Shown: positions 1-64,000 of the stretch, one piece after another
Numbering within the stretch: the first letter of the stretch is position 1
Layout: every line of letters begins with the position of its first letter
NCBI GenBank assembly: GCA_016932415.1
Contig: JAFGCX010000034.1
Span: 9,002 to 73,001, forward strand
From: Candidatus Krumholzibacteriota bacterium
GTDB lineage: Bacteria > Krumholzibacteriota > Krumholzibacteriia > Krumholzibacteriales > Krumholzibacteriaceae
Length of the DNA: 64,000 bases
Reading direction: 5' to 3'
Program-made: the position numbers and the translations under genes
The notes under the pieces: model-generated
Seen by the model: only the letters and a program-made list of their open reading frames with translations
What the model was told of the DNA's origin: nothing
Databases searched by the model: none

Positions 1-1
1 C

Positions 2-418
2 TTCTATTCAGTCTATACGCTTTGCGTAATGCCTTTCGGCATGCTATCGGACAGGATAGGGAGAAAACCGGTCATCCTCGCCGGATATTCTGTTTTCGCC
101 CTTACTTCAGCCGGATTGATATTTACTTCCAGTCTCGAAGCGATAGTCGTTTTCTTTATCGTCTACGGATTTTTCTACGCGATGATCGACGGCGTCCAGA
201 GAGCTTACGTGGCTGACCTCGCTCCAGTGGAGTCAAGGGCGACGGCGCTGGGGATCTTCCATGCTTCTATCGGCCTGATAGCTCTTCCCGGCGGATTTCT
301 CGCTGGTTTTATCTGGGACAGAACCGGTCCGGAAGGGACTTTTCTATACGGCCTGATATCGAGCCTCGTGGCGATCATCCTTTTCCTCTTTGTCAGGGAT
401 GAAAAGGAAGTAATCTGA
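2..418 (+). CDS. MFS transporter, C-terminal part (5' end outside window)
   Basis: Frame is open from the window start; hydrophobic TM segments and typical MFS C-terminal motifs (LAPVESRATALGIF, GGFLAGFIWD); stop at 416-418. Confidence 0.7.
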   Translation, partial: FYSVYTLCVMPFGMLSDRIGRKPVILAGYSVFALTSAGLIFTSSLEAIVVFFIVYGFFYAMIDGVQRAYVADLAPVESRATALGIFHASIGLIALPGGFLAGFIWDRTGPEGTFLYGLISSLVAIILFLFVRDEKEVI

Positions 419-605
419 AGTCTTCATCAGCTCAGTTTCGCCGATCAGGGACAACGGTCGGATGAATCTCCGCGCCGGAAAAACCGGATGAATTTCATTG
501 AATAAATATATGCCGGATGATATAAAGACACATTGACCGGTTGTCGTGCGGGGGGAGTAAATCAACTGTATCCGTTTATCCGGGGGATGAAGTGGGAGGA
601 AGGAA

Positions 606-1691
606 TTGAAAAAGACGAAATCCAGCGCCAGGGCAAAACAGGGAAAAAGCCCGGTGGAATCTGATAACAGGGAAAAAGCGATAGAGCTCGCTGTCGACCA
701 GATCGAGAAACAGTTCGGACAGGGTTCCATCATGCGGCTCGGAGAAGAAGGCGCTATCGCGGAGATAGAGGCTATTCCTACCGGATCCCTCGCGCTCGAT
801 ATCGCGCTTGGTATCGGGGGAGTGCCCAGGGGAAGGGTCATCGAGATCTACGGGCCTGAGGGCTCGGGGAAAACGACGCTTACCTGTTCGATAATCGCCA
901 ACGCGCAACGCATGGGCGGAGTCGCCGCTTTCATTGACGCCGAACATGCTCTCGATATAGGTTACACGAGGAAGATCGGAGTGGATGTCGATAATCTCCT
1001 CATATCGCAGCCAGATACCGGAGAACAGGCTCTCGAGATCGCAGAAGTCCTGATCCGAAGCAACGCCATAGATGTAGTAGTGATCGATTCGGTCGCTGCT
1101 CTCGTCCCTTCGGCGGAGATCGAAGGCCAGATGGGGGATACGCATGTCGGGTTGCAGGCGAGATTGATGTCCCAGGCGCTCAGGAAGATATCGGGCGCCG
1201 TATCGAAGTCAAACACAACGATGATATTCACCAACCAGATCAGGATGAAGATAGGAGTACTGTTCGGAAATCCTGAGACGACTCCCGGCGGAAACGCGCT
1301 GAAATTCTATTCCACTGTCAGGATGGATATAAGGAGGATCGGCCAGATCAAGGACCGTGACGCGATCATCGGTAATAATACAAGGGTAAAAGTGGTCAAG
1401 AACAAGGTCGCCGCTCCTTTCAGGCAGGCTGAATTCGAGATATTATTCGGCGAAGGAATAAGCTATGAGAGTGATCTTATAGAACTCGGCGTCGCGTCGG
1501 GGATATTGACGAAGATGGGAAGCTGGTATTCCTTCGGGGAGACGAGGTTGGGCCAGGGAAAGGATAATACCAGGATATTCATGAAGGAAAACAGCGATAT
1601 CAAGCGAGAGATAGAGGAGAGTGTATGGGCTCATTACGGCGTCGGACGACCCGGCGGACCGGCAAAACCGGAAGGTGATTCGATCGAATAG
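606..1691 (+). CDS. recA: Recombinase RecA
   Basis: Unmistakable RecA sequence ([16 protein letters not shown], Walker [11 protein letters not shown], full length about 360 aa); TTG start preceded by GGGAGGAAGG RBS. Confidence 0.95.
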
Positions 1692-2337
1692 AGAGTCCGA
1701 AGAAGTAGTCGATATCCGCAGGAAAACCGGTAAGCTGAGGGTCCTGATCACATCCGCGGAGCACCGGTATCTTATCCTAGATCAGCCCGGAAACGAGGAA
1801 TATTTCGAGAAAGGGGCCGTTCTGGGCCCGAAGCAGCTTGAGGAGCTTGAATCGAGAGTCGCCCGGGAAGCAGGGCTTGTTCTTGCGTATAATCTTCTGT
1901 CAAGACGCGATCGCAGCGTGATGGAGATAGAGAGAGCCCTCGCTGATGAAAATATAGAAAAACGGGAAGTAATCGATTATATTGTTGAAACTCTGCGGCG
2001 TCATGGCTACCTCAATGACCGCCGCCTGGCCTCGGGTTTCGTGGAGTACAGGAAAAAACACAGACCCGCGGGTCCTGGTCTGATCAGGAAGAAATTGAGG
2101 GAAGCGGGGATCGATGAAGAGATCATCGATATGGAAGTCGAGAGGAATTTCCCGGAAAACGAAGAGAAAAAAACAGCTTTCCAGCTTGCGGAGAAGAAAC
2201 TGGCCTCGATGAGGGGTGTTGAAAGGGAAGCTTCTGTTCGACGGTTGAACGGATTTCTGACAAGAAAGGGATTTTCACGATCGGTCATCAATGAGATCTG
2301 CGCCCGCGTTTTGAAAAAAGAGACTTTTGGAGAATAA
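1621..2337 (+). CDS. recX: Regulatory protein RecX
   Basis: Directly downstream of recA; three-repeat helical RecX-like sequence ([23 protein letters not shown]..., [17 protein letters not shown]); no canonical start between the recA stop and conserved RecX residues, so the start appears to lie inside recA (about 70-nt overlap). Confidence 0.75.
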
Positions 2338-2339
2338 AT

Positions 2340-5021
2340 ATGAACAGTAATGTCAGGACGGCACATCAGATCAGGAAAGCATACGTCGATTTTTTTCTGG
2401 AAAGAGGACATACGAGAGTCCCGGGCGCTCCACTTGTTCCCAAGGGAGACCCCACCCTGCTCTTTACGTCGGCCGGCATGGTCCAGTTCAAGGATTTCTA
2501 TCTTCAACCGGACAACCTTCCCTATACGAGGGCTGTCTCAGTCCAGAAATGCCTGCGTGCCGGGGATCTTGAAAGTGTTGGAAAGACGCTTCGTCATCAT
2601 ACCTTTTTCGAGATGCTGGGAAATTTCAGCTTCGGCGATTATTTCAAGAAAGAAGCGATATCCTGGGCTTGGGAGTTTGTGACGGAGATCCTCCGGATTC
2701 CCGAAGAAAGACTCTATATCAGTATATATGAAGATGATGACGAGGCTTTTGCCCTGTGGAACAAAGATGCCGGAGTACCGGCCGCAAAGATAGTAAGGCT
2801 CGGGAAAAAAGACAACTTCTGGGGCCCTGTCGGCAAGACCGGCGTCTGTGGCCCGTGTTCCGAGATCTATTACGATGCCGGAGAGGAAAAGGGATGCGGC
2901 AGCGATGATTGTGCTCCGGGCTGCGAGTGCGACAGGTATCTTGAATTCTGGAATCTTGTCTTTCCGCAGTTTTTCCTTGAAGAGGACGGGAATCTCCGGC
3001 CGCTGGAAAAACCGGGGATAGATACCGGGGCGGGACTTGAACGGATTGCGATGATCATGCAGGGAGTCGAGGATAATTTCCATACTGACCTGTTCGCTCC
3101 GATCACGAGAGCTGTGGTCGAAAGGCTTCCGGAAGGAAGCGTGGCCTGTCCCGAAGATATGATGGATATAAATATGATCGCCGATCATGCCAGGGCCCTG
3201 ACATTCACTATAGCGGAGGGTATATACCCGGCAAACGAGGGACGGGGATATCTCCTGCGAAGAATACTCAGGCGAGCCCTGACCAGGCTGCATCTTTTCG
3301 GAGTAAACGAACCTTTCCTCAACGGGCTTGTCGGGGATATCATTTCGGTGATGAGGGATGATTACCCCGATCTTCAGCAACACTGCGGTGATATTGAAAA
3401 GATAGTGAGATCTGAAGAAGAAAGCTTCTTCAGGACGCTGGAGGATGGCCGGGGAAGATTCAGCTCCATTGTCCTCGAGGTGTCTTCAGAAGGCAGCAGG
3501 GTGATAGACGGACAGCGAGCTTTTCTTCTCTACGATACGTATGGATTTCCCCTCGAGTTGACTGTCGCGCTGGCTGCAAGGGAGGGGATGACGGTCGATG
3601 AGGAAGGATTTTCGGCGGCAATGAATGAGCAGAGAAAAAGAGCTCAGAAAAGCAGCAGTTTTTCATCCGGGGAATCGGTCATCGTGACGATGACGAATGT
3701 TTCGGAAGGAGAAACTTCGGTTTTTACGGGATACGAAAAGACTGAAGAGGAAGCGGCAGTAAGATCTTTCCGTGAGATCGAAAAAAAGGAACGCGCCGAT
3801 ATAACCTGGTCGGATATTTCAGGAAAGGGTTGGGAAATCGTCTTCGACAGGACCCCTTTCTACGCGACATCGGGAGGCCAGATGGCCGATCGCGGAACTG
3901 TCGGGATCGCCGGGCATACTCTTGAAGTGATGGATGTCTTTAAACGGGGCGGAGAAATAATTCATCTGGTCGAGTCCCCCAGGAAAGGATTTGACCTGGC
4001 GAAGGACCTTGAAAAGGGCCACGGCGCCAGGCTGATGATCGATCTGTCCTGGAGAAAAGCGACAGAAGGAAATCATACAACGACTCACCTGCTTCACGCC
4101 GCCTTGAAGAAAATCGTCGGAACCCATGTCGCCCAGGCCGGATCGAGCGTTGACGGGGAGAGGCTGAGATTCGATTTCAGCCACTACCGACCTTTGACAA
4201 GCGAAGAAAAACGTTCTGTCGAGAAGACGGTCAACAGGTGGATCTCTGAAGCTCACCAGGTAAGGACCGAAATAATGTCGTATCAGGAAGCCCTGAAGAG
4301 CGATGTAGTCGCGTTGTTCGACGAAAAATACGGAGATACGGTGAGAGTCGTAAGGACAGGTGATATCTCGGCAGAACTCTGCGGTGGGACTCATATCGAC
4401 AACACTGGCCGAATAGGGTTGTTTCTCATACTTTCCGAGAGCAGCGTCGCGGCAGGCGTAAGAAGGATAGAAGGAGTCACTGGAGAGGCCGCCATAAGAT
4501 ATATGCATGAGGTTTTCGATCGCGATGAGTCTGTCGCGGGGTTGTTAAAGGTCTCTCCTTCTGATATGATGGCAAGGGTCTCTTCGATCCTTTCCGAGAT
4601 CGATGAGATGAAAAGGGAGATAAAGAAACTTCAGAGCGGCGAAACGGGCGGAGAGATGGAAAAGATAATCCAGTCGGCTGCCGTTGTTGAAGGGATCCGT
4701 ATCGCGTCGGGAAGGATCAATGTCAGGGAGAGCGGGGACCTCAGGAACCAGGCTGATATATTCAGAAGCAGGGTCGCGTCCGGCGTCGGGGTGTTTTCAT
4801 GCCCCCAGAAGGGGAAGATGCAGTTCGTGATCACCGTTACCGACGATCTTCTGAAGAAGGGGATCGAGGCTGGACTTCTTGTTCAGGCGCTCGGAGAGAT
4901 CGCGGGCGGTGGCGGAGGTGGGAAGAAACACCTCGCCCAGCTGGGAACGAAAGAGATGGAGAGCGAAAAAAAGGTTTTTGAAGCACTCCCCGGGGTTGTT
5001 AAAAAACTGCTTTCAGATTAA
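2340..5021 (+). CDS. alaS: Alanine--tRNA ligase
   Basis: 893 aa; AlaRS N-terminal catalytic motifs (FLERGHTRVPGAPLVP, TSAGMVQFKDFYL, FFEMLGNFSFGDYFK), editing-domain HxxxH (TTHLLHAAL), C-terminal DHHA1-like GGGGGG motif. Confidence 0.95.
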   Translation: MNSNVRTAHQIRKAYVDFFLERGHTRVPGAPLVPKGDPTLLFTSAGMVQFKDFYLQPDNLPYTRAVSVQKCLRAGDLESVGKTLRHHTFFEMLGNFSFGDYFKKEAISWAWEFVTEILRIPEERLYISIYEDDDEAFALWNKDAGVPAAKIVRLGKKDNFWGPVGKTGVCGPCSEIYYDAGEEKGCGSDDCAPGCECDRYLEFWNLVFPQFFLEEDGNLRPLEKPGIDTGAGLERIAMIMQGVEDNFHTDLFAPITRAVVERLPEGSVACPEDMMDINMIADHARALTFTIAEGIYPANEGRGYLLRRILRRALTRLHLFGVNEPFLNGLVGDIISVMRDDYPDLQQHCGDIEKIVRSEEESFFRTLEDGRGRFSSIVLEVSSEGSRVIDGQRAFLLYDTYGFPLELTVALAAREGMTVDEEGFSAAMNEQRKRAQKSSSFSSGESVIVTMTNVSEGETSVFTGYEKTEEEAAVRSFREIEKKERADITWSDISGKGWEIVFDRTPFYATSGGQMADRGTVGIAGHTLEVMDVFKRGGEIIHLVESPRKGFDLAKDLEKGHGARLMIDLSWRKATEGNHTTTHLLHAALKKIVGTHVAQAGSSVDGERLRFDFSHYRPLTSEEKRSVEKTVNRWISEAHQVRTEIMSYQEALKSDVVALFDEKYGDTVRVVRTGDISAELCGGTHIDNTGRIGLFLILSESSVAAGVRRIEGVTGEAAIRYMHEVFDRDESVAGLLKVSPSDMMARVSSILSEIDEMKREIKKLQSGETGGEMEKIIQSAAVVEGIRIASGRINVRESGDLRNQADIFRSRVASGVGVFSCPQKGKMQFVITVTDDLLKKGIEAGLLVQALGEIAGGGGGGKKHLAQLGTKEMESEKKVFEALPGVVKKLLSD

Positions 5022-5031
5022 GGAAAAAATC

Positions 5032-6498
5032 ATGCGTTATCTGAATCGATATCCCGTTCTGTTTTTAATACTGGTACTGTTGATACCTTCCGTTCCGGCA
5101 TCGACACAGATAACCGGAAAGAATCTTCTGGCGGAATCAACGGGGAACGTGGCGGGAGAAGATGGCCGCGACCAGACGGGTAACCAGGCTCTCGTGTCAC
5201 AGCAGTATCTCGAAAAAGCGATCGATCCCGATGAATACGTACTCGGTCCGAATGATATGATCATTATCAACCTGGTCGGTCCCGATCAAAGATTTTTCAG
5301 GCTTTCGGTCCTGCCGGAAGGATATGTCTTCATTCCCGGGATAGGCGCGCTTGGCGCGGATGGCCTGACGCTGACCGATTTTCGTAAAAAACTCGAAGCC
5401 GAAGCGGACCGTTATTTTCACAATATAAGTGTCTTCTGTTATCTTCTTGTCCCACGGAGATTCAGAGTCTTCGTCACAGGTGAAGTCGGAAAACCTGGAG
5501 CCGTGGAGATCTCGGCAGTGGAAAGAGTATCCGACGCGGTGGAAAAAGCCGGCAGCATACTTACTGATGGGTCCAACAGAGAAGTGATCCTCGAGAGGGA
5601 AGGCAGGAAGATCAAAGTCGATGTCCTGAGGTTCCTGATGATGGGCGAATTTAAAAGCAACCCGTTTCTTTCAAATGGAGACAGGATCCATGTGCCGGTG
5701 GCAAAGAGCCATGTCGTGATCAGGGGAAGCGTCAAAAAACCCGGTGTTTATGAACTTGTCACCGGTGAAACCGTAGACGATATGATAGCACTCGCCGGTG
5801 GCCTTTCGGGAGAGGCCGTCTCAGACACGATCCTTCTCAGCAGGGTCATGGAGGATGGGACTGTTTCCACCTTTGCCATCCCAGAATCGGAATTCGACGA
5901 TGCCCTGCTCCGGGACAGAGATGAGATCAATGTGATGGACGGGATGATCGGGACCAGCCGGGTATATGTCTTTGGAGCCACGACAAAGACCGGTCATTAT
6001 TTTATTACCGAAGGAGAGAGGCTGGCCGAACTGGTAGGCAGGATCGGCAGATTTGACGCTGATGCCGATCTTGGAGCGGCGTCGATCGAACGAAGCGATG
6101 GCGAGATAATAAGGCTGGACCTTAAGGAATATATTCCACCTTCCTCAAAGACGGGAATATCCCTAAGAGATGGAGATATGCTTCACATCCCGAAGATCAG
6201 TATGATGGTCGCAGTGGGAGGCGAGGTACAGTTACCGGGGAGATTCCCCTATGAAGGGGACTGGACAGTCGCTCAGTATGTCGGTCTGGCCGGTGGGCCG
6301 ACGGGGAACGGCAGCATCGACAGGGTCGTGATATATTCACCCGACGGTCGATCGAGAGCCGGGGACAGGAACACCCGCCCGAACAGGGGCGACATAATAA
6401 TCGTGAAACGATCGAAATCAAGCATATTCGGCGGATTCTTCGATATGTTCGTCAGAGTCGGTACCGTCGTCGTGACGATGATAGTATTGACAAGATGA
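5032..6498 (+). CDS. Polysaccharide biosynthesis/export protein (Wza-like, Poly_export + SLBB domains)
   Basis: ATG at 5032 after AAGGAAAAAA RBS; N-terminal signal peptide (MRYLNRYPVLFLILVLLIPSVPAS); Poly_export-like motif (GPNDMIIINLVGPDQ...IPGIGALGADGLTLTDFRKKLE) plus repeated SLBB-like segments. The 4879 ORF start in the track is an out-of-context extension into alaS. Confidence 0.7.
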   Translation: MRYLNRYPVLFLILVLLIPSVPASTQITGKNLLAESTGNVAGEDGRDQTGNQALVSQQYLEKAIDPDEYVLGPNDMIIINLVGPDQRFFRLSVLPEGYVFIPGIGALGADGLTLTDFRKKLEAEADRYFHNISVFCYLLVPRRFRVFVTGEVGKPGAVEISAVERVSDAVEKAGSILTDGSNREVILEREGRKIKVDVLRFLMMGEFKSNPFLSNGDRIHVPVAKSHVVIRGSVKKPGVYELVTGETVDDMIALAGGLSGEAVSDTILLSRVMEDGTVSTFAIPESEFDDALLRDRDEINVMDGMIGTSRVYVFGATTKTGHYFITEGERLAELVGRIGRFDADADLGAASIERSDGEIIRLDLKEYIPPSSKTGISLRDGDMLHIPKISMMVAVGGEVQLPGRFPYEGDWTVAQYVGLAGGPTGNGSIDRVVIYSPDGRSRAGDRNTRPNRGDIIIVKRSKSSIFGGFFDMFVRVGTVVVTMIVLTR

Positions 6499-6529
6499 AT
6501 TAACCAGTAGGGAGAAACGGTTTATCTGA

Positions 6530-7129
6530 ATGGATGATAATTATTTGAAACAGGTCGTCTTGGAGCTTGACGCTCTGAGAGGGATTCTTGAAGAGTTTCC
6601 CGAAGAGGAAAAGAAAAAAATAGTGAGCATGGCTGAAGTAATGGCTGGCGCGATAAGCAGGGAAAAGGTCGTTTTTACAGCGGGAAACGGAGGCAGCGCT
6701 GCCGATGCGATGCATATTGCGGGAGAACTGGTAGGAAGGTTCCGTAGAAAGAAGATCAAGGGGTATAAGGCTATTTCGCTGACGGTCAATTCATCTGTCG
6801 TCACGGCTCTGGCCAATGATTATTCATATGACGATGTCTTTTCCAAGCAACTGGAGAGTATGGGAAGCGAGGGGGATGTGCTTCTTCTGCTCTCGACCAG
6901 CGGTAATTCTCCAAACGCGGTGAAAGCAGTGGAGATGGCTGACACGCTCGGTATGGTATCGCTTGCCTTCACCGGCGGAGACGGTGGAGTTCTGGCGAAG
7001 ATCTCAAAGATCGCGCTGACCGTACCGGATAACGATTTTGCCAGGATTCAGGAAGTGCACATGGTCGCCGGACATATTCTTTGCGGGCTTGTCGAGGATA
7101 TGCTGGTAAACGGAAAAAACGCGCGATGA
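6530..7129 (+). CDS. gmhA: D-sedoheptulose 7-phosphate isomerase (phosphoheptose isomerase, SIS domain)
   Basis: SIS-domain signature GNGGSAADAMHIAGE, LLLLSTSGNSPNAV; length 199 aa typical of GmhA. Confidence 0.85.
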   Translation: MDDNYLKQVVLELDALRGILEEFPEEEKKKIVSMAEVMAGAISREKVVFTAGNGGSAADAMHIAGELVGRFRRKKIKGYKAISLTVNSSVVTALANDYSYDDVFSKQLESMGSEGDVLLLLSTSGNSPNAVKAVEMADTLGMVSLAFTGGDGGVLAKISKIALTVPDNDFARIQEVHMVAGHILCGLVEDMLVNGKNAR

Positions 7130-7136
7130 GGGTAGT

Positions 7137-8027
7137 ATGAGAACTGTCTGGAATATTATAATTACGATAAGGCCGAAGCAGTGGACTAAAAACCTTCTTC
7201 TCTTTGCCGGCGTCCTCTTCTCAAAATCGTTCACCGATCTTTCCCTCGTATGGAAAAGTTTCACCGGTTTTATGATCTTCTGCGCCCTTTCGGGAGCGAT
7301 CTATATAATCAACGATATCTTCGATCATGACAGGGACAGGGAGCATCCTTCAAAAAAGACCAGGCCGATAGCCTCGGGAGCGCTGGGCCGCGCGACAGCC
7401 TCTTTGACGGCGGCCCTGATGATCTCGGTAGCGCTCCCTTTGTCGTGGATGCTCGGGTTCGAATTTTTCATTTACGCGGTCGGTTTTGTCCTTGTCAACG
7501 GCCTTTATTCTATCTTGTTAAGGGATGTCGTAATACTTGACGTGATAGCGATCAGTTTCAGTTTTCTTATCAGGGCGGGAGCGGGAGTAGTAGTCCTTCA
7601 TACTGCCATACCAGACCTGGAGTTTTCTCCCTGGCTGTGGATATGTACTCTTTTCCTCTCTCTTTTTCTGGCCATCTGCAAGAGACTCAATGAATTCTCG
7701 AATCTGACCAGCGCGGGCGAGCACAGGCGTTCGTTGAAGGAATATTCCGGACAATTGCTTGACCAGCTCGTCGGGATGTCAGCCACGGCGGCGATGATGT
7801 CTTATTCGATATACACTGTGTGGCCATCCACGGTCTCCAAATTCGGTACTAGAAATCTAGTCTATACGATCCCATTTGTCGTGTTCGGAATAATGCGGTA
7901 CCTCTTTCTTGTCTACAACCGGCACGAGGGAGGTGATCCGTCGGGAGTTCTTCTGACGGAAAAAGCTATAATAATAGATGTTTTTTTATGGTTTGTTACG
8001 ACCCTTGTAATAATCGTGATGGCCTAG
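7137..8027 (+). CDS. UbiA-family prenyltransferase, decaprenyl-phosphate phosphoribosyltransferase (DPPR synthase)-like
   Basis: Polytopic membrane protein; N-terminal KQWTKNLLLFAG and first Asp-rich motif NDIFDHDRDREHPSKKTRPIASG, resembling the NDxxDxxxD...HPxK..RPxAsG pattern of Rv3806c-type enzymes. Confidence 0.65.
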   Translation: MRTVWNIIITIRPKQWTKNLLLFAGVLFSKSFTDLSLVWKSFTGFMIFCALSGAIYIINDIFDHDRDREHPSKKTRPIASGALGRATASLTAALMISVALPLSWMLGFEFFIYAVGFVLVNGLYSILLRDVVILDVIAISFSFLIRAGAGVVVLHTAIPDLEFSPWLWICTLFLSLFLAICKRLNEFSNLTSAGEHRRSLKEYSGQLLDQLVGMSATAAMMSYSIYTVWPSTVSKFGTRNLVYTIPFVVFGIMRYLFLVYNRHEGGDPSGVLLTEKAIIIDVFLWFVTTLVIIVMA

Positions 8028-8075
8028 GAAATATCTGAATCGCTTTAAAGATCGATATTAAAGGAGGTTGACGCG

Positions 8076-9152
8076 ATGGCATCGAAGGTCGCGATTCTAA
8101 AGACTGCTCCGGAAACGGTAGTTGACGATTATCATCGCGTGATGGAACTGGCCGATGCCGGAAAATTCCTTTCAGCCGAAAGAGACCTGCTGATAAAACT
8201 CAATCTGTCCTGGACAAAATATTATCCGGCCTGTTCCAGCCAGCCGTGGCAGCTCGACGGAGTTCTTGGCGATCTTTTCAAGAGGGGATACCGAAAGGAG
8301 CAGATCCACCCGATCGAAAACAAGACGGTGGTGACCAATCCGGGAAAAGGCGCGATCAATAATCTGTGGATGCCGATCCTGGAAAAGAACGGACTCCCCT
8401 TTATCGCTCTTCCCGGCGTCGAATGGGTAAGGTACGAGTTTAAATCCGAATTGCTGAAATTGAACGAGATCTTTCCCGATGGGATAATCATCCCGAAAAT
8501 GTTTGAAGGAAAGGATATCATCCACCTCCCGACCGTAAAGACGCACGGGCATTCCACGACGACCGGAGCGATAAAGAACTCATTCGGAGGCCTTCTTAAG
8601 GAAGTCAGGCATTACGCCCATAAATATATGCATGAAGTCCTTGTCGACCTTATGATGATGCAGAAAGAACTTCACCCGAATATCTTTGCAGTAATGGACG
8701 GGACTGTATGCGGCGATGGAGCAGGTCCCAGGACGATGGATCTTTTTGAGGGAAATATCATCCTGGCCAGCGGAGATTCGGTCGCGATCGACGCGGTCGC
8801 GGCAAAGATCATGGGTTTCGATCCGATGTCAATCGATTATATACGCTGGGCGACAGAGCGGGGTCTCGGAGAGGGCCGGATCGAGAATATCGAGATCGCC
8901 GGCGAGGACATAGGCCTGCTCAATTTTCATTTCCGGACAAAGAAGAGTTTTGTGATCTGGGGCGACCAGATGCTTCGGAAAGGAAAACTGAGATTCCTCG
9001 AGAAGATCTTCCTGCATTCTCCTCTCGTAGTGTGGGCCCCTATGGCCAGTAATATCTACCACGATTTTTTCTGGTATCCGACGATCGGACGGAGCAAGAT
9101 AAGACAATTCGACAGGACAAAATGGGGCGATCTCTGGAAGACCTACAGGTGA
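8076..9152 (+). CDS. DUF362-like hypothetical protein
   Basis: 358-aa soluble ORF with good RBS (AAAGGAGG); resemblance to DUF362 family is from memory of the family and not verified. Confidence 0.4.
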   Translation: MASKVAILKTAPETVVDDYHRVMELADAGKFLSAERDLLIKLNLSWTKYYPACSSQPWQLDGVLGDLFKRGYRKEQIHPIENKTVVTNPGKGAINNLWMPILEKNGLPFIALPGVEWVRYEFKSELLKLNEIFPDGIIIPKMFEGKDIIHLPTVKTHGHSTTTGAIKNSFGGLLKEVRHYAHKYMHEVLVDLMMMQKELHPNIFAVMDGTVCGDGAGPRTMDLFEGNIILASGDSVAIDAVAAKIMGFDPMSIDYIRWATERGLGEGRIENIEIAGEDIGLLNFHFRTKKSFVIWGDQMLRKGKLRFLEKIFLHSPLVVWAPMASNIYHDFFWYPTIGRSKIRQFDRTKWGDLWKTYR

Positions 9153-9204
9153 CCGGCTGTCATCGGGAAAGAGGACAGTTGTCTTCCGGCCCCGGGGAGG
9201 TGCT

Positions 9205-10098
9205 GTGATGAGTTCTGACGGGGTCTGCTCTGTGCTCGCTTCGGCGAAAATAAATCTATACCTTGAAGTGCTCGGCAGGCGCAATGACGGGTTTCACGAT
9301 ATCCTCACTTTTTTTCAGCCGGTTTCCCTTTATGACAGGTTGCGGTTCATAAAAGGGGAAGACAGGATAATCCTCAAAGGAGATGATGAATCGATTCCCT
9401 GGGACGAGAGTAATCTCTGCTGGAAAGCGGCCCGGGCGATCTTTAATAAGGCGGGATATAAGGGTGGCGTGAAGATAGAAGTGAGAAAATCGATTCCATC
9501 CGGTGCCGGCCTCGGTGGAGGCAGCAGTGACGCCGCGGCGGTTCTTTCAGGTCTTAACGAGATATTTCAATTCGGATTCGGTCATCAGGAGTTGCATCGT
9601 ATAGCATATGGTCTCGGGTCGGATGTGCCGTTTTTTCTCGGTGGCGGAGCGGCTGTGGGCAGGGGAAGGGGGGAGATCCTCGAGGCGAGGGAAGGCCTGG
9701 CGGGAGGCTGGATCATTATAGTCAAACCGCCAGTATCGGTTTCCACGCGATGGGCTTATGAAAACATTAAAATACTATTGACAAGGAAAGATGGGGAAGA
9801 TAGACTGAACCATCTGTTGGAGGGATTGAGAGAATTTCCGGATGCTGTTCGCGATACGGTCAACAGCTTTGAGGACCCTGTCGTGTCAAAGTACCCGGAG
9901 ATCGGTTCAATACTGAAGCTGTTAAAGGATGAAGGAGCAGTCCTGAGTGCGTTAAGCGGGAGCGGGGCTGCCTGTTTTGGTCTGTTCAGCGATGAAAGCA
10001 GAGTCAGGGAAGTAGAGTGCCTTTTGTTGGGAAAAGGTTACTTTGCAAAGATTACGCAACCTGTGGAGAAGACATTAAGACTCCTTGGAGAGGAGTAG
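9205..10098 (+). CDS. ispE: 4-diphosphocytidyl-2-C-methyl-D-erythritol kinase
   Basis: GHMP kinase motifs (KINLYLEV, PSGAGLGGGSSDAAA); length 297 aa. Confidence 0.9.
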   Translation: MMSSDGVCSVLASAKINLYLEVLGRRNDGFHDILTFFQPVSLYDRLRFIKGEDRIILKGDDESIPWDESNLCWKAARAIFNKAGYKGGVKIEVRKSIPSGAGLGGGSSDAAAVLSGLNEIFQFGFGHQELHRIAYGLGSDVPFFLGGGAAVGRGRGEILEAREGLAGGWIIIVKPPVSVSTRWAYENIKILLTRKDGEDRLNHLLEGLREFPDAVRDTVNSFEDPVVSKYPEIGSILKLLKDEGAVLSALSGSGAACFGLFSDESRVREVECLLLGKGYFAKITQPVEKTLRLLGEE

Positions 10099-10121
10099 AA
10101 AAGGAAATTCAGGGGGGCCAC

Positions 10122-10415
10122 ATGGATATCACCGAGATTAGGGTATCGTTGCGTGACGACAATAAGTTGAAAGCCTTTGCCAGTATTACGCTGGATAATT
10201 GTTTTGTCATCAGGGGCCTGAAGATTATCGAAGGGGCCAAGGGTGTATTTGTCGCCATGCCTAGCAGGAAACGTCCTGACGGGACTTACCAGGATGTAGC
10301 CCATCCGATCAATAATCAGACGAGAGACTGGATGGAGGAACAGATCGTCGAAGCGTATGAACGGGAAGTCGCTAAAGTCCAGGCAGAGGCCGGACTGGAG
10401 GTCTCTGAACCGTAA
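10122..10415 (+). CDS. spoVG: Septation protein SpoVG
   Basis: MDITEIRVSL...AFASITLDNCFVIRGLKIIEGAKGVFVAMPSRK is canonical SpoVG; ATG 10122 preceded by a G-rich RBS; the upstream part of the track ORF overlaps ispE and is not real. Confidence 0.9.
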   Translation: MDITEIRVSLRDDNKLKAFASITLDNCFVIRGLKIIEGAKGVFVAMPSRKRPDGTYQDVAHPINNQTRDWMEEQIVEAYEREVAKVQAEAGLEVSEP

Positions 10416-10441
10416 CAAAGTTATAGATCAATCCGGATTTT

Positions 10442-10512
10442 TGGGGCGTCGTCAAGTGGCAAGACACAGGATTTTGGTTCCTGCATCGGAGGTTCGAATC
10501 CTCCCGCCCCAG
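10442..10512 (+). tRNA. tRNA-Gln (anticodon UUG)
   Basis: Cloverleaf readable by eye: acceptor TGGGGCG/CGCCCCA, D-arm GTC-AAGTGGCAA-GAC, anticodon stem CAGGA/TCCTG with loop TTTTGGT (anticodon TTG), T-arm GGAGG-TTCGAAT-CCTCC, discriminator G; CCA not encoded. Confidence 0.8.
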
Positions 10513-10525
10513 CTATAAAGGCTGC

Positions 10526-10550
10526 GTGACCGGGAAGGTCATTTTTTTTT
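10526..10550 (+). terminator. Putative rho-independent terminator after tRNA-Gln
   Basis: GTGACC-GGGAA-GGTCAT hairpin (6 bp including one G-U pair) followed by T9. Confidence 0.45.
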
Positions 10551-10566
10551 CGGAGGAATTATAGAT

Positions 10567-11502
10567 ATGACTGATATGATTAAATTGCTGTCGGGCAACG
10601 CGAACCCGGATCTTTCCAGCAGGATCGCCTCGTATCTGAAGACAGACCTCTGCGATGTTGAAGTAGGAAGATTTTCCGATGGAGAGATAAGAGTCAATAT
10701 CAACGAGAATATAAGGGGCAAGGACGTCTTTATTATCCAGCCCACATTTCCTCCGGCGGAAAATCTTATGGAGCTTTTGATCCTTGTCGACGCCTGCTAC
10801 AGGGCATCAGCGAGCAGGATAACAGCGGTCATGCCATATTACGGATATGCCCGCCAGGACAGAAAAGACCAGCCCCGAGTCCCTATCACAGCAAAGCTTA
10901 TCGCTAATCTGATAGAGACGGCCGGCACCAGCAGGGTCCTCGCCCTGGAACTCCATGCTGCCCAGATCCAGGGATTTTTTGATGTTCAGGTTGATAATCT
11001 TTTTGCGGTACCGGTGCTTCTTGAATATATTAGGGGGAAAAATTTAAAGGACCTTACCGTCGTATCACCTGATGTCGGGGGGATAAAGATGGGAAGAGCC
11101 TTCGCGAAACGCCTTGGCGCGGACCTGGCGATCGTCGACAAACGCAGGACGGGAGCTGACGCGTCCGAGGTGATGAACATAATAGGTGAGGTCGATGGCA
11201 GTGATATTATTATCATTGACGATATAATAAGTACTGCCGGGACGATCACCAAGGCGGCGAAGGCTTTGAGAGATGCGGGAGCGGGAAAGATCATAGCCGC
11301 GGCGACCCATCCGGTCTTTTCCGGCGAAGCGATCGAACGGCTTGAGAGTTCCTGCATCGAAGAGGTCGTTGTTACGAATTCGATTCCGCTCAACGGCAAG
11401 GAAAGGTGTAAGAAGATCAAAGTCCTCGATATATCCGCTCTGTTGGGCGAAGCGATCATGAGGATCCATAATGAGGAATCGATCAGTATGTTATTTATCT
11501 AG
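10567..11502 (+). CDS. prs: Ribose-phosphate pyrophosphokinase
   Basis: MIKLLSGNANPDLS..., PRPP-binding and catalytic motifs (YYGYARQDRK, DDIISTAGT); GGAGGA RBS. Confidence 0.95.
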   Translation: MTDMIKLLSGNANPDLSSRIASYLKTDLCDVEVGRFSDGEIRVNINENIRGKDVFIIQPTFPPAENLMELLILVDACYRASASRITAVMPYYGYARQDRKDQPRVPITAKLIANLIETAGTSRVLALELHAAQIQGFFDVQVDNLFAVPVLLEYIRGKNLKDLTVVSPDVGGIKMGRAFAKRLGADLAIVDKRRTGADASEVMNIIGEVDGSDIIIIDDIISTAGTITKAAKALRDAGAGKIIAAATHPVFSGEAIERLESSCIEEVVVTNSIPLNGKERCKKIKVLDISALLGEAIMRIHNEESISMLFI

Positions 11503-11514
11503 TTCGGAGGAAAA

Positions 11515-12198
11515 ATGAAACAGGTAGAATTAAGCGCCCGGGTAAGATCAGATTCGGGCAAGAAAGTAGCACACACTCTGAGGTCGGGCGGAGAGATCCC
11601 CGGTATTTTATACGGACACAAGGAAGAACCCGTGTCACTGGCGATTCCAGCTCACGAATTCTGGACGATACTCCACCATGCCACGACGGAACATCTTATT
11701 CTGAGCGTGACGGTAGATGGCCTGGAAAAGGGCACCATGCTCACGCTGGTAAAGGCCGTGCAGCATCACCCTGTCACCGGTGATATCCTTCATGTCGATC
11801 TCCAGAGAATATCAAGTGATGAGAAGATCAAGGTCGGAGTTCCGGTAAACCTGATAGGCATACCGAAGGGCGTCAAGGACTTCGGCGGGATCCTAGACCA
11901 CAGGGCCAGGGAAGTCAGGATCATTTCGACTCCGGCGAATATTCCCGAGTCGATCGATATTGACGTGTCCCATCTTCTTCTCGGCGATTCGATCCACGTG
12001 GAAGATATCATCGGCCAATTCAAGGAACTTGATATCTTCGACGACGATTCGACCCTGATCGCAGCAGTCGCCGCGCCGAAAAAACTTGAACTTGAAGAGA
12101 TCGAAGCAGCGGAAGCGGCTGAAGGTGAGGAAGCAGCGGAAGGGGCTGAAGGCAAGGATTCTGAGTCTGAAGACGCTGACGAGGAAAAGAGCGACTAG
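11515..12198 (+). CDS. rplY: 50S ribosomal protein L25 / general stress protein Ctc
   Basis: N-terminal L25 fold sequence (GKKVAHTLRSGGEIPGILYGH); acidic C-terminal tail typical of Ctc-form L25; conserved prs-rplY-pth order. Confidence 0.9.
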   Translation: MKQVELSARVRSDSGKKVAHTLRSGGEIPGILYGHKEEPVSLAIPAHEFWTILHHATTEHLILSVTVDGLEKGTMLTLVKAVQHHPVTGDILHVDLQRISSDEKIKVGVPVNLIGIPKGVKDFGGILDHRAREVRIISTPANIPESIDIDVSHLLLGDSIHVEDIIGQFKELDIFDDDSTLIAAVAAPKKLELEEIEAAEAAEGEEAAEGAEGKDSESEDADEEKSD

Positions 12199-12204
12199 GC
12201 GGGT

Positions 12205-12780
12205 ATGTCCGATATATCTTTTCTTTGCGGACTTGGAAATCCCGGTGGAAAATACAGATCGACCAGACACAATCTTGGATTCGATACTCTCGATCTTCTC
12301 GCCAGGCGGAGAAAGCTCGAATGGAAGAATCGAAGGGATACGGCGCTTGTTTCAAGATGGAGCGTGGCCGGTCGGGATATCGTCCTCATCAAACCGCTCA
12401 CATATATGAACCTCTCGGCACAGGCGCTCGAGCTTTTCCCCTCGATATCCGGAGAATCCCTTCTGGTCATCTGCGACGATATAAACCTGCCACTGGGCCG
12501 TCTTAGAATAAGGGAAGGCGGGGGAAGCGGAGGCCACAGGGGGCTTGAGTCGATAAGCGGATATCTGGCAACAGACCGGTACCCGCGGCTCAGAATGGGA
12601 GCAGGCCCCTCCCCTGATGGTGAGGAATGGAGCGATTTTGTCCTTTCTCCTTTTACTGCTATTGAAAAACCGCTTGCCGAAAAAATGGTGGAAGAGGGTG
12701 TCGATGCTATCGAGTTCGTGGTACGGGAAGGTATCGAGGCTGCCCAGAGAGAGTTCAACAGGCGAATGGGTGGCCAGTGA
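12205..12780 (+). CDS. pth: Peptidyl-tRNA hydrolase
   Basis: LCGLGNPGGKYRSTRHNLGF motif; about 190 aa. Confidence 0.95.
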   Translation: MSDISFLCGLGNPGGKYRSTRHNLGFDTLDLLARRRKLEWKNRRDTALVSRWSVAGRDIVLIKPLTYMNLSAQALELFPSISGESLLVICDDINLPLGRLRIREGGGSGGHRGLESISGYLATDRYPRLRMGAGPSPDGEEWSDFVLSPFTAIEKPLAEKMVEEGVDAIEFVVREGIEAAQREFNRRMGGQ

Positions 12781-12805
12781 GAGCTGGATAAGCTTATTAT
12801 CTGTC

Positions 12806-12834
12806 TTGACTGTGCCGTGCGTCTTTGCTATATT
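12806..12834 (+). promoter_or_regulatory. Sigma70-type promoter for the rpsF-rpsR-rplI operon
   Basis: TTGACT - 17 nt - TATATT read directly in sequence; about 125-nt leader to the rpsF ATG. Confidence 0.6.
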
Positions 12835-12962
12835 GCCAGGACTGAAGGCCTGCCATTCACCAGGTGTTTTTTAAGGCAGGCGATAAAATCAATGATTGAA
12901 TCCCTACTTTCCCACTGAAGAGGAAGGGAAAGTCGAGAACGTCCGAAGGGAGGAACCCGCCA

Positions 12963-13295
12963 ATGCGTGCCTATGAGTGCGTTTATATCCTTGACCCATC
13001 TCTTGAAGAAATGGCTGTCAAAGAGAAGACAACCCGTTTCGACGAGATCGTGAAATCCAGGAAAGGTTCGGTCGAGACGATCGATATCTGGGGTAAACGG
13101 AGGCTTGCGTATCCGATCGCCAAGAAATTCGAAGGGACATATGTCCTTATGCGATTTCATGGAAATAATGAGATCCTTGAAGAACTCAACAGGATATACA
13201 GGTTCGACGATGCCGTTTTACGTCATCTTATCGTCATCGATGAAAATCCGCCGGCTGTAAAAGCTGAAACTGCAACCGACGAGATAATGGAGTAG
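12963..13295 (+). CDS. rpsF: 30S ribosomal protein S6
   Basis: [14 protein letters not shown]...[11 protein letters not shown] canonical S6. Confidence 0.95.
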
Positions 13296-13300
13296 TAAAA

Positions 13301-13558
13301 ATGGGTGGAAAATCTATAGCAAAGAAGAAGAAAAAAGACAGGAAGACAACGAATAAGCCGTGCCGTTTCTGCGCCGACAAGCTCAGTATCGATTACAAGG
13401 ACGATGTGCTTCTGCGCCGGTTTATTACCGACAGGGGGAAGATCTCTCCCAGGAGGATAACCGGTACCTGCGCGCGTCACCAGAGACAGCTTGCGCACGC
13501 TATAAAACGGGCCAGGGCGATCGCGCTCCTGCCGTTCGTAAAGATATATTTCCGATAG
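13301..13558 (+). CDS. rpsR: 30S ribosomal protein S18
   Basis: [44 protein letters not shown] canonical S18. Confidence 0.95.
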
Positions 13559-13570
13559 GGAGAGTTTGAA

Positions 13571-14014
13571 ATGGAACTATTATTGAAAACCAGCGTTCCC
13601 GGACTCGGAGAGCGTGGAGACATAGTCAAAGTCAAGCCTGGCTACGCGAGAAACTATCTTTTGCCGAAGAAGATGGCCGTGCCTGCTACCGAATCGATGA
13701 AGAGAGTGATTTTACAGGAGAATCGCCTTATCGAGATCAGGGAAGACAAGGTCAAGCGTTCTCTTCAGGAAGTGGCAAAGAAGATGAAGGACCTTTCCTG
13801 TACGATCGTCGTCCAGGCGGGTGAAGAAGACAAGTTATACGGCAGCGTGACCGCCCATGATATCGCTGAAGCGATATCGCAGCAGGGATTCGATGTCGAT
13901 CAGAAGATGGTCATGCTGGAGGACCCGATCAAGATGCTGGGCGTCTATACTGTTGATATACGGATCCATCGAGAGATCGAACTGCCCGTAAAGATCTGGG
14001 TTGTAAAAGAATAG
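13571..14014 (+). CDS. rplI: 50S ribosomal protein L9
   Basis: MELLLKTSVPGLGERGDIVKVKPGYARNYLLP canonical L9. Confidence 0.95.
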   Translation: MELLLKTSVPGLGERGDIVKVKPGYARNYLLPKKMAVPATESMKRVILQENRLIEIREDKVKRSLQEVAKKMKDLSCTIVVQAGEEDKLYGSVTAHDIAEAISQQGFDVDQKMVMLEDPIKMLGVYTVDIRIHREIELPVKIWVVKE

Positions 14015-14042
14015 GGTATAAGCCGGAGACAGGAGGTCTGTC

Positions 14043-15419
14043 ATCGATATCCCGAAAAATATATTCAGGGAATATGATATAAGGGGCCTGGTCGACAAGG
14101 ATCTTACTCCCGATAACGTAAGATTGCTCGGTGGAGCTATCGCGGTGACGTTGCGACGTGAAGATATCGGTACGGCAGTCGTCGGAAGAGATGTACGCCC
14201 CAGTAGCAACAGTTATTTTGATGCGATGACCGACGGGCTTATGAAGGGTGGGATCGATGTTGTCGATATAGGGACAGTTCCCACACCAGTGCTTTATTTC
14301 GCCGCTGAAAGATGGGGCATCAGGGGCGGAGTAATGATAACGGCAAGTCATAATCCAGCAGAATTCAACGGATTCAAAATAATCCGGGGCGACGGATCGG
14401 TATATGGCAAGGATATTCTCGAACTCCACGCGATCATAGAAGCTGGTGGTCTTTACTCGGATGGAAACGGGAAAATGACAAAGAGGGATGCCAACAGCGA
14501 ATATATTGAATATCTCGTTTCCAATATCAAGCTGGCAAGGCCTGTCAGGTTCGCCATTGATGGCGGCAACGGGACGTCGGGGATATCGGCTCCGGAGATA
14601 TTCAGGAGACTCGGTTGTGACCCCGTCGAACTTTTCATGGAGCCGGATGGCACTTTTCCCAACCACCACCCCGATCCTACCGTTGAAAAAAATCTCGTGG
14701 ACCTGAAAAAGGCTGTTATCGAGGGTGGTCTTGAACTCGGCATAGGATTCGATGGAGATACCGACAGGATCGGAGTCCTTGATGATAAAGGGAATATCAT
14801 CCGCGGAGACAGCCTCCTGGCGATATACAGCAGAGAAATTCTTGCCGATAATCCAGGTTCGTCGGTTATCTTCGAAGTTAAATGCTCACAGGGACTCGAA
14901 GAGGATATTTTAGCCCATGGCGGAAAACCAATCATGTGGAAAACGGGGCATTCTCTTATAAAAAAGAAGATGAAGGAAGAGGGAGCTCTTCTTGCCGGTG
15001 AGATGAGCGGCCACCAGTTTTTCGCCGACAGGTATTTCGGTTTTGATGACGCGATATACGCTGCGTGCAGGCTTCTCGAAATCGTTTCGAGGAGTGAAGT
15101 CCCTCTCAGTGAAATTTATAAGAGTCTTCCTCAATATATCAATACCCCGGAGATTCGTGTCGATTGCACCGATGAAAGCAAATTCAGAATAGTGAACGAG
15201 ATACGGGATTATTTCAGGGCGACGAGGGAAGTCATAGATGTAGATGGCGCCAGGGTAAGATTCGACAAGGGATGGGGTCTGATAAGGGCTTCGAATACTC
15301 AACCTGTGCTGGTCCTGAGGTTCGAAGCGACCGATAAAGAAGCTCTCGATGAGATCCGAAGGGAATTCTTCGCCATACTCGGTAAATATATCGATATTTC
15401 GGGAATTATCGATGGATGA
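14043..15419 (+). CDS. Phosphohexomutase (phosphomannomutase / phosphoglucosamine mutase family)
   Basis: Active-site TASHNPAEFNG, metal loop GFDGDTDR, C-terminal RASNTQPVLVLRFEA. The conserved N-terminal IFREYDIRG (equivalent of GlmM YFGTDGIRG) lies upstream of the first canonical start (TTG 14124) and after an in-frame TAA at 14019, implying a non-canonical start (ATC 14043, 6 nt after AGGAGG). Confidence 0.8.
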   Translation: MDIPKNIFREYDIRGLVDKDLTPDNVRLLGGAIAVTLRREDIGTAVVGRDVRPSSNSYFDAMTDGLMKGGIDVVDIGTVPTPVLYFAAERWGIRGGVMITASHNPAEFNGFKIIRGDGSVYGKDILELHAIIEAGGLYSDGNGKMTKRDANSEYIEYLVSNIKLARPVRFAIDGGNGTSGISAPEIFRRLGCDPVELFMEPDGTFPNHHPDPTVEKNLVDLKKAVIEGGLELGIGFDGDTDRIGVLDDKGNIIRGDSLLAIYSREILADNPGSSVIFEVKCSQGLEEDILAHGGKPIMWKTGHSLIKKKMKEEGALLAGEMSGHQFFADRYFGFDDAIYAACRLLEIVSRSEVPLSEIYKSLPQYINTPEIRVDCTDESKFRIVNEIRDYFRATREVIDVDGARVRFDKGWGLIRASNTQPVLVLRFEATDKEALDEIRREFFAILGKYIDISGIIDG

Positions 15420-15473
15420 TACCGTATAATATCAAGCCTGGTTGAATCATTTCTGTCGCTTTCGATCCTGATT

Positions 15474-16553
15474 GTGGGGTATATAGTGTACGCTGCCATC
15501 CTTGCAGGAGGAAAAGGTAAACGCTTCTGGCCTTTGAGCAGAGCTGAGAGACCGAAACAGTTTATAGATATATCCGGTTCTGGAACAATGCTGTCAGTTA
15601 CATTTGACAGGGTCTCATCACTGATCGACCCCTCGAAGATATTCGTCCTTACCGTCGAGAGCCAGGTCGATCTGGTCCACCAGCAGCTTCCACTGATACC
15701 CGAAGCCAATATATTTCCCGAACCTGCCGGAAGAAACACCGCCCCTTCCCTTGCCGTAGCGGCGGCGATGGCCCTGGCAGCGGGAGATGATGAACCTCTG
15801 CTCTGCTGTCCGTCAGATCATATAATAAACGATGCTTCGTCATTTGAAAGAGTCGTCAGGCAAGCTGCCGTGATAGCTTCGAAGCAGGATATTCTGATCA
15901 CTTTCGGAATCAGGCCGGTTTATCCTTCCACGGGATACGGCTATATAGAATCGGGTAGCCCCCTGGATGGTGGAAATGGCGATATCTATTCAGTCAGCAG
16001 ATTCCATGAAAAACCGGAAATAGAAAAGGCTCGCGATTATATAAACAGGAGCGGATATTACTGGAACAGCGGGATCTTCATGTGGAGGCCGTCAGTATTC
16101 CTCGACGCTTGGAAAAGGTTTGTCCCTGAGGGAACGGAACCGCTCGAGAGGATCTCCGAAGCGATAGGATCAAACCGGTTCATCGATACAGTCGGCCATC
16201 AATATCCATTGATGCCGGCGGTATCAGTCGATTACGGGATACTGGAGAAAGCCGATAATGTGGCGGTCATACCCGCCGATCTCGGCTGGAACGACGTCGG
16301 ATCATGGGACGCTCTCTATGATATTCTTCCCGCGGACGAAGACGGGAACAGAAGCCCGGGAAAAGTCGAATCGATCGATTCGACGGGCAATCTCTTCTTT
16401 CATCCGGGAGGAACGATCGCGGCTATTGGAGTGAAAGATCTGATAATAGTTGTAGATGGCGATACAGTCATGGTATGCGGCAAGGGAGAAAGCCAGCGCG
16501 TCAGGAGTCTGGTCGAGAAGATGGAAAAAGAAGGAAAAAAGGAGATTCTTTAG
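15474..16553 (+). CDS. Mannose-1-phosphate guanylyltransferase (GDP-mannose pyrophosphorylase)
   Basis: N-terminal nucleotidyltransferase motif ILAGGKGKRFWPLSRAERPKQF; about 360 aa ManC/GMP-like; GTG start. Confidence 0.85.
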   Translation: MGYIVYAAILAGGKGKRFWPLSRAERPKQFIDISGSGTMLSVTFDRVSSLIDPSKIFVLTVESQVDLVHQQLPLIPEANIFPEPAGRNTAPSLAVAAAMALAAGDDEPLLCCPSDHIINDASSFERVVRQAAVIASKQDILITFGIRPVYPSTGYGYIESGSPLDGGNGDIYSVSRFHEKPEIEKARDYINRSGYYWNSGIFMWRPSVFLDAWKRFVPEGTEPLERISEAIGSNRFIDTVGHQYPLMPAVSVDYGILEKADNVAVIPADLGWNDVGSWDALYDILPADEDGNRSPGKVESIDSTGNLFFHPGGTIAAIGVKDLIIVVDGDTVMVCGKGESQRVRSLVEKMEKEGKKEIL

Positions 16554-16577
16554 GACAGAGAGCAACAGGAGGTCGAA

Positions 16578-17780
16578 ATGACAGGGAAAAAAATACTGTT
16601 GGCAGTATTTTTAATGATACCGGGATTGATTCTCGTATCATGCGGGGAAAAGGACAAACCCCTGCAGATCAATGAAGGCGTTGCCGCCAGGATCGGAGAC
16701 AGGAAATTGACGGAAAGTGAGATCGACGAGATCTTCGAGACCCTGCCCGAAAATCAGAAAGATGATTTCAAAGGACCGAGAGGAAGGGCGAAGTTCGTCG
16801 ATATGGTAATAAATGATGAACTGCTCTTCCTTGCCGCGAAAAACATGAATCTCGCGAATGATCCCGAGACGAAGAAACAGATAGAGGTCGTGACGAGGAA
16901 GGTGCTCGTCTCCGCCTATTACAAAAAGCAGATCTTCGATAAAATCGAGATCTCTGATGAAGAGATCGAATCGTATTATAAAGACCATGAAGAAAGGTAC
17001 ACAAACAAGGCGATAATAAAAGCCCAGCATATTTTTTCCGTCGACAGCATGAAATGCGTCGCCTGGAAGAAAAGGATCGAAAATGGGGAAAAATTCAGCG
17101 CCATTGCCAAAGCCGAGTCAGAGGACAAATCCTCGGCGGAAGCTTACGGGTCGCTCGGTTATTTCAACACTGACGGTTATGTCAAATTCATCGGTGATTC
17201 AAAGGAGTTCAATGACGCTATTAAAGACCTCGAAACAGGCGAGATGAGCGATGTTATCAAACATAGAAAGGGATATTCGCTCGTTCGCATAAACGATAAA
17301 AAACCGGAATCGTTAAAACCTCTTTCCGAGGTGAGAAAGAGCATAATCGATATAATAAAGCAGGAAAAAGCGAAAGCCTCGATGGAGGTCGAGATAGAGT
17401 CATTGAGAGATAAATTCAAACCGGTAAATTATGCCCAGGAAGTCGTCATCGCGACGACCAGGACTCCCGAGCAGCTCTGGGAGATCGCCCAGGCTGAAGA
17501 CGCCGCGTATACCCGCGTTCTTTATTACAGGGAACTCGTCAACAAATATCCGGAACATAAATATGCCGCGCAGGCGCTTTTTATGATCGGATTCGTCTAT
17601 GGAGAAGAACTGAAGGACCTCACCCAGGCGCAGAGGACGTATAACGAACTCCTGGAAAAATATCCTGATTCTGAAGTCGCCAAATCGGCTGAATGGATGC
17701 TGGAAAATCTTCACAAGGAACATCCTAAATTCGAATCGATTGAAAATGTCCATGAAGAGATGAAGAAGGAAAGCGAGTAG
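16578..17780 (+). CDS. Peptidyl-prolyl cis-trans isomerase lipoprotein (SurA/PrsA-like, parvulin domain)
   Basis: Lipoprotein signal with lipobox LILVSC; SurA-like N-terminal domain; parvulin/PpiC core (KAQHIF...SLGYFNTDG...GYSLVRI); C-terminal TPR-like helix pair. Confidence 0.75.
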   Translation: MTGKKILLAVFLMIPGLILVSCGEKDKPLQINEGVAARIGDRKLTESEIDEIFETLPENQKDDFKGPRGRAKFVDMVINDELLFLAAKNMNLANDPETKKQIEVVTRKVLVSAYYKKQIFDKIEISDEEIESYYKDHEERYTNKAIIKAQHIFSVDSMKCVAWKKRIENGEKFSAIAKAESEDKSSAEAYGSLGYFNTDGYVKFIGDSKEFNDAIKDLETGEMSDVIKHRKGYSLVRINDKKPESLKPLSEVRKSIIDIIKQEKAKASMEVEIESLRDKFKPVNYAQEVVIATTRTPEQLWEIAQAEDAAYTRVLYYRELVNKYPEHKYAAQALFMIGFVYGEELKDLTQAQRTYNELLEKYPDSEVAKSAEWMLENLHKEHPKFESIENVHEEMKKESE

Positions 17781-17788
17781 AGACCGCG

Positions 17789-18274
17789 ATGGAACTTATC
17801 CAGGTCTACGTAAGCGCGATAGCGATCGACAAGGAGAGGGAGCATCCCGTCGTCCTTCTCAAGGCGGAGGGTGATGAGGAGATAATGCCGATATGGATAG
17901 GTCCCGCTGAGGCGTCTGCAATTTATACTGCCCTCTCCGGCAGTACTTTTGAAAGACCTATGACGCATGATCTGCTCAAACTGATAGTCGAGGAACTCGG
18001 AGCTGTCGTGAGCGCCATCGAGATAACAGGGATGCAGAAAGACACATACTTCGCGCGGATCATCCTTCAAAGAGGAGAGGAAGTCTTTTATATAGACGCC
18101 AGACCGAGTGATTCGATATCGCTGGCGCTGCGCTGCGGTTCACCGCTTTTCATGGAGAAGGAACTTTTTCATAAATTCAAAAGGGACCTGAAAGTCGGGA
18201 AGAACGCCGGGGAAGAGATCAAAAAACATTTCAGGGAACTCGACCCGGGCGAATTCGGAGATATTGATCTATAG
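17789..18274 (+). CDS. Bifunctional nuclease family protein (BFN/DUF151)
   Basis: MELIQVYVSAIAIDKEREHPVVLLKAEGDEEIMPIWIGPAEASAI...RPMTHDLL pattern typical of the BFN domain. Confidence 0.7.
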   Translation: MELIQVYVSAIAIDKEREHPVVLLKAEGDEEIMPIWIGPAEASAIYTALSGSTFERPMTHDLLKLIVEELGAVVSAIEITGMQKDTYFARIILQRGEEVFYIDARPSDSISLALRCGSPLFMEKELFHKFKRDLKVGKNAGEEIKKHFRELDPGEFGDIDL

Positions 18275-18284
18275 GAGGAATCTG

Positions 18285-18809
18285 TTGATCGAGCCTTTTC
18301 AGGGGATCAGCCCCGTCATCGGCAGTGATGTATATATAGCCGGCAGCGCGAGCGTAATCGGAGAGGTGACTATCGGCAACCGGTCGAGCGTGTGGCATGG
18401 GGCGGTCGTGAGGGGTGACTGTTGGAAGATCAGCATCGGCGAATCGACGAACATTCAGGATTGCTGCGTCTGTCACGTGACGACTGGAGGTCCGCCGCTG
18501 ATAATAGGAGATAATGTGACTGTCGGGCACGGAGCAGTGCTTCACTCCTGCATGATCGGGAACGGATCGTTGATTGGTATGGGCGCGGTAGTCCTCGACG
18601 GAGCGGAGATCGGAGAGGGATCGATCATAGCGGCTAACAGTGTCGTGCTCGAGAATACCGTCATACCTCCCGGATCGCTGGTCGCCGGTGTTCCCGGGTC
18701 CGTGAAGAAAAAGATCGACGCGGATTCGCGGTCCAGGCTTGTCGAACAGGCGCGGGAATACCATCAACTGGCGTTGTCATATCTGGGATCAGGCAATTTC
18801 TCGCGTTAA
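18285..18809 (+). CDS. Gamma-carbonic anhydrase family / hexapeptide-repeat protein
   Basis: Left-handed beta-helix hexapeptide repeats and gamma-CA-like N-terminus (IGSDVYIAGSASVIGEVTIGNRSSVWHGAVVRGD); TTG 18285 six nt after AGGAGG is preferred over the track start 18264. Confidence 0.8.
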   Translation: MIEPFQGISPVIGSDVYIAGSASVIGEVTIGNRSSVWHGAVVRGDCWKISIGESTNIQDCCVCHVTTGGPPLIIGDNVTVGHGAVLHSCMIGNGSLIGMGAVVLDGAEIGEGSIIAANSVVLENTVIPPGSLVAGVPGSVKKKIDADSRSRLVEQAREYHQLALSYLGSGNFSR

Positions 18810-18819
18810 GGATGTCTTT

Positions 18820-20550
18820 ATGAGGATGAGATCTTTATTATTCCTGGTTCTTGTCTACCTTTCATGCGCGTCGGTCCCGCCAGCGGTCCAGACGGAAAAG
18901 TCAGATGATGAGATCAGGGAAGGGCTTCTTACGAAGATAAGGACTTCCGTATTTGAGGAGGATCATAAGGAAATCAGGAAGAAGGGCCTTCTCTATATTG
19001 AAAAATACGGGGGAAGCAGTGAAATACCAGAGGTAAGGATCTGCGTCGGAAAAGCGTCGTTGAATCTCGGGTATCTGACCGAGGCAAGGACAGTCCTTCT
19101 TCCACTCGCCGGTGGAGACGCCTCTCCATCTGACAGAAGAGAGGCACTGCGGCTTCTCGCCCGGGTCGACATGGAAAATGGCAGATATCAGGATGCCGCC
19201 GAAGAACTTCTCGATGCCATAGGCGCCGGGATGAATGATTCGGAATATCAGGAGACAAGGATCCTGCTTGCCCGGATCTCCAGCCTGCTTTCAGAAAGCC
19301 AGCTGGACAAGCTTAGGGTCGACTACGCTTCGATTCCTGGAATCGATATAATACTCGAACAATCACTTTCCTACGCGCTGGCGGGAAGTGATACGTCCCG
19401 GGTCTCATCTCTGAGACGCCAGCTCATTGCCGCCGACTCTCTCAGGGTGATGCCTGACCGCCTGATAACAAGCAGGACCGTACCTGCTTTCGACAGAAAG
19501 ATCGAAAAGACGCAGAATGGCGATAGCCGGACGATCGGTCTTCTCTGCCCCATGAGCGGGAGATTCGGCCGTCTTGGAGAGGCATTTCTCTCCGGAGCTT
19601 CGACGGCAATGACTGAAGCCCGGATGATGGGAACAATCGATATAGAGATCGTTGTCGGTGATACAAAGGGGAGCGCCCTGGAAGCCCGCGAATTGACTGA
19701 AAGAATGATCAGGGAAGAAGGAGTGACGTCATTTGTCGGGGGAGTCCTGAGTTCTTCCACTATTGCCGCGGCGCAGGCCGCCCAGTTCAATAAAGTTGTT
19801 CTATACTCTCCAGTCGCTTCCGAAGAAGGTATCGACGGGATCGGAGATCATATCTTCCAGGCGCGGACCAGTTCAGATGCCGAGTTGATCGCTCTCGCGA
19901 GGATCGCCTGTTCGATCATGGGAAAAAGAAGGATCGCCTTCCTTTCAGCCGATGGGCATCGTTCAAGAGAATACGAGGCTCTTTTCCGTGAGTCGGTGGA
20001 ACTGCTCGGTGCCTCTCTGGTCGTCTGCGATTATTACGACCAGGGCAATACAGATTTCAAGGTAAATATCGAACGCCTGCGCGGTGCCGATCCCGACGCG
20101 CTGTTCATAGCTTCCGACGTGGAAGACCTGATTCTGATCCTTCCACAGCTGTCATTCTATGAATTCGGCGTCCAGTTGCTCGGAACCAGCGCGTGGAACT
20201 CGAATAATCTGCTCCGAATGGCAGGTCGGGACATGGAAGGCGCTGTCTTCCCGGCAGTAATCGATCTCAAGGATGATGAAGAGGCATACAGATCTGCTGC
20301 CGCCTTTACGGACAGGCAGGCGGTCGATGTCAATCGATTCGTCATAGGCGGATATATCGGTGTCAGAAAAATGCTGGAAGCCGTCGCGCAAAGCAGGCGG
20401 AATGGAAGTTCCATAAGGGAAGAGATGTCAAAGTCCCTGGAGAATAACCAGCATCAATACATCGAACTCGTCTCGGGAAAAGGGATCCTGTTCTACACGA
20501 TCAGAAATGAAAAAGTCATTGATTACATGACCCTGACGCTCCACAGGTAG
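18820..20550 (+). CDS. TPR + type I periplasmic-binding (Peripla_BP_6/LivK-like) domain protein, LpoA-like architecture
   Basis: Signal peptide (MRMRSLLFLVLVYLSCASV); helical TPR-like N-terminal half; C-terminal half with Leu/Ile/Val-binding-protein fold motifs (TIGLLCPMSGRFGRLGEAFLSGA...VGDTKG). ATG 18820 after an AAGGA RBS; the track's upstream extension overlaps the previous gene. Confidence 0.65.
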   Translation: MRMRSLLFLVLVYLSCASVPPAVQTEKSDDEIREGLLTKIRTSVFEEDHKEIRKKGLLYIEKYGGSSEIPEVRICVGKASLNLGYLTEARTVLLPLAGGDASPSDRREALRLLARVDMENGRYQDAAEELLDAIGAGMNDSEYQETRILLARISSLLSESQLDKLRVDYASIPGIDIILEQSLSYALAGSDTSRVSSLRRQLIAADSLRVMPDRLITSRTVPAFDRKIEKTQNGDSRTIGLLCPMSGRFGRLGEAFLSGASTAMTEARMMGTIDIEIVVGDTKGSALEARELTERMIREEGVTSFVGGVLSSSTIAAAQAAQFNKVVLYSPVASEEGIDGIGDHIFQARTSSDAELIALARIACSIMGKRRIAFLSADGHRSREYEALFRESVELLGASLVVCDYYDQGNTDFKVNIERLRGADPDALFIASDVEDLILILPQLSFYEFGVQLLGTSAWNSNNLLRMAGRDMEGAVFPAVIDLKDDEEAYRSAAAFTDRQAVDVNRFVIGGYIGVRKMLEAVAQSRRNGSSIREEMSKSLENNQHQYIELVSGKGILFYTIRNEKVIDYMTLTLHR

Positions 20551-20581
20551 AAACAGTCCCGGGTAGGGGCGAAAGAACCGG

Positions 20582-21250
20582 TCAACCTGTCAGTCTGAAA
20601 CTGATGAGAAAACTTATCCAGAACGATCTTGGCGTTCCGTCTTCGATGACAGGTTTGAATTCAAACTGGCGAACAGCTTTGATCGAAGCTTCTTCGAAAC
20701 TTTTCATTCCGAAGACTTTTCTCACATATGCCTCATCGACCAGACCTCTCTCATTGATATATACCTCGACCAGGACATACCCTTCAGATCTCTTTAACAT
20801 CGCGTCCTGAGGATATTCCGGCTGGATCATCCGGAGTATCACATAATCCTGCCTGTAAGGTACATCGGTATGGGAGGGATAGGTGCGGACGTAGTTATCA
20901 TCGATCACTTCGTCGAAGGTGATTTCTTCGATTTCTTTTTCGGGAGCAGTGGAGATCCGGGGGTTTTCTTCCTCAATATCTTCCTCTTCTTCGCTGACCA
21001 GGTCCATTTCGCGAACGACGATGTCGTGGCGTTCCTCGGAAAAGACCTCTGCCTCTATCCCTCTGTCGTCGATGATAGTTATTTCCGGTACAAACCTCTC
21101 TTCTCCTTCGTAACCTACGGAAAATATCCTGTCCACGACTCTGGAACGTTCAGCGCTGAAAAGTAGGAGAAGAAGAGTGATCAGAGCGATCGGGATCGTC
21201 AGGATGAGTCTCTTTGTGAGTTTTCTGTCGTATTCTACTATTTTTCCCAT
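20582..21250 (-). CDS. TonB family protein (energy transducer, C-terminal TonB domain)
   Basis: N-terminal TM anchor, acidic/proline-poor linker, C-terminal TonB domain (YPQDAMLKRSEGYVLVEVYINERGLV...AVRQFEFKP). Confidence 0.75.
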   Translation of the reverse strand: MGKIVEYDRKLTKRLILTIPIALITLLLLLFSAERSRVVDRIFSVGYEGEERFVPEITIIDDRGIEAEVFSEERHDIVVREMDLVSEEEEDIEEENPRISTAPEKEIEEITFDEVIDDNYVRTYPSHTDVPYRQDYVILRMIQPEYPQDAMLKRSEGYVLVEVYINERGLVDEAYVRKVFGMKSFEEASIKAVRQFEFKPVIEDGTPRSFWISFLISFRLTG

Positions 21251-21338
21251 TTCCCGGACTACCCAGCCTTTTCTATGAATATCAGCTATGAGGTCTCAAT
21301 AGTCAACCAGTGGCGATATCCCTGATAAGCATATCGGC

Positions 21339-23675
21339 TCATAAATCGACGTCGATCATCGAATTGCCTTCGGTGGCGCCTGGTAACTGTAAATGTCTTA
21401 ATATCATCTTTTCATTTCCGGGAAGGATGATAGACAGGATATGGGATCCTTCGTCCAGGAGCCCGTATGAAACGACGCCGTTATCGTCAGTCATCGAGGT
21501 GAAAAGACCGTCGACAGATACGATAGCGCCCCGAACTGGCGATCCGGATCTTGATATGGTTATGTCATGACTGTGAAAAATCGTTGGGTCAGGGGCAAAA
21601 AACCTTGCCAGGCCGGTTACGATGGAGTTGGCCTGCATCTGTCGCCAGAGCTGAGAGGAGAATATCTTTTCCGTCTCTCCGTTCAGCGCGGCATGGATCT
21701 CGCACGCGGGAAGATTGGTCTGCTGGAGAAAGAGATGGGACGACTCCGATATCAGGGGATTTTTAAAAGGTGGAATATTGCCGGACATCTCTTTCAGGCT
21801 GCCAGCTATCCTGCTACCCTTTTCACTTCCCGGGTAATGCAGGAAGAGCGGCTCGTCCGATCCTGCGGGCAATTCTGAACCGAAATAGAGGCCGAGGGCG
21901 AGATCTCCGCGAAACCTGTTTGTCCTTTCGATCCTGTCGTCGAGCGAAAGTGATTCCTCCCCCTCGCGCGTGAGGATGATTTCTGCCCCGGCTGTCGTGA
22001 GGATATCCCTCATCTGTTTGGCGATATCGAGGTTGACAGTCGCTCCCCTGAGCCGCATCGGTCCCAGGCCGGAATCTTCCGTACCTCCCCCGGCAGGATC
22101 GATCACGATCTTCTTGCCATGAAATATTCCACCAAGGAGGGGTTCAAGAATGACCACAGTCCGACCGGTGTCGCCGGCAGGTGCGATCTCATCAAGCTCG
22201 ACCCGGCGATAGCCGGGGGCGGTTATCGTGATCGGACTCGCGGAAAGAGAGGCGGGGATCGACAGAACTCCGGCGGCGCCGGCCGCGCACAGAGTCCCGT
22301 CAGGGAAAAAGGCAGCGGCGTCATCGATATCTTTTCCGCTTGCACGGTCAGTTACTATAAGAGAAAGAGTCATCCGGTCATCGCCAGGGGTGAAAAAGAG
22401 CGTGTCGCAGAGACCGGGGACTTCGAATATAAGTCCTTGGTCGAGAGAACTCCTTGCCGATCTGAATCGGAAGACTCCTTTTTTAGATCTTCCTTTCAGC
22501 ACTTTTCCCGATCCCGTCAGTGTCACCTTTAAAGGCTGTCCGTCAGCTACAGGCTCGCCAAACTGATCGAGTATCTTTACGGAAAGCGAGAGATAAGGTC
22601 CTGCCGAATTTTCAAAAGGTAACGCGATTATATGTCTTGCCGGCCTGGTTAATAAGATCTCAAACGGCGTACTGAGGCAGCTGCCGCCAAGGATGCTTCT
22701 CGCGTAAGCCTGAAAACGGTATTTTCCGTTTGGGGCGTCGTAAGGCAGGGCGTATGATATCCTGCCGAGCAAAGGATCCCAGACGGCGGGGACTCTTCTG
22801 CCATTGTCCAGAATGCCGACCGAGGAGGGGTCTACAGGTATCGAGGCGCCAGGGGCCACTGTAAAAGAGATAATCTCCGGTCGACCGATAGTGTCCCCCG
22901 GGAGGTCAACCGGACTGATTACGGGGATGCCCCTGGAGAAATATGATATCAGGCCGAGGAAATACGCTTCCGCTTCAAGTCTCTGTTTTGATGAGATCCT
23001 CAGTTTCTTTTCGATTCCCGGATGCGAGATGTAACTGGCCTCTCCCAGCACAGAGGCCCTGGCGAGAGAATTTCTTAGAACATAGTAGCTTCCAGGTTTT
23101 ATTGACGATCCCTCTATTCCGAGGTTTCTAGACAGGTGCGTCTGTATGTCCGTCGCCAGTTCCATCGAAGCGTCAGGATCTGTGGCGCGGTAATAGACTT
23201 CTATGCTGTTCTTTTTTCTGTCGAGAGAAATATTGGAATTATGATGTATCGATAAAAAGACATCCGGGTCGAAGGAGTTGGCGACCCTGGTCCTTTCAGC
23301 GAGATCGTCTCCGAGAGCAAGGGAGCTGTCAGGAAGAAAATCCCGGTCATTCGTCCTTGTCATGACGACATCAACTCCGGCATCGTTGAGAAGTCCCCAT
23401 AAATAGAGGGCGACGCCAAGGTTGACTTCCGCTTCAGTGAGCGAATCGATTCCGGTCGCTCCTTCGAAATATCCTCCATGGCCGGGATCGATAACGATCT
23501 TTCTGCCTGTAAGTACTGTCGCGTCGGCTTTTCCCGGATCCTCGCTCAAACGGAGGTAAAGACGCTCCCATGAAGTCTGTTTCGAAGCACATCCTGAGAG
23601 CAGGATAATGAAGGTCAGTGCGGCTATTCGGCAGGTCCGGGCGCGGTTCATCCGATCCTCCTTCTGATCGATCAT
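21339..23675 (-). CDS. N-acetylmuramoyl-L-alanine amidase with two Amidase_3 domains (N-terminal active, C-terminal degenerate)
   Basis: Lipoprotein-like signal (LLSGCAS); domain 1 has IDPGHGG...E...SIHHNS zinc-ligand pattern; domain 2 (GKKIVIDPAGGG...GLYFGS) lacks both His ligands. Confidence 0.8.
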   Translation of the reverse strand: MIDQKEDRMNRARTCRIAALTFIILLSGCASKQTSWERLYLRLSEDPGKADATVLTGRKIVIDPGHGGYFEGATGIDSLTEAEVNLGVALYLWGLLNDAGVDVVMTRTNDRDFLPDSSLALGDDLAERTRVANSFDPDVFLSIHHNSNISLDRKKNSIEVYYRATDPDASMELATDIQTHLSRNLGIEGSSIKPGSYYVLRNSLARASVLGEASYISHPGIEKKLRISSKQRLEAEAYFLGLISYFSRGIPVISPVDLPGDTIGRPEIISFTVAPGASIPVDPSSVGILDNGRRVPAVWDPLLGRISYALPYDAPNGKYRFQAYARSILGGSCLSTPFEILLTRPARHIIALPFENSAGPYLSLSVKILDQFGEPVADGQPLKVTLTGSGKVLKGRSKKGVFRFRSARSSLDQGLIFEVPGLCDTLFFTPGDDRMTLSLIVTDRASGKDIDDAAAFFPDGTLCAAGAAGVLSIPASLSASPITITAPGYRRVELDEIAPAGDTGRTVVILEPLLGGIFHGKKIVIDPAGGGTEDSGLGPMRLRGATVNLDIAKQMRDILTTAGAEIILTREGEESLSLDDRIERTNRFRGDLALGLYFGSELPAGSDEPLFLHYPGSEKGSRIAGSLKEMSGNIPPFKNPLISESSHLFLQQTNLPACEIHAALNGETEKIFSSQLWRQMQANSIVTGLARFFAPDPTIFHSHDITISRSGSPVRGAIVSVDGLFTSMTDDNGVVSYGLLDEGSHILSIILPGNEKMILRHLQLPGATEGNSMIDVDL

Positions 23676-23928
23676 TTAATGTCCGGTTGCCACGGTGGAA
23701 AATTCACCGGTAGCATTGATGCCGGTCCAAACCGGCCAGTCCGGAATGATCGCAGTTATTTATTGTCTAACATATAGTTGTGTACTCTTCAAGTCTGATT
23801 TGACGAGATAGTGGAAATCTGTTGAAGATGAAGAATTTCAATAATATCGTCGATTTAACAATATATTGAGATAATAGTTGACGGTTGCCACAATATATGG
23901 TAGAAAATGGCGAGTTTATATTTATTTT

Positions 23929-25365
23929 ATGTCTATTTTTATCAAAACGGAGAAGTTTATCCAGACAAGTCTGAAAAAGCTCCCTTCAGTAGAGAAGGTC
24001 CTCGGCGACGAGCAGGTCTCTTCACTCATCTCGAATTACTCGAGGAATGGTATCACGAGGATCGTCAGAGAGAAGATTGACGCGTATCGCGCGGTATTAC
24101 TGAAGGATACGGCTGAAGACAAGAGCAGCGAAATAATACTCGGTGAGATAGTCACCGCGGTTGCCGAAGAGATCGGATCGATAAGCGCGGTACATCCGAG
24201 AAGGGTCATAAACGCTTCGGGAGTCGTGCTGCACACAAATCTCGGCAGAGCGGTGTTGAGCGAATCGGCCCGATCAGCCCTTGAGTATGTTTCGGCTGGA
24301 TACGTGGATCTTGAGATCGATATGGCCAGCGGACAGAGGACCGAGCGCGACGCAAAGGCGGCGAGGCTTCTCAGTCTTCTTACCGGTTCGGAAAGCGCGC
24401 TGGTAGTGAATAATACAGCCGCGGCAGTGCTTCTTGCCGTAAATACATTCGCCGGTGAGGGAGCTGTCGCAGTCTCCAGGGGAGAACTGGTCGAGATAGG
24501 AGGCAGCTTCAGACTGCCTGAGATACTGTCATCGGCAGCGCGGCAGGTCATCGAGGTAGGTACGACAAACAGGACTCACCCGGGGGATTATAAGGAAGCG
24601 ATAGAAAGGGGCGCGACTCTTCTTCTTAAGGTCCATACGAGTAATTACAGGATCCTTGGATATACGGACGATGTGGAACTTGAAAAACTGGTCGAGATCG
24701 GAAGAGCAAACGATATCCCGGTAATGTACGATCAGGGGAGCGGAATACTCTTTCCTTTCGGCAAGGGAGGACCCGAGGGCGAGGCGGACGCTGGCGCGCT
24801 GATCAAAAGCGGTGTGGACATCCTGTGTTTCAGTGCGGACAAGGCTCTCGGTGGACCGCAGGCCGGACTGATAGCAGGCAGGTCGGGACCTGTTGAAAGA
24901 CTGAGGAAAAATCATCTCAGCAGGGCTCTAAGAGTGGATAAACTGACCCTGGCAGCTCTTGAAGCTGTATTGCTCCAGTACTGGACCGGCCGGACCGACC
25001 AGATCCCGGCGATCAATATGATATTGGAGAGCGTTGAATCGATCGGGAAAAAAGCTGAAAAGTTTTCCGCCGTTTTATCGAAAAAGTTGTCCCCTGGCTG
25101 TAAAGTGACTCTTGTCGAGGGAGAATCATCGATCGGGGGAGGGAGTTTTCCGATAGATCCTCTTCCGACCATACTTGTCAGGATCGAACTGGATCCAGGT
25201 GTGGCGGTAAAGCTTTCGGCGCTGCTTCGCGGGCTTGATCCGGCGATCCTCGTGAGGATCAAGGATGATTCGATATATCTGGATCTCAGGACTGTGACAG
25301 GCGAAGAGGAAGAGATCATCGGGAAGAGCCTGGCAATGGGAATCAAGGAGATTTCAGGGAGGTAG
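23929..25365 (+). CDS. selA: L-seryl-tRNA(Sec) selenium transferase
   Basis: SelA hallmarks: LPSVEKVL, VINASGVVLHTNLGRA, PLP-lysine motif CFSADKALGGPQAGLIAG; ATG 23929 preferred (MSIFIKTEK...) over the TTG 23878 track start, which sits in a promoter-like TTGACG...TAGAAAAT stretch. Confidence 0.9.
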   Translation: MSIFIKTEKFIQTSLKKLPSVEKVLGDEQVSSLISNYSRNGITRIVREKIDAYRAVLLKDTAEDKSSEIILGEIVTAVAEEIGSISAVHPRRVINASGVVLHTNLGRAVLSESARSALEYVSAGYVDLEIDMASGQRTERDAKAARLLSLLTGSESALVVNNTAAAVLLAVNTFAGEGAVAVSRGELVEIGGSFRLPEILSSAARQVIEVGTTNRTHPGDYKEAIERGATLLLKVHTSNYRILGYTDDVELEKLVEIGRANDIPVMYDQGSGILFPFGKGGPEGEADAGALIKSGVDILCFSADKALGGPQAGLIAGRSGPVERLRKNHLSRALRVDKLTLAALEAVLLQYWTGRTDQIPAINMILESVESIGKKAEKFSAVLSKKLSPGCKVTLVEGESSIGGGSFPIDPLPTILVRIELDPGVAVKLSALLRGLDPAILVRIKDDSIYLDLRTVTGEEEEIIGKSLAMGIKEISGR

Positions 25366-26873
25366 TGATTATCATGGGCGATGAAGAGTACGGAAATGTC
25401 GAAGATGGTCTTTCAGGACCCTGTGGTGGAGGCGGTTACTCGATCTTTCTCGATGAGAAAGAGATGTACGCCTTCATGGAGGAGGGAGATTACTCTTCTT
25501 CGCGAAATCTCGACCATTTTCGTAATGTTGAGGAATCTATTGAAAAAAGAATGGTGGAAGGAGAGGGATTCTCCGTCCTTGCCATGTCGATGCTCGAGAG
25601 CCGGATCGCCAGGGATTTTTCGGTCTTGCAGATAGGTCATCTGCTGTCGAAGAACGGTAAAAGGGTGATAATCGTCGACGCGGATTTCCTGAGCCCGGGG
25701 ATGAACGGTCTGTCGGGTGATATCGAAGACCATGGATTTCTTGACCTGCTGCTCTATGGAAGCTCTCTTAAATCAGTCATGAAACCGACAGGTATAGACG
25801 GTGTTCACATAGCCGGTCCAGGATCTTTCCCCGTATCGAGGACGGTGCCGTTTGCCCTGAAGGAGTTTGGAAAGATCAAGGATTACCTGTCGAGCAAATC
25901 GGATATAGTCATATACTGTTCCACGCTTTATACGGAAGACAAGGCGATAAACCCGCTGAGACAGTACGTGGACAGCGTACTTCTCTGTTGCAGCATAGAA
26001 GAGATGGAAGAAGGGGAACTTCAGAAAGTCCTGAAGGATATCGGGCCTGAATTGCCTTCACCGGACCTGGTCTGTTTCTGCTCTGGAAAGGAAACGGCCG
26101 CCGGCGAAGAGGCAGAGATCGAAGATGAGAAGATAATAGACCTCGAACCTGAATCGGAGATCCTCGACCCCGAATCACCTGACGAGGAGATCAAACCGGA
26201 ATTCATAGAGAAATCGGACGAGATCGACTCGGTCTCGAGGAAAGAGAACAGAAGGATAAACGTTCCAAGACTTGCCATCATCATCATCTCGACACTGATA
26301 GTAATCTTTATCATATGGTGGTTGACGATCGACAAGTCTGTCCAGGAAAAAGAAGGTACAGACAGGATGTCGGAACTTGTCCTTAAACAACAGGACGCGA
26401 GGGAGATGGCGCAGAAGGACGATCAGGAACCGGCCGGGGAAAAGGTCGCCGAAGAAGGGGATAAGGTAGAAACCGGGGCTGTTTCTTCCGGACAGGACGC
26501 CGGGATGTCGACTGAGGGAAGCGGGCTTCAGACCGCGGACGTTCCGGATGATCAAAAACCGGAGACGAGGGTGGATGATTCACCGGATGAAAAGGCCACT
26601 CCCGGGGAGGTCACGATAGCTCCAGAGGGGACTTATTATTCGGTACATATAGCTTCTTTTCTCGATATCGGTAGAGCAGGGACCGAAAGCGACTATTTCG
26701 AGAAAAAGAATTACGATGTGCGGATAATGGAAGTTGAACTGAAGGGAAGAACATGGTTCAGGGTGTATATAGGTGAATTCAGGACGAAGGAGGAAGCTGA
26801 AGCGATGCGTACGGAGCTTCTCTCCTTCAGAAGGATAGCTGAAGCCAGAGTAATGAATGTGAAATATAACTAG
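25365..26873 (+). CDS. Membrane protein: cytoplasmic degenerate ParA/MinD-like domain, single TM helix, C-terminal SPOR domain
   Basis: ParA/MinD-like region (KRVIIVDADFLSPGMNGL...) without an intact Walker A; TM helix LAIIIISTLIVIFIIWWLTI; low-complexity acidic linker; C-terminal SPOR-like domain (YYSVHIASFLDIGRAGTESDYFEKKNYDVRIMEVELKGRTWFRVYIGEFRTKEEAEAMRTEL). Start is GTG 25365 or ATG 25374. Confidence 0.6.
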   Translation: MIIMGDEEYGNVEDGLSGPCGGGGYSIFLDEKEMYAFMEEGDYSSSRNLDHFRNVEESIEKRMVEGEGFSVLAMSMLESRIARDFSVLQIGHLLSKNGKRVIIVDADFLSPGMNGLSGDIEDHGFLDLLLYGSSLKSVMKPTGIDGVHIAGPGSFPVSRTVPFALKEFGKIKDYLSSKSDIVIYCSTLYTEDKAINPLRQYVDSVLLCCSIEEMEEGELQKVLKDIGPELPSPDLVCFCSGKETAAGEEAEIEDEKIIDLEPESEILDPESPDEEIKPEFIEKSDEIDSVSRKENRRINVPRLAIIIISTLIVIFIIWWLTIDKSVQEKEGTDRMSELVLKQQDAREMAQKDDQEPAGEKVAEEGDKVETGAVSSGQDAGMSTEGSGLQTADVPDDQKPETRVDDSPDEKATPGEVTIAPEGTYYSVHIASFLDIGRAGTESDYFEKKNYDVRIMEVELKGRTWFRVYIGEFRTKEEAEAMRTELLSFRRIAEARVMNVKYN

Positions 26874-26901
26874 GGAAGGTGCAAGACACCGGTCGCGGAG
26901 G

Positions 26902-29900
26902 TTGATTGAGGTGAGTCTGAACAGACTGGAATTGGTGGGGTTCAAATCATTTATGTCTCCCGTCACGCTGGATTTCAATAAAGGAATAACGGCTATTCTG
27001 GGTCCGAATGGATGTGGGAAGACCAATGTGGTCGACGCTGTAAGATGGGTCCTTGGAGAACAAAGCGCCCGTCAGCTTCGAAGCAATAAGATGGAAAATG
27101 TCATCTTTAACGGAACGCAGCTTCACAAACCGACAGGTTTCGCTACTGTCTCGATGACGATCAATAATGAAAAGGGAGTCTTTCCGATCGACTACGCGGA
27201 GATCACTATCACCAGAAAGGTCTACCGTTCAGGGATAAGTGAGTATTTCATCAATAAGACCCCTTGCAGATTGAAAGATATCAGGGAGCTTTTTGCCGAT
27301 ACCGGGACGGGAAGCCATTCATACGCGGTCATCGAGCAGGAGATGGTCGAATACGTATTGAACGATGCTCACGGCGAGCGAAGGAATATGTTCGAAGAAG
27401 CGTCGGGTATCGTCAAGTACAGGATGCGCAGGGAAGAGGCGAAAAGGAAGCTTAAGCTGACTGAAGCAGATCTCGTCCGTCTCGACGATATCCTCGAGGA
27501 ACTTGGCAAGAATGTCAGGTCGTTGCGGTATCAGGTCGGAAAGACCAGGCGCTACAGGAAGATCAGCGAAAGAATAAAGGAATGGGGGACTATACAGCTA
27601 AGGAAAAATCTCTCCGCCTTTCTCGCGGAAAAAAGAGCGGCCGAGTCGGAACTTTCGCAGGCTAATGAATTGTCCGCTGAAGGGGGAGATTCTCTCAGCC
27701 AGTTTGAAAGAGAAGTCGAAGAGAAAAAATTCCTCCTAGTAGAGAACGAAAAAAGAAATTCTCAACTCCAGAATGAGCGTTATGAGGTGCGAAGGAAGAT
27801 CCAGGGTTCAGAGGAAAAGATCATCCAATATACCGAGCGCAAGGGTGAAGCGGAAAGGAAGATAGAACGGGCTCTGAGAGAGATCGAGGAAGCGGGCGCG
27901 AGACTCGAAAAGATCTCGGACAGGATATCCGGCGTGATCACAGAACAGAAAGGGACTTCCGAGCAGGCCAGGGAGGAAGAGGATGCTATCAGGGCGCTTG
28001 GTGGAAGATTCGAGGAAATATCTGTCAAGATCGAAAGAATGAAGAATGAACTGATCGATCTGAAACAGACGCAGCTCGATTTCCTTCAGGATAAGGTAAG
28101 GGTCCAGAGCAGTCAGGAACACTATGAAACGGTACTGAAAGAACTTGACGCCAGATCGCTCGAAATGCGAGAGAGAGTGACGGGACTTGAGGCTCAGGTC
28201 GGAGAGGTATCGGCTCTTTTCGGGGAGATGGATCAAAGGTTCAGGCAGCGGCAGGTGTCCCTGGCCGACCTGGAGAAAGAACGAGGTGATCTTTACGATC
28301 AACTCCAGGGAGTGGACAGGAGGCTGCCTGAAAGAGAATCAGTGTTATCCGAAAAGAAGACGGAACTGGCGAGAATGATCAGCCGTCATGAACTCTATTC
28401 AAGGATGAAAGAAGATTTCGAGGGATTTCCCGGAGGAGCGAGATATCTTCTTAAAAAGGGAGATTTAAGAGTAAAAGGCCCGCTGGCCGAGATGGTGAAG
28501 ATCGATGAAAAGTACAGGGTGGCACTGGAAGCCGTCCTGGGTGGACTGAGCGATGGCATAGTGGTCGACGATCTTCCCGGCGCGATGGAGCTGATATCGG
28601 AGATCTCCGAAAAAAGAAGGGGCAGCGTCAGGTTTTTTCTTGAAAAGGCCGATGGATGGGGAATCCCCTCTCCACCCGGGGTTATTCCAGGATTGATAGG
28701 CAGATTGAGCGGTTTTGTGGAAGTGCCGGAATCAAGAAAAAGTATGATAGAAAATCTTCTTGGCGGCACATATCTGTTCGATGATCCGAAGAAAGCGCTT
28801 GAGTTCGTGGAATCGGAGGAGGGGCGGGGGTTCGATGCCGTGACTCTTTCAGGGATATATTTCTGCCGGGGAAAGGGAATCTATTATTCCTGCAATTCTT
28901 CGGAAGAGATATCATTGATCGGGCGTTCAGGGGAAATAGAAAAGATGCAGAGCAATATCGATGGATTGAAAGAGACGGTCGCATCGGAAGAGATACTTTG
29001 CGAAAAGGAAAGAGCTGAGAAAGAAAGGCTGAGAAACCTGCTTGTCGATATTGATCAAAAGATAGTGGCAATGAGAAGCGCTCTTGCCGGAGATCAGGAG
29101 GAACTTCAGAAAGTCGAACGCGATTTCATAATGAAAAAGGAGAAATGTTCACTTTTAATGAAGTCTCTTGACGAGATCGAGAATTCAAGGGTCGAGACGC
29201 TTACGAAGCTTGAGGAACTCAGGCTTTCCATGGCGATGCGTCAGGATAATGGTGATGTCTCGGACTCGAAGAAGATCGAATCGGAGCTTTCCATGCTGAC
29301 CGGACGCAGAAATGAATTGGAAGCGGCTCTTACCGAAAGAAAGGTCAGGCTCGCGTCTCTCAAGGGATCACTGGATAAACATAAAGAAGAGATCCGGGGA
29401 CTGGGCGAGATGGAGAAACAGTTCAGCAGTATAATGCAGCAGAGAAACGAGGAGATAACCACATCGAAAGAAGAACTTGCCCGGCTTGGCGGCGATATCG
29501 AACGGGAACGGGCCGTTGTATCGGCTCTTCTCGAGGAGGAAAGGTCAAGTCAGAAGGATATCGATGAGCTTCGGGATATCCTCGATGATATGCGCGGCGG
29601 GATTTCGCTGATGGAGAAGGATCTCAAGACGAGGCAGGAAGAAAAAGAGAGGATCTTCACAAGGATCAACGACGTGAAGATCAGGCTGAGCACCATAGAT
29701 ACAAGAATAAAGGATCTCGTCGAACGCGGGTTCGAGATATATCAGGAGGACCTCGGCTCATATCTTGAAGGCACGGAGATTCCTCTGACCGAGGAAGAAA
29801 AGAATATCACCCGGGAGATGCTCGACAGGGAGAAGAAAAAACTCGAAAGTCTTGGTCCGGTCAATCTTGCTGCTATCGAGGAATACGATGAGAAGAAGAA

Positions 29901-30516
29901 CAGGCTGGATTTTCTTATCGCGCAGAAAGAGGACCTCGATAAGGCTAAAGAAGAGCTGCGCGAAGCTATCAGCCGTATCAACAGCCGCGCCAGGAAACTT
30001 TTCATCGAGACTTTTGACATCGTCAAAGAGTATTTCAGCGAGATCTTCACAGTCCTGTTCGAAGGAGGAGAGGCTTCTCTAGCGCTTGAAGAGGGGACCG
30101 ACCCGCTTGAAGCCGAGATAATAATATCAGCCAGGCCTAAAGGTAAGAGGTTTCAGGATATCTCGCTGCTGTCCGGAGGCGAGCGCGCCCTGACGGCAAT
30201 GGCGCTGCTGTTCGCTCTTTACAAGGCCAAACCATCTCCATTCTGTATATTCGACGAAGTTGACGCTCCTCTTGATGATGCCAATATACAGAGGTTCGTC
30301 CGGATGCTTAAAAAGTTCTCGGATGAAACGCAGTTTATCATAATCACCCACAACAAACGTACTATGGAAGCGGCAACCATGCTGTTCGGAGTGACGATGG
30401 AACAGAAGGGTGTCTCCAAGATCGTCTCCGTGGATCTGACCGAGGTAGAATCGGTCCTTCAGAACAGGACAGCTCCCGCCGAGGCGATGGTCGAAGCGCC
30501 GGTTGCTTCCAATTAG
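26902..30516 (+). CDS. smc: Chromosome segregation protein SMC
   Basis: 1204 aa; N-terminal Walker A LGPNGCGKTNVVDAVRWVLGEQS, long coiled coils, hinge, C-terminal signature LSGGERALTAMALLFAL and Walker B FCIFDEVDAPLD. Confidence 0.95.
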   Translation: MIEVSLNRLELVGFKSFMSPVTLDFNKGITAILGPNGCGKTNVVDAVRWVLGEQSARQLRSNKMENVIFNGTQLHKPTGFATVSMTINNEKGVFPIDYAEITITRKVYRSGISEYFINKTPCRLKDIRELFADTGTGSHSYAVIEQEMVEYVLNDAHGERRNMFEEASGIVKYRMRREEAKRKLKLTEADLVRLDDILEELGKNVRSLRYQVGKTRRYRKISERIKEWGTIQLRKNLSAFLAEKRAAESELSQANELSAEGGDSLSQFEREVEEKKFLLVENEKRNSQLQNERYEVRRKIQGSEEKIIQYTERKGEAERKIERALREIEEAGARLEKISDRISGVITEQKGTSEQAREEEDAIRALGGRFEEISVKIERMKNELIDLKQTQLDFLQDKVRVQSSQEHYETVLKELDARSLEMRERVTGLEAQVGEVSALFGEMDQRFRQRQVSLADLEKERGDLYDQLQGVDRRLPERESVLSEKKTELARMISRHELYSRMKEDFEGFPGGARYLLKKGDLRVKGPLAEMVKIDEKYRVALEAVLGGLSDGIVVDDLPGAMELISEISEKRRGSVRFFLEKADGWGIPSPPGVIPGLIGRLSGFVEVPESRKSMIENLLGGTYLFDDPKKALEFVESEEGRGFDAVTLSGIYFCRGKGIYYSCNSSEEISLIGRSGEIEKMQSNIDGLKETVASEEILCEKERAEKERLRNLLVDIDQKIVAMRSALAGDQEELQKVERDFIMKKEKCSLLMKSLDEIENSRVETLTKLEELRLSMAMRQDNGDVSDSKKIESELSMLTGRRNELEAALTERKVRLASLKGSLDKHKEEIRGLGEMEKQFSSIMQQRNEEITTSKEELARLGGDIERERAVVSALLEEERSSQKDIDELRDILDDMRGGISLMEKDLKTRQEEKERIFTRINDVKIRLSTIDTRIKDLVERGFEIYQEDLGSYLEGTEIPLTEEEKNITREMLDREKKKLESLGPVNLAAIEEYDEKKNRLDFLIAQKEDLDKAKEELREAISRINSRARKLFIETFDIVKEYFSEIFTVLFEGGEASLALEEGTDPLEAEIIISARPKGKRFQDISLLSGGERALTAMALLFALYKAKPSPFCIFDEVDAPLDDANIQRFVRMLKKFSDETQFIIITHNKRTMEAATMLFGVTMEQKGVSKIVSVDLTEVESVLQNRTAPAEAMVEAPVASN

Positions 30517-30531
30517 GGAAGAAATATCGGG

Positions 30532-31428
30532 ATGAAAAGGATCGTCAGGGGATTGGGAAAGACGAAAGAGCGTCTTTTCGCTCCGCTTAGAAAAATATTC
30601 TCGTCAGGTACTTTAGACGAAAATGCCGCACGGGATCTTGAGGATCTTCTGTTTTCAGCCGATCTCGGGGTCGAAGCTACCGAGAGGATAATAGAAAAAG
30701 TGAAGGAAAAGCAGCGGGCGCAGGGGAGTGGCGCGGAAGATTTCCTCAAAGTCATAAATGACGAACTGATGTCAGAGATCGAAGATGTCCCACCGTATAC
30801 AATCCCTGAAGGATCCCCCAGAGTGATAGTAATGACAGGAGTCAACGGAGTCGGCAAGACTTCGACTATCGGAAAACTCGCAAGCCGTTTCAAAGCTGAC
30901 GGAGAGGACGTCCTGCTGGCTGCCTGCGATACTTTCAGGGCCGCTGCGATAGAACAACTTGAATTATGGGCAAAGAAAACAGGTTCTCCGATAGTCAGGC
31001 AGGAAATGGGGTCGGATCCCGCGGCGGTAGCTTTCGATGCCGTCAACTCAGCCATCGCAAAGGGGATCGGAACTGTTATCATTGATACTGCCGGAAGGCT
31101 TCACACGAAATCAAACCTGATGGAAGAGTTGAAAAAGATATTCCGGGTCATCGGTTCGAGGATGCCGGAGGCCGCGGTCGAGGCCTGGCTCGTAATAGAC
31201 GCCAACTCGGGGCAGAACAGTATCCGACAGGCTGAAGTCTTTGTCGAAGCCCTTCCGGTGACGGCACTCATCCTGACTAAACTTGACAGTACAGCAAAGG
31301 GTGGAGCAGTAATTCCGATACAGAGGGATCTTCGCGTACCTGTCCTCTTCACTGGAGTCGGGGAGGGAGTCCTTGATCTCGAACCGTTTGATTCTCAATC
31401 ATTTATCTCTGCCCTGTTAAGCGAGTGA
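30532..31428 (+). CDS. ftsY: Signal recognition particle receptor FtsY
   Basis: SRP GTPase NG domain (VIVMTGVNGVGKTSTIGKLA, DTAGRLH, LILTKLDSTAKGG); short FtsY without a long acidic N-terminal domain. Confidence 0.95.
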   Translation: MKRIVRGLGKTKERLFAPLRKIFSSGTLDENAARDLEDLLFSADLGVEATERIIEKVKEKQRAQGSGAEDFLKVINDELMSEIEDVPPYTIPEGSPRVIVMTGVNGVGKTSTIGKLASRFKADGEDVLLAACDTFRAAAIEQLELWAKKTGSPIVRQEMGSDPAAVAFDAVNSAIAKGIGTVIIDTAGRLHTKSNLMEELKKIFRVIGSRMPEAAVEAWLVIDANSGQNSIRQAEVFVEALPVTALILTKLDSTAKGGAVIPIQRDLRVPVLFTGVGEGVLDLEPFDSQSFISALLSE

Positions 31429-31560
31429 CCGGTACCGTTCCTGCCACAGCCGCTTGCCGTCCGATCTCCCCGGTCCTCTCCGAAGGCGGGCAGCCAAAAA
31501 AAAATATAAAATCAATCAAGTTGTCGGGTAGTCCATCCGAATATCCTTCATAGACAGAAT

Positions 31561-33060
31561 ATGACGTTTCCAGATATCGAGAGGTGGATGATGAAATTGC
31601 GTTTTCATCTTGGATCGATCAGAAGCAGACTGATCTATTCTACATTCGTTATTGTCATGATCATAACGATAATTCATGGGGTATACGAAGAAATTCATTA
31701 CAGGAACATGGCAAACGCTGACCTTGAGACGAAGATGCTCGACATCTCCAATATCATCGCGTTCAATATAGGAGCCAGCCTCGAGTTCAATGACTACGGG
31801 GCGACTCTCGAAACGCTTGAATCCCTGTCGCAGATGAAGGAACTGAAGATGGTGTCGGTCTATGACGACAGCGGTGAACTGGTCACGACCTATGCAAGCG
31901 AGAAAACCGGTGACGGCGGAGTGCCCCTCGAACCGGTACCGGAGAATGACGATGCTCTTCTCAAGAGGAGCAGCGAAGGCCTGTTCATCTACAGGAATGT
32001 CGTAGTCGATGGGAAATCGCTCGGAACGATAGCTCTCAAGGTATCCCTTGAGAGGGTCAACAGCGTGCTCCAGAACAACAGGATATTCAACCTCATAACC
32101 CTGCTCGTCTATGGAGTCGCGTTGACGATCATTTCCATAATCAGCGGTAATGTACTTATTAAACCGATTCTGAAACTGAGGGATTTCGCGCAGACTCTTG
32201 CCCTTGGTGATTTCACCGTAAGGATGGAGATCGCAAGCGACGACGAGATAGGCGACCTGACGAGTTCGATCAATATCATGGCCAACGATATGAGCCTCGC
32301 GCTCCAGCAGGTGATCGACGCGAGCAGGAAAGTGGCCGATACTTCCTCGCGACTTTCGAGGACTTCCCAGCATGTGACGACAACGACGGAGGAGATCAGC
32401 GTCAATACGCGGCAGATAACACAAAACTCGATAAACGCTGCCAAAGTGACGAAACAGGCGATGGATTCGGCACTGAAAGGTGAAGAAGTAGTCAAAAGGT
32501 CGCTTACCGGGATGAACAAGGTCAGTTCGAAGATAGAAGATTCCACGCAGATGATGAAGGACCTCGGGCACAGCTCGAAGGAGATCGATATCATAATCAA
32601 CGTGATCGATGAAATCGCCGATCAGACAAACCTTCTCGCCCTTAACGCGGCGATCGAGGCTGCCCGCGCGGGGGAGCAGGGTAAGGGATTCTCCGTGGTC
32701 GCCGATGAGATAAGAAAGCTGGCGGAAAAAACTGTAGCCGCTACGAAAGAGATCTCTTCGAAGATAACCACGATCCAGGAGGACGCTCGCCAGATGATAT
32801 CGTCGATGAAAGAAAATGTCGATGAGGTGCAGAAGGGATCCGTCCTTTCCAATGAGGCAGGAGCGGCTCTCAGCGAGATCAGGGATCTTGTCACAGGGAG
32901 CAGCGATATGATACAGCAGATCGCTGATGCCGCCAGTGAACACCTGACAGTCACGGAAAGTATGACAAACAGCGTCGAGGAGACGATGCGCGAAGCGCAG
33001 GAACTTGACCAGATGGCCGAGAGCCTTCAGCAACTCGTCAGCAGATTCAAGATACTGTAG
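31561..33060 (+). CDS. Methyl-accepting chemotaxis protein
   Basis: Two TM segments flanking a periplasmic domain, a HAMP region, and the highly conserved MCP signalling domain ([41 protein letters not shown]). Confidence 0.9.
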
Positions 33061-33071
33061 ATCATACTTAC

Positions 33072-33099
33072 TTGACAGCCGGATTATTTTTCCTATAAT
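33072..33099 (+). promoter_or_regulatory. Consensus sigma70 promoter of the riboflavin operon
   Basis: TTGACA - 16 nt - TATAAT read directly, immediately upstream of the FMN riboswitch. Confidence 0.7.
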
Positions 33100-33117
33100 T
33101 GTGATACAGGTAATATT

Positions 33118-33250
33118 ATACCTGATAGACCTTCGGGGCGGGGTGAGATTCCCCACCGGCGGTGACAGTCCGCGAATGGATGTAAAAATCCACTGACCCG
33201 GTGAAATTCCGGGACCGACAGTTAAAGTCTGGATGGGAGAAGGTTCAGGA
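33118..33250 (+). ncRNA. FMN riboswitch (RFN element)
   Basis: Near-consensus RFN aptamer: CTTCGGGGCGGGGTGAGATTCCCCACCGGCGGT...AGTCCGCGAA...GACCCGGTGAAATTCCGGGACCGACAGTTAAAGTCTGGATGGGAGAAGG, upstream of ribD. Confidence 0.9.
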
Positions 33251-33338
33251 ACTTCTGCGCGCGGATGACCAGCCAGGAGCGGACCGGCGCTTTTCTCATC
33301 ATTTCCCCGGTATAAAATTTTCATGGAGCCTGCGGATT

Positions 33339-34463
33339 TTGCACGAAGAAGATATATATATATCCAGGGCGCTCGATCTCGCGGAAAAAGGGATCGGAAG
33401 GACTTTTCCCAACCCTCTTGTCGGAGCGGTGATAGTCCAGGGCGGAGAGATCGTGGGAGAAGGGTTTCACGCGAGGGCGGGAGGACCGCATGCCGAGGTC
33501 GAAGCGATTCTCAGCGCCGGAGAGAAAGCGAGAGGGAGCGATCTCTATCTGAACCTCGAACCGTGCTGCCATTTCGGCAAGACGCCTCCTTGCACCGATG
33601 CCATTCTCGATGCGGGGATCTCAAGGGTAGTATGCAGTATCCAGGATCCCGATCGCAGGGTCAGCGGGAAGGGGATCGCTCTGCTCCGGGAAAAAGGCAT
33701 CAAGGTCGATACAGGAACGAAGGCTGACGAAGCGCTACAGTTGAATCTTCCATATATACACAAGGCGATAACGGGCAGGCCTTTTATAGTCCTGAAACTT
33801 GCTCTTTCACTCGATGGAGGGCTAAATGCGGCCGATGGAAGATATCTTTCGTCGGACCGCTCAAGGCGGGAAGTCCATCATCTCAGGTCATGGCTGGAAT
33901 CGATCGCGGTGGGAAAAGGTACGTTCGATGCTGACGATCCGATACTTGACAGGAGGATGTTCGACGAAAGCCTTTCCGCGCCGATAAGGATACTGTTCGA
34001 TTCCAGGTTTGCCTTTCCCGCCGGGCATCGGTGGACCGATACTCCCGACCGTCTGCTGATTTACTGTCTTTCAGGCGCTGACAGGAGAAAACGCTCCGAA
34101 TTCTCCGCCAGGGGATTGGAAGTAATCGAACTGCCGGAGAAAGATGGAATGATAGATATCGGGGCATGGATCGAGGATATCTCATCGAGGGAGATCACAT
34201 CCGTTCTCGTCGAGGGAGGAGGCATGCTGGCGACTTCGATGATGAACGAAGGCGCGGTCGACAGGTTGATCCTTTTTCATGCTCCCGTACTGTCGGGAGA
34301 AGATGGAAAGGGATGGTACCGGCACAATGGTGTTCCTGACTGGTTCAACAGGGGAAAATTAAGGCTGCTCAGGCTAGAGAGGTTTGAAGACGATATCATG
34401 GCTGTTTATGACAGGGAAGAACTTGGTTCATATGGTGATATCGTGAGGGGAGTCGAATCGTAG
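33339..34463 (+). CDS. ribD: Bifunctional riboflavin biosynthesis protein RibD (deaminase/reductase)
   Basis: CMP/dCMP-deaminase zinc motifs (HAEVEAI, PCCHFGKTPPC) and C-terminal reductase domain. The conserved N-terminus begins at DIYISRALDLAEKG, so TTG 33339 is the likely start; the 33201 ATG lies inside the riboswitch aptamer. Confidence 0.85.
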   Translation: MHEEDIYISRALDLAEKGIGRTFPNPLVGAVIVQGGEIVGEGFHARAGGPHAEVEAILSAGEKARGSDLYLNLEPCCHFGKTPPCTDAILDAGISRVVCSIQDPDRRVSGKGIALLREKGIKVDTGTKADEALQLNLPYIHKAITGRPFIVLKLALSLDGGLNAADGRYLSSDRSRREVHHLRSWLESIAVGKGTFDADDPILDRRMFDESLSAPIRILFDSRFAFPAGHRWTDTPDRLLIYCLSGADRRKRSEFSARGLEVIELPEKDGMIDIGAWIEDISSREITSVLVEGGGMLATSMMNEGAVDRLILFHAPVLSGEDGKGWYRHNGVPDWFNRGKLRLLRLERFEDDIMAVYDREELGSYGDIVRGVES

Positions 34464-35042
34464 ATGTTTACGGGACTCGTCGAGACGACTGGAAAGGTGC
34501 TTTCTCTTTCGCGAAATTCAAGAGGGGCGAAGATCGTCGTCGAATCAGATATTGAGCACCTGGTCAGGGGAGAGAGTATCGCCATAAACGGAACATGTCA
34601 GACGGTCGCGCTGATAAAAGATGACAGTTTCTCATGCGATATTCTGCCTGAGACGCTTCGAGTGACCAACCTCGGGATGCTTAAACCGGGTCAGCGGGTA
34701 AACCTTGAAAGAGCGATGCGCCCCCACGACCGGCTCGGGGGGCATATTGTCAACGGTCATATAGATGGAACGGGGAAAGTCAGAAGAATATCAAGAAATC
34801 CGGGTAGTATAGAGATATCGGTGCCACCCGGGATCTCGCGATATCTTGTCGCGAAAGGTTCGGTCGCTGTCGATGGTATCAGCCTTACCATCGGGCCGAA
34901 ACCGGGTGAGAAGAGTTTCAAAGTGTTCGTGATACCGCACACATGGGAGAATACGACGCTGGAAGATCTCTCTCCAGGATCAATAGTGAATATCGAGGTC
35001 GATATTCTTGCCAAATATATAGATAAATTATCAGGTAGATAA
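34464..35042 (+). CDS. ribE: Riboflavin synthase (alpha subunit)
   Basis: MFTGLVETTGKV... internal duplicated lumazine-binding repeats; 192 aa. Confidence 0.9.
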   Translation: MFTGLVETTGKVLSLSRNSRGAKIVVESDIEHLVRGESIAINGTCQTVALIKDDSFSCDILPETLRVTNLGMLKPGQRVNLERAMRPHDRLGGHIVNGHIDGTGKVRRISRNPGSIEISVPPGISRYLVAKGSVAVDGISLTIGPKPGEKSFKVFVIPHTWENTTLEDLSPGSIVNIEVDILAKYIDKLSGR

Positions 35043-35086
35043 CTTTTCGATCAAGGGAAAGACGGCAGAGCAAGGGGTGAGAGACA

Positions 35087-36304
35087 GTGGAAGGATTCAG
35101 TTCGATTGAAGATGCTCTAGAGGACATTCGCGAAGGAAAGATGGTCATTGTAGTCGATGATGAGAGCCGCGAAAACGAGGGCGATATCATCATGGCTGCC
35201 GAAAAAGTAGATGCTGAAAAGATAAATTTTATAGCGAAGCACGCGAGGGGACTGATCTGCGTCGCTCTTCTCGGCAAGCGGCTGGGCGAACTCCGCCTCG
35301 GCATGATGGTTCAGGAGAATACGGCGAGGATGAATACTCCTTTTACCGTCTCCGTAGACGCGATCCACGGCACCACGACCGGCATCTCGGCTTTCGACAG
35401 GGCTGTTACTATCAAAGCCCTGATAGATCCGGGGACGCGACCGGAGGATCTCGCGAGGCCCGGGCATATATTTCCGCTCAGGGCAGTCGATAGCGGAGTA
35501 CTTCGCAGAGCCGGACATACCGAAGCCGCAGTCGATCTGACCAGAATGGCGGGACTACGGCCGGGAGGGCTCCTCTGCGAGATAATGGCCGAGGATGGAA
35601 GTATGGCAAGGGGAGCTGAACTAAGGGATTTTTCAGAAAAATTCGGTCTGAGGATGATCACTATATGCGATCTTATTGAATACAGGCGTAAAAAGGAAAA
35701 ACTTATCAAGAGGATCGCCGACGCAAGCCTGCCTACCAGGTACGGGGAATTCAGGCTTTTGGCGTATGAAGGAACGATAGACGGATCGGAATCGGTCGCG
35801 CTGGTGATGGGAGAGCCCTGGAAAGAGGAAAAAGCTCTGGTGCGAGTCCACTCTCAGTGCCTGACCGGAGATGTTTTCCATTCGCTGAGGTGCGATTGCG
35901 GCAATCAGCTTGACGCGGCGATGAAAATGATCGCCGAGCGCGGAAGTGGCGTCCTTTTATATATTCAGCAGGAAGGGCGCGGGATAGGGCTCGTCAACAA
36001 AGTACGGGCGTATGAACTCCAGGACAGGGGCAGGGATACGGTAGAAGCGAATGAAGAGCTGGGATTTCCCGCAGATCTGAGAGATTACGGGACCGGAGCC
36101 CAGATACTCGCCGATCTTGGTTTGCACAAGATAGAGCTTCTTACGAACAATCCCAAGAAGATAATCGGGTTGAAAGCTTATGGTCTTGAGGTAGTCGAAA
36201 GGGTATCGATCGAGACTGTTCCGAACACACGGAACTTCAGGTATCTTTCGACCAAGAGGGAAAAACTGGGCCATCTGTTCAGCGATCTGACAGGGGAAGA
36301 ATAA
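35087..36304 (+). CDS. ribBA: Bifunctional 3,4-dihydroxy-2-butanone-4-phosphate synthase / GTP cyclohydrolase II
   Basis: DHBP synthase N-terminal domain ([20 protein letters not shown]) and GCH-II C-terminal domain with Cys triad ([15 protein letters not shown]); GTG start. Confidence 0.9.
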
Positions 36305-36341
36305 CTGACTTTTGTACGGGAAAGCATCGAAAGGAGAGGAT

Positions 36342-36812
36342 ATGGCGATCGAGAGAAATGGAAAGTTGATAGGGACCGGCATGAAACTGGCCGTAGTCGT
36401 CGGCAGGTTCAACGAACTGGTAACGGGGCATCTGTTGTCGGGGGCCCTGGATTGCCTGATACGGCATGGCGTAGATGACGGGGATATAGTGATCTACAGG
36501 GTCCCGGGATCATTCGAAGTCCCGCAGGCCGCGAGAAAAGCGGTAGAGACCAAGGTCGACGCTGTTATATGCGTCGGCACCCTGATAAGGGGAGATACTC
36601 CGCATTTCGATATACTGGCCAGCCAGGTCGTCAGGGACCTGTCAAGTGTAGCGATCGAATCGGGAAAACCGGTCACATTCGGCATTATAACTGCCGATAC
36701 GCAGGAGCAGGCTCTTGAAAGAGCCGGTAGTAAAGCGGGAAACAAGGGATGGCAGGCCGCCCTTTCGGCGATCGAGATGGCCAGTCTCTGGAAAGAGATC
36801 GAGAAGGGATGA
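36342..36812 (+). CDS. ribH: 6,7-dimethyl-8-ribityllumazine synthase
   Basis: GKLIGTGMKLAVVVGRFNELVT... canonical RibH; ATG 36342 after a GGAGAGGA RBS is preferred to the 36312 track start. Confidence 0.9.
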   Translation: MAIERNGKLIGTGMKLAVVVGRFNELVTGHLLSGALDCLIRHGVDDGDIVIYRVPGSFEVPQAARKAVETKVDAVICVGTLIRGDTPHFDILASQVVRDLSSVAIESGKPVTFGIITADTQEQALERAGSKAGNKGWQAALSAIEMASLWKEIEKG

Positions 36813-37219
36813 GCCGAAGAAGAAAAGCCAGGGAGATAATCCTTCAAACGCTTTATTCCATCGATATCGCCGAAAGGAAATGGGAAGAAGCGCTCAACGA
36901 CACGGTGACCCGGAGAGGTTCTACCGACGAGACCGTTGAATATGCCAGGCGGGTCCTCGCCAGCATACTGGAATCCAGGGAAAGACTGGATAGTATGATA
37001 GAGGGATCGCTGGAGAACTGGAAGCTTGAAAGAGTAGCTCTCGTCGACAGGATCATTCTTCAGATAGCTCTTGCCGAACTGATCGATTGTCCGGAAGTGC
37101 CTACCGGAGTGATCATAAATGAGGCGATAGAAATAGCACACAAGTTCAGTTCGAGCAAAGCGGGAAGTTTTGTCAACGGCATTCTGGACAAGCTGGCAAA
37201 GGAGGTCCGCAACGAGTGA
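36809..37219 (+). CDS. nusB: Transcription antitermination factor NusB
   Basis: RRKAREIILQTLYSIDI...FVNGILDKL canonical NusB; ATG 36809 overlaps the ribH stop (ATGA); conserved ribH-nusB arrangement. Confidence 0.9.
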   Translation: MSRRRKAREIILQTLYSIDIAERKWEEALNDTVTRRGSTDETVEYARRVLASILESRERLDSMIEGSLENWKLERVALVDRIILQIALAELIDCPEVPTGVIINEAIEIAHKFSSSKAGSFVNGILDKLAKEVRNE

Positions 37220-37947
37220 AGCTGTTTGTCTGTGGAGATATTCATGGAAATCTCAGGGCGATAGACGCGGCACTCGCGGTATACAGGAAGAACGCTCCGT
37301 GCCGATTTCTTTTTCTTGGAGACGCCGTAGGGTACGGGGCTCATCCGGACGCCGTCCTCGACCGGGTTCTCGCTCTGCCGGAGTCCATCCTGATCCTTGG
37401 CAATCATGAATGGGCCCTGCTTGACAAGGATGAAAAAACCGTCATGAATCCGGTCGCTGTTGATTCGGTCAAGTGGACCGAAAGAAAGATATTTCCCCGG
37501 TACCGGAACAAGCTTGTAAGAAGATTCCGGATCATGGAAAAGAACAACGATTATATCGCGGCGCATGGTTCTCCAATCGCGCCGAAAGAATGGCATTATG
37601 TCTTTTCTGAATATGACGCGACGGAAATTTTTTATAAATTTGATTTTAATCTGTGTTTTATCGGGCACACACATATTCCTATGGTGTATACTTTCAGTGA
37701 CGGTGTGATCGATCTTGTTCCAGGAATCCCTTTCAGGCTTCAAGAGGATCAGCGTTATATCATAAATCCCGGAAGTGTAGGGCAGCCCAGGGATGGAGAT
37801 TCCAGGGCGTCTTTTTGTATTTTTGACGAGGAAGACAGAACGGTCACATTGTTCAGGGTCGAATATGATGCGAGGGCCGAAGCTGACGATATTATAAATG
37901 CCGGCCTTCCGGCGGAGTTGGCCTTAAGACTCATCAGCGGCTACTGA
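37216..37947 (+). CDS. Metallophosphoesterase (calcineurin-like phosphoesterase family)
   Basis: CGDIHGN, FLGDAVGYG, GNHE, GHTH metal-ligand motifs; GTG start overlapping the nusB stop. Confidence 0.8.
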   Translation: MKLFVCGDIHGNLRAIDAALAVYRKNAPCRFLFLGDAVGYGAHPDAVLDRVLALPESILILGNHEWALLDKDEKTVMNPVAVDSVKWTERKIFPRYRNKLVRRFRIMEKNNDYIAAHGSPIAPKEWHYVFSEYDATEIFYKFDFNLCFIGHTHIPMVYTFSDGVIDLVPGIPFRLQEDQRYIINPGSVGQPRDGDSRASFCIFDEEDRTVTLFRVEYDARAEADDIINAGLPAELALRLISGY

Positions 37948-37967
37948 AAACCGATGGAGCGAAGAGA

Positions 37968-38732
37968 TTGAGATCATCCGATAAAAAGCACTGGAGTGAC
38001 TTCTGGGAGGCGTCCGGCGACGTCGCCGAAGTATACGATAACGAGGGAAGGGTAAGCAGGCATTTCTCGACAGTCGGCGACTACAAGGGCATGAGGATAC
38101 TCGAGGTCGGTGCCGGCACGGGCAGAGATGGAATATACATGGCCCGGGAGGGAGCATCCGTCGTATCTCTCGATTACAGCCTTTCAAGCCTCGGGATGAT
38201 CGGTGGACAGCTCAGCGAGGAGGATGATGTCGCGTTGTGCTGCGCCGACGCTTTCAGGCTTCCTTTCGGGGATGAGACATTCGATCTGGTCTTTCATCAG
38301 GGCCTGCTCGAGCATTTCCGTAATCCAGAAGATATGATGTCGGAACACCGCCGGGTCCTCAAAAAAGGTGGGTATATCCTCGTCGATGTTCCGCAGAGAT
38401 GGCACTACTATACCCTGATCAAACATCTTTTCATACTTATAGGGAAATGGTTTGCCGGGTGGGAAACGGAATTCTCGCCCAGGCAGCTTGAAAGGTTGCT
38501 GATCGACAATTCATTCGAGATAGTCAAGACGTACGGGGAATGGCTCAATCCACCGATCTGGTTCAGGATCCTCAGAAAGGCACTGATGCCCGCGGGGATA
38601 AAACTCCCGATGTATCCGGCGATATTCACCGCGACAAGGAGGATCTTTTCCGGTCTTCGCGGCAGGATACTCGGCACGCGCATCGCGTTGTATTTTACAG
38701 TGGTGACAGGTTCGATAGCGAGAAAGAAATAA
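37968..38732 (+). CDS. Class I SAM-dependent methyltransferase (Methyltransf_11-like)
   Basis: Motif I ILEVGAGTGRDG, acidic motif II SLDYS, motif III FDLVFHQGLLEHF. Confidence 0.8.
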   Translation: MRSSDKKHWSDFWEASGDVAEVYDNEGRVSRHFSTVGDYKGMRILEVGAGTGRDGIYMAREGASVVSLDYSLSSLGMIGGQLSEEDDVALCCADAFRLPFGDETFDLVFHQGLLEHFRNPEDMMSEHRRVLKKGGYILVDVPQRWHYYTLIKHLFILIGKWFAGWETEFSPRQLERLLIDNSFEIVKTYGEWLNPPIWFRILRKALMPAGIKLPMYPAIFTATRRIFSGLRGRILGTRIALYFTVVTGSIARKK

Positions 38733-38744
38733 AGAGGAGAGAAT

Positions 38745-39857
38745 GTGAGGATAGTCGCGCTAAACTGGAGAGACCTGAAGCATCCCGAAGCTGGAGGGGC
38801 GGAAGTACATCTGCACGAGATCCTGGCCCATCTGGGCCGGTGGGGTCATGACGTGGTCGAGATCACATCAGGTTTTCCAGGATCGGGCAGAGATGATGAG
38901 ATAGATGGAGTAAGGATAATCAGGGGGGGACACTGGTACGACGCAAACTTCGTCCTTCCATTGATAGCGCGCGGATATATAAGCAAAAACCAGGTAGATG
39001 TCGTCCTTGAAGATATCAACAAGCTGCCTTTTTTCATGCCGCTGTACACAAAGGTCCCCGTGGTCGGCGTGATACCTCATCTTTTCGGTACGACGGTATT
39101 CAGGGAAGCAAACTGGCTGATAGGGACATATGTGGTCATAATGGAAAAGCTCATACCGGGGATCTTCAAAAATAACAGATTTATGGTCATTAGTCCCAGC
39201 ACGGCTGATGATCTTGCCGCGCGGGGCGTCGACCGGGAAAGAATAGACGTGGTCCTGTGCGGTCTCGATCATGACAGGTACCGCGATCTTTCGCTTGAAC
39301 GATTCGACCGCCCGACGATCGTTCATCTGGGAAGGTTGAGAAAGTATAAAAGCGTCGAGGTCGCCATACGGGCGATGAAGACAATAGTAAAGAGAATACC
39401 TGACGCGAGGCTTGTCATAATAGGAGACGGCCCATACAGGCGGGAGTTGGAGAGAGAGGCCGCGAATATCGGTCTGTCCGGCGCTATCGAGTTCAGGGGA
39501 TATATGGATCCGGGCGCCCTCGTCGAGTATCTCAACAGGGCCCATCTGCTCTTCAATCCCAGTCCGAAAGAAGGTTGGGGGTTGACAGTGGTGGAAGCCA
39601 ATGCCTGCGGTCTTCCTGTCGTGGCCAGCGACAGGCCCGGTCTGAGGGACTCGGTCATCGACAGGGCGACCGGATTTCTTGTCCCCTATGCCGATTCTGA
39701 TGCTTTCGCGGGGAAAGCCCTCGAGATCCTGGAGGATGCGGCCCTATGGAAAGAAATGAGCGACAATTCCCTCAGGCGGGTCAAGGAACTGACATGGGAG
39801 CGTTGCGCCAGGGAAACCGAGAATATTCTTCTCGGTCTGACAGACAGGGATCAATAG
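38745..39857 (+). CDS. Glycosyltransferase family 4 (GT-B, retaining)
   Basis: N-terminal GT4 domain, C-terminal EGWGLTVVEANACGLPVVASD...TGFLV signature. Confidence 0.85.
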   Translation: MRIVALNWRDLKHPEAGGAEVHLHEILAHLGRWGHDVVEITSGFPGSGRDDEIDGVRIIRGGHWYDANFVLPLIARGYISKNQVDVVLEDINKLPFFMPLYTKVPVVGVIPHLFGTTVFREANWLIGTYVVIMEKLIPGIFKNNRFMVISPSTADDLAARGVDRERIDVVLCGLDHDRYRDLSLERFDRPTIVHLGRLRKYKSVEVAIRAMKTIVKRIPDARLVIIGDGPYRRELEREAANIGLSGAIEFRGYMDPGALVEYLNRAHLLFNPSPKEGWGLTVVEANACGLPVVASDRPGLRDSVIDRATGFLVPYADSDAFAGKALEILEDAALWKEMSDNSLRRVKELTWERCARETENILLGLTDRDQ

Positions 39858-39869
39858 CGGGAAAGACGA

Positions 39870-40832
39870 TTGAAGTTAAAAAGATTATCATTTCAACTTT
39901 TGAAAGTGGCGGTGAGCGCCGGACTGATAATATATCTCCTGGGAAGGAAATCCCCGGGAGAACTCGCTGTCTATCTGAAGGATATAGATCCTCTTCTGAT
40001 GGTTCTCGCTGTCCTGATCTTCTTCTCAAGCAGCCTTCTTGGCGCGGTGCAGTGGCATATCCTTCTGAGGGCGGCCGGAGTGGACCTGCCTTTCGGAAAG
40101 ACTTTCCGTTTATATTTTACCGGCCTGTTTTTTAATAATTTTCTCCCCGCGAATGTCGGCGGCGACGCGGTCAAGATATTCGATGTCGTCAGGACGGGGA
40201 ACGATCCCCATAAGGTGTTTGCCGTTACCCTTCTTGACAGGGTCTTTGGAATAACCGGGTTGTGCCTGCTAGCGCTTGGTGCCTCGATATTTTTATCGGC
40301 CGGTGGTTCAGCCAGTTATGATAAAATCTATATCCTGGTCTTTCTGGCCTGTCTTGTCCCCATATTTCTTCTTGCCCTGAATAAAAGGATCTCCGGATCG
40401 TTCAGAACGATCATGGGAAAGATACAATGGTGGGGTATAGGCGAAAGGATCGACCAGGTTCTCTCTCACCTGGGGGGGCTGATAAATCTCAGATCGATGT
40501 CAATCAGACTTTTAGCGCTGACTCTCCTGATCCAGGCGCTGCGCGTCGCGACGCATATTTTTATCGGCAGATCCCTTGGAATAGATATTTCAACGATGTC
40601 AGCGATACATTTCTTTGTCTTTGTACCCCTGCTCGGCCTGATCATGATCCTGCCAGTCTCTATCAACGGACTTGGTCTGAGGGAAGGGGCGGGTGTCGTA
40701 CTTTTTATGCAGATCGGTATCGGTGAGGAACTGGCGGTACTGATGGAGTTTATAACATATGTGGTGCAGGTGGCAGTCAGCCTGCTTGGCGGTATCTTTT
40801 TTATTTTGAGAAAGAAGGCCAATAACGGATAA
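39870..40832 (+). CDS. Flippase-like domain protein (MprF lysyl-PG synthase TM-domain family / UPF0104)
   Basis: Eight predicted TM helices; family signature FNNFLPANVGGDAVKIFDV; TTG start. Confidence 0.7.
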   Translation: MKLKRLSFQLLKVAVSAGLIIYLLGRKSPGELAVYLKDIDPLLMVLAVLIFFSSSLLGAVQWHILLRAAGVDLPFGKTFRLYFTGLFFNNFLPANVGGDAVKIFDVVRTGNDPHKVFAVTLLDRVFGITGLCLLALGASIFLSAGGSASYDKIYILVFLACLVPIFLLALNKRISGSFRTIMGKIQWWGIGERIDQVLSHLGGLINLRSMSIRLLALTLLIQALRVATHIFIGRSLGIDISTMSAIHFFVFVPLLGLIMILPVSINGLGLREGAGVVLFMQIGIGEELAVLMEFITYVVQVAVSLLGGIFFILRKKANNG

Positions 40833-40906
40833 TGTGGAAAGGGTCCAGGATCAGTTTGCCTGCCGATCTGCCGGACCCCGGCGAGGATATCAAGAAAGGG
40901 TTTTAC

Positions 40907-43474
40907 ATGTCGGAAAAAACGATAAACAGATCGATAGCCACTTTGATCTTCATTATAAGCCTCGCAGTCTACGTGATGACGATGGCTGCCACTACATCAT
41001 TCTGGGATTCAGGCGAATTTATAGCGACTTCCTATACTCTGGGGATTCCCCATTCACCAGGGACTCCGTTATATGTCCTTGTCGGCCGCGTGTTCTGTCT
41101 TCTTCCTCTAGCCCTCTCCGCCGCGCAGAAAGTCAATCTGCTTTCAGCCGTGTCAGCCGCTCTCGGAGTGCTCATGGCTTACCTCGTCATGGTCGAGGTA
41201 GTGAGGTTCATGTACGGAAAGGGAGAGAGCGTTCTTGGAAAGTTCATCAGATTCTCGGGTCCGGTGGCTGGTTCCTTTTTTCTGACTTTTTCCGATACGT
41301 ACTGGACCAACGCTTCCGAATCGGAAGTCTATGCCCTGAGCACTTTTGTCATGGGTCTCTGCACCGTCCTCGCGCTCAGATGGCTGAGAGATCCTTCATG
41401 CGAGATGACTGCCGCTGAAAAAGATGAGATAGTCCGGTCGGCCGAAAAGGCGCAAGGAAAGAAACTTATTGATGAACTCGAAGAAAAGAAGAAAGGGCGG
41501 TCGAGGAATATAATCCTTCTCATAGTTTATCTTCTCTCTCTCGGGATAGGATTTCATCTCGGGACAGTCATGGTCTATGGCGGGATATTCCTCATGCTCG
41601 TGCTGATCAGGGAAAAAGCGTTCAGTAACTACGAACTTATTGTGTTTACATTCGGATTCGGAATCCTGATAGCCGACATGACGCTGCATAAATATTCCGG
41701 CCTGACGGCAGTCCTTCTCGTGATTTTCGCGATCATGGTGATCTGGACAACGATGTCGAAGGGCAGGTTCGCGCTCCACGCGACCATCCTTCTCATCCTC
41801 GGATTATCGGCGCATCTTTTTTTGCTGATCAGGTCTCACATGGATCCGGAACTCGACATGGTCGATCCCGAGAACTGGAGGGCTCTGTACGCGCATCTTC
41901 GAAGGGAACAGTATCCTCCCATAAACGTCATGGTTCGAAAATCTTCGATGCTGTTCCAGTTCGGACAGTTCGGCAGGTATTTCAGGGAACAGTTCCGTCT
42001 CGCGGGAGACCTGTTGCTGGGACCTTTCCACATAGGGAAAGCTTCGATCGTCGTTCCCGTGGCGCTTGGCATATACGGGATCGTCTCCAATTTCGTAAAG
42101 GAACGCAAGACCTGGATCTTGAACTTTACCAATCTTGCCATCAATACCCTCGGACTGATCATTCTGCTTAATTTCAGCGATTCAGAGCCTCGCGAGAGGG
42201 ATTATTTCTACGGTCCAGGATTTTATTTTTTCGCCATATTCATCGGTATCGGAGCATCGGCATTTTTGATGATGCTGCTAGAGCAGGTCAAGGAGACCGG
42301 CCGCGACCTCAGAAAACTGATCGTCCCGGCGGGAGTCCTGATAATACTTCTATCCCTTCTTCCAGCGGCTCACCAGTGGCACAGGCACGACCGGTCAAAT
42401 AATTATCTCGCGCGCGACTATGCCTATAACATGCTGGCAAGCCTCGAACCGGACGCGATCCTGGTCACTAACGGAGATAACGACACTTACCCTCTCTGGT
42501 ATATACAGAACGTCGAACATTTCAGGACCGACGTAAGGATTGTCAACCGGATGCTGCTTAATACCTCGTGGTACGTGAAGCAGGTCAGAGATCATATTCC
42601 CGGGGCGCCGATCACCTGGACTGACGACCAGATAGACAGCCTTCGGCCGGTACGCAGCGAACGCGACGGGGGTATAATATGGGTCTATAACAGGGTGCTC
42701 GACCACATAATAAAGACAGCAGGCTGGAAGAGGCCGATATATTTCGGTGTCACCGTTCCCCGCGAAGTCTGGGAAAGATACTCTGATTACCTCGAGATGC
42801 AGGGGATGGTAAGGAGACTCGTGCCGGTCAAGGGAAGGTATATGGTCAACGATTTAATGATGGCGCGGAATCTTGCCGATATCTACAGGTGGAAAGGTGT
42901 ACTTACCGCGGACGGGAAACATGATTATTCGATCTATAAATCGGAAGATGTCCTGACTATGTACCAGAACTATTCGGTGGCCACGATGCAGCTGGCGATG
43001 AATTGCGCCATCGCCGATGATTATCCAGGAGCTGTCAGATGGGGCGAGATGACGTTCAATATCAGTCCTTTCTTCGAATGGGGACGTAAGGAACTGGGCG
43101 TATATTATATCAGGAACGGCCAGGCTGAGAAAGCCGTTGATTATTACAAGGACAGGCTGAAGACAGATCCGGGCAATGGAGAATTCTGGGTAGGTATCGC
43201 CGCCGCCTATGAAAGCATGGGACAGATAGAGAATTCGCTGAGCATACTTCGCAGGGGTTCGGCGATGTCTCCAGATCACAAGGATATCTTCAAGCACGGT
43301 TTCCAGATGGCAGCTCTGCTTGGAAAAAGGGATGAAGCCGTTTTTTTCGTCAGTGACTGGATCGAGAGGCATCCCGACGACAGGGAGTTCAAGGCTCTTT
43401 TCGATGATATCGACCGCGTACTGATCGAAGAATTCGGATTCGGAGATGATACCGATTCAACAGGAACGCGATAG
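40907..43474 (+). CDS. DUF2723/TMEM260-like GT-C-fold membrane glycosyltransferase with C-terminal TPR repeats (paralog A)
   Basis: N-terminal FWDSGEFIATSYTLGIPHSPGTPLYVLVGRVF motif matching the GDSGE...HPPGYPL signature I recall for TMEM260/DUF2723; more than 10 TM helices; large extracytoplasmic domain; C-terminal TPR-like helical repeats. ATG 40907 after an AAGAAAGGG RBS. Confidence 0.7.
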   Translation: MSEKTINRSIATLIFIISLAVYVMTMAATTSFWDSGEFIATSYTLGIPHSPGTPLYVLVGRVFCLLPLALSAAQKVNLLSAVSAALGVLMAYLVMVEVVRFMYGKGESVLGKFIRFSGPVAGSFFLTFSDTYWTNASESEVYALSTFVMGLCTVLALRWLRDPSCEMTAAEKDEIVRSAEKAQGKKLIDELEEKKKGRSRNIILLIVYLLSLGIGFHLGTVMVYGGIFLMLVLIREKAFSNYELIVFTFGFGILIADMTLHKYSGLTAVLLVIFAIMVIWTTMSKGRFALHATILLILGLSAHLFLLIRSHMDPELDMVDPENWRALYAHLRREQYPPINVMVRKSSMLFQFGQFGRYFREQFRLAGDLLLGPFHIGKASIVVPVALGIYGIVSNFVKERKTWILNFTNLAINTLGLIILLNFSDSEPRERDYFYGPGFYFFAIFIGIGASAFLMMLLEQVKETGRDLRKLIVPAGVLIILLSLLPAAHQWHRHDRSNNYLARDYAYNMLASLEPDAILVTNGDNDTYPLWYIQNVEHFRTDVRIVNRMLLNTSWYVKQVRDHIPGAPITWTDDQIDSLRPVRSERDGGIIWVYNRVLDHIIKTAGWKRPIYFGVTVPREVWERYSDYLEMQGMVRRLVPVKGRYMVNDLMMARNLADIYRWKGVLTADGKHDYSIYKSEDVLTMYQNYSVATMQLAMNCAIADDYPGAVRWGEMTFNISPFFEWGRKELGVYYIRNGQAEKAVDYYKDRLKTDPGNGEFWVGIAAAYESMGQIENSLSILRRGSAMSPDHKDIFKHGFQMAALLGKRDEAVFFVSDWIERHPDDREFKALFDDIDRVLIEEFGFGDDTDSTGTR

Positions 43475-43580
43475 GAGAATTTTCTTCCAATCTCCCGGTA
43501 ATTATTGTTATTCTCTCGGAACGATTGTTCCTGTCGAGAAATCAGAACGTTGATGCACAGATTATGGAAAGGTGACGTAA

Positions 43581-46142
43581 ATGTCGGAGAAACTGATCCA
43601 CCGGTCGCTTGCCGTCCTGATATTCCTGATCAGCCTGACCGTTTATGTGAGGACGATGGCTGTGAGCGTATCATTCTGGGACGCTGGTGAATTTATCGCG
43701 ACCTCCTATATTCTCGGCATCCCCCACTCACCGGGGACACCTCTATACGTACTTGTCGGAAGAGTCTTCTGCCTTCTTCCCCTGGCTCTTTCCACCGCGC
43801 AGAAGGTTAATTTTCTGTCAGCACTTTCAGCGTCGCTCGGTATCCTGATGATATACCTGTCGAGCCTCTATGCGATCAGATTCATATTCGGCAAGGCGAA
43901 GACCACCGCGGGGAGGATAGCGAGATACGCTGGACCTGTGACAGGCTCGTTCTTTCTTGCTTTCAGCGATACGTACTGGACGAACGCTTCAGAAGCAGAG
44001 GTATACGCGCTGAGCGCTTTCGTCATGGGTTTTTGCACCATGCTGGCGCTTAAGTGGCTCGGATCCGCTTATGGACAGTTTGGTCCGGGAGACGGGGACG
44101 GAAGAATCGACGATGCCGCCGCAGGAAGCCTACCTCCTGGACCGGCGGAAAAAAGAAAAAACAATTCAAGGAACACGATCCTGCTGATCATCTATCTTCT
44201 TTCGCTGGGGATTGGATTTCATCTCGGCACTATCCTCGTATACGCCGGTATTTTAATAATGCTCATGATGGTGAAGGAAAAAGCGATAAGCAACGTTGAA
44301 CTCCTCATCTTCACGTTCGGGTTCGGAGTGATGGTCGCTGATATGACTGTGCACAGAAACACGACCATTACGCTGGTACTTCTGGCGATCTTCGCCGTCC
44401 TGGTCGTATGGTCGACCTTGTCAAAGGGAAGATTCGTGCTTTTCGCGACTGGTCTTTTTATCCTTGGTATTTCTGTACATCTTTTTCTGATGATCCGGTC
44501 GGGACTGAATCCTGCAATAGATGAGGTCGATCCGGAGAGCTGGAAATCGCTTTACGCCGTCCTGCGCCGGGAGCAGTATCCTCCGATGAATATTTTCGCG
44601 AGGAAGGCGCCGCTACTCTTTCAGATCGAACATTTTACATCCTATTTCGCGAAACAGTTCAAAGTCACTGGTGATTTTTTCGCCGGTCCGTTCAATCTCG
44701 GTATCCTGTCCGCGTTGATCCCCGTCGGATTAGGCATATTCGGTATCGTCGCCAACTATATCAGAGAGAAAAAAAGCTGGGCGCTGAATTTTACGAACCT
44801 GGTGATAAATTCGGCAGGCCTGATAATCTTCCTGAACTTTACAAATCATGAAGTGAGGGAGCGGGATTATTTTTACGGTGCCGCCTTCTATTTCTTCGCC
44901 ATTTTTATTGCTATCGGCGCGACAGCCGTGTTGATGCTGATGTTGGATCAGGCAAAGAAGACCCGGCAGAATCAAGCGCGGTTTGTGGTTCCCGTGGCGG
45001 CATTCCTGATCATCTGTTCGTTGCTTCCTTCTACGCACCAGTGGTACACGCACGACAGGTCGGACGATTTCATAGCGCGCGACTACGCTTATAATATTCT
45101 TTCAGGGCTCGAACCGGACGCCATCATTTTTACCAACGGGGATAACGATACATTTCCTCTATGGTATCTGCAGACGGTCGAGAATGTCAGACCTGACGTC
45201 AGGGTGGCGAACCTGAGCCTCCTGAACACGTCGTGGTACACGAAGCAGATAAGGGACCAGTACCCCACCGTGCCTCTCGATCTGTCAGACGAAGAAATAG
45301 ACAGGCTTAAGCCGATCCGCGTCCAGGACGGGATACTATGGAAGAAGGATCTGCTGGTCAATCAGATAATCAGGAATACGAACTGGGCGAGACCGATATA
45401 TTTCGCCGTCACGGTCCCTGCTGACGTCTGGGACAGGTATTCAGATAATCTTGAGATGCAGGGGATGGTAAGGAGGCTCGTGCCGACGAAAGGCAAGTAT
45501 CTGGTTAACAATATCCAGATGGCCAGGAACCTCGGCGAGATCTTCATGTTCAGAGGGATCTTTACTGAAGACGGGGAGAGGGACGATTCAGTATATAAAC
45601 CGCGTGATGTCGAAAATATGTTCATAAACTTCTCGATCGCGGCGTTCCAGCTGGCTCAGTCGAGTTCGAGAAGCGGGGATGATGAAGAGGCAGTACAGTG
45701 GGCCGAGATGTCGTACAGGTTTTCGCCTGATTTCGAATGGCCCAGGAAATATCTCGGCGTTTATTATATGAAAAACAACCAGTACGAAAAGGCGATAGAC
45801 CATTACAGGAAAGAAATAGAAAGGGATCCTCAAGGCGGAGAGTTCTGGATAAATCTCGCCGCTGTCGAGGAAGAGAGAAACCAGCCAGAAAAAGCGCTGG
45901 AAATCCTCAGGGAAGGTATGGAGAGTGCCGGTTCTTTCAGGGATATTTACGGCCAGGCGTTCAGGATTGCCGCGACTCTCGGCCGGGTCGATGAGGCAAA
46001 AGGATATATAAGGAAATGGATCGATAAATATCCTGACGACGAAGAATTCAAAGCTCTTTACGATGATATAGATATAGTCCTCTTCAACGAATTCGGTATC
46101 GGTCAAGCGCAAAGCGGCGATTCCGTGGAAGGAGAAGATTGA
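43581..46142 (+). CDS. DUF2723/TMEM260-like GT-C-fold membrane glycosyltransferase with C-terminal TPR repeats (paralog B)
   Basis: Collinear paralog of the previous gene (FWDAGEFIATSYILGIPHSPGTPLYVLVGRVFCLLPLALSTAQKVN; shared FSDTYWTNASE, NGDNDT(Y/F)PLWY, NLEMQGMVRRLVP blocks). Confidence 0.7.
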   Translation: MSEKLIHRSLAVLIFLISLTVYVRTMAVSVSFWDAGEFIATSYILGIPHSPGTPLYVLVGRVFCLLPLALSTAQKVNFLSALSASLGILMIYLSSLYAIRFIFGKAKTTAGRIARYAGPVTGSFFLAFSDTYWTNASEAEVYALSAFVMGFCTMLALKWLGSAYGQFGPGDGDGRIDDAAAGSLPPGPAEKRKNNSRNTILLIIYLLSLGIGFHLGTILVYAGILIMLMMVKEKAISNVELLIFTFGFGVMVADMTVHRNTTITLVLLAIFAVLVVWSTLSKGRFVLFATGLFILGISVHLFLMIRSGLNPAIDEVDPESWKSLYAVLRREQYPPMNIFARKAPLLFQIEHFTSYFAKQFKVTGDFFAGPFNLGILSALIPVGLGIFGIVANYIREKKSWALNFTNLVINSAGLIIFLNFTNHEVRERDYFYGAAFYFFAIFIAIGATAVLMLMLDQAKKTRQNQARFVVPVAAFLIICSLLPSTHQWYTHDRSDDFIARDYAYNILSGLEPDAIIFTNGDNDTFPLWYLQTVENVRPDVRVANLSLLNTSWYTKQIRDQYPTVPLDLSDEEIDRLKPIRVQDGILWKKDLLVNQIIRNTNWARPIYFAVTVPADVWDRYSDNLEMQGMVRRLVPTKGKYLVNNIQMARNLGEIFMFRGIFTEDGERDDSVYKPRDVENMFINFSIAAFQLAQSSSRSGDDEEAVQWAEMSYRFSPDFEWPRKYLGVYYMKNNQYEKAIDHYRKEIERDPQGGEFWINLAAVEEERNQPEKALEILREGMESAGSFRDIYGQAFRIAATLGRVDEAKGYIRKWIDKYPDDEEFKALYDDIDIVLFNEFGIGQAQSGDSVEGED

Positions 46143-47101
46143 AAGGGAAAGTGGTAGTTACCGGAGCGGCGGGATTCATAGGATCCCACCTCTGTGAAAG
46201 ACTTCTCGGCGAAGGATATGAAGTGACCGGTATAGATTCGTTCACTGATTATTACGATCCGGCGAGAAAAAGGGAGAATATCAGCCATTCCCTTTCCAGA
46301 GACGGTTTTGATCTTGTCGAGGATGATTTAAACAGGTGTGACCTGCCGGCACTCTTCGATGGGGCGGCGGCTGTATTCCACCTTGCCGCCCAGGCGGGAG
46401 TCCGGAGAAGCTGGGGGAGCGAATTTTCCTTTTATATTGATTCAAATATCCTCGCTACCCAGAAGGTGCTCGAGGCTATTCGTGAGACCGGAGGCACCAG
46501 GCTCGTCTATTCCAGTTCAAGTTCAGTATACGGAGAGACGGAAGATCTCCCGATGAGCGAACAGCACCGTCTGAGACCGGTCTCTCCCTATGGAGCGACA
46601 AAGCTCTCCGGAGAAGACCTCTGCGAGCTTTACTCTTTCAATTTCGGGATCTCATTCGTCGCTCTAAGATACTTTACCGTATATGGTCCCAGGCAGAGGC
46701 CCGATATGGCTTTCAGCCGTTTTATCACGGCATCGCTCCAGGGTGGCGAGATCGAGATCTACGGTGACGGCAGGCAGACCAGGGACTTCACTTTCGTCTC
46801 AGACGCGGTCGAGGCGAATATTCTCGCTTCCAGATACGATGGAAAGGAGAAGATATTCAATATCGGGGGAGGGAGCCGAGTCTCCGTCCTCGAAGTACTT
46901 GATATTATCCGCAGGGAGACGGGAAAAGAGGTCAGTACGTTCTTCAAGGACAGAGCGAAGGGTGATGTCCTCGATACATGGGCAGATACTTCAAGAGCTC
47001 TGAATGAACTCGGATTCAAGCCTGAAGTAAAGCTTGAAGAGGGTCTGGCAAGAGAAGTCGAGTGGTACAAGGATCATATCAAAGCCCGGTCGGGGAGGTA
47101 G
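46139..47101 (+). CDS. NAD-dependent nucleotide-sugar epimerase/dehydratase (extended SDR)
   Basis: Rossmann GAAGFIGSHL, catalytic YxxxK (SPYGATK), about 320 aa. Confidence 0.85.
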   Translation: MKGKVVVTGAAGFIGSHLCERLLGEGYEVTGIDSFTDYYDPARKRENISHSLSRDGFDLVEDDLNRCDLPALFDGAAAVFHLAAQAGVRRSWGSEFSFYIDSNILATQKVLEAIRETGGTRLVYSSSSSVYGETEDLPMSEQHRLRPVSPYGATKLSGEDLCELYSFNFGISFVALRYFTVYGPRQRPDMAFSRFITASLQGGEIEIYGDGRQTRDFTFVSDAVEANILASRYDGKEKIFNIGGGSRVSVLEVLDIIRRETGKEVSTFFKDRAKGDVLDTWADTSRALNELGFKPEVKLEEGLAREVEWYKDHIKARSGR

Positions 47102-47105
47102 GGAT

Positions 47106-48047
47106 TTGGATACTGGCAAAAAACACAATATTTCGGTCGTCATTCCTCTCTATAACGAAGAAGAAAGCATAGAAGAACTTTATTCCCGGCTTGTTTCAGT
47201 ACTCGGAAAAGTGTCGGGGGATCTCGAATTGATATTCATTGACGACGGTTCCAACGATGGCTCGTTGAATATCATCCGAAAGCTCCGTGACGGCGATACG
47301 AGGGTCAAGATAATCAGTTTCAACAGGAATTACGGGAAATCTCCCGCTCTTTCGGAAGGTTTCGAAGCGGCAAAAGGAGATATCGTCGTCACGATCGATG
47401 CTGATCTGCAGGACAATCCCGACGAGATCCCGGGAATGATCGAAAAACTCGAACTGGGGTACGACCTCATCTCGGGTTGGAAGAAAAACAGGAAAGATCC
47501 GATCACCAAGACCCTTCCTTCAAAAGTCTTCAATTTTTTCGCGGCGATGATAACCGGTATCAAGCTTCACGACATCAATTGCGGGTTGAAGGTCTACAGG
47601 CGTGAAGTGGTAAAGCGGATCGATGTATATGGAGAGTTGCACAGGGTCATCCCGGTCCTGGCCGGCTGGGAAGGCTTCCGGATCGGTGAACACCGCGTCA
47701 GCCATTTCGAAAGAAAGTATGGACGCAGCAAATACGGAATGAAAAGATTTCTAAACGGGATATTCGATCTCACGACAGTGATGTTCATAACCCGCCGGTC
47801 GACTACCCCTCTTCATTTTTTCGGAAGAATAGCGGTTTTTTTCTTCACCGTCGGCGGCCTGATAAATCTATACTTTTTCTTTCAGTGGATCTTTGGAAAA
47901 GGGCTTCACGTGCGTCCGCTTATGGTCGGTGGCCTGATCATGCTTATAATCGCGGTACAGATAGGTTCGATCGGCCTGCTTGCCGAACTCTACTCATCGA
48001 ATCTCAAACGCACCTATTCCTATCGCGAGTACCTGATAGATGATTGA
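47106..48047 (+). CDS. GT2 polyprenol-phosphate glycosyltransferase (GtrB/ArnC/DPM1-like) with two C-terminal TM helices
   Basis: ISVVIPLYNEEESI, DDGSNDGS, TIDADLQD (DXD) motifs; two C-terminal TM helices typical of GtrB/ArnC/CsbB; TTG 47106 after a GGGGAGG RBS. Confidence 0.8.
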   Translation: MDTGKKHNISVVIPLYNEEESIEELYSRLVSVLGKVSGDLELIFIDDGSNDGSLNIIRKLRDGDTRVKIISFNRNYGKSPALSEGFEAAKGDIVVTIDADLQDNPDEIPGMIEKLELGYDLISGWKKNRKDPITKTLPSKVFNFFAAMITGIKLHDINCGLKVYRREVVKRIDVYGELHRVIPVLAGWEGFRIGEHRVSHFERKYGRSKYGMKRFLNGIFDLTTVMFITRRSTTPLHFFGRIAVFFFTVGGLINLYFFFQWIFGKGLHVRPLMVGGLIMLIIAVQIGSIGLLAELYSSNLKRTYSYREYLIDD

Positions 48048-49197
48048 CGAACCGGGAAATAAAAGATCGAGAATATGCCTGATCGGACCAGCCCCGCCTT
48101 TCAGGGGCGGAATATCACACTATAACACATGCCTGGCAAGGGAACTTTCAAAAGATCACGATGTACGGATGATCAATTACGCAAGGCTGTATCCGGAATT
48201 CCTTTTTCCCGGAAAGACACAGTATGATGAGGGATCCGGAGCGCTCGCGGCCGAGTCAGAGCGGATGATAGATTCGATCAATCCACTGACCTGGGTGAGG
48301 ACCGGCTTTCATATTGCAGGACTGAGACCAGACGTGACGGTAGTTCAGTGGTGGCACCCTTACTTCGCGCCCGCCCTTGCCAAGATATGCGCGATAATCA
48401 GGATGATGCGCAGGGGGAAGATCGTCTTTGTCTGTCATAATGTACTTCCTCATGAGAGTTCTCCATTCGACCGGATCCTGTCGAGGCTTGCGTTTATCAG
48501 CGCAGATGGTTTCCTGGTCCAGTCCCGCGAGGATCTAGCCAACCTGTCCCTGGTGAAAAAAAATCCGAAAGCGGCATACAATCCGCATCCGATCTACGAT
48601 TTTTTCAGGACAGAAACAATCGATAAATCGGCAGCGAGGGAGCTGGCGGGGCAGGGCGCGGGACCGCTTATTCTTTTTTTCGGTTATATCCGCTCATACA
48701 AGGGGCTTGAGCATCTGCTCCGGGCGATGCCTGATATACACCGCGCGACGGGAGCGAGATTGCTTGTCGTCGGGGAATTCTATGAGGACAGTGCTCCCTA
48801 TTTTGATCTTGTTTCGAGACTGGGAGTCGCCGATCAGGTGGAATTTGTCGATCGTTATGTCGGAAACGACGAAGTGGGCAGATATTTTATCGCTTCCGAC
48901 CTTGTCGTGTTGCCGTATAATACGGCGACGCAGAGCGGCATAGCCCAGATATCAATCGCGTTCGACCGGCCGATGGTCGTCACATCTGTCGGAGGTCTTC
49001 CCGAGGTTGTTTCCGAAGGAAAGACCGGATTTATCGTTCCTCCGGGAGATCCCGGAGCGATATCAAGGGCTGTGATCCGGTTTTTCAAGGAAGGGTGGGG
49101 AGAGAGGATGGCTCCGAATTTTGAGAAGGAGAAAGAACGGTTTTCGTGGAAAAAGATGGTATCTGTGCTGGAAGGGCTGATCGATGATCTTCGATAG
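48040..49197 (+). CDS. Glycosyltransferase family 4
   Basis: GT-B fold; C-terminal domain motif VVTSVGGLPEVVSEGKTGFIVPPGD. Confidence 0.8.
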   Translation: MIDEPGNKRSRICLIGPAPPFRGGISHYNTCLARELSKDHDVRMINYARLYPEFLFPGKTQYDEGSGALAAESERMIDSINPLTWVRTGFHIAGLRPDVTVVQWWHPYFAPALAKICAIIRMMRRGKIVFVCHNVLPHESSPFDRILSRLAFISADGFLVQSREDLANLSLVKKNPKAAYNPHPIYDFFRTETIDKSAARELAGQGAGPLILFFGYIRSYKGLEHLLRAMPDIHRATGARLLVVGEFYEDSAPYFDLVSRLGVADQVEFVDRYVGNDEVGRYFIASDLVVLPYNTATQSGIAQISIAFDRPMVVTSVGGLPEVVSEGKTGFIVPPGDPGAISRAVIRFFKEGWGERMAPNFEKEKERFSWKKMVSVLEGLIDDLR

Positions 49198-49212
49198 AAA
49201 AGGACGACCGGT

Positions 49213-50097
49213 TTGAAAGATCAGATTCTTGACGTGATCATACTTAACTGGAACGGCGAGGACGTGATCGGCCAGTGTCTCGAATCGCTTGAAAAGGTGA
49301 AATCTCCACCTCTGAGGATAACTGTCGTCGATAACGCCTCGACTGACTCCTCGGTCGAAATGATCAGGGAGAGGTTTCCCGAAATCGAACTTCTGATCAA
49401 CGACAGCAACCTTCTTTTCGCCGAGGGGAACAATGTAGGGATCAGAAAGGCGATGGAGAGGGGTGGACAGTACATTCTCCTGCTGAACAACGATACGGAA
49501 GTCGATCCCGATTTCGCGCGGAGGATGATGGAAGCTGCCACCGTTCCCGGCATAGGGATCGTGGGACCGAAGATATATTTTTTTGATGACAGCGATCGGA
49601 TCTGGTATGGAGGCGGTGAATTCTTTCCCGGAATCTGGATACCAAAGCACAAGGACCTGAGGAAAAGGGACAGTGATTCAGATGGCAGGAGCGTTGAGAC
49701 CGGGTGGGTGACAGGGTGCGCGATGCTTGTCAGGAGAGAAGTGTTCGAGGATATAGGGCTTCTGGACAGGTCGTACAGGATCTATTGCGAGGATATTGAT
49801 TTTTGCCTGAGAGCAAAAAAGGCCGGATGGAAGTGTTATTATGAAGAGTCAGCCAGAGTATGGCATAAGGTCAGTTCAAGCAGCGGAGGAGGAATGACTC
49901 CCTTCAAGCTGGAAAACCGTATTGCCAGTACTAACAGGCTTTTTATCAGGTTCAGGTCGCTCTGCTGGCGCCTTTTCTTTTTTCCGGCGCATCTGCTTAT
50001 ATTCCTGTCGGTTCTGGGAGTACTGCTTGTCACTGGCAGATGGGCGCTTCTCAGGGGGGCCCTCAGGGGCGCGATGAGAGTGGTATCTTTCGATTGA
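49213..50097 (+). CDS. Glycosyltransferase family 2 (WbbL/rhamnosyltransferase-like)
   Basis: DVIILNWNG, VVDNASTD, LLLNNDTEV motifs. Confidence 0.8.
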   Translation: MKDQILDVIILNWNGEDVIGQCLESLEKVKSPPLRITVVDNASTDSSVEMIRERFPEIELLINDSNLLFAEGNNVGIRKAMERGGQYILLLNNDTEVDPDFARRMMEAATVPGIGIVGPKIYFFDDSDRIWYGGGEFFPGIWIPKHKDLRKRDSDSDGRSVETGWVTGCAMLVRREVFEDIGLLDRSYRIYCEDIDFCLRAKKAGWKCYYEESARVWHKVSSSSGGGMTPFKLENRIASTNRLFIRFRSLCWRLFFFPAHLLIFLSVLGVLLVTGRWALLRGALRGAMRVVSFD

Positions 50098-50317
50098 TTC
50101 CGTTGCTTCGGGGACGCGGCCCGCCATGCGTATCTCTTCCTGAATCCGCAAATCATCCGTTCTCCGTGACCGGTTCCGGAACGATCGGTGTCCCGATCCC
50201 GCCACGCCACGCGGGAGAACCGGCAGGTAAAGATGATAGATTTTGAAGGTTTACTAGGATAGTGGAAAATGTTATTATTATTGAAATTGTAAAATATAAC
50301 CTTTGAGGAGGCTGTAT

Positions 50318-52789
50318 TTGTCAAAAAATATCAGATCTGGCGATCAGAAGCGGCGCGAGTTTGATCCGGATCAGTTTCTCGATAATGCTGCCGGTTGGCG
50401 AAGGGGTATTCTGGTCGCGCTATTTCTTGTCGTTGTGCTGGCGATCGTCATGCCGGAATTGATCTTTCATGGGGATATTTTTCTTGTTCCCGACACAAAG
50501 GCTCCGATCAGTTTCAGCGAAGTCGGCAGGGAATATCTTGAATCGGGAAAATATCCTTTGTGGAACCCGTATATATTCTGCGGAATGCCGAGTTATCCCA
50601 GCCTGTCGTATACTCCGTATGTCTATCCGATCGCCTATGTGACTTATATTCTTCAAAGATATCTCGGATTCCCCGAGATGACATGGCTGCTGGTCCATTA
50701 CATCCTGGCAGGAATGGGAATATATCTTCTTCTCCGTTCCTTTGGGGTGAGGAGTTCGATCTCGATGCTGGCAGGTGGCCTTTTCATGATCATGCCTAAT
50801 CTTGTCGCGAACGGAGCTAACGGGCATGGTTCCCAGGCGTGCGCGGTCGCATATATGCCCTACGTATTTCTGTTCTGCAGGAATATATTGACCGGCAGAG
50901 GAAGGGTCGTAAACACTGCCTTTCTCGCCATTGCCCTTGGTTTTCAGATGCTGAGGGGGCATGTTCAGATATCGTATTATACATATCTCATCACAGGCCT
51001 TCTTTTTATTATGGAGACGATCCGCCTTGCCCGGACGGGAAAGGGGAAAGAGATCGCGGTGAACTCTGGATTCATTTTCGCGGCGGTCATTCTTTCGGCA
51101 GGTATAGCGGCAGTGCTGATCTTTCCGGTGAGGGAATATGCCGATTATTCGATACGAGGCGGAACAGGCGGGGGGCTGGACTATGATTACGCCACCGGGT
51201 GGAGCCTTCCTCCGAAGGAATTGCTTACCCTAATCTTTCCGTGGGCGTCAGGTTTCGGAAAAATGACATACTGGGGCGGGATGCCTTTTACCGATTATCC
51301 GAATTATCTCGGGATTGTCACTGCGGTCTTTTCGGTTATCGGTTTTTTTATCGTACGCAGCAGATGGAAGTGGTATCTGGCCGTGATCATCATAGTGGCG
51401 ACTTTTGTCAGTTTTGGCAGGTTTATGCCGGTCCTGTACGACCCGCTCTTCAGGCTTCTGCCCTTTTTCAATAAATTCCGTGTCCCGGTGATGATCCTGA
51501 TTGTACAGCAACTGGCCGTTACAGTCCTTATGGGACTGGCTATAGAGGAATATCTTCAGCTGGTTGCCAGGGACGAGCTGCCAGCGATCCTTAAAAAAGA
51601 AAGTTTAAAATGGGGCCTTCTCGCGGCGGTCGCCCTCTTTCTCCTCGTCATCGCCGCTTCAGGCAGCATAAAACAGGATCTCGCGGCAAGCGAGGCGATA
51701 AGAAGCAGGGTCCGTCCAGAGTGGATAATGATGGCAGTCTCAGCCTATTCGTCTGATCTGGTGAGAACTTTATTTTTTCTCGTCGCGACCATAGCCACTC
51801 TCTTTTTCGTATCCTGGAAGAGGCCGAAGGGCTCTCTTGCCATCATCATCCTTTCAGTCCTGTTGCTTTTTGATATTATTTCCGTGGACCGATCGATCGT
51901 GCATCCGGAAAGTACGTGGAACAACAGCGGGTACAGGATCGTCAGACCGGTAACGGCGAGGGAAAGGTACAAGGAACCCGGTGTCATGGCGAAATATCTA
52001 GCCGCGGACACCACTTTTTTCAGGGTCTTTCCCGTTCCCGCTTCAAGGCCTGGAAGCTGGAACCACAGCACTTTCCCTTTCAGCGACAATAGCTATATGA
52101 TGTCGGGGATATTCTCCATGGGGGGATATCACGCAGCCAAGCTCAAAAACTACCAGGATGTGATGGATCTTCTTTTCGCTACATTCAACAGGGGCGTCGT
52201 TCCGAAACAGATATTGAATATGCTCGGAGCGAAGTATTTTCTGTCGATGCATCCGGTCTTCCCGGAAGGATCGGAATATCCTCTGATCTATCAGAAAGAT
52301 AAAAACTACATCTACAGAAATCCAGAGGCTCTTCCCAGGGTCTATTTCGTCGACAGGATCAAGTTGATGACAAAAGAAGACGCGCTCCTTTCGCTGACGT
52401 CGAATGCATTTGATCCCTCACGCGAAGTGATCCTGCAGGCGATGCCCGATGGAGAGATAGATTCAGCCGGAGGAAGCAGAGCCGAGATCACGGCGTATGA
52501 TCTTAACACGATCAATATAGAGGCTCATGTCGAAAAGTCATGTATAATGGTCGTCAGCGAGGTAGACTATCCCGACTGGAAAGTCACCATTGACGGCAGA
52601 GAAGGCGATATCCTGACGGCGAATTACTGTTTAAGAGCGATAGAGCTTCAGCCGGGAGAACATCGGATCGAATTCACATTTGAATCCCCGGTCCTGAACA
52701 GATCACTGATGCTTTCGATAATCTCCATCGCGATAGCTCTGTCAACCGTTATCATCTCATTTCTCGTCACTGGCAGAAAGGGGGATTGA
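50318..52789 (+). CDS. YfhO-family GT-C membrane glycosyltransferase
   Basis: About 825 aa polytopic membrane protein with YfhO-like N-terminal motif GKYPLWNPYIFCGMPS and large C-terminal extracytoplasmic domain; TTG 50318 six nt after GAGGAGG is preferred over the track start 50303, which overlaps that RBS. Confidence 0.7.
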   Translation: MSKNIRSGDQKRREFDPDQFLDNAAGWRRGILVALFLVVVLAIVMPELIFHGDIFLVPDTKAPISFSEVGREYLESGKYPLWNPYIFCGMPSYPSLSYTPYVYPIAYVTYILQRYLGFPEMTWLLVHYILAGMGIYLLLRSFGVRSSISMLAGGLFMIMPNLVANGANGHGSQACAVAYMPYVFLFCRNILTGRGRVVNTAFLAIALGFQMLRGHVQISYYTYLITGLLFIMETIRLARTGKGKEIAVNSGFIFAAVILSAGIAAVLIFPVREYADYSIRGGTGGGLDYDYATGWSLPPKELLTLIFPWASGFGKMTYWGGMPFTDYPNYLGIVTAVFSVIGFFIVRSRWKWYLAVIIIVATFVSFGRFMPVLYDPLFRLLPFFNKFRVPVMILIVQQLAVTVLMGLAIEEYLQLVARDELPAILKKESLKWGLLAAVALFLLVIAASGSIKQDLAASEAIRSRVRPEWIMMAVSAYSSDLVRTLFFLVATIATLFFVSWKRPKGSLAIIILSVLLLFDIISVDRSIVHPESTWNNSGYRIVRPVTARERYKEPGVMAKYLAADTTFFRVFPVPASRPGSWNHSTFPFSDNSYMMSGIFSMGGYHAAKLKNYQDVMDLLFATFNRGVVPKQILNMLGAKYFLSMHPVFPEGSEYPLIYQKDKNYIYRNPEALPRVYFVDRIKLMTKEDALLSLTSNAFDPSREVILQAMPDGEIDSAGGSRAEITAYDLNTINIEAHVEKSCIMVVSEVDYPDWKVTIDGREGDILTANYCLRAIELQPGEHRIEFTFESPVLNRSLMLSIISIAIALSTVIISFLVTGRKGD

Positions 52790-52790
52790 G

Positions 52791-53507
52791 TTGAAGGCTC
52801 TGGTCGTGATTCCAACATATAACGAGAACGAGAATATCAGAAATATAATCAAAGCCGTTCTGAGTCAGGATGAGGGGGTGGATATTCTCGTCATAGACGA
52901 TAATTCTCCGGATGGTACCGGAGCTATCGTTGATGAACTAATCGTATCGGAACCGAGGATCCATGTCATCCACCGGAAGGGGAAGCTTGGGCTGGGGTCT
53001 GCGTATATAGCCGGATTCAAATGGGCGCTGGCCAATACTGACGCGAAATATATTTTCGAGATGGACGCGGATTTTTCCCATGATCCTGGCGACATAAAAT
53101 TTTTTCTCGAGGCGATCAAGGATAACGATCTCGTCATTGGATCGAGATATCTCAATGGGATCCGGGTCGTAAACTGGCCGCTCAGCAGATTGATCCTCAG
53201 CACCGGAGCGAATATATATACCGGAATCGTTACCGGGCTTCCCCTGAAAGATTCAACCGGCGGGTTCAAATGTTTCCGTCGCGAGACACTGGCCGGCCTT
53301 CCTCTTGATACGATCAGGAGTGACGGCTACTCTTTTCAGATAGAGATGAATTTCTTCTGCTGGAAAAAAGGTTTCAGGATAAGGGAAATACCAATAATAT
53401 TTTCCGACAGGAGAGTCGGCGTTTCGAAGATGTCAAAAAAGATAATATGGGAAGCGGCGTTCATGGTCTGGCGCCTGAGGTTCATGTCCCCGCGGCGATG
53501 GAAGTAA
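52791..53507 (+). CDS. Polyprenol-phosphate mannose synthase-like GT2 (Ppm1/DPM1-like, soluble catalytic domain)
   Basis: VVIPTYNENENI, IDDNSPDGT, EMDADFSHDP (DAD) motifs; 238 aa with no C-terminal TM; TTG start. Confidence 0.8.
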   Translation: MKALVVIPTYNENENIRNIIKAVLSQDEGVDILVIDDNSPDGTGAIVDELIVSEPRIHVIHRKGKLGLGSAYIAGFKWALANTDAKYIFEMDADFSHDPGDIKFFLEAIKDNDLVIGSRYLNGIRVVNWPLSRLILSTGANIYTGIVTGLPLKDSTGGFKCFRRETLAGLPLDTIRSDGYSFQIEMNFFCWKKGFRIREIPIIFSDRRVGVSKMSKKIIWEAAFMVWRLRFMSPRRWK

Positions 53508-55583
53508 ATGGATCTTTCAATAATAATCATTACGCACAACAGCCTTGTCCCGGTCGAAAAGTGTCTGGAATCCCTCGAGGCCTGCCCTCCCTCGGGCAGC
53601 TACGAGACGATCGTCATCGATAACGCCAGCAGTGACGGTTGCGCCGACATGATAGAGGAGTCGTTTCCCAGATGCATGGTGATCAGAAACGAGGAGAACA
53701 GGGGATACTCCCGCGGGGTCAATCAGGGGATCGATCTTTCGATTTCGGAATTGATACTCATACTCAATCCCGATATCGAGGTGAGAGACGGTTCCATCGA
53801 CAGGCTCGCCCGGTTCATGAACGATAATCGATCGGCAGGTATGGCTGGATCGAAGCTCCTCTATCCCGATGGACGGCTACAATATTCCTGCCGGGCTTTT
53901 TACACAATAAAGGCGCTTTTTTTAAGGCGGACGTTCCTTGGAAGGATCTTTCCGAAGGCGCGCGCTTTGAGAGAACATCTGATGATCGACTATGATCATG
54001 AGCAGGCGCGCAAAGTCGACTGGCTCATAGGCGCCTGTCTGATGGTCAGGCGGGAAGCGATAGAAAAGGTCGGCAAGATGGATGAAAGGTTTTTTCTCTA
54101 TTTTGAAGATACCGACTGGTGCTACCGGATGAATCAGCACGGATGGGATGTCTATTACATTCCCGATTCGGTGATGACGCACCGGTACGAAAGATCAAGC
54201 GCGAGGTCGGTATTTAAAAAGCCTTTTCTCATGCATCTTCTCAGTCTTCTGCGATATTACGAGAAATGGAATAAAATATTCTACTTTTTCAGGCGGCACC
54301 GGGGCGCCCTGAAATCAATCATATTCGCCGCGTCCGACCTTGTCGCGGCGAACGCGGGATTCTTCATAGCGTATTATCTGCGTGGTCTGTTCCAGTCCCT
54401 GTTTACAAACAGCCTGTATCCTCTCGACTGGTACGCTTTCTTTATCTACTTCTATAATTTTATCTTCTTTTTCACATTCCTCTTCGGCGGTCTCTACCAG
54501 ATCAGGAGGGAGACCGGGGCGGCCCTGGAGTTCTCGAGAGTCGCCAGGTCGGTCTTCGCCTCTTTCGCGATCCTGCTGGGAGCGACATATCTTACCCGGA
54601 TAAGGATATATTCCCGGGCTGTCCTTGGAGGACAGGCGCTGTTGAGCCTTATTCTCGTCTTTGGTTTCAGGAGGATCATCCGGCTTGTTCACAACCAGCT
54701 TGTCAGAGCCTCTTTTGACCTTAAAAGGGTCATCCTGGCAGGTGACGAGGATGAGGTAGAACGGTTCAGGGGACTTGTGCAGGCTGATCCGCATCTGGGA
54801 ATCGATGTCGTCGGAGATATTTCCGGTGGACCGGGATCTATCGGAAAGATGGAAGATCTCGAGAGTATAATCGACAGGTTCAAGATACAGGAGGTGCTGA
54901 TACTTCCATCGTATGTCGAGAGGGGCCTGATCTTTCCGTTCCTTTGCATTCATGGTACGCGGATGCTTGAGATAAGAATAGTGTCACCGGTCGCCAGATT
55001 CATGGGCAGGGAGGTCAGGGTCCAGAAGATCGGTGATAGTTATATGTTTTCCATCGAAAGAGGGACCCAGTTTCTACTTCTGAGATTATTGCAGCGTTTG
55101 TCCGATATCGTCACTGGCGCTGTTTTTCTCCCCCTGTCGGCAGTCTGTCTCTTTTTTTTCAGGATATCCGGAACGGCAGGTCGAAAAGCGTCGGTCTTTT
55201 CGGAAAAAAGGACAGGGTACAGGGAAAAGACAATAGACTGGCCGAGAATCATGACTCGATCAGGCAGGGAGGGATCGGACATGATCAAACCGGCACTCTG
55301 GGCCGATCTGCTGTTCGGGAGACTGGCTCTCGTGGGACCGCCACCTTCACCGGTATCTGATGACGGTGGTCACGCCGGCCCTGACGGAGGAATGAGGCCG
55401 GGGATAAGCGGAAGATGGAGGATCTCTCCCGAAGCTGACTGGAAAAAATCTTTCGAAAACGAGGTAATCGAAACTAGGACACGTTCAATCACTGATTATC
55501 TGGAGATACTTTTCAGGTCTGTCGGCATGTTTTTTTCAGGCAGATATCCGGAATGGTATTTTAACAAGGGGGATAACCCGTGA
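53508..55583 (+). CDS. Fusion protein: N-terminal GT2 glycosyltransferase + C-terminal membrane domain resembling polyprenyl-phosphate sugar phosphotransferase (WbaP/EpsB-like, divergent)
   Basis: N-terminal IIIITHNS, IDNASSDG, DxD-type GT2 about 260 aa; then 4-5 TM helices, a linker, and a Bac_transf-like C-terminus (PALWADLLFGRLALVGPPPSP, compare consensus LPQLxNVLKGDMSLVGPRP) in which the usual DE dyad and KFRTM motif are not recognisable. Confidence 0.6.
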   Translation: MDLSIIIITHNSLVPVEKCLESLEACPPSGSYETIVIDNASSDGCADMIEESFPRCMVIRNEENRGYSRGVNQGIDLSISELILILNPDIEVRDGSIDRLARFMNDNRSAGMAGSKLLYPDGRLQYSCRAFYTIKALFLRRTFLGRIFPKARALREHLMIDYDHEQARKVDWLIGACLMVRREAIEKVGKMDERFFLYFEDTDWCYRMNQHGWDVYYIPDSVMTHRYERSSARSVFKKPFLMHLLSLLRYYEKWNKIFYFFRRHRGALKSIIFAASDLVAANAGFFIAYYLRGLFQSLFTNSLYPLDWYAFFIYFYNFIFFFTFLFGGLYQIRRETGAALEFSRVARSVFASFAILLGATYLTRIRIYSRAVLGGQALLSLILVFGFRRIIRLVHNQLVRASFDLKRVILAGDEDEVERFRGLVQADPHLGIDVVGDISGGPGSIGKMEDLESIIDRFKIQEVLILPSYVERGLIFPFLCIHGTRMLEIRIVSPVARFMGREVRVQKIGDSYMFSIERGTQFLLLRLLQRLSDIVTGAVFLPLSAVCLFFFRISGTAGRKASVFSEKRTGYREKTIDWPRIMTRSGREGSDMIKPALWADLLFGRLALVGPPPSPVSDDGGHAGPDGGMRPGISGRWRISPEADWKKSFENEVIETRTRSITDYLEILFRSVGMFFSGRYPEWYFNKGDNP

Positions 55584-57907
55584 GACGGCTCTGTTCATTT
55601 TTCATCCTGATGTCGATACTGTCCACCGGCCAGGCAACGGCAGATCCAGGGGACTGGAATCTATTTCTCGATGCCAGCGCCGTAAACAGGATCACCTGTC
55701 TCGGCGACAGTCTCTGGTGCGGAACCAACGGAGGAATCCTGCTTTTCGACCTCACTGATTCGACTATGACACAGTTCTATTCCGGGCTGGGATTGAGATC
55801 GAATGAGGTGTCGGCTGTCGCGCTTGATCCAGAAGGCGTCCTCTGGGCGGCATTCAGGGGGGAGGGCCTGGTAAGGATCGAAAATATAGCGACAAACCCG
55901 GTAGTGAGCCATTACAACGAAAAATCGACACTCATCCTCAGCGACAGTATCAATTGCCTTCTCTCTGTCGATGAGGATGTATATTACGGCTCTGACAATG
56001 GAATAGCCAAATTTTTCGACAAGAGCCATTCCCTGGAACCGAATCTGTCCGATAACCTTGCTGGAAAAAGGATAAACGACCTGCTTCTTGACGATGAAAA
56101 CCGGTTGTGGGTCGCTCATGAAGATGGCGTGGCAAGCTTTGGCCGCGACACGTTCATTTTTACTGACTATCCCATAGGCACAGCGTTTTCGATCACTTTG
56201 CATGAAGGGATGATATATGCCGCAACCTCGACAGGGATAGCGAGATTGAACGGCGAGTCATGGGAGCAGTACGGGACGACTTTTCATAATGGTCTTCTCC
56301 CGGTAAGTATAGCTTCAGGTGGAGGCGAGATATACGCGGCGACCGAGGAGAGAGCGTACAGGCATAACGGGTCATACTGGGAGAGTATCGCCACCGCGCA
56401 GATGAAGGCTATGTTTCTCGACAATTACAGGATCGGTCAGTATCATCTCCGCTCTGTCGCGGTCGACGGGAGAGGTGACCCCTGGATCGGGGGAAGACTC
56501 CCGAGCGGTTCGTCGAGGGGAAGTTATATCTCCGGATTCAATGGCGAAGAATGGGTCAACAGAGCCCTGCCGACATTGAGTCAGAATGACGTCATTGCTA
56601 TCGGAATCGCCCCCGGAGGAGCGGTATGGTCGAGCACTCTCTACGGGATCAACTACAGATCCGGTACCGGTGACTGGATCAGGTATTCAAAGATAAGATC
56701 GGACACGGGAAATGATGACGCTCTTTCATATTTTGCCTACAACCTGGCGCTGCTTCATGATTCCGGTAATATCCTGTGGTGCAATTCTCTCAATTACGAC
56801 CTCGATATGATCGACCTGGGAAATATCTTCGATAAGGATGATGATATCTGGCGGCATTTCGCGATAGAGGATGGCAATACGATCACGACTGACAGGTTTG
56901 TAAAGGCAAAGGAAGACCCGGCCGGGAACAGGTGGTTTCTTTCCGATGACGATTATTACGAATCGAGCGGGATATGGGGAATAAATATCACCGACCAGTC
57001 AGCGGATCAGTGGTTCGCCGTAAATCCCCTTCTCAATCCTTCGATGAAAGGCGGCAATATCTTCGACTGCGTCTTCGATCAATTCGGAGTATATCTGGCC
57101 ATAAAGGGATTTGGAGTCCAGTACTGGAGAACGGGCGGGTTCAGCTGGAGTACACTTACTTCGGAGACCGGTGATATATGGCTCACGCTGATGGATGAAT
57201 CGAACCTTGTCAGTACGGAGATAGAAGCTATAGAGGTTGGAAGCGACGGAACGGTATGGGTCGGGACGGGAGGCGGCCTGGTCAGGTATCGCCAGGGTGA
57301 AATAGAGGTGTATACTGAAAAGGGAGAAGAGACCAATTACGGATTGATCGGACTTTCCGTGAGCGATCTCGAATTCGACAGTTTCGGAAATCTCTGGGTC
57401 GCGACAGACAAGGGACTGAACAGGATCGATGCCGACGGGATCATAGACGCGGCGTTTACTACCGCTACTTTCTGGGAGAACAATATACAGGCATTCTATT
57501 CAGAGTCGGTCATATCACCCCTTCCGAGTCATGTATGCCAGGTGCTGGCGTGTGATGCCGATGAGGATCTTCTCTGGATAGGGACCGACAGGGGCCTTGC
57601 ATCTTTCGACGTGAGGCCACTGGTACAGGTTTCGATCCCACTGTCTCGCGCTATACTCTACCCCAACCCGATACATATCGGCCGGGGTGATTCATCCCTT
57701 AAGATCTCACGCATCTCGGGAATCGTCGATATAAGCGTCTATAATCTGGAAGGAGAACTGGTGCATGAGATAGAGGGTGTCGCCGAGGGAGAGGATGCCT
57801 GGGATCTGCTTACGATAAACGGGTTCACTGCCCAATCCGGGATCTATATAGTAAGAATATCCGGAAGTTCCGGCATAGAGACAAGAAAGGTTGCGATTAT
57901 CAGGTGA
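55580..57907 (+). CDS. Secreted beta-propeller repeat protein with T9SS C-terminal sorting domain
   Basis: Signal peptide; many W/Y-rich sensor-propeller-like repeats (WVGT..GL..Y; LW.GTD.GL); C-terminus ILYPNPIHIG...ISVYNLEGELVHEIEG...AQSGIYIVRISGSSGIETRKVAIIR matches the T9SS type-A CTD pattern; GTG start overlapping the upstream stop. Confidence 0.7.
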   Translation: MRRLCSFFILMSILSTGQATADPGDWNLFLDASAVNRITCLGDSLWCGTNGGILLFDLTDSTMTQFYSGLGLRSNEVSAVALDPEGVLWAAFRGEGLVRIENIATNPVVSHYNEKSTLILSDSINCLLSVDEDVYYGSDNGIAKFFDKSHSLEPNLSDNLAGKRINDLLLDDENRLWVAHEDGVASFGRDTFIFTDYPIGTAFSITLHEGMIYAATSTGIARLNGESWEQYGTTFHNGLLPVSIASGGGEIYAATEERAYRHNGSYWESIATAQMKAMFLDNYRIGQYHLRSVAVDGRGDPWIGGRLPSGSSRGSYISGFNGEEWVNRALPTLSQNDVIAIGIAPGGAVWSSTLYGINYRSGTGDWIRYSKIRSDTGNDDALSYFAYNLALLHDSGNILWCNSLNYDLDMIDLGNIFDKDDDIWRHFAIEDGNTITTDRFVKAKEDPAGNRWFLSDDDYYESSGIWGINITDQSADQWFAVNPLLNPSMKGGNIFDCVFDQFGVYLAIKGFGVQYWRTGGFSWSTLTSETGDIWLTLMDESNLVSTEIEAIEVGSDGTVWVGTGGGLVRYRQGEIEVYTEKGEETNYGLIGLSVSDLEFDSFGNLWVATDKGLNRIDADGIIDAAFTTATFWENNIQAFYSESVISPLPSHVCQVLACDADEDLLWIGTDRGLASFDVRPLVQVSIPLSRAILYPNPIHIGRGDSSLKISRISGIVDISVYNLEGELVHEIEGVAEGEDAWDLLTINGFTAQSGIYIVRISGSSGIETRKVAIIR

Positions 57908-59331
57908 GAAGCTCGAGCAATAAGAAAATACTGGTAGTAGGGGCTGGCGAAGCCGGCCGGATGGTCCTGGGAGAGATAGAAGGACACCCGGAGATCGAAT
58001 CATCGGTGATCGGATTTCTTGATGACGACGATGAACTGGCGGGAAAAACGGTGCGATCCGTTCCCGTTCTAGGTACGACTGACCGGCTAGAGGAGATCGC
58101 CGCTTCGATGGATATCGATGAGGTCATCATCTCGGTGCCGACTGCTCCGGGACGATTCGTGCGGGAGATGATAAGGCGGTGCCGCAGGGCGGGAGTCGTC
58201 TACAGGATAGTACCCGGTGTGATGGAGATAATAAAGGGAGATGTCCACATCGACCAGATCAGGGATGTGCGCGTCGAAGATCTGCTTGGACGCGAAACGG
58301 TCAGTTTTGACCTGGAGTCGGCAAGATTGGAACTTTCCGGCAGGAAGATCCTGGTCACGGGGGCGGGAGGTTCGATCGGTAGCGAGCTTTGCAGGCAGCT
58401 CGCAAGAGTCGGACCGGAAGAACTGATCATACTCGGAAGGGGCGAAAACAGGATATTCATGATAGAGGAGGAGCTCAGGTCCTCTTTTCCCGGTTTGAGG
58501 ATATCTACTGTCATCTGTAACCTCACCGATATGGCAAAGATAAAAAGGATGATGAAGGAGATCGCTCCCGGTATCGTATATCATGCGGCGGCCCACAAGC
58601 ATGTCCATTACATGGAAAGGGACCCTTCAGAGGCGGTCATAAACAACGTCGCCGGAAGCATAAATGTAATCAGAGCCGCTGAAGAGTGTGGAGTCGAACG
58701 TTTCGTGTTCATATCGACCGATAAGGCGGCGGATCCCGATGGAGTGATGGGAGCGACAAAGAGAATAGTAGAGCTTTACCTCGGGTCTTACAGCGATCAC
58801 AGCAGGTGCAGGTATATCACTGTGAGATTCGGAAACGTGATAGGGAGCGCCGGAAGTGTTGTTCCTCTTTTTCTCAGGCAGATCGGATGGGGAGGTCCGG
58901 TAACGGTAAGTGACGCCCAGGCGACAAGGTTTTTCATGACGGTAAAAGAAGCTGCTTTTCTTGTCATAAGGTCATCGCTCATCGGCAACGGAAAAGAGAC
59001 ATTTATCCTCGATATGGGAGAGCCTCTGAATATCTATGAGATGGCGAAAGATATAATAATGTTGACCGGTCATGAACCGGAGACCGAGATCCCGATCAGG
59101 ATGTCAGGCTTGCGTGACGGGGAAAAACTCCATGAAGTCCTCGTAAGTAAAAATGAACAGCTTAAGCCTTCCGGTGAGGACAAGATCCTCATTGCCAGTT
59201 CAATTGAGAGACCTCCAGAGGGCCTGGAACGTATGATATCGGAGATGATCGAGGCCGCGGGAAAAGGGGACGATGGCGCAGTGCTTGGATTGATGTCGAG
59301 TATCATTCCCGGATTCGACCGCGGGGACTGA
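57904..59331 (+). CDS. Nucleotide-sugar 4,6-dehydratase (CapD/PglF/WbpM-like, Polysacc_synt_2), soluble form
   Basis: N-terminal CoA-binding-like domain, then extended-SDR domain with second Rossmann TGAGGSIGSEL; GTG start. Confidence 0.8.
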   Translation: MRSSSNKKILVVGAGEAGRMVLGEIEGHPEIESSVIGFLDDDDELAGKTVRSVPVLGTTDRLEEIAASMDIDEVIISVPTAPGRFVREMIRRCRRAGVVYRIVPGVMEIIKGDVHIDQIRDVRVEDLLGRETVSFDLESARLELSGRKILVTGAGGSIGSELCRQLARVGPEELIILGRGENRIFMIEEELRSSFPGLRISTVICNLTDMAKIKRMMKEIAPGIVYHAAAHKHVHYMERDPSEAVINNVAGSINVIRAAEECGVERFVFISTDKAADPDGVMGATKRIVELYLGSYSDHSRCRYITVRFGNVIGSAGSVVPLFLRQIGWGGPVTVSDAQATRFFMTVKEAAFLVIRSSLIGNGKETFILDMGEPLNIYEMAKDIIMLTGHEPETEIPIRMSGLRDGEKLHEVLVSKNEQLKPSGEDKILIASSIERPPEGLERMISEMIEAAGKGDDGAVLGLMSSIIPGFDRGD

Positions 59332-59354
59332 CGGTCAGATGACAGAACGAGGCC

Positions 59355-60311
59355 GTGGTGAATATTGAGATCGAATATGATATCGACAAGGAAGAGATAA
59401 GCGAATTCATCGGATCATGCCGGGGTGCGACCTATTTTCATTCCCCTTCCTGGATGAATATCCTGGTCCGCGCTTTTCCGCGTTTCAGGGGAGGATGGAT
59501 AACGGCACGTGACGGGAAGTCGCTACGCGGCGTCATGCCTTTTATAAGGATAGACAGGGGAGCGGTATTCTCGATATGGTCGATGCCGTTCGGCACCTAC
59601 GGAACGCCTCTTTGCGAGCGGGAGAGCGTCAGGCTGGCTCTCGTCGACAGGTTTTCACAGATAGCCGGATCGTCACGCTGCGCGGAGGCTGTGGCATCTC
59701 TTTTCGAGATCGACGGCGGCGACGGGAGTATGATCGGAAAGGCCGTGGTGGACAGGAACGAATGCAGCCTGATAATGCTCGATGGTGATTTCACCGAGTA
59801 CAGGTCGAAGAGGCTCAGCAGGAAAAAAAGGCAGATATGCAACGGATGCGAGAAGGATGGAGTAGAGATCAGGCTGATTGAAAAAGACGAAGACCTGTCG
59901 ATTTTCTATGACATATATTTTTCGGGGTCGACGGGGTGGGGAGGCGTCCACCCCTATCCCAGGGAGTTTTTCAGGGAGCTTTTTAAAAGAAGGGATGAAG
60001 GGATCCTTTTCTGGGGAGCGTTCGTCGAAGGACGGATGCTTGGAGGACATATCGATATTTATTATAAATCGATGGCGCAGGCATGGCAGGCCGGGATCTC
60101 GGACGAGTCCCATTCGGCCGGGATCGCCTGCTACCTCGTGTACAGGGCAGTAGAAGAGGCTTATAAAAGGGAAGTAAAGGTCTTCAATCTCGGAAGCAGC
60201 TGCGGGGACAGCGGGATGCTGTTCTTTAAAAGATCGATGGGAGGGATCGAACACATTTATCCCGAACTGAGAATTCGAAAGAAATGGTGGAAATGGCTCA
60301 CGAGGAAATGA
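59355..60311 (+). CDS. FemAB-family / GNAT-fold acyltransferase (Acetyltransf_6-like)
   Basis: Sequence pattern (YFHSPSWMNIL..., G(G/A)HIDIYY, VKVFNLGSS) resembles FemAB/BioF2-like GNAT proteins found in some polysaccharide loci; assignment from memory only. Confidence 0.5.
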   Translation: MVNIEIEYDIDKEEISEFIGSCRGATYFHSPSWMNILVRAFPRFRGGWITARDGKSLRGVMPFIRIDRGAVFSIWSMPFGTYGTPLCERESVRLALVDRFSQIAGSSRCAEAVASLFEIDGGDGSMIGKAVVDRNECSLIMLDGDFTEYRSKRLSRKKRQICNGCEKDGVEIRLIEKDEDLSIFYDIYFSGSTGWGGVHPYPREFFRELFKRRDEGILFWGAFVEGRMLGGHIDIYYKSMAQAWQAGISDESHSAGIACYLVYRAVEEAYKREVKVFNLGSSCGDSGMLFFKRSMGGIEHIYPELRIRKKWWKWLTRK

Positions 60312-61831
60312 GGAAAGGGAGATCGAAGATCGCTGGGAATTCCATCTCCCTGGCCGTGTCCGGAGCCGGTGGGATGTTGTTCACCCTCGTTCAACTCAGC
60401 ATTCTCAGCAGGACGCTTGAGGGAGATCTTTTCGGCGCATTCGTCGTTCTTAAAGGCTTTTCCCTTTTTCTCGCCACAATCATCCTTATCGGTCTTCCCC
60501 AGGTGATAATCAGATTCTTTCCCTCGTACCAGAACCGGGGAGAGAACGGCAAAGCGCTGAGACTTTTCGTAGTATCATCGATCGTCGTTCTTGTCCTTGG
60601 TTCCTCGATCTATTTATCCATAGGACGATTGAAGGCTCTCCTGCCGGACGCGCAGAGCGTTTTCTCGACCGACGAGATACTCTACTGGATGGTGATCTCC
60701 TCCATTACCGTGGCATTGAAATTGATACTGTACGGAGGATTCAACGGATTGCGGGAGATGCGCACGCAGATGTACTTCGAGATATCTTATCTCGCCGTGC
60801 TTACCGCTCTGATCGTGTTTTTCCAGGATTCCCTTTCCCTCACCGCGCTTTTCAGGATGATATCGTTGCTGAATGGAATTGTCTACGTGGCAGGAGCGCC
60901 GGTCCTGTTAAATATGATCGGCAGGATGAATGCTTCCACCGGGACAGGGGATGCCGCGCGAGTCGTCCAGCCGGTTTTTTTATCTTATATGGGTTATTCG
61001 CTCGTACTCAGTTTTGTGGCGTTGGCCTTTACTGATTTCGACAGGTTTGTGATGTCATCCGTCCTGCCGTTGTCGGCGATTTCGATATTTCACGTCGCGT
61101 CGAGGATTAACAGCCTGATAAAAAGATTTCTCGGATTTCCCGTTATCGCGCTTCAGCCCGAAGTCACCAGGATCTACGAAGAGGGAAGATGGGAACAGCT
61201 CCCGGAGAAGATCACATTGTTCACGAAGACTACGGTGATAGCCGCTTTCTTTTTTTCCGTCCTTGCCGCCTTGGCCGGTAATGATGTCATCCTTCTTCTG
61301 AGCGGGAAAAAATACGAAGCAGCGTACCCGGTCATGCTCGTGCTGCTCGCCGGCGTGCCTATTGCCGCATTCATAGCCCCTGTCCTGACGACGATGAGGG
61401 GGCTCAATCATATCAAGTGGGCGGCTCTCTGCGATTTCCTGTGGATGGCGGTATATTTCGGTTCGTTCTTCATATTCGTTACGATCTGGGGCGTGACGGG
61501 GATGGCTATCGCGCAGGTTCTGGCATCAATCGTGCAAATGGCCGCGGCGGTCGCGCTTTCGAAGAAAGAGGGGTTCTACGGAGGACTGGGAAAAAATACG
61601 GTCAAGGCGATCATCTTTATTCTGCTTCTGGCCATCCCGCTGATAATGGTGACTCGATACCTTGGAATATACGCTGTCATATCAGCCATGGTATTTTCCC
61701 CTCTTATCCTTAGGATCCTGCTGGTGAAGCTGAGAATATTCGAATCGGCCGAGATAGCCGTCTTAAAGGGAATGATACCTCAGAGAGCAGGCCAGAGATT
61801 CATGGTATGGTTGATCGATCCGGAGGCCTGA
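60308..61831 (+). CDS. Polysaccharide/oligosaccharide flippase (MOP superfamily, Wzx-like)
   Basis: 12-14 TM helix protein with Wzx/PST-family N-terminal pattern; ATG 60308 overlaps the upstream stop (ATGA). Confidence 0.75.
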   Translation: MRKGRSKIAGNSISLAVSGAGGMLFTLVQLSILSRTLEGDLFGAFVVLKGFSLFLATIILIGLPQVIIRFFPSYQNRGENGKALRLFVVSSIVVLVLGSSIYLSIGRLKALLPDAQSVFSTDEILYWMVISSITVALKLILYGGFNGLREMRTQMYFEISYLAVLTALIVFFQDSLSLTALFRMISLLNGIVYVAGAPVLLNMIGRMNASTGTGDAARVVQPVFLSYMGYSLVLSFVALAFTDFDRFVMSSVLPLSAISIFHVASRINSLIKRFLGFPVIALQPEVTRIYEEGRWEQLPEKITLFTKTTVIAAFFFSVLAALAGNDVILLLSGKKYEAAYPVMLVLLAGVPIAAFIAPVLTTMRGLNHIKWAALCDFLWMAVYFGSFFIFVTIWGVTGMAIAQVLASIVQMAAAVALSKKEGFYGGLGKNTVKAIIFILLLAIPLIMVTRYLGIYAVISAMVFSPLILRILLVKLRIFESAEIAVLKGMIPQRAGQRFMVWLIDPEA

Positions 61832-63136
61832 TTGAATCGAAAAAAGATATTGATGATGATAAATTTTTTCCCGCCATCGGCGGGAGGAGGAGTGTACCGT
61901 CCATTATCATTTGTACGGTATCTTTCCGGATCAGGATGGGACGTGACGGTGATCACCCCGAGACCCGGGGAATTCTGGATAAATGATCCCGGACTGGAAA
62001 GCAAAGTACCGCCGGAAGTCCGTGTTATAAGGACGAAGTCTTTCTCCGGTCAGAGGATCCTCGCAAACCTTGGAAAAGGAAAGCAGAGTGGCTCATCGAG
62101 ATCTTCATCACGCTTCGGCCTGATGAGAAAAGCCGGTGAGTTCGTGCTGATTCCCGACACCTATGTCGGATGGGTCCCTTTTGCGGCCGGCGCGGCCGCG
62201 AAGCTATGCCGGTCTGAAAGATTCGATATGATATATTCGACAAGCCCGCCGGACAGCACCCATCTCGCAGCGGGAAGGACCTCGAGAAGGTTTCATCTTC
62301 CATGGGTAGCGGATTTTCGTGATCCATGGATCTCTCTCTATCTCAGAGATCCCGCGACGCCTATCCACGCGGCGATCCATAAAAATCTGGAAAAGCGGGT
62401 TTCAGCCGCGAAGCTCGTTCTCGTGACGACTACATGGCAGAAAGAGAAGCTTCTCTCTCTTTTTCCTTCATGCCGGGTCGAGAAGATCCCGAACGGTTAT
62501 GAGGAAGAGGATTTTCCCGAAGGTTTGGCGATCCCGGACGGCGACGGAAAGTTGAAGATCGTGCACGCCGGGATGCTTACCCTTGGAAGAAGTTCGCGGC
62601 CTTTTCTCGAAGGATTGAGGCTTTTTCTCGACCGAAGACCCGGTGCCGGAGAATCTGTAGAAGTGACCTTTATCGGACCAAGGGAGTCGGCCAATGAGGA
62701 ATGGGTCGGAAGGCTCGGCCTCGGTGGCAACGTCAGGTTCCGTGATAATATCGCTCACAGCGAATGCGTAAATATCGAGAGGGCAAGTGATCTGCTTCTG
62801 CTGATAAAACATGACGATCCGAGATATACAGGTCTGGTTCCCGGAAAACTTTTTGAATATATAGGAGCTAGGCGTCCCATTCTCGCCATCGCTCCCGATG
62901 GAGAGGCAGCTTCGATAGTCAGGGATCTGAATCGGGGAGAGGTTGTTCCGGCAGGTGACAGGGAGGCTGTCGCGGCAGTTATCGATAAGTTCTTTATCCT
63001 GCATAAAGAGGGCAGGCTGGGCAGTTCATATTCCCTCGGCGTGGTCAGGGAATATTCACGCCGTGTTCTCGCTGGAAAGCTCGAACTGTTGTTAAGGAGT
63101 ATCGCGGGAAACGACCATAGTCTCGGAGAGGCGTGA
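61832..63136 (+). CDS. Glycosyltransferase (GT4-like, GT-B fold)
   Basis: N-terminal glycosyltransferase-4-like subdomain (KILMMINFFPPSAGGGVYRPLSFVRYLSGSGWDVTVITP) and C-terminal GT-B half. Confidence 0.7.
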   Translation: MNRKKILMMINFFPPSAGGGVYRPLSFVRYLSGSGWDVTVITPRPGEFWINDPGLESKVPPEVRVIRTKSFSGQRILANLGKGKQSGSSRSSSRFGLMRKAGEFVLIPDTYVGWVPFAAGAAAKLCRSERFDMIYSTSPPDSTHLAAGRTSRRFHLPWVADFRDPWISLYLRDPATPIHAAIHKNLEKRVSAAKLVLVTTTWQKEKLLSLFPSCRVEKIPNGYEEEDFPEGLAIPDGDGKLKIVHAGMLTLGRSSRPFLEGLRLFLDRRPGAGESVEVTFIGPRESANEEWVGRLGLGGNVRFRDNIAHSECVNIERASDLLLLIKHDDPRYTGLVPGKLFEYIGARRPILAIAPDGEAASIVRDLNRGEVVPAGDREAVAAVIDKFFILHKEGRLGSSYSLGVVREYSRRVLAGKLELLLRSIAGNDHSLGEA

Positions 63137-63221
63137 ACGGATATCAGAAGGCCTGCGGGGCGCGTCTTTCAGGAGTAGCGTGATATGACCATCGATGGAG
63201 AATGATCGAATGGAAAGAGCG

Positions 63222-64000
63222 ATGAAGAGAAGCGATTATCTGGTCGTCACGGCATCTGTCGCGTTGATGATAATACTTGCCCTGCCACTCAGGGGTTCGA
63301 TCACCGACGATACGTATATACATATGCAGTACGCGCGTAATCTGGTCGAAGCGGGTGAACTCTCATTCAACAGGGGGGAGCCGACCTATGGCGCTACCAG
63401 TCCACTCTGGGTCCTCCTTCTCGCCACGGTGTACCGGCTCGGTGGCGAGATGGCTCTGTGGAGCAGGATACTTTCGCTTTTTTTCGGCGTAGCTTCGATA
63501 TATATGGTCTACAGGTTTATGATCGCGATCGGGATGGGGAGTTATCCTTCCGCGATAGCCTCGGCGATCTTCGCTTCGGAAGCATGGGTGATACGATGGA
63601 GTATGGTCGGAATGGAATCATCGATGGCAGTTTTCATCGTGATAGCCGCAGTAATGGCAGCTCTGGGAGCTACACGTTCGTTGAGGAGGTCGATGCTGTT
63701 TGGAGCCCTTCTCTTCCTTGCCTATCTTGCCAGACCTGAAACACTTTTGCTACTGCCCCTTTCCCTGATCTCATTCAGCCTCTTTCGCGGCGGCGCCGGA
63801 GGGGCTCGTCGATATGGGTGGCTGCTGATATTTATTCCCGCGATCGTCATCTGGTTCCTTGTGATAAGGGATCATACAGGCACGTGGTTCCCTCTGACTG
63901 CCGGTGCCAAGCAGGGAACGTTCGATTTTTCTCCTGTTCTGCTGACCAGGATGCTCGTCCCGGTAAAAATCCTTTCAATGAGCGTCGGGATCGCGATAAT
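63222..64000 (+). CDS. Integral membrane protein, possible GT-C-type glycosyltransferase (3' end outside window)
   Basis: Open frame from ATG 63222 to the window end, absent from the ORF track because it has no stop; multiple TM helices; acidic DDTYIHMQYARNL motif just after TM1, similar to the DDxY/DExY first-loop motifs of ArnT/PMT-type GT-C enzymes. Confidence 0.5.
   Translation, partial: MKRSDYLVVTASVALMIILALPLRGSITDDTYIHMQYARNLVEAGELSFNRGEPTYGATSPLWVLLLATVYRLGGEMALWSRILSLFFGVASIYMVYRFMIAIGMGSYPSAIASAIFASEAWVIRWSMVGMESSMAVFIVIAAVMAALGATRSLRRSMLFGALLFLAYLARPETLLLLPLSLISFSLFRGGAGGARRYGWLLIFIPAIVIWFLVIRDHTGTWFPLTAGAKQGTFDFSPVLLTRMLVPVKILSMSVGIAI

Follow-up and report, generated by a model that had tools for sequence, protein, structure and literature searches.

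The window analysed here is a stretch of 64,000 nucleotides, and its forward strand carries, as the initial annotation had claimed, the open reading frame 25365..26873; it extends for 502 aa from a GTG start. The gene, here called X, probably begins at the ATG at 25374 (25374..26873, + strand, 499 aa). A GGGAGG Shine-Dalgarno sequence is found at 25357-25362, with the ATG 11 nt after it, the 499-aa database protein P0001 is a 100% match to X with the same start, and the starts of the homologues agree with it. From the N- to the C-terminus, the product comprises a cytoplasmic domain with a P-loop fold, an acidic disordered linker, a transmembrane (TM) helix, a periplasmic helix followed by a linker, and a SPOR domain. 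The architecture originally proposed, in which linkers and a TM helix connect a P-loop domain lacking Walker A with a C-terminal SPOR domain, was thus found in all its parts.

X lies immediately downstream of selA, encoding L-seryl-tRNA selenium transferase (23878..25365, + strand, Pfam SelA E=9e-120); here and in related loci X begins directly at, or overlapping with, the selA stop codon. The smc gene (26902..30516, + strand) follows 28 nt downstream, and a scan of the interval between the two genes revealed no terminator-like site. The run is completed by ftsY, encoding the SRP receptor (30532..31428, + strand). Divergently oriented from selA and starting 1.7 kb upstream of X is a gene for a lipoprotein-type N-acetylmuramoyl-L-alanine amidase (21339..23675, - strand), with Amidase_3 matched in two stretches (Pfam E=2.7e-50) and a lipobox LLSGC. 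Both the position between selA and smc-ftsY and the distance to the amidase are as first reported. The selA gene has no evident link to division. Elsewhere in the window there are an isolated OPX gene (Poly_export/SLBB, 4879-6498), nucleotide-sugar genes (14124-16553) and a downstream glycosyltransferase cluster.

This gene order is strongly conserved. In GTDB genomes, selA was upstream of X in 55/55 loci having upstream DNA, as well as in distant loci, and smc was downstream in 47/48 loci having downstream DNA; Pfam SMC_N and SMC_hinge were detected in the downstream gene of related loci. The selA-X-smc-ftsY run is kept even in very divergent relatives whose flanks differ. The amidase adjoins the cluster in homologue tiers 1-2 and is absent in four distant loci (L005, L068, L069 and L070). 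Since smc and ftsY are neighbours in many bacteria, for which no functional reason is known, the conserved order around X may reflect co-expression and not physical interaction.

At least 178 full-length homologues were found, and when 1.84 billion representative proteins were searched with the family profile, 961 relatives were recovered at E<=1e-3, so the architecture is not a chance fusion. Both the architecture and the selA-X-smc-ftsY order recur in Krumholzibacteriota and in Latescibacterota-labelled MAGs; one protein labelled Eisenbacteria and further divergent lineages share the architecture, and the order amidase-selA-X is preserved in a partial locus labelled Chitinivibrionia. Automatic annotations call homologues FtsN, DedD or DamX. 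Rare SPOR-bearing relatives have an intact Walker A and adjoin epimerases.

In the AF2 model the cytoplasmic domain (residues ~23-239, 25431..26081) adopts, with good confidence, an alpha/beta fold of the P-loop type (pLDDT 81.5, pTM 0.83); its core is preceded by a strand and a helix at the N-terminus (residues 24-40), which are counted within the domain. In a Foldseek search against the PDB the top 50 matches were all bacterial tyrosine kinases (BY-kinases: Wzc, Etk, VpsO, BceF or CapAB), the best being Wzc 3la6 (E=8e-11, TM ~0.7). Alignment of the X family with canonical BY-kinases by hhalign gave 99.7% probability (E=2.3e-25, 185 columns), NCBIfam BY-kinase models matched X at E~4e-6, and phmmer against the PDB returned Wzc at 1.3e-4 versus Soj (1wcv) at 0.64, also aligning BceF and CapAB. 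A KGGVGR-type AAA model gave a weak match (E=1.9e-4). By sequence and modelled structure, the domain is homologous to the catalytic domains of BY-kinases (Wzc, CapB, Etk). An assignment to ParA/MinD proper was considered and ruled out, as BY-kinases were consistently closer and the Pfam CbiA, ParA and AAA_31 models, which canonical BY-kinases do carry, had no match to X at E<=1. The initial annotation had called the domain ParA/MinD-like, and this is right only at the superfamily level, because BY-kinases are a sister family of ParA/MinD within the same ParA/MinD-related P-loop class; at the family level Foldseek, hhalign, phmmer and NCBIfam all place it with the BY-kinases. Of the two domains for which a Pfam scan had been suggested, only SPOR was recovered.

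The catalytic motifs of this domain are degenerate. At the P-loop (residues 76-84, 25590..25616) X reads MLESRIARD, and the family consensus V-G-E-N-R-L-S-R-D stands in for GxxxxG-K-[ST]; neither this motif nor the deviant Walker A KGGxGK[ST] of ParA/MinD is present, in agreement with the earlier claim that Walker A had been replaced. Column mapping by phmmer and hhalign equates G-K-[ST] with [SA]82-R83-D84, of which R83 is invariant (121/121) and D84 is found in 120/121 sequences. The Lys position is basic (Arg) across all homologue tiers, and Glu78 and Arg80 inside the loop are also conserved. At Walker B (residues 180-185, DIVIYC, 25902..25919) the Asp is replaced by Cys185 (DIVIYCSTL vs DvViFDSPP), with Cys in 118/121 sequences; in distant tiers, which also show the overall pattern of catalytic loss, this position holds Cys, Val or another residue. 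What is retained is the DxD of Walker A' (residues 101-107, VIIVDAD, 25665..25685): D105 and D107 are invariant, the trailing Arg of the BY-kinase hhhhDxDxR being Leu in X (VIIVDADFL). The AF2 model preserves, at high pLDDT, the length of the P-loop and its secondary structure (strand, 5-residue loop, helix). The positions of the GLSxxL-like and G..P..P motifs of BY-kinases are likewise retained in X. By composition, no Tyr-rich tail follows the domain in the X family (median 0-1 Tyr), and the canonical BY-kinases found by the same search have YYY-rich tails. In the ring-interface motif ExxRxxR the [DE] is kept and both Arg are not conserved, therefore ring assembly is doubtful.

The mapping of the Walker A and B residues supports the pseudo-ATPase inference made at first. 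The Arg at the Lys position and the retained DxD may still allow residual nucleotide binding, and the lost catalytic residues argue against an ATP cycle, on which the dimerisation and DNA or membrane binding of ParA/MinD ATPases depend. With 65% mean pairwise identity, the N-domain is the most conserved region of the protein (SPOR, 51%), and 23 of its columns are invariant in an alignment of 120 sequences. The domain has persisted across divergence at the phylum level, and LDLLLYGSS and GSFPV are invariant motifs specific to the family. Because it is the best-conserved part of X despite its replaced catalytic residues, we regard the domain as a functional pseudoenzyme and not as a decayed remnant.

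The N-domain is followed by a cytoplasmic disordered linker (residues 240-296, 26082..26252; pLDDT <50) which is net acidic (D+E 25% vs K+R 13%) and has a short conserved motif, I-E-K-[TMS]-x-E, at residues 281-286. A hydropathy scan across homologues and the AF2 model place a single TM helix at residues 303-322 (26271..26330), within a modelled helix spanning 297-348 (model numbering). As basic residues (RKENRR..PR) precede it, the topology is predicted to be N-in. The helix continues into a periplasmic juxtamembrane segment (residues 323-351, 26331..26417) that is moderately conserved (43%) with the consensus R-S-I-x-E-K-E...E-L-V-Q-K-Q-R-D, and then gives way to a disordered low-complexity linker (residues 352-418, 26418..26618; pLDDT <50) of only 17% mean identity. 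The single TM helix and acidic linker originally described are therefore both there, the acidic linker being cytoplasmic and a second linker periplasmic.

The C-terminal region (residues 419-500, 26619..26864) matches Pfam PF05036 over residues 422-485 (E=3.5e-8, 34.1 bits vs a cutoff of 21), was modelled as beta-alpha-beta-beta-alpha-beta with pLDDT >90, and in profile comparisons matches the SPOR structures of FtsN, DamX and DedD. By sequence and model it is a genuine SPOR domain, as had been claimed, predicted to bind denuded glycan and to target the septum. The residues of the FtsN SPOR domain that contact glycan are Q251, S254, W283 and R285, and in SPOR domains whose structures are known the Gln is highly conserved (PMC6895207). 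In an alignment to the FtsN structure 1uta, S431, W464 and R466 of X correspond to S254, W283 and R285, so that 3/4 mappable contact residues are kept. Q251 is replaced by an invariant His428, and this substitution could alter glycan binding.

Among the closest parallels for the N-domain are EcpK of Myxococcus xanthus and HfsB of Caulobacter crescentus, BY pseudokinases proposed to act as phosphorylation-independent scaffolds (PMC12004946). As judged from their published description, they share with X the BY-kinase fold, the loss of Walker catalytic motifs and the absence of a Tyr-rich tail, although X keeps the Walker A' DxD and EcpK lacks all three motifs. They are, however, soluble stand-alone proteins that are encoded in Wzx/Wzy clusters and dock onto a PCP-2 protein through its cytoplasmic tail, whereas in X a TM helix of the same chain joins the fold to a SPOR domain, and X belongs to the selA-smc-ftsY run and has no PCP. 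Canonical BY-kinases (Wzc/Etk, CapB, VpsO, BceF) have a homologous catalytic-domain fold and the Walker A' DxD, but unlike X they possess the Walker A G-K-[ST], the Walker B Asp and the Tyr cluster. The order of the parts also differs: in X the kinase domain is N-terminal and precedes the TM helix, whereas Wzc carries it at the C-terminus, behind two TM helices and a periplasmic domain of the Wzz type. No Wzz/PCP domain was detected in X by Pfam, its periplasmic part being SPOR instead. ParA/MinD ATPases belong to the same broad P-loop class, but carry the deviant Walker A that X lacks.

In its periplasmic half X resembles FtsN, DamX and DedD. These are likewise bitopic with the N-terminus inside the cell; their periplasmic linker is disordered, and the SPOR domain at their C-terminus binds denuded septal glycan. 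To our knowledge, the cytoplasmic parts of these three proteins are short or non-enzymatic and have no P-loop fold. A functional precedent for the role proposed below is found in CpsD of Streptococcus pneumoniae, a septal BY-kinase that interacts with ParB and links a process of the envelope with chromosome segregation (PMC4574921). This protein with the BY-kinase fold is held at the septum by a membrane partner, CpsC. CpsD differs from X in being an active autokinase with a Tyr tail, encoded in a capsule locus and targeted to the septum via CpsC and not SPOR; the ParB link belongs to CpsD and extends to X by analogy only.

Taken together, these data lead us to propose that X is a bitopic inner-membrane scaffold, anchored at the septum and independent of nucleotide hydrolysis, a reading to which we give an even chance of being correct. 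The SPOR domain would concentrate the protein at constriction sites, where amidases strip peptides off glycan strands, with the two-domain lipoprotein amidase encoded nearby as a possible source of denuded glycan. The dead kinase domain, presumably unable to autophosphorylate, would act via protein-protein contacts as proposed for EcpK and HfsB, through self-assembly and/or by docking a cytoplasmic partner. In other BY-(pseudo)kinases a groove accommodates the tail of the membrane partner; in X this groove is probably filled in cis by the N-terminal strand and helix. Candidate partners would be the chromosome segregation/condensation machinery first and cytoplasmic divisome proteins next; the former leads because the selA-X-smc-ftsY run is kept across lineages bearing different phylum labels and CpsD binds ParB. 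In this way X would connect, through the membrane, the condition of the septal wall with a process in the cytoplasm. The position upstream of smc suggests that X may tie cell division to the handling of the chromosome, and by analogy with CpsD a link of X to SMC/ParB is plausible. The role first suggested for X, that of a divisome, Min or Par adaptor, is likewise plausible and is strengthened by the deep conservation of this position. The most specific version, in which X is a trans-envelope coupler confined to a group of FCB-related uncultured phyla and its dead BY-kinase domain docks ParB/SMC-type chromosome-organising machinery, much as CpsD does ParB, while its SPOR domain reads amidase-processed septal peptidoglycan, is a long shot.

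Alternatively, X might be an activator of septal peptidoglycan synthesis of the FtsN/DedD/DamX type, its effector being the juxtamembrane helix, by analogy with the FtsN essential domain or the membrane-proximal part of DedD, with the N-domain as a tether to FtsA/FtsZ and the position beside smc incidental. The layout of the periplasmic half (TM helix, helix, disordered linker, SPOR), the moderate conservation of the juxtamembrane helix, the automatic labels of homologues and a weak hit of the FtsN equivalog TIGR02223 on the SPOR part only are consistent with this. That hit, however, reaches 14.8 bits where the cutoff is 107.65, and X showed no similarity to the essential-domain motif of FtsN. 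Moreover, a simple tether would require nothing near the size or the conservation of the N-domain, and the strict conservation of the smc neighbourhood would be left unexplained. We therefore consider such an activator role unlikely, if worth keeping in mind.

Should the N-domain have preserved a nucleotide-binding switch or a weak kinase/ATPase activity, with Arg83 in place of Lys and Asp84 on the metal, X could be a membrane-tethered positioning or signalling NTPase similar to ParA/MinD, as is implicit in the initial suggestion of a Min/Par adaptor. The preserved geometry of the P-loop, the invariant Walker A' DxD and the Arg present in all tiers would fit such a switch, but three catalytic positions have been lost together (the Gly preceding Lys to Ser/Ala, Ser/Thr to Asp, and the Walker B Asp to Cys/Val), Glu78 and Arg80 are conserved within the loop, and KGGxGK, a Tyr tail and any Pfam ParA/CbiA/AAA_31 match are absent, making an NTPase rather improbable.

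All characterised BY-kinases and BY-pseudokinases function in polysaccharide synthesis or export (PMC12004946), and X could accordingly be a rearranged PCP-2-like component in which the pseudokinase scaffolds a Wzx/Wzy export machine and SPOR anchors it to peptidoglycan. The OPX, nucleotide-sugar and glycosyltransferase genes of the window and the epimerases beside the rare Walker-A-intact relatives would favour such a pathway. On the other hand, X lacks a Wzz/PCP periplasmic domain, 19-27 kb with intervening housekeeping genes separate it from the OPX and glycosyltransferase genes, no PCP-2 or Wzx/Wzy genes were found adjacent to X, and a polysaccharide cluster surrounds X in 0 of about 65 loci, the invariant neighbours being selA, smc and ftsY. 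The chance of a polysaccharide role thus appears slight. That the N-domain is a functionless evolutionary relic in a mere accessory SPOR protein is scarcely credible, for although its catalytic motifs are destroyed, it is the most conserved region of X and has kept its invariant motifs across phyla.

BY pseudokinases and SPOR proteins are each already known, and our literature search found no published description of their fusion, in line with the initial annotation, whose author was not aware of one either. BY-kinase folds, active or dead, have so far been known essentially as regulators of polysaccharide export, and SPOR proteins as binders of the septal wall in the periplasm, with small or non-enzymatic parts in the cytoplasm. 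If the septum-anchored scaffold proposed here is correct, X would be the first BY-kinase scaffold recruited to the division septum itself, and a conserved joining of this fold to SPOR, retained at phylum scale beside smc and outside polysaccharide loci, would also be a first. Were the more specific coupler true, one polypeptide in an operon with smc would coordinate chromosome clearance/condensation and septum closure. X would also be a concrete candidate for a link between wall remodelling and the cytoplasm (e.g. chromosome segregation) in Krumholzibacteriota, Latescibacterota, Eisenbacteria and relatives. The family is a well-populated one of pseudoenzymes, and its conserved signature, G-K-T to S-R-D with the Walker B Asp changed to Cys, could reveal non-catalytic roles of BY-kinase folds.

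The open reading frame was confirmed at 25365-26873 on the forward strand, and the GTG start of its longest reading overlaps the selA stop codon by one base. A strong Shine-Dalgarno sequence (GGGAGG, 25357-25362) lies 11 nt ahead of an ATG at 25374, the start common to the homologues and to the identical database protein P0001 (499 aa). Thus, the true gene is most likely 25374-26873; residues are counted here from the GTG. In a full-length AlphaFold2 (AF2) model built on 119 homologues, a confident alpha/beta domain (residues ~24-239) is followed by a disordered, net-acidic stretch (240-296), a single long helix that holds the transmembrane (TM) segment (303-322) and runs about 25 residues on into the periplasm, a second disordered linker, and a C-terminal beta-alpha-beta-beta-alpha-beta SPOR fold with pLDDT >90. 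The predicted topology is N-in, as judged from the basic residues ahead of the TM helix and from the need for the SPOR domain to be on the wall side. The layout proposed in the initial annotation (P-loop-type domain, one TM, linkers and SPOR) is therefore borne out by the ORF, the Pfam SPOR match and the model. Two short conserved stretches in otherwise disordered cytoplasmic segments could act as linear binding motifs: one, E-E-R, is in the N-terminal residues 4-22 (25374-25430), where position 18 is often Cys, and the other, I-E-K-[TMS]-x-E-[ILV]-[ED], is at residues 281-288 (26205-26228), about 14 residues before the TM helix.

Among the Pfam domains to which the initial annotation had pointed, SPOR was found and is the sole Pfam domain matched in the protein; ParA, CbiA and AAA_31, all carried by canonical bacterial tyrosine kinases (BY-kinases), were not matched even at E<=1. 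The assignment of the N-terminal domain thus rests on sub-threshold matches to NCBIfam BY-kinase models (E ~4e-6 to 9e-6), on phmmer against PDB sequences, on hhalign and on a fold search. The best phmmer matches were Wzc (1.3e-4), BceF and CapAB, with Soj at only 0.64. When an AF2 model of residues 4-245 (pLDDT 81.5, pTM 0.83) was used in Foldseek, the first 50 matches were all kinase domains of Wzc, Etk, VpsO, BceF or CapAB (best E=8e-11, TM ~0.7), and profile-profile comparison of the family N-domain with 24 canonical BY-kinases gave 99.7% probability (E=2.3e-25, 185 columns). The whole-family profile matched BY-kinases in the PDB more weakly than the single sequence did (BceF E=0.025); that profile is dominated by family-specific motifs. 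All evidence other than Pfam indicates that the N-domain is of the BY-kinase catalytic-domain type. The earlier term "ParA/MinD-like" is correct at the superfamily level, as BY-kinases are members of the ParA/MinD-related P-loop class, but is imprecise, the closer family being that of the BY-kinases.

In the phmmer and hhalign alignments, the Walker A G-K-[ST] falls on [SA]82-R83-D84, Walker A' on D105-x-D107 and the Walker B Asp on C185. R83, D105 and D107 do not vary among 121 close homologues, of which 120 have D84 and 118 have C185. This motif mapping, with Walker A read as [SA]RD and Cys in place of the Walker B Asp, supports the pseudo-ATPase suggested from the first reading of the gene. 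The ExxRxxR ring-interface motif is kept only in part in the family. The segment after the N-domain is acidic (D+E 25% vs K+R 13%), and the median number of tyrosines in it is 0-1, so that a phospho-acceptor tail is absent; the composition of the segment would be compatible with mimicry of a permanently phosphorylated Tyr tail. Mean pairwise identity is 65% in the N-domain, 51% in SPOR, 43% in the TM and juxtamembrane helix and 17-26% in the linkers. As the N-domain is the best-conserved region and bears invariant motifs specific to the family, such as LDLLLYGSS and GSFPV, it is probably a conserved pseudoenzyme, repurposed rather than decaying.

The C-terminal SPOR domain was matched by Pfam at residues 422-485 (E=3.5e-8; 34.1 bits, with the gathering score at 21), and this score together with the modelled fold upholds its original identification. 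In an alignment to the FtsN SPOR structure, S431, W464 and R466 fall on FtsN S254, W283 and R285, which are required for septal localisation and were modelled as glycan contacts (PMC6895207). The position of FtsN Q251, a Gln that is strongly conserved in structurally characterised SPOR domains (PMC6895207), is taken by His428 (codon 26646-26648), invariant in the close family and nearly invariant in all homologue tiers. Binding of denuded glycan is thus likely but not certain, because the conserved Gln is His in this family; His428 could tune glycan recognition.

A word-indexed search found at least 178 full-length homologues (41-68% identity), and nearly all of the named ones come from Krumholzibacteriota MAGs. 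An exhaustive search of 1.84 billion representatives with an N-domain-only profile returned 961 proteins at E<=1e-3. The best 150 of these 961 comprise the Krumholzibacteriota family (tier 1), a second tier (E 1e-32 to 1e-20), a heterogeneous third tier (E 1e-18 to 1e-8) and, below these, canonical kinases of the Wzc type, in which the motifs are intact and the tails rich in Tyr. The architecture of N-domain, one TM and C-terminal SPOR is common to tiers 1-3, throughout which GK[ST] and the Walker B Asp are lost and Arg is nearly universal at the Lys position. The 144 newly retrieved representatives include 71 proteins with pseudo-domain and SPOR, 28 canonical kinases and two proteins with an intact Walker A and SPOR. 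A scan of GTDB species genomes with the tier 1+2 alignment, which by design detects only proteins with GFLDLLLYG, gave 57 loci, from records titled as Krumholzibacteriota, Latescibacterota and Chitinivibrionia (Fibrobacterota); in NCBI taxonomy Krumholzibacteriota, Latescibacterota and Fibrobacterota are each a phylum of their own, with Latescibacterota and Fibrobacterota placed in the FCB group. One protein of the third tier carries the label Eisenbacteria. These names are MAG labels and not fully reliable, and most of the third tier has no established taxonomy. A homologue search from a distant relative, P0191, matched only P0191 itself.

Three rare proteins, P0203, P0265 and P0210, share the overall layout, yet their Walker A is intact (EGK[TS]). 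Pfam CbiA and AAA_31 match P0203 and P0265, P0210 having a weak CbiA match only, and P0203 and P0210 carry two SPOR stretches each. Their genes (loci L064-L067) adjoin epimerases and histidine kinases, not selA/smc, and this different context led us to reject them as active ancestors in the same locus. They may represent a separate fusion event, perhaps an independent one, that joined an active BY-kinase/ParA-like ATPase to SPOR.

In the window the gene lies, as first described, between selA and smc-ftsY, in a co-directional run (23878-31428) with gaps of 0-28 nt and no terminator-like sites seen between the four genes. Divergent from selA, on the reverse strand at 21339-23675, is the gene of a 778-aa lipoprotein (signal LLSGC) with two Amidase_3 stretches; an amidase gene is conserved beside the run in tiers 1-2 and missing in the distant loci L005, L068, L069 and L070. 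Comparison of the window neighbours with all fetched loci by tblastn placed selA directly upstream in 55 of the 55 loci with upstream sequence, and smc directly downstream in 47 of the 48 with downstream sequence. Synteny is broken in two Latescibacterota MAG chromosomes: in L053 (6860-9145) the frame continues into a PhoH-like domain, giving a 761-aa ORF, and in L055 (8529-9050) a 173-aa N-terminal smc fragment and then a TrkA-type channel gene follow. These breaks could be real rearrangements or assembly artefacts.

Five very divergent third-tier loci, in which the protein is only ~20-30% identical, keep the selA-smc-ftsY core with the gene in its place; up to 4 nt are shared between the end of selA and the start of the gene, four of the five lack the amidase, and L070 has a wholly different upstream flank. 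Such start-stop overlap is usual across loci L001-L063 and L068-L070, suggesting that the gene is usually translationally coupled to selA. Since the core run outlived rearrangement of its surroundings, its retention in lineages that bear different phylum labels speaks for selected co-expression, which is no proof of a physical link. The adjacency of smc and ftsY is widespread in bacteria, without known reason. selA, as a member of this division/chromosome run, has no obvious connection to division.

We give an even chance to the general model that the protein is a septum-anchored pseudo-kinase scaffold. SPOR would gather it at septa under constriction, where glycan is denuded by amidases, and the pseudo-kinase domain would act via protein-protein contacts, the mode of action put forward for two BY pseudokinases, EcpK and HfsB, as scaffolds of PCP-2 partners that need no phosphorylation (PMC12004946). 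Ahead of the core are an N-terminal strand and helix (residues 24-40), placed like the juxtamembrane/activator segment of Wzc and CapA-CapB; they may fill the partner groove in cis. CpsD, a BY-kinase of S. pneumoniae, is ParA-like, is found at the septum and binds ParB, tying envelope synthesis to chromosome segregation (PMC4574921). Because of this precedent and of the invariant smc neighbour, chromosome-organising machinery would be the leading candidate partner, with cytoplasmic divisome proteins as the alternative; a specific coupling to SMC/ParB is itself improbable.

Among rival explanations, the protein could be an FtsN/DedD-like activator working via its conserved juxtamembrane helix; it belongs to the SPOR proteins by profile and fold, but is not FtsN (14.8 bits with the FtsN model, against a cutoff of 107.65). 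The N-domain could also be a residual nucleotide switch: P-loop length and strand-loop-helix geometry are retained in the AF2 models, but conserved Glu78 and Arg80 sit in the P-loop and the Walker A and B residues are replaced, which speaks against it. A rearranged polysaccharide co-polymerase-type protein was rejected as the main reading, since the outer-membrane polysaccharide export (OPX) gene and the glycosyltransferases of the window are distant and not conserved neighbours. A functionless relic fits poorly with a domain conserved above all others in the protein.

Relative to BY-kinases, the septal scaffold proposed here shares the fold but fails on Walker A, Walker B, the Tyr tail and PCP association, and so should not be filed as a BY-kinase. 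By structural definition it is a BY pseudokinase, but it does not share the context of EcpK and HfsB (stand-alone, PCP-2-paired, in a polysaccharide locus). It is also without the deviant Walker A that defines ParA/MinD. The architecture had been thought undescribed, and no description was found in full-text literature of incomplete coverage, searched for SPOR with BY-kinase, pseudokinase, P-loop, ParA-like, Wzc or the phylum names, which is absence of evidence only. Automatic annotations of relatives occasionally read 'FtsN/Mrp family ATPase' or 'DamX/Mrp family chromosome partitioning ATPase', so annotation pipelines have already caught both halves. This is apparently a real, well-populated and undescribed family, in which two known modules are newly joined at a strikingly conserved genomic position. 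It would surprise specialists in both BY-kinases and SPOR/divisome proteins, although its function is one we infer, in hosts that are all uncultured.

Elsewhere in the window, a methyl-accepting chemotaxis protein gene (CHASE8-HAMP-MCPsignal; 31561-33060, forward strand) lies between ftsY and ribD. It looks like a lineage-specific insertion, because ribD is mostly directly after ftsY in related loci with gene calls. The 602-aa antisense ORF over it (31516-33324) had no Pfam match and is probably a shadow ORF. The OPX gene (Poly_export and SLBB; 4879-6498, forward strand) is isolated: it directly follows alaS, has neither a PCP/Wzz nor a BY-kinase gene beside it, and is followed by an ORF for a SIS-domain protein. 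A large envelope-glycosylation region (38745-57907, forward strand) holds a GT4 glycosyltransferase, an LPG_synthase_TM protein, an epimerase, a YfhO-like protein, a GT2/Bac_transf fusion and a Reg_prop protein, as well as two tandem TMEM260-like O-mannosyltransferase/TPR proteins at 40832-46142.

Follow-up and report, generated by a model that had tools for sequence, protein, structure and literature searches.

In the Firmicutes systems CsbB/GtcA/YfhO, PgfS/PgfE/PgfM1 and GtrB/PgtC2, a GT-A enzyme at the cytoplasmic face of the membrane forms a polyprenyl-P-monosaccharide, which is flipped and then transferred on the outside by a YfhO-type GT-C enzyme, with teichoic acid or Ser/Thr-rich protein regions as the acceptors (PMC8035078, PMC12041528). 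Modules that combine a GT-A with a GT-C have precedent (PMC8035078), and the Pgf operon includes PgfE-PgfS (PMC12041528). In addition, actinobacterial Ppm1 provides polyprenyl-P-mannose for Pmt and other extracytoplasmic GT-Cs, and is encoded beside, or fused to, a membrane protein (Ppm2/Lnt) that possibly serves as its dock (PMC3460810, PMC5882110); Ppm1 lacking transmembrane (TM) helices works with membrane partners (PMC3460810). For human TMEM260, the roles of the essential residues D52, H67 and D441 have been described (bioRxiv 10.64898/2026.03.17.711096).

The window analyzed here is a 64,000-nucleotide stretch from a Candidatus Krumholzibacteriota bacterium, in which a YfhO-like GT-C gene is immediately followed by a DPM1-type GT2 gene, both on the + strand, as are all features located below by their full coordinates. 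To our knowledge, the characterized YfhO-type systems are all from Firmicutes and all possess a TM-anchored synthase of the GtrB/CsbB type. The best explanation of the present locus, which we hold to be rather probable, is a donor/transferase pair in which the lipid-linked sugar is used by the adjacent YfhO-like GT-C. Most likely, the pair attaches a sugar, probably mannose, to a lipid carrier in the membrane and passes it on to an extracytoplasmic target. This is a variant of an established type of cell-envelope glycosylation, and a widely conserved one.

The GT-C gene (50318..52789) starts at TTG 50318 behind the Shine-Dalgarno sequence GAGGAGG (50305-50311), ends with TGA (52787-52789) and encodes 823 residues. 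TTG 50303 is an improbable alternative start, as the identical protein in GenBank (P0001), named ‘YfhO family protein’, also has 823 residues. The protein consists of an N-terminal multi-TM module, an extracytoplasmic β-sandwich domain (residues ~638-788) and a C-terminal TM helix (residues 791-821), an architecture typical of the YfhO family. In the AlphaFold2 model (pLDDT 85.6, pTM 0.86), helices extend to about residue 530, residues 638-788 form β-strands and residues 791-821 a helix. TM1 spans residues 26-44, and the TM segments assigned by hydropathy include residues 799-817. Structural similarity search using Foldseek against the PDB revealed that the model resembles AftD (6w98, 5.5e-7) and ArnT (5f15, 1.4e-5), and further STT3 (6ezn), AftA (8if8) and PglB (6gxc), all with a probability of 1.00. 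The model is a confident one and predicts a GT-C fold enzyme.

The Pfam profile YfhO (PF09586) matches residues 722-800 only, with 52.1 bits against a cutoff of 28.5, and only positions 756-835 of the 835 profile positions are covered; residues 1-561 do not match any Pfam family even at E<=10, and ten distant relatives show the same C-terminal-only pattern. As the YfhO profile misses the catalytic TM module, the label ‘YfhO-like’ rests on the C-terminal ~80 residues together with the fold and the architecture. The preliminary description of this protein as a YfhO-like GT-C is partly supported by the GT-C fold, a near-invariant Asp59 and the C-terminal match, whereas its catalytic TM module is not recognized by the family profile. 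Asp59 lies in the motif FLVPDTKAP (xPD) in the first extracytoplasmic loop, directly after TM1; it is invariant in alignment A1, and together with 73 other positions it is near-invariant among 67 sequences from all clades. We consider it the putative catalytic residue. The fold and the adjacent genes for lipid-sugar synthases suggest that the donor of this enzyme is a polyprenyl-phosphate-linked sugar.

The downstream gene (52791..53507) starts at TTG 52791, stops at TAA (53505-53507) and encodes a protein of 238 residues. It has no TM segment, as its maximum 19-residue Kyte-Doolittle mean is 1.27, compared to 2.31 for the neighboring GT2 encoded at 47106, in agreement with the earlier proposal that it lacks TM helices. 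Its best sequence match in the PDB is the Dol-P-Man synthase of P. furiosus (PfDPMS, 5mlz) with an E-value of 1.2e-32, the alignment of residues 1-229 against 23-246 spanning the interface helices and the A-loop. Foldseek also ranked PfDPMS first (TM-score 0.70, 32% identity), followed by GtrB and ArnC, all three being families of polyisoprenyl-phosphate glycosyltransferases. The motif DAD(F)SH occupies residues 92-97, and the residues D89, D91, R117, R131, S135, R202 and K208 of PfDPMS correspond to D92, D94, R119, R133, S137, R207 and K213. In PfDPMS, D39 binds guanine, D91 the metal and the diphosphate, and D89 and H94 mannose, whereas R117, R131 and S135 bind the Dol-P phosphate and R202 and K208 belong to the A-loop. 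All the mapped donor, metal, lipid-phosphate and A-loop residues are present, and they are invariant in 101 homologues. Two substitutions relative to PfDPMS are K178 to Gln and Q93 to Ser. Human DPM1 presumably carries the same Gln and Ser at these positions and would be 41% identical to the 238-residue protein.

These features indicate that the 238-residue GT2 is, as judged from its sequence, a polyprenyl-phosphate glycosyltransferase of the DPM1 type. It is very improbable that it is an ordinary soluble NDP-sugar glycosyltransferase acting on a non-lipid acceptor and misnamed through family-level similarity. Such a reading could appeal to the great breadth of the GT2 family, to the NCBIfam equivalog cutoffs, none of which is reached (best AglJ with 68 bits, 8.3e-19, then PpgS with 62 bits), and to residues 121-156 (interface-helix region) and 205-215 (A-loop), for which the model has low confidence; it is contradicted by the full-length match to PfDPMS including those two regions, the invariance of the lipid-phosphate ligands R119, R133 and S137, and the three best-matching fold families. 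The claim that the protein is of the DPM1 type, rather than a GT2 for non-lipid substrates, accordingly stood. GenBank names it ‘polyprenol monophosphomannose synthase’, though the GenBank and JGI names are homology-based. By homology, the sugar is probably mannose, from GDP-mannose; the sequence itself cannot be read for sugar specificity, and the cluster holds no gene for GDP-mannose synthesis. The combination of a TM-less protein with a gene tightly joined to that of a membrane protein recalls the type II form, which needs a membrane partner.

At the junction between the two genes (52777..52793), an SD-like AAAGGGGGA at 52777-52785 is embedded in the 3′-terminal part of the GT-C gene, ahead of the DPM1-like start, and the stop TGA is separated from the start TTG 52791 by a single base. 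The ATG of the next gene at 53508 abuts the DPM1-like stop. Both these tight junctions (52789/52791 and 53507/53508) and the reading frames read from the sequence are as first reported. Synteny of such pairs, proposed earlier as a check, is strongly positive: a DPM1-like homologue directly follows the homologous GT-C gene in 99 of 125 distinct loci (deduplicated, with at least 1 kb downstream of the GT-C gene), and among 111 pairs the median junction is -1 nt, with 102 overlapping or at most 10 nt apart. This adjacency, which is found in Krumholzibacteriota, Latescibacterota, Eisenbacteria and unassigned metagenome lineages, is not due to chance, although conservation of gene order among related lineages partly reflects inheritance and does not count as independent evidence. 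Just upstream of the pair lies a 220-nt AT-rich intergenic gap (50098..50317), the largest in the cluster, where a transcription unit comprising the YfhO-like, DPM1-like, GT2-PGT and propeller genes possibly starts; it contains a promoter-like site (50250-50278), of a kind no commoner here than in shuffled sequences.

The pair sits within a conserved ~25-kb cluster that also harbors a second lipid-sugar synthase and two TMEM260-like GT-Cs. This context, including an epimerase, had been missed by the preliminary description. The second candidate synthase (47106..48047), 2.2 kb upstream of the pair, is a GT2 resembling GtrB, ArnC and PgfS, whose C-terminal part carries two TM helices (residues 266-284 and 298-316); its likely start is TTG 47106, the mechanical ORF start being 47034, and it matches the NCBIfam models ArnC (2.7e-53) and PgfS (1.5e-44), both below their cutoffs. 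Directly upstream of it lies a gene for an NAD-dependent sugar epimerase/dehydratase (46139..47101; Pfam Epimerase, 1e-58; GalE-like in NCBIfam). The two TMEM260-like GT-Cs, each with a C-terminal TPR domain, are encoded at 40832..43474 (Pfam TMEM260-like 1.4e-36, plus TPR; motifs FWDSGEF, GIPHSPG and TNGDNDT in the translation) and 43581..46142 (3.4e-37). The latter aligns with human TMEM260 (PDB 9rql_A) at an E-value of 3e-12 over two short stretches, in which human D52, H67 and D441 align to identical residues, and it is likely another consumer of polyprenyl-P-mannose.

With these neighbors a different distribution of partners is conceivable. On the model of the streptococcal Pgf system, the epimerase and the TM-anchored GT2 (46139-48047) would supply the lipid-linked sugar for the YfhO-like GT-C, while the DPM1-like enzyme would feed the two homologues of the TMEM260 O-mannosyltransferase, mirroring the eukaryotic route from DPM1 to TMEM260; the adjacency of 50318 and 52791 would then reflect operon packing only. 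We regard this arrangement as possible but somewhat unlikely. It draws on the PgfS and ArnC matches of the GT2 behind its epimerase and on the known pathway of PgfS, PgfE and PgfM1; more broadly, a GtrB/PgfS-like GT2 is the partner type of the characterized YfhO enzymes (CsbB/YfhO, PgfS/PgfM1, GtrB/PgtC2), an analogy that speaks against the favored pairing. In KSB1, Neomarinimicrobiota and related loci, only the GtrB/PgfS-like type is found near the YfhO-like gene, and within this GT-C family one monophyletic clade has that type next to the YfhO-like gene, with no DPM1-like neighbor. Moreover, human TMEM260 uses Dol-P-Man, and TMEM260-like genes occur in 33 of 39 loci with a DPM1-like gene but in none of the 13 without one; as the human catalytic residues are also kept, the donor may primarily serve the TMEM260-like GT-Cs.

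By contrast, the DPM1-like gene is never beside the TMEM260-like genes, lying 7-12 kb away, and its overlapping or near-touching junction with the YfhO-like gene persists even in loci that lack both TMEM260-like and TM-anchored GT2 genes over a distance of 10 kb. In the Eisenbacteria-type loci, for example, the pair is kept without these genes or the epimerase in that range, the DPM1-like gene occupying the slot of the TM-anchored GT2 in the sister clade, and five further deduplicated loci that contain the pair likewise lack TMEM260-like and TM-anchored GT2 genes over this distance. The two assignments of partners are not mutually exclusive, since lipid-P-mannose donors are normally common to several GT-Cs. 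The two TMEM260-like GT-Cs are equally plausible users of polyprenyl-P-mannose as the YfhO-like GT-C, and the pairing of the DPM1-like synthase with the latter is probably not exclusive. Hence the donor/transferase pair put forward earlier is supported by the families, the folds and the conserved adjacency, but not as a one-to-one exclusive relationship, because the second candidate synthase (47106) and the two TMEM260-like GT-Cs share the cluster.

Further genes of the cluster might complete the pathway. A flippase-like membrane protein (39870..40832; LPG_synthase_TM, Pfam 1.3e-40; TIGR00374 with 74.5 bits against a cutoff of 43.2) is a candidate flippase for the lipid-linked sugar, and another is the MOP-family protein at 60284, a homologue of which in locus L001 carries Pfam Polysacc_synt; the tightly packed cluster has no gene for a GtrA/GtcA-type flippase. 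Between the TM-anchored GT2 and the pair lie a GT4 (48040-49197) and a GT2 (49213-50097), together at 48040..50097 and assigned by Pfam and synteny; in all clades examined, these two genes and that of the MOP flippase are found with the YfhO-like gene, regardless of the type of synthase. This constant company, the AglJ model as best NCBIfam match of the 238-residue protein, and STT3 and PglB among the GT-C fold matches would also fit an Agl-like pathway on a monophosphate carrier, in which the DPM1-like enzyme, similar to AglJ of archaea, adds the first hexose to polyprenyl phosphate and the GT4 and GT2 extend it to an oligosaccharide. After flipping by the MOP protein, the YfhO-like GT-C would serve as oligosaccharyltransferase or ligase and not transfer monosaccharides. 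We deem this quite unlikely, for the AglJ match is weak, far below its cutoff and far inferior to that of PfDPMS; AftD and ArnT, which use monosaccharide donors, fit the GT-C fold better than STT3; the literature searched contains no bacterial precedent; and a GT2-phosphoglycosyltransferase fusion and a PseB-like dehydratase in the cluster suggest a conventional diphosphate-linked glycan.

In the favored donor/transferase scheme, the YfhO-like and DPM1-like genes would be co-translated as a unit, and the DPM1-like enzyme, as a peripheral membrane protein at the cytoplasmic face, would transfer a hexose, most likely mannose from GDP-mannose, to polyprenyl phosphate. The lipid-linked sugar would then be flipped, perhaps by one of the two candidates above, and transferred by the YfhO-like GT-C to an extracytoplasmic acceptor, which may be either a protein or a glycan of the envelope synthesized by the cluster itself. 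The donor would probably be common to the YfhO-like GT-C and the two upstream TMEM260-like GT-Cs. Whereas the gene structure, the family and fold of both proteins, and the conservation of catalytic residues and adjacency are observed, we infer the identity of the sugar, the flippase, the acceptor and the use of this particular donor by the YfhO-like GT-C.

Downstream of the pair, the gene at 53508..55583 encodes a GT2 fused to a TM region, with a CoA_binding_3 domain and a weak Bac_transf-like C-terminus (Pfam, NCBIfam); in the majority of loci it comes after the DPM1-like gene, and no structural match to a phosphoglycosyltransferase was found for it. The next gene (55580..57907) encodes a secreted, PorZ-like β-propeller (Pfam Reg_prop) with a T9SS C-terminal sorting domain (Por_Secre_tail; TIGR04183 with 36.9 bits, cutoff 23; PorZ with 84 bits, below its cutoff of 260). 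The propeller gene co-varies with the DPM1-like gene, being present in 42 of 54 loci with it and in none of the 20 without it. It is tempting, though unlikely to be right, to see in the YfhO-like/DPM1-like core, the GT2-PGT fusion, the propeller and the TMEM260-like enzymes a so far undescribed route of surface glycosylation in FCB-group candidate phyla that depends on polyprenyl-P-mannose. Such a route would be the bacterial equivalent of protein O-mannosylation by DPM1 and TMEM260 in eukaryotes, and it might build or decorate the glycan that the cargo of type IX secretion is attached to.

The YfhO-like GT-C branch is large and uncharacterized, comprising 58,096 representative clusters at E<=1e-3, and its coupling in numerous uncultured diderm lineages to a DPM1-type synthase without TM helices indicates that donors of the lipid-P-mannose type, and probably extracytoplasmic mannosylation, extend well outside Actinobacteria. 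Moreover, the cluster combines a DPM1 homologue with TMEM260 homologues in which the catalytic residues of the human enzyme are retained, and thus provides a bacterial model in which a disease-linked human O-mannosyltransferase family is tractable. As the GenBank annotation of the pair is already correct, the gain lies in the evidence for functional coupling and in the map of alternative partners.

Compared to the Firmicutes YfhO systems, the locus shares the logic, the adjacency of the genes, the TM module followed by an extracytoplasmic domain and a C-terminal TM helix, and the match to the YfhO C-terminus. However, the adjacent GT-A is of the TM-less DPM1 type instead of the GtrB/CsbB type with two TM helices, although a GtrB-type enzyme is present 2.2 kb upstream, where its arrangement with the epimerase resembles PgfE-PgfS. 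In addition, the N-terminal catalytic module escapes the YfhO profile, a flippase of the GtrA/GtcA type is lacking, and the hosts, which belong to diderm candidate phyla of the FCB group, have no teichoic acids. Similar to actinobacterial Ppm1, the 238-residue protein is a TM-less DPM1-type catalytic protein encoded beside a membrane protein; the neighbor here is a GT-C transferase instead of an Lnt acyltransferase, and the sugar would be consumed by a YfhO-like or TMEM260-like GT-C and not by one of the PMT family. With human DPM1 (type II) and PfDPMS (type III, PDB 5mlz) it shares the motif DAD-x-S/Q-H and R117, R131, S135, R202 and K208. Human DPM1 likewise has no TM helices, whereas PfDPMS has its own 4-TM domain; homologues of the eukaryotic partners DPM2 and DPM3 are absent, and the lipid is presumably an undecaprenyl-type polyprenol, compared to dolichol in eukaryotic and archaeal Dol-P-Man synthases. 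Finally, the two upstream GT-Cs share with human TMEM260 (PDB 9rql) the GT-C, Rossmann-like and TPR architecture and the residues D52, H67 and D441. Despite low sequence similarity, and although the likeness concerns the neighboring genes and not the pair, the cluster supplies a DPM1-type synthase alongside TMEM260-like GT-Cs, as the ER does for human TMEM260.

The YfhO-like GT-C gene starts at TTG 50318 behind a Shine-Dalgarno sequence (GAGGAGG, 50305-50311) and ends with a stop codon at 52787-52789. It is followed by the DPM1-like GT2 gene, which starts at TTG 52791 with AAAGGGGGA at 52777-52785 and stops at 53505-53507, directly before ATG 53508 of the following gene. The positions of both reading frames are exactly those of the preliminary description. 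The window is part of a metagenome-assembled Candidatus Krumholzibacteriota genome. Public annotation already carries both names, with the 823-residue and 238-residue products being 100% identical to the GenBank entries “YfhO family protein” and “polyprenol monophosphomannose synthase”, respectively.

The 238-residue protein belongs to the GT2 family (Pfam), and its sole strong match in the PDB is the catalytic domain of the Dol-P-Man synthase of Pyrococcus furiosus (PfDPMS, PDB 5mlz), with an E-value of 1.2e-32 over residues 1-229. In PfDPMS, D39 is assigned to the guanine, D89, D91 and H94 to the DAD motif, R117, R131 and S135 to the Dol-P phosphate, and E12, R202 and K208 to the A-loop (PMC5526996, Gandini et al.). 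All of these residues are present in the 238-residue protein and are invariant across 101 distinct DPM1-like homologues encoded beside YfhO-like genes. The protein departs from PfDPMS at two positions, where Q93 is replaced by Ser and K178 by Gln. Human DPM1, in what we take to be its sequence, possesses the same two residues and shares 41% identity. The AlphaFold2 model has a pLDDT of 71, with low values in the regions of the interface helix and the A-loop, and its best structural match is PfDPMS, followed by GtrB and ArnC, all of which are polyisoprenyl-phosphate glycosyltransferases. No transmembrane (TM) helix was found in the protein. Altogether, the PfDPMS match, the mapped residues and the fold ranking argue against a GT2 enzyme acting on a non-lipid acceptor, and uphold the DPM1-type assignment made previously. 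No equivalog cutoff was reached in an NCBIfam scan, and mannose is a putative assignment for the sugar. A search near the cluster found no GDP-mannose pathway gene, and a PGM/PMM-family gene at 14124 is unlinked to the cluster.

The 823-residue protein matches the Pfam YfhO profile with 52 bits, above threshold, yet over the last 80 profile positions only. Its N-terminal 561 residues gave only noise in Pfam at E<=10, and a sequence search of the PDB returned no match. Bridging to full-length YfhO matches via ten distant relatives failed, the YfhO profile again matching only the C-terminal end in all of them. The AlphaFold2 model, built on 20 homologues, has a pLDDT of 85.6 and a pTM of 0.86, and is grouped by Foldseek with the GT-C enzymes AftD, ArnT, STT3, AftA and PglB. 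It consists of a TM module, a β-sandwich and a C-terminal TM helix, a layout described for YfhO. The putative catalytic Asp59, directly after TM1, is invariant (near-invariant over all clades), and the loops hold dense conserved motifs such as YPLWNP, GMPS and MPFTDYPNY. With these residues kept, a loss of the conserved YfhO catalytic loop is not borne out. The YfhO-like label stands on the C-terminal profile match together with the GT-C fold and the architecture; the protein is best described as a member of a divergent, uncharacterised YfhO-like branch, in a very large family that counts 58,096 representative clusters (E<=1e-3).

Synteny was analyzed in a sample of 80 loci from GTDB species genomes and 80 metagenome loci around a more distant subgroup. 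All cluster proteins were mapped onto these loci by tblastn, and the genes of the high-GC Eisenbacteria locus L079 were taken from an ORF listing and tblastn-guided ORFs. The DPM1-like gene lies directly after the YfhO-like gene in 99 of 125 loci (duplicates removed, with at least 1 kb downstream), and the intergenic distance, measured in 111 pairs, has a median of -1 nt, with 102 pairs overlapping or separated by 10 nt or less; conserved gene order strongly supports the proposed pairing. The downstream DPM1-like genes share 57-89% identity with the homologue in the window, far better conserved than the GT-C (31-72%). Best BLAST hits had placed the distant representatives mostly in a clade without a DPM1-like neighbour, which the metagenome scan refuted: relatives of the distant homologue P0245 do have a DPM1-like gene downstream.

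In Krumholzibacteriota and Latescibacterota the whole cluster of ~25 kb is kept, in the order methyltransferase, GT4, flippase-like, one or two TMEM260-like, epimerase, TM-anchored GT2, GT4, optional GT2, YfhO-like, DPM1-like, GT2-PGT, propeller, PseB-like, FemAB-like, MOP flippase and GT4. In the window it begins with the methyltransferase gene at 37968; the upstream flank (23878-25365 and 33201-36812) consists of housekeeping genes, namely those for SelA (selenocysteine synthase), SMC, an FtsY-like SRP GTPase, a chemoreceptor and the riboflavin operon ribD, ribE, ribBA and ribH. The gene at 39870-40832 encodes an MprF-type flippase-like membrane protein (TIGR00374, above cutoff), a candidate flippase for lipid-linked sugars, and lies between the GT4 and TMEM260-like genes in all full clusters. 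The largest gap of the cluster, AT-rich and 220 nt long (50098-50317), is located just upstream of the YfhO-like gene, whereas the other cluster genes overlap or touch; related loci likewise have a gap of 80-240 nt. A scan for promoters and terminators gave no more matches than shuffles did, so it is the size of the gap that suggests an operon boundary with an internal transcription start.

The cluster encodes a second candidate synthase at 47106-48047, an ArnC/PgfS-like GT2 with two TM helices, behind the epimerase gene, an arrangement known from the PgfE/PgfS/PgfM1 and CsbB/YfhO systems (PMC12041528, PMC8035078). The mechanical ORF from 47034 shares 68 nt with the epimerase gene; the more likely start is TTG 47106, with GGGGAGG at 47090-47096, giving 313 residues as in the homologue of the related locus L001. 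Pfam also revealed two tandem TMEM260-like GT-C/TPR proteins (40832-43474 and 43581-46142), which match the human TMEM260 structure 9rql. The essential residues D52, H67 and D441 (catalytic base) of the human enzyme, whose donor is Dol-P-Man (bioRxiv 10.64898/2026.03.17.711096), are kept in both paralogues within the motifs FWDxGEF, GIPHSPG and TNGDNDT. In many related loci there is a single TMEM260-like gene; others, like the window, have two. TMEM260-like genes occur solely where a DPM1-like gene does, in 33 of 39 such loci compared to 0 of 13 without it, though the loci are phylogenetically non-independent. Both the arrangement of the TM-anchored GT2 and this co-occurrence would fit a crossed pairing, in which the YfhO-like GT-C uses the product of the TM-anchored GT2 and the DPM1-like product serves the TMEM260-like proteins; we consider it rather unlikely. 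Given the second synthase, the TMEM260-like proteins and their co-occurrence with the DPM1-like gene, the DPM1-like product is probably shared among GT-Cs, by analogy with lipid-P-mannose in actinobacteria and eukaryotes. Hence the donor/transferase pair proposed earlier holds in its families and conserved adjacency, but probably not as an exclusive pairing.

One monophyletic branch of the GT-C family has no DPM1-like neighbour: L078 (KSB1), L080 (Neomarinimicrobiota), L069, L072-L074, L081 and L082. Six of these eight loci have instead a nearby TM-anchored GT2 gene, with or without GT4 and GT2 genes, which precedes the YfhO-like gene or, in a single locus, comes immediately behind it; a MOP flippase gene is directly upstream of the GT-C gene in both loci checked. 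The TM-anchored and DPM1-like GT2 enzymes thus seem to play equivalent roles in sister clades, which supports that the DPM1-like enzyme can act as donor synthase of the YfhO-like GT-C. Only two alignment positions are fixed differently in this branch (N161 to Y and L212 to Q), too few to argue for a donor switch. Eisenbacteria-type loci keep the YfhO-like, DPM1-like and propeller genes together although most neighbours differ, and have no TMEM260-like or TM-anchored GT2 gene within 10 kb.

The propeller protein (55580-57907) is secreted; it combines Reg_prop β-propellers with a C-terminal sorting domain for type IX secretion, and its resemblance to PorZ is weak (84 bits; cutoff 260). In loci of Krumholzibacteriota, Latescibacterota and Eisenbacteria and in those from metagenomes, its gene lies behind the DPM1-like gene, either directly or separated from it by GT2-PGT, and it is found in 42 of 54 loci with a DPM1-like gene compared to 0 of 20 without. 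The protein is a possible acceptor; alternatively, it may provide a link to the attachment of T9SS cargo. In GT2-PGT (53508-55583), a GT2 domain is fused to a TM region, CoA_binding_3 and a C-terminus resembling Bac_transf. A PDB search matched no PGT structure, and, compared by eye, the stretch corresponding to the Asp-Glu dyad of phosphoglycosyltransferases reads MIKPALWADLLFGRLALVGPPP; the PGT domain may be catalytically dead.

Beyond the families and folds of the two proteins, their catalytic residues and their conserved coupling, we infer a sugar, a flippase, an acceptor and a link between donor and consumer as follows. The peripheral DPM1-like enzyme, possibly docked on its membrane neighbour as in Ppm1/Ppm2 and DPM1/DPM3, would make a polyprenyl-P-hexose at the cytoplasmic face. 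The lipid-linked sugar would then be flipped, the candidates being the TIGR00374 flippase-like protein (39870) and the MOP protein (60284), and the YfhO-like GT-C would transfer the sugar to an extracytoplasmic acceptor. In the literature searched, no paper joined YfhO with polyprenol-phosphate mannose or paired a YfhO-type enzyme with a synthase of the DPM1 type, and none dealt with glycosylation in Krumholzibacteriota or the other phyla of these loci. The YfhO-like/DPM1-like pair would nevertheless follow the same logic as known multi-component glycosylation systems.

Follow-up and report, generated by a model that had tools for sequence, protein, structure and literature searches.

Within the window (the whole 64,000-nucleotide stretch of DNA that was analysed), one open reading frame joins a GT2 glycosyltransferase domain to a membrane module resembling the enzymes that prime surface-glycan synthesis, and the question it raises is whether this module still primes. 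Most bacterial surface-glycan pathways have a monotopic phosphoglycosyl transferase (PGT) as their gatekeeper, and an Asp-Glu dyad is taken to define these enzymes. The sequence-only reading had found this dyad and the KFRTM motif unrecognisable here and offered two explanations, a divergent but active PGT or an inactivated scaffold; the evidence favours the scaffold over the divergent enzyme. The coordinates of the ORF (Table 1) are exact, and its product is sequence-identical to a Candidatus Krumholzibacteriota MAG protein labelled just 'glycosyltransferase'. The 691-aa ORF was confirmed to comprise an intact GT2 domain and the complete architecture of a large monotopic phosphoglycosyl transferase (Lg-PGT) of the WbaP type. 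On balance, we consider it probable that an active WbbL-related GT2 is permanently joined to an Lg-PGT module that is catalytically dead (a pseudo-PGT) and would act as a scaffold.

Table 1. Features of the fusion ORF and its neighbouring genes, in positions of the window.
Feature	Position	Strand	Evidence
Whole ORF, GT2 + Lg-PGT-like module	53508..55583	+	691 aa
GT-A fold GT2 catalytic domain, aa 1-237, WbbL/rhamnosyltransferase-related	53508..54218	+	PF00535, TIGR01556 (below cutoff), Foldseek GT-A matches
Juxtamembrane amphipathic helices, aa 238-263	54219..54296	+	AF2 helices 238-254, 256-263; invariant columns
Four-helix transmembrane bundle, aa 265-400	54300..54707	+	AF2, hydropathy, signature residues
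Cytoplasmic Rossmann-like PF13727/CoA_binding_3 'DUF' of Lg-PGTs, aa ~404-516	54717..55055	+	Pfam, AF2 beta/alpha pattern
Re-entrant membrane helix equivalent, aa 520-556	55065..55175	+	Hydropathy, AF2, K-R-x-x-D
Remodelled segment, aa 578-597, W-P-R-x4-S-G-R-E-x2-D-x2-K-P-x-L	55239..55298	+	Alignments
I593-K594 codons, at the catalytic Asp-Glu dyad positions of canonical monotopic PGTs	55284..55289	+	MAFFT
Rest of Bac_transf-like core, aa 598-691	55299..55580	+	PF02397 over aa 600-676; conservation
YfhO-like GT-C membrane glycosyltransferase	50303..52789	+	PF09586; synteny
Anchorless polyprenyl/dolichyl-phosphate hexose synthase catalytic domain, 238 aa	52791..53507	+	PDB 5MLZ E 1.2e-32
PorZ-like beta-propeller protein	55580..57907	+	Reg_prop, Por_Secre_tail; synteny
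PglF/PseB-like 4,6-dehydratase, FemAB-like acyltransferase, Wzx flippase, GT4	57904..63136	+	Domain matches; synteny

The N-terminal half is, as had been proposed, a GT2 domain with its motifs in place. It matches PF00535 at aa 4-188 (E 6e-22, 78.7 bits against a cutoff of 23.3) and PF13641 at aa 3-233, its Foldseek matches have the GT-A fold, and D38-N39, N87-P88-D89 and E200-D201-x-D203-W204 are intact, in columns that are invariant or nearly so in the family (D38, D89, E200-D201 and D203 being invariant). Constraint within the family is strongest in this half, which has the lowest entropy (0.94 versus 2.03 bits) and scores 274-311 bits even in lineages whose PGT-like core has been eroded further. 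The best NCBIfam match was TIGR01556 at 77 bits, well under the cutoff of 200.55, and the domain appears to be a relative of the TIGR01556 rhamnosyltransferase (WbbL-like) subfamily rather than a member by cutoff. It shares DxD-like and ED-x-D motifs with the WbbL-type GT2 rhamnosyltransferases, which use polyprenyl-diphosphate-linked acceptors; however, those are peripheral proteins, whereas here the GT2 is joined to a membrane module.

This module has the layout of WbaP/WcaJ-type Lg-PGTs such as S. enterica WbaP (PDB 8T53), namely a four-helix bundle, PF13727 domain, re-entrant helix and Bac_transf core. The juxtamembrane helices (aa 238-263) carry conserved H243, S246, R249, Y250, E252, K253 and W254. 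They are followed in the AF2 model by four TM helices (265-294, 306-326, 338-362 and 370-400) with a signature common to the family and canonical Lg-PGTs (D277, R292, Y309, Y330, S369-R370, R388); together with the strongly hydrophobic re-entrant helix at 520-556, these bear out the earlier count of four to five TM helices in the C-terminal 430 aa. What had been taken for a cytoplasmic linker is really the folded PF13727/CoA_binding_3 domain of Lg-PGTs, matched above cutoff at aa 328-437 (E 6.5e-9, 36.5 bits against 25) and keeping G412, G431 and G436 as canonical Lg-PGTs do. Hydropathy of the re-entrant segment peaks at 531-557, and DSSP of the AF2 model draws helix 520-556 as one continuous helix; R530-x-x-D533 and P542, the expected helix-breaking Pro, are conserved, K-R-x-x-D being retained in all clades. 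The Bac_transf-like core keeps G604, LVG610-P-P, RPGI(S/T)G635-x-W-R638, E652 and S671, and a family-specific motif, G678-x-Y-P-x-W-F, lies at the C-terminus.

Homology of the C-terminal module to the monotopic PGT superfamily (PF02397) is certain, in agreement with the kinship that had been suspected. The PF02397 (Bac_transf) match is above cutoff (27.6-32 bits against 27) and partial, covering profile positions 96-178 alone, and the family profile aligned with 60 canonical catalytic domains over 176 columns (hhalign probability 99.8%, E 1.6e-27). Against PDB sequences the same profile found WbaP (E 5.6e-11) and PglC (E 1.9e-9); the profile was needed, as single-sequence phmmer of the C-terminal half against the PDB gave no match. 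TIGR03025 scored 95.6 bits over aa 276-576, and both it and TIGR03023 were under their cutoffs. Apart from WbaP 8T53 (Foldseek E 9e-12, 439 columns, with low global TM-scores of 0.36-0.38), no PDB fold matched the C-terminal half significantly, and PglC was absent from the Foldseek matches.

The biochemically defined active site of PglC is Asp93-Glu94 (PMC10186338). Alignment to the canonical HMM with hmmalign gave split local alignments and per-column calls were therefore taken from MAFFT L-INS-i, which reproduced the earlier alignment of IKPALWADLLFGRLALVGPPP against DELPQLxNVLKGxMSLVGPRP and placed I593 and K594 on the Asp and Glu columns of the DELPQ dyad. A profile-HMM check of PF02397, as the sequence-only reading had suggested, found significant similarity and no intact dyad; in hhalign and HMMER the dyad block lands in a gap. 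The family consensus at the dyad is (I/V/F)-K, with V-N or S-V/S-R as the in-register replacement in other clades, and is never acidic. The dyad is thus truly absent and, unlike WbaP/WcaJ-type Lg-PGTs, the fusion, which bears an extra N-terminal GT2, is also without KFRTM, DPRxT, LR and the Arg of GPRP. W578-P579-R580 stands in place of KFRTM, with a single Arg (R580) surviving at or beside its positions, the Arg of GPRP has become Pro (GPPP), and ~40 core residues carrying DPRxT/LR/DE are deleted. In HMMER the flanks alone align, WbaP residues 329-387 (59 residues) being represented by 21 family-specific residues; the remodelled segment stands for ~59 canonical residues (KFRTM ... DPRxT ... 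LR ... DELPQ). All the alignment methods used rule out an ordinary fusion of the WbaP kind that has kept its dyad.

The importance of residues beyond the Asp-Glu dyad was judged by conservation in 53 canonical PGTs, not by cited mutagenesis, and columns at least 80% conserved in these 53 were compared with three dyad-less clades. Gone from all three are the K and R of KFRTM, the D and R of DPRxT, the R of LR, the D-E dyad, the Q of PQ, the R of GPRP and a later Arg, while K-R-x-x-D, R568, glycines, prolines and the hydrophobic skeleton are kept. We infer from this pattern that the C-terminal module has lost PGT activity. An inactivated scaffold is favoured because nearly all invariant active-site charged residues are lost in three independent clades, because the replacements of the dyad vary by clade without ever being acidic, and because other lineages have eroded the PGT-like core further.

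The fusion is no one-off; it belongs to a conserved family found in a syntenic cluster across several FCB-group phyla. The proposed search for homologous fusions in other genomes returned at least 119 full-length homologues (49-73% identity, 684-712 aa, frame intact), and dyad-bearing GT2-Lg-PGT fusions were also found to exist. More than 119 full-length homologues and 80 genomic loci, spread over Krumholzibacteriota, Eisenbacteria, Latescibacteria and Fibrobacteraceae, are without the dyad, and among the 148 relatives of 600 aa or longer that were retrieved, 143 do not have it. Judged on these sequences, its loss is a family trait and not the decay of one gene. The PGT-like core is the least conserved part of the protein and has lineage-specific deletions, some clades having eroded it further, as might be expected if the C-terminal part had no function, whether as a remnant in decay, a pseudogene-like tail or an artefact of assembly or annotation. 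However, the frame is intact over 684-712 aa in 119 homologues, ~25 near-invariant positions (including the family-specific G-x-Y-P-x-W-F) persist in the apparently dead domain, the AF2 fold is confident (pLDDT 82-84) and the domain is retained across several phyla. The conservation data effectively refute a pseudogene or artefact, to which we give almost no credence. Retention of the pseudo-PGT across several little-known phyla means that it is probably a membrane scaffold, not an enzyme.

Canonical, full-length GT2-Lg-PGT fusions (Bi-PGTs) are rare (P0172, P0197, P0239, P0262 and L062) and have KFRTM, DE[LI]PQ and GPRP. One of them, from a Desulfatiglandales MAG (L062), aligns to query residues 3-678 with 32% identity. 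They share the domain order and length of the family; however, their catalytic motifs are kept and their gene context is without YfhO, the small GT2 and the PorZ-like gene. With its GT2 intact and its PGT core without catalytic residues, the fusion is, by sequence, a derivative of the bifunctional PGT class and not a functional member of it. In a neighbour-joining tree of the PGT-like half, which is saturated, a bipartition uniting all dyad-less sequences was recovered in 76 of 100 bootstraps and is absent from the point tree. A single ancestral loss of the dyad is only suggested, because of a shared WQ-to-WR change and the synteny.

The gene neighbourhood is likewise conserved, the order YfhO, anchorless DPMS-like GT2, fusion, PorZ-like propeller recurring across phyla. 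The small DPMS-like GT2 gene ends one base ahead of the fusion start; in nearly all loci, even those of relatives at only 28-33% identity, it is the gene immediately before the fusion. Hydropathy found no hydrophobic or TM segment in its product, whose best NCBIfam matches, AglJ and PpgS, are both under cutoff. The PorZ-like protein, the start of which overlaps the fusion stop by 4 nt, has a signal-like N-terminus and a T9SS C-terminal sorting domain, and scores 84 bits against NF052228 PorZ, under the cutoff. The PglF/PseB-like dehydratase, two genes downstream of the fusion and co-conserved with it, has a PF13727 domain and no TM bundle. Three or four GT-C enzymes (YfhO, TMEM260-like) accompany a flippase-like protein and an ArnC/GtrB-like GT2 in the cluster.

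No other initiating phosphotransferase had been seen in the locus, and this stands: no other Bac_transf domain was found in six frames of the whole window, and Pfam gave no Glycos_transf_4 (WecA/MraY) match in 50 window ORFs, among them every ORF of at least 300 aa except antisense ORFs inside annotated genes. In 85 related loci (1.35 Mb) no canonical PGT was found within ~10 kb, nor MraY/WecA in a motif-level check. Priming by the fusion itself would neatly account for the missing nearby PGT in ~80 genomes. The PGT-like domain would then still be an initiating phosphoglycosyl transferase with a non-canonical site, and the protein would be bifunctional, priming the carrier and adding the second sugar, as the existence of canonical bifunctional relatives allows. 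The remodelled segment of the focal clade (clade A) keeps a charged motif, R580, R587, E588, D591 and K594, of which E588, D591 and K594 reach 97-99% conservation; Asp591 lies two residues ahead of the canonical Asp column and is kept in the V-N clade too. Catalysis or binding could have moved to this motif, with Asp591 as putative nucleophile, Glu588 as metal ligand and Arg580, Arg587 and Lys594 as phosphate binders. However, in the Eisenbacteria clade the D591 column holds Gly and the dyad columns hold S-V, nothing acidic takes their place and the synteny is unchanged; E588, for its part, is confined to the focal clade. Moreover, at least eight invariant charged residues were lost together and a ~40-aa core block was deleted, still more of the core is deleted in other clades, and this is the protein's least constrained domain. 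We therefore regard a divergent but active PGT as rather unlikely.

The small upstream GT2 allows the gap to be filled in another way, with no PGT step at all. As in the AglJ pathway of Haloferax, polyprenyl monophosphate would carry the growing glycan: the small GT2 would dock on the dead module and make polyprenyl-P-hexose, which the fused GT2 would elongate before flipping and use by GT-C enzymes. The match of the small GT2 to a DPMS catalytic domain (5MLZ), its nearness to AglJ/PpgS, its want of a TM segment and its constant position all fit, as do the GT-C enzymes, the flippase-like protein and the lack of a nearby PGT. Anchorless polyprenyl-phosphate mannose synthases are anchored by separate membrane subunits, as human DPM1 is with DPM2/DPM3, and mycobacterial Ppm1, with catalytic and membrane domains, is likewise an example of DPMS anchoring. 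Here too a TM-less DPMS catalytic domain is encoded beside a possible membrane anchor, but the putative anchor is a predicted dead PGT fused to another GT2. The set of an ArnC/GtrB-like GT2, a flippase-like protein and YfhO also resembles three-component periplasmic glycosylation (GtrB/CsbB-type GT2, flippase, YfhO/GT-C). However, the support is gene context throughout, the Wzx flippase and PglF-like dehydratase are typical of diphosphate-linked pathways, the fused GT2 is akin to enzymes using diphosphate-linked acceptors (TIGR01556-like), and the genome may simply have a PGT at some other place. We consider such a pathway unlikely. An extended version, in which the dead module would be the hub of a bacterial PGT-free pathway, seems to us rather unlikely too: the small GT2 would dock on the module and charge polyprenyl monophosphate, the fused GT2 would elongate it (AglJ-like), the product would be a surface glycolipid or linker handled by the PorZ-like T9SS protein in Krumholzibacteriota, Eisenbacteria, Latescibacteria and Fibrobacteres, and R580/E588/D591/K594 would form a new polyprenyl-phosphate-sugar pocket.

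Under the preferred reading, a pseudo-PGT scaffold, the ancestor would have been a bifunctional GT2-Lg-PGT like the few relatives that still have canonical motifs. The lineage leading to Krumholzibacteriota, Eisenbacteria, Latescibacteria and Fibrobacteraceae would have lost the phosphosugar-transfer centre and kept the four-helix bundle, PF13727 domain, re-entrant helix and fold skeleton. The dead module would hold the GT2 at the cytoplasmic face of the inner membrane and would probably still bind a polyprenyl-phosphate-linked substrate, so placing the GT2 to add the next sugar to a presumed lipid-linked glycan primed by another enzyme. Either a PGT from another part of the genome or the upstream anchorless DPMS-like GT2 could be that enzyme. 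WbaP is a beta-hairpin-swapped homodimer through its PF13727 domain (PMC10942596), and by analogy the dead module may also be dimeric. The product would feed a conserved envelope-glycan pathway with YfhO and TMEM260-like GT-Cs, Wzx and the PorZ-like T9SS protein. A partial parallel is the A-LPS/T9SS cargo-anchoring pathway of P. gingivalis, with WbaP, GtfC, VimA, VimF, PorS and PorZ (PMC7468200). The cluster shares with it a PorZ-like protein (match under cutoff), a FemAB-like acyltransferase, Wzx and GT4, but its WbaP-like component is predicted to be catalytically dead.

The retained PF13727 domain admits a further role. A nucleotide-sensing regulatory function has been assigned to this domain in WbaP, with inhibition by UMP (PMC10942596), and the dead core and PF13727 domain could mainly form a regulatory nucleotide or substrate sensor, allosterically tuning the GT2 or pathway flux. 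Besides this precedent, the domain and its signature residues are retained in the fusion, and the co-conserved PglF-like dehydratase bears the same domain. However, a sensor leaves retention of the re-entrant helix and core skeleton unexplained, and it could hold alongside the scaffold instead of displacing it; as the main function it seems to us improbable.

Taken together, these data point to an envelope-glycan cluster, uncharacterised and deeply conserved among uncultured phyla of the FCB group, with an unexplained priming step. They also carry a warning for annotation: automated pathway reconstruction in candidate phyla would wrongly assign the priming enzyme, because the family passes or nearly passes the PF02397 threshold and is named 'sugar transferase'. 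No earlier description of such a pseudo-PGT was found in the searched literature and, as far as that literature shows, the family would be the first described pseudoenzyme of the monotopic PGT superfamily. What the Lg-PGT accessory domains do in WbaP is still unclear, according to PMC10942596. The family would offer a natural separation-of-function case, in which the TM bundle, PF13727 domain and re-entrant helix are kept for non-catalytic reasons.

Pfam assigned residues 4-188 of the 691-aa fusion to Glycos_transf_2 (E 6e-22) and residues 328-437 to CoA_binding_3 (PF13727, E 6.5e-9). Bac_transf gave only a partial match at residues 600-676 (profile positions 96-178; 27.6 bits, cutoff 27). NCBIfam models for WbaP/WcaJ/EPS sugar transferases aligned with residues 276-576, with TIGR03025 at 95.6 bits, far under its cutoff of 295. 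An identical protein from a Candidatus Krumholzibacteriota MAG is annotated simply as 'glycosyltransferase'. Comparison of the last ~187 residues of the family with 60 canonical catalytic domains of large monotopic phosphoglycosyl transferases (Lg-PGTs) gave a probability of 99.8% (hhalign, E 1.6e-27, 176 columns), and a compact family profile matched solved chains of WbaP (E 5.6e-11) and PglC (E 1.9e-9). The sequence-only reading of a GT2 domain joined to a PGT-like membrane module is thus borne out by both the Glycos_transf_2 match and the Bac_transf similarity.

The AlphaFold2 model of the fusion (family alignment as input) was confident (pLDDT 84.1, pTM 0.72) and begins with a GT-A domain and a pair of juxtamembrane helices. 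Next come four long TM helices spanning 265-400, then a beta/alpha domain at 406-516, a long hydrophobic helix at 520-556 and, at the C-terminus, a compact domain. Hydropathy was consistent with this layout. Foldseek matched the full model to Salmonella enterica WbaP (8T53, E 3.5e-12). WbaP was also the sole significant PDB match of the C-terminal half modelled separately (pLDDT 82.7; E 9e-12, 439 columns), with low TM-scores of 0.36-0.38. Because this architecture matches WbaP, the segment earlier described as a cytoplasmic linker is instead the conserved PF13727 domain of Lg-PGTs (PMC10942596). The TM bundle and PF13727 domain also carry the canonical Lg-PGT invariants D277, R292, Y309, Y330, S369-R370, R388 and G412, and so the usual constraint acts on the accessory module. 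The retained PF13727 domain and core might serve mainly regulation, a reading that we consider very unlikely. In architecture the fusion is an Lg-PGT, and by descent it is a member of the PF02397 superfamily.

The catalytic centre is a different matter. In PglC, biochemical work has defined Asp93-Glu94 as the active site (PMC10186338). MAFFT L-INS-i reproduced the earlier alignment, in which I593-K594 stand where DELPQ has its Asp and Glu. hhalign and HMMER, unlike MAFFT, left the entire canonical block unaligned, with WbaP residues 329-387 (59 aa; KFRTM ... DPRxT ... LR ... DELPQ) opposite a 21-residue family-specific segment, W-P-R-x4-S-G-R-E-x2-D-x2-K-P-x-L. We then took the positions with at least 80% conservation among 53 canonical PGTs and scored them in the focal clade, which contains the fusion, and in two other dyad-less clades. 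All three have lost the K and R of KFRTM, the D and R of DPRxT, the R of LR, the dyad D and E, the Q of PQ, the R of GPRP and a later invariant Arg; retained are the K-R-x-x-D starting the re-entrant helix, R568, glycines, prolines and the hydrophobic skeleton. Judged from these alignments, canonical PGT chemistry is very probably absent from the fusion. A divergent active site around E588 and D591 could still keep the PGT half catalytic, but this is distinctly unlikely, since the Eisenbacteria clade conserves neither of them and so many other invariant PGT residues are gone. As it fails the defining catalytic features, the protein ought to be classed neither as a PGT nor as a functional bifunctional monotopic PGT. 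Full-text literature searches found no PF02397 protein described as a pseudoenzyme or as catalytically inactive, and papers on Krumholzibacteriota are silent on this protein.

Loss of the dyad is a family trait, kept across long evolutionary distances. With residues 261-691 as query, an exhaustive search yielded 505 cluster representatives (E <= 1e-3), and an indexed search gave at least 119 full-length homologues (640-720 aa, 49-73% identity) among the 120 matches listed. Across all relatives retrieved that reach 600 aa or more, D-E was absent from the canonical match states in 143 and present in 5. The dyad is replaced by (I/V/F)-K with a deletion of ~40 aa in the focal clade, by V-N in a 'GPSD[IL]VNLPLF' clade and by S-V or S-R in the Eisenbacteria clade, where the neighbouring helix and Pro remain in register (LRRFTLRHGLSVFPSVINVLKGEMSFVGPQA); a change of WQ to WR is common to all three. 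Mean entropy was 0.94 bits in the GT2 half, the most constrained part, versus 2.03 in the apparently dead domain. The latter keeps ~25 near-invariant positions, including a family-specific C-terminal motif, G-x-Y-P-x-W-F, and this conservation contradicts the hardly credible notion of a functionless remnant. In further lineages the PGT-like core is eroded more, while the GT2 halves still score 274-311 bits. This erosion differs among loci L048, L057, L056, L059, L064, L070, L081 and L082, some having deleted the beta-hairpin and central block and others being reduced to LxGRLxLxGP and PGLTGPW remnants. A contig labelled 'Patescibacteria group bacterium' (L006, DATKWS010000038.1) carries a fusion 57% identical, with neighbours that show the complete synteny of the Krumholzibacteria type; an error of binning or taxonomy probably accounts for the label, and likewise for those of P0007 ('Bacteroidales'), L069 and L085 (both 'Gemmatimonadetes').

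The fusion lies in a densely packed plus-strand cluster with intergenic gaps of -68 to +205 nt (see table).

Features of the window, with the glycan cluster numbered in gene order
Feature	Position	Strand	Remarks
Wza-like export protein	4879-6498		upstream of cluster
UbiA prenyltransferase	7137-8027		upstream of cluster
Phosphomannomutase	14124-15419		upstream of cluster
Mannose-1-P guanylyltransferase	15474-16553		upstream of cluster
ORF without family match	31516-33324	-	602 aa
Methyl-accepting chemotaxis protein	31561-33060	+	CHASE8-HAMP-MCPsignal
1 GT4		+	
2 Flippase-like LPG_synthase_TM protein	39870-40832	+	immediately precedes 3-4
3 TMEM260-like GT-C, TPR repeats	40832-43474	+	880 aa
4 TMEM260-like GT-C, TPR repeats	43581-46142	+	853 aa
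5 Epimerase	46139-47101	+	
6 ArnC/PgfS-like GT2, TM helices	47034-48047	+	overlaps 5 by 68 nt as listed
7 GT4		+	
8 WbbL-like GT2		+	
9 YfhO-like GT-C		+	
10 DPMS catalytic domain	52791-53507	+	238 aa, no TM segment; PDB 5MLZ, E 1e-32
11 GT2-PGT-like fusion	53508-55583	+	
12 PorZ-like propeller	55580-57907	+	775 aa; T9SS C-terminal sorting domain
13 PglF/PseB-like dehydratase	57904-59331	+	PF13727 present, TM bundle absent
14 FemAB-like acyltransferase		+	
15 Wzx		+	
16 GT4		+	
17 Membrane protein	63189-64000	+	runs off window; weak PMT_2 match in orthologue

The same gene order was found in a complete genome and a contig whose fusions are 53% and 49% identical, and pairing of the fusion with the small GT2 or the propeller is kept down to 28-33% identity. 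Among 80 species-representative loci from Krumholzibacteriota, Eisenbacteria, Latescibacteria, Fibrobacteraceae and Effluviviaceae, the block of YfhO, small GT2, fusion and PorZ-like gene is nearly universal. The PorZ-like start overlaps the fusion stop by 4 nt and the pair is co-conserved across phyla; the propeller has Reg_prop repeats and a signal-like N-terminus, and its relation to PorZ, the T9SS A-LPS delivery protein, scored 84 bits, under the cutoff. In Porphyromonas gingivalis the A-LPS/T9SS anchoring pathway comprises WbaP, GtfC, VimA, VimF, PorS and PorZ (PMC7468200), and by analogy the parallel with this cluster may be taken as a lead.

Several neighbours deserve mention. The dehydratase is of the UDP-GlcNAc 4,6-dehydratase type and its PF13727 domain, as in Lg-PGTs, might pair with that of the fusion; an aminotransferase was not seen in the glycan cluster. 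Genes 3 and 4 are tandem paralogues with protein O-mannosyltransferase-like N-termini and TPR C-termini. The Pfam domain of the ArnC/PgfS-like GT2 starts only at aa 34, and its true start codon is probably further downstream. The closing polytopic protein (~500 aa) has no confident family match, and may be a fourth GT-C enzyme given the PMT_2 hit of its orthologue (L001:19746-21278, E 0.004). In locus L002 the glycan cluster gives way to mraZ-rsmH, where the dcw cluster begins. Elsewhere, the window holds recA-recX-alaS, ribosomal proteins, selA, smc, ftsY and a riboflavin operon; GC skew is positive in all 2-kb bins and almost every real gene is encoded on the plus strand, which suggests that the window belongs to the leading strand of a single replichore. 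The minus-strand ORF opposite the chemotaxis gene is most likely a shadow ORF.

No second Bac_transf domain was found in any frame of the window, and no Glycos_transf_4 (WecA/MraY) match among the 50 ORFs of the window that were run against Pfam (all those of at least 300 aa included, save antisense ORFs inside annotated genes), in agreement with the earlier remark that no other obvious initiating phosphotransferase is visible in the locus. In 1.35 Mb of related loci, the canonical DE..PQ motif occurred only in the ORFs of two canonical fusions, and a motif-level check found no MraY/WecA hallmark. The small GT2, which directly precedes the fusion at almost every locus, is the catalytic domain of a dolichol/polyprenol-phosphate mannose synthase; as it lacks the TM domain of that enzyme and its position is nearly constant, it may need a membrane partner. 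Such an anchorless enzyme could seed a PGT-free, monophosphate-based pathway, although we regard this as unlikely.

Rather, we slightly favour the fusion being a pseudo-PGT scaffold for an active GT2. It would descend from a bifunctional ancestor and keep the dead module as a scaffold embedded in the membrane, one that probably binds the lipid carrier and is possibly dimeric; the fused GT2 would elongate a polyprenyl-linked glycan. KFRTM, DE[LI]PQ and GPRP are fully canonical in the relatives P0172, P0197, P0239 and P0262, and in L062 (Desulfatiglandales MAG, CAXXLN010000004.1), which aligns with residues 3-678 at 32% identity; true bifunctional GT2-Lg-PGT enzymes therefore exist as full-length homologues. 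Gene context differs between the canonical and the dyad-less fusions. The full-length fusions of L062 and L005, both with KFRTM, DEIPQ and GPRP, are useful active comparators for experiments.
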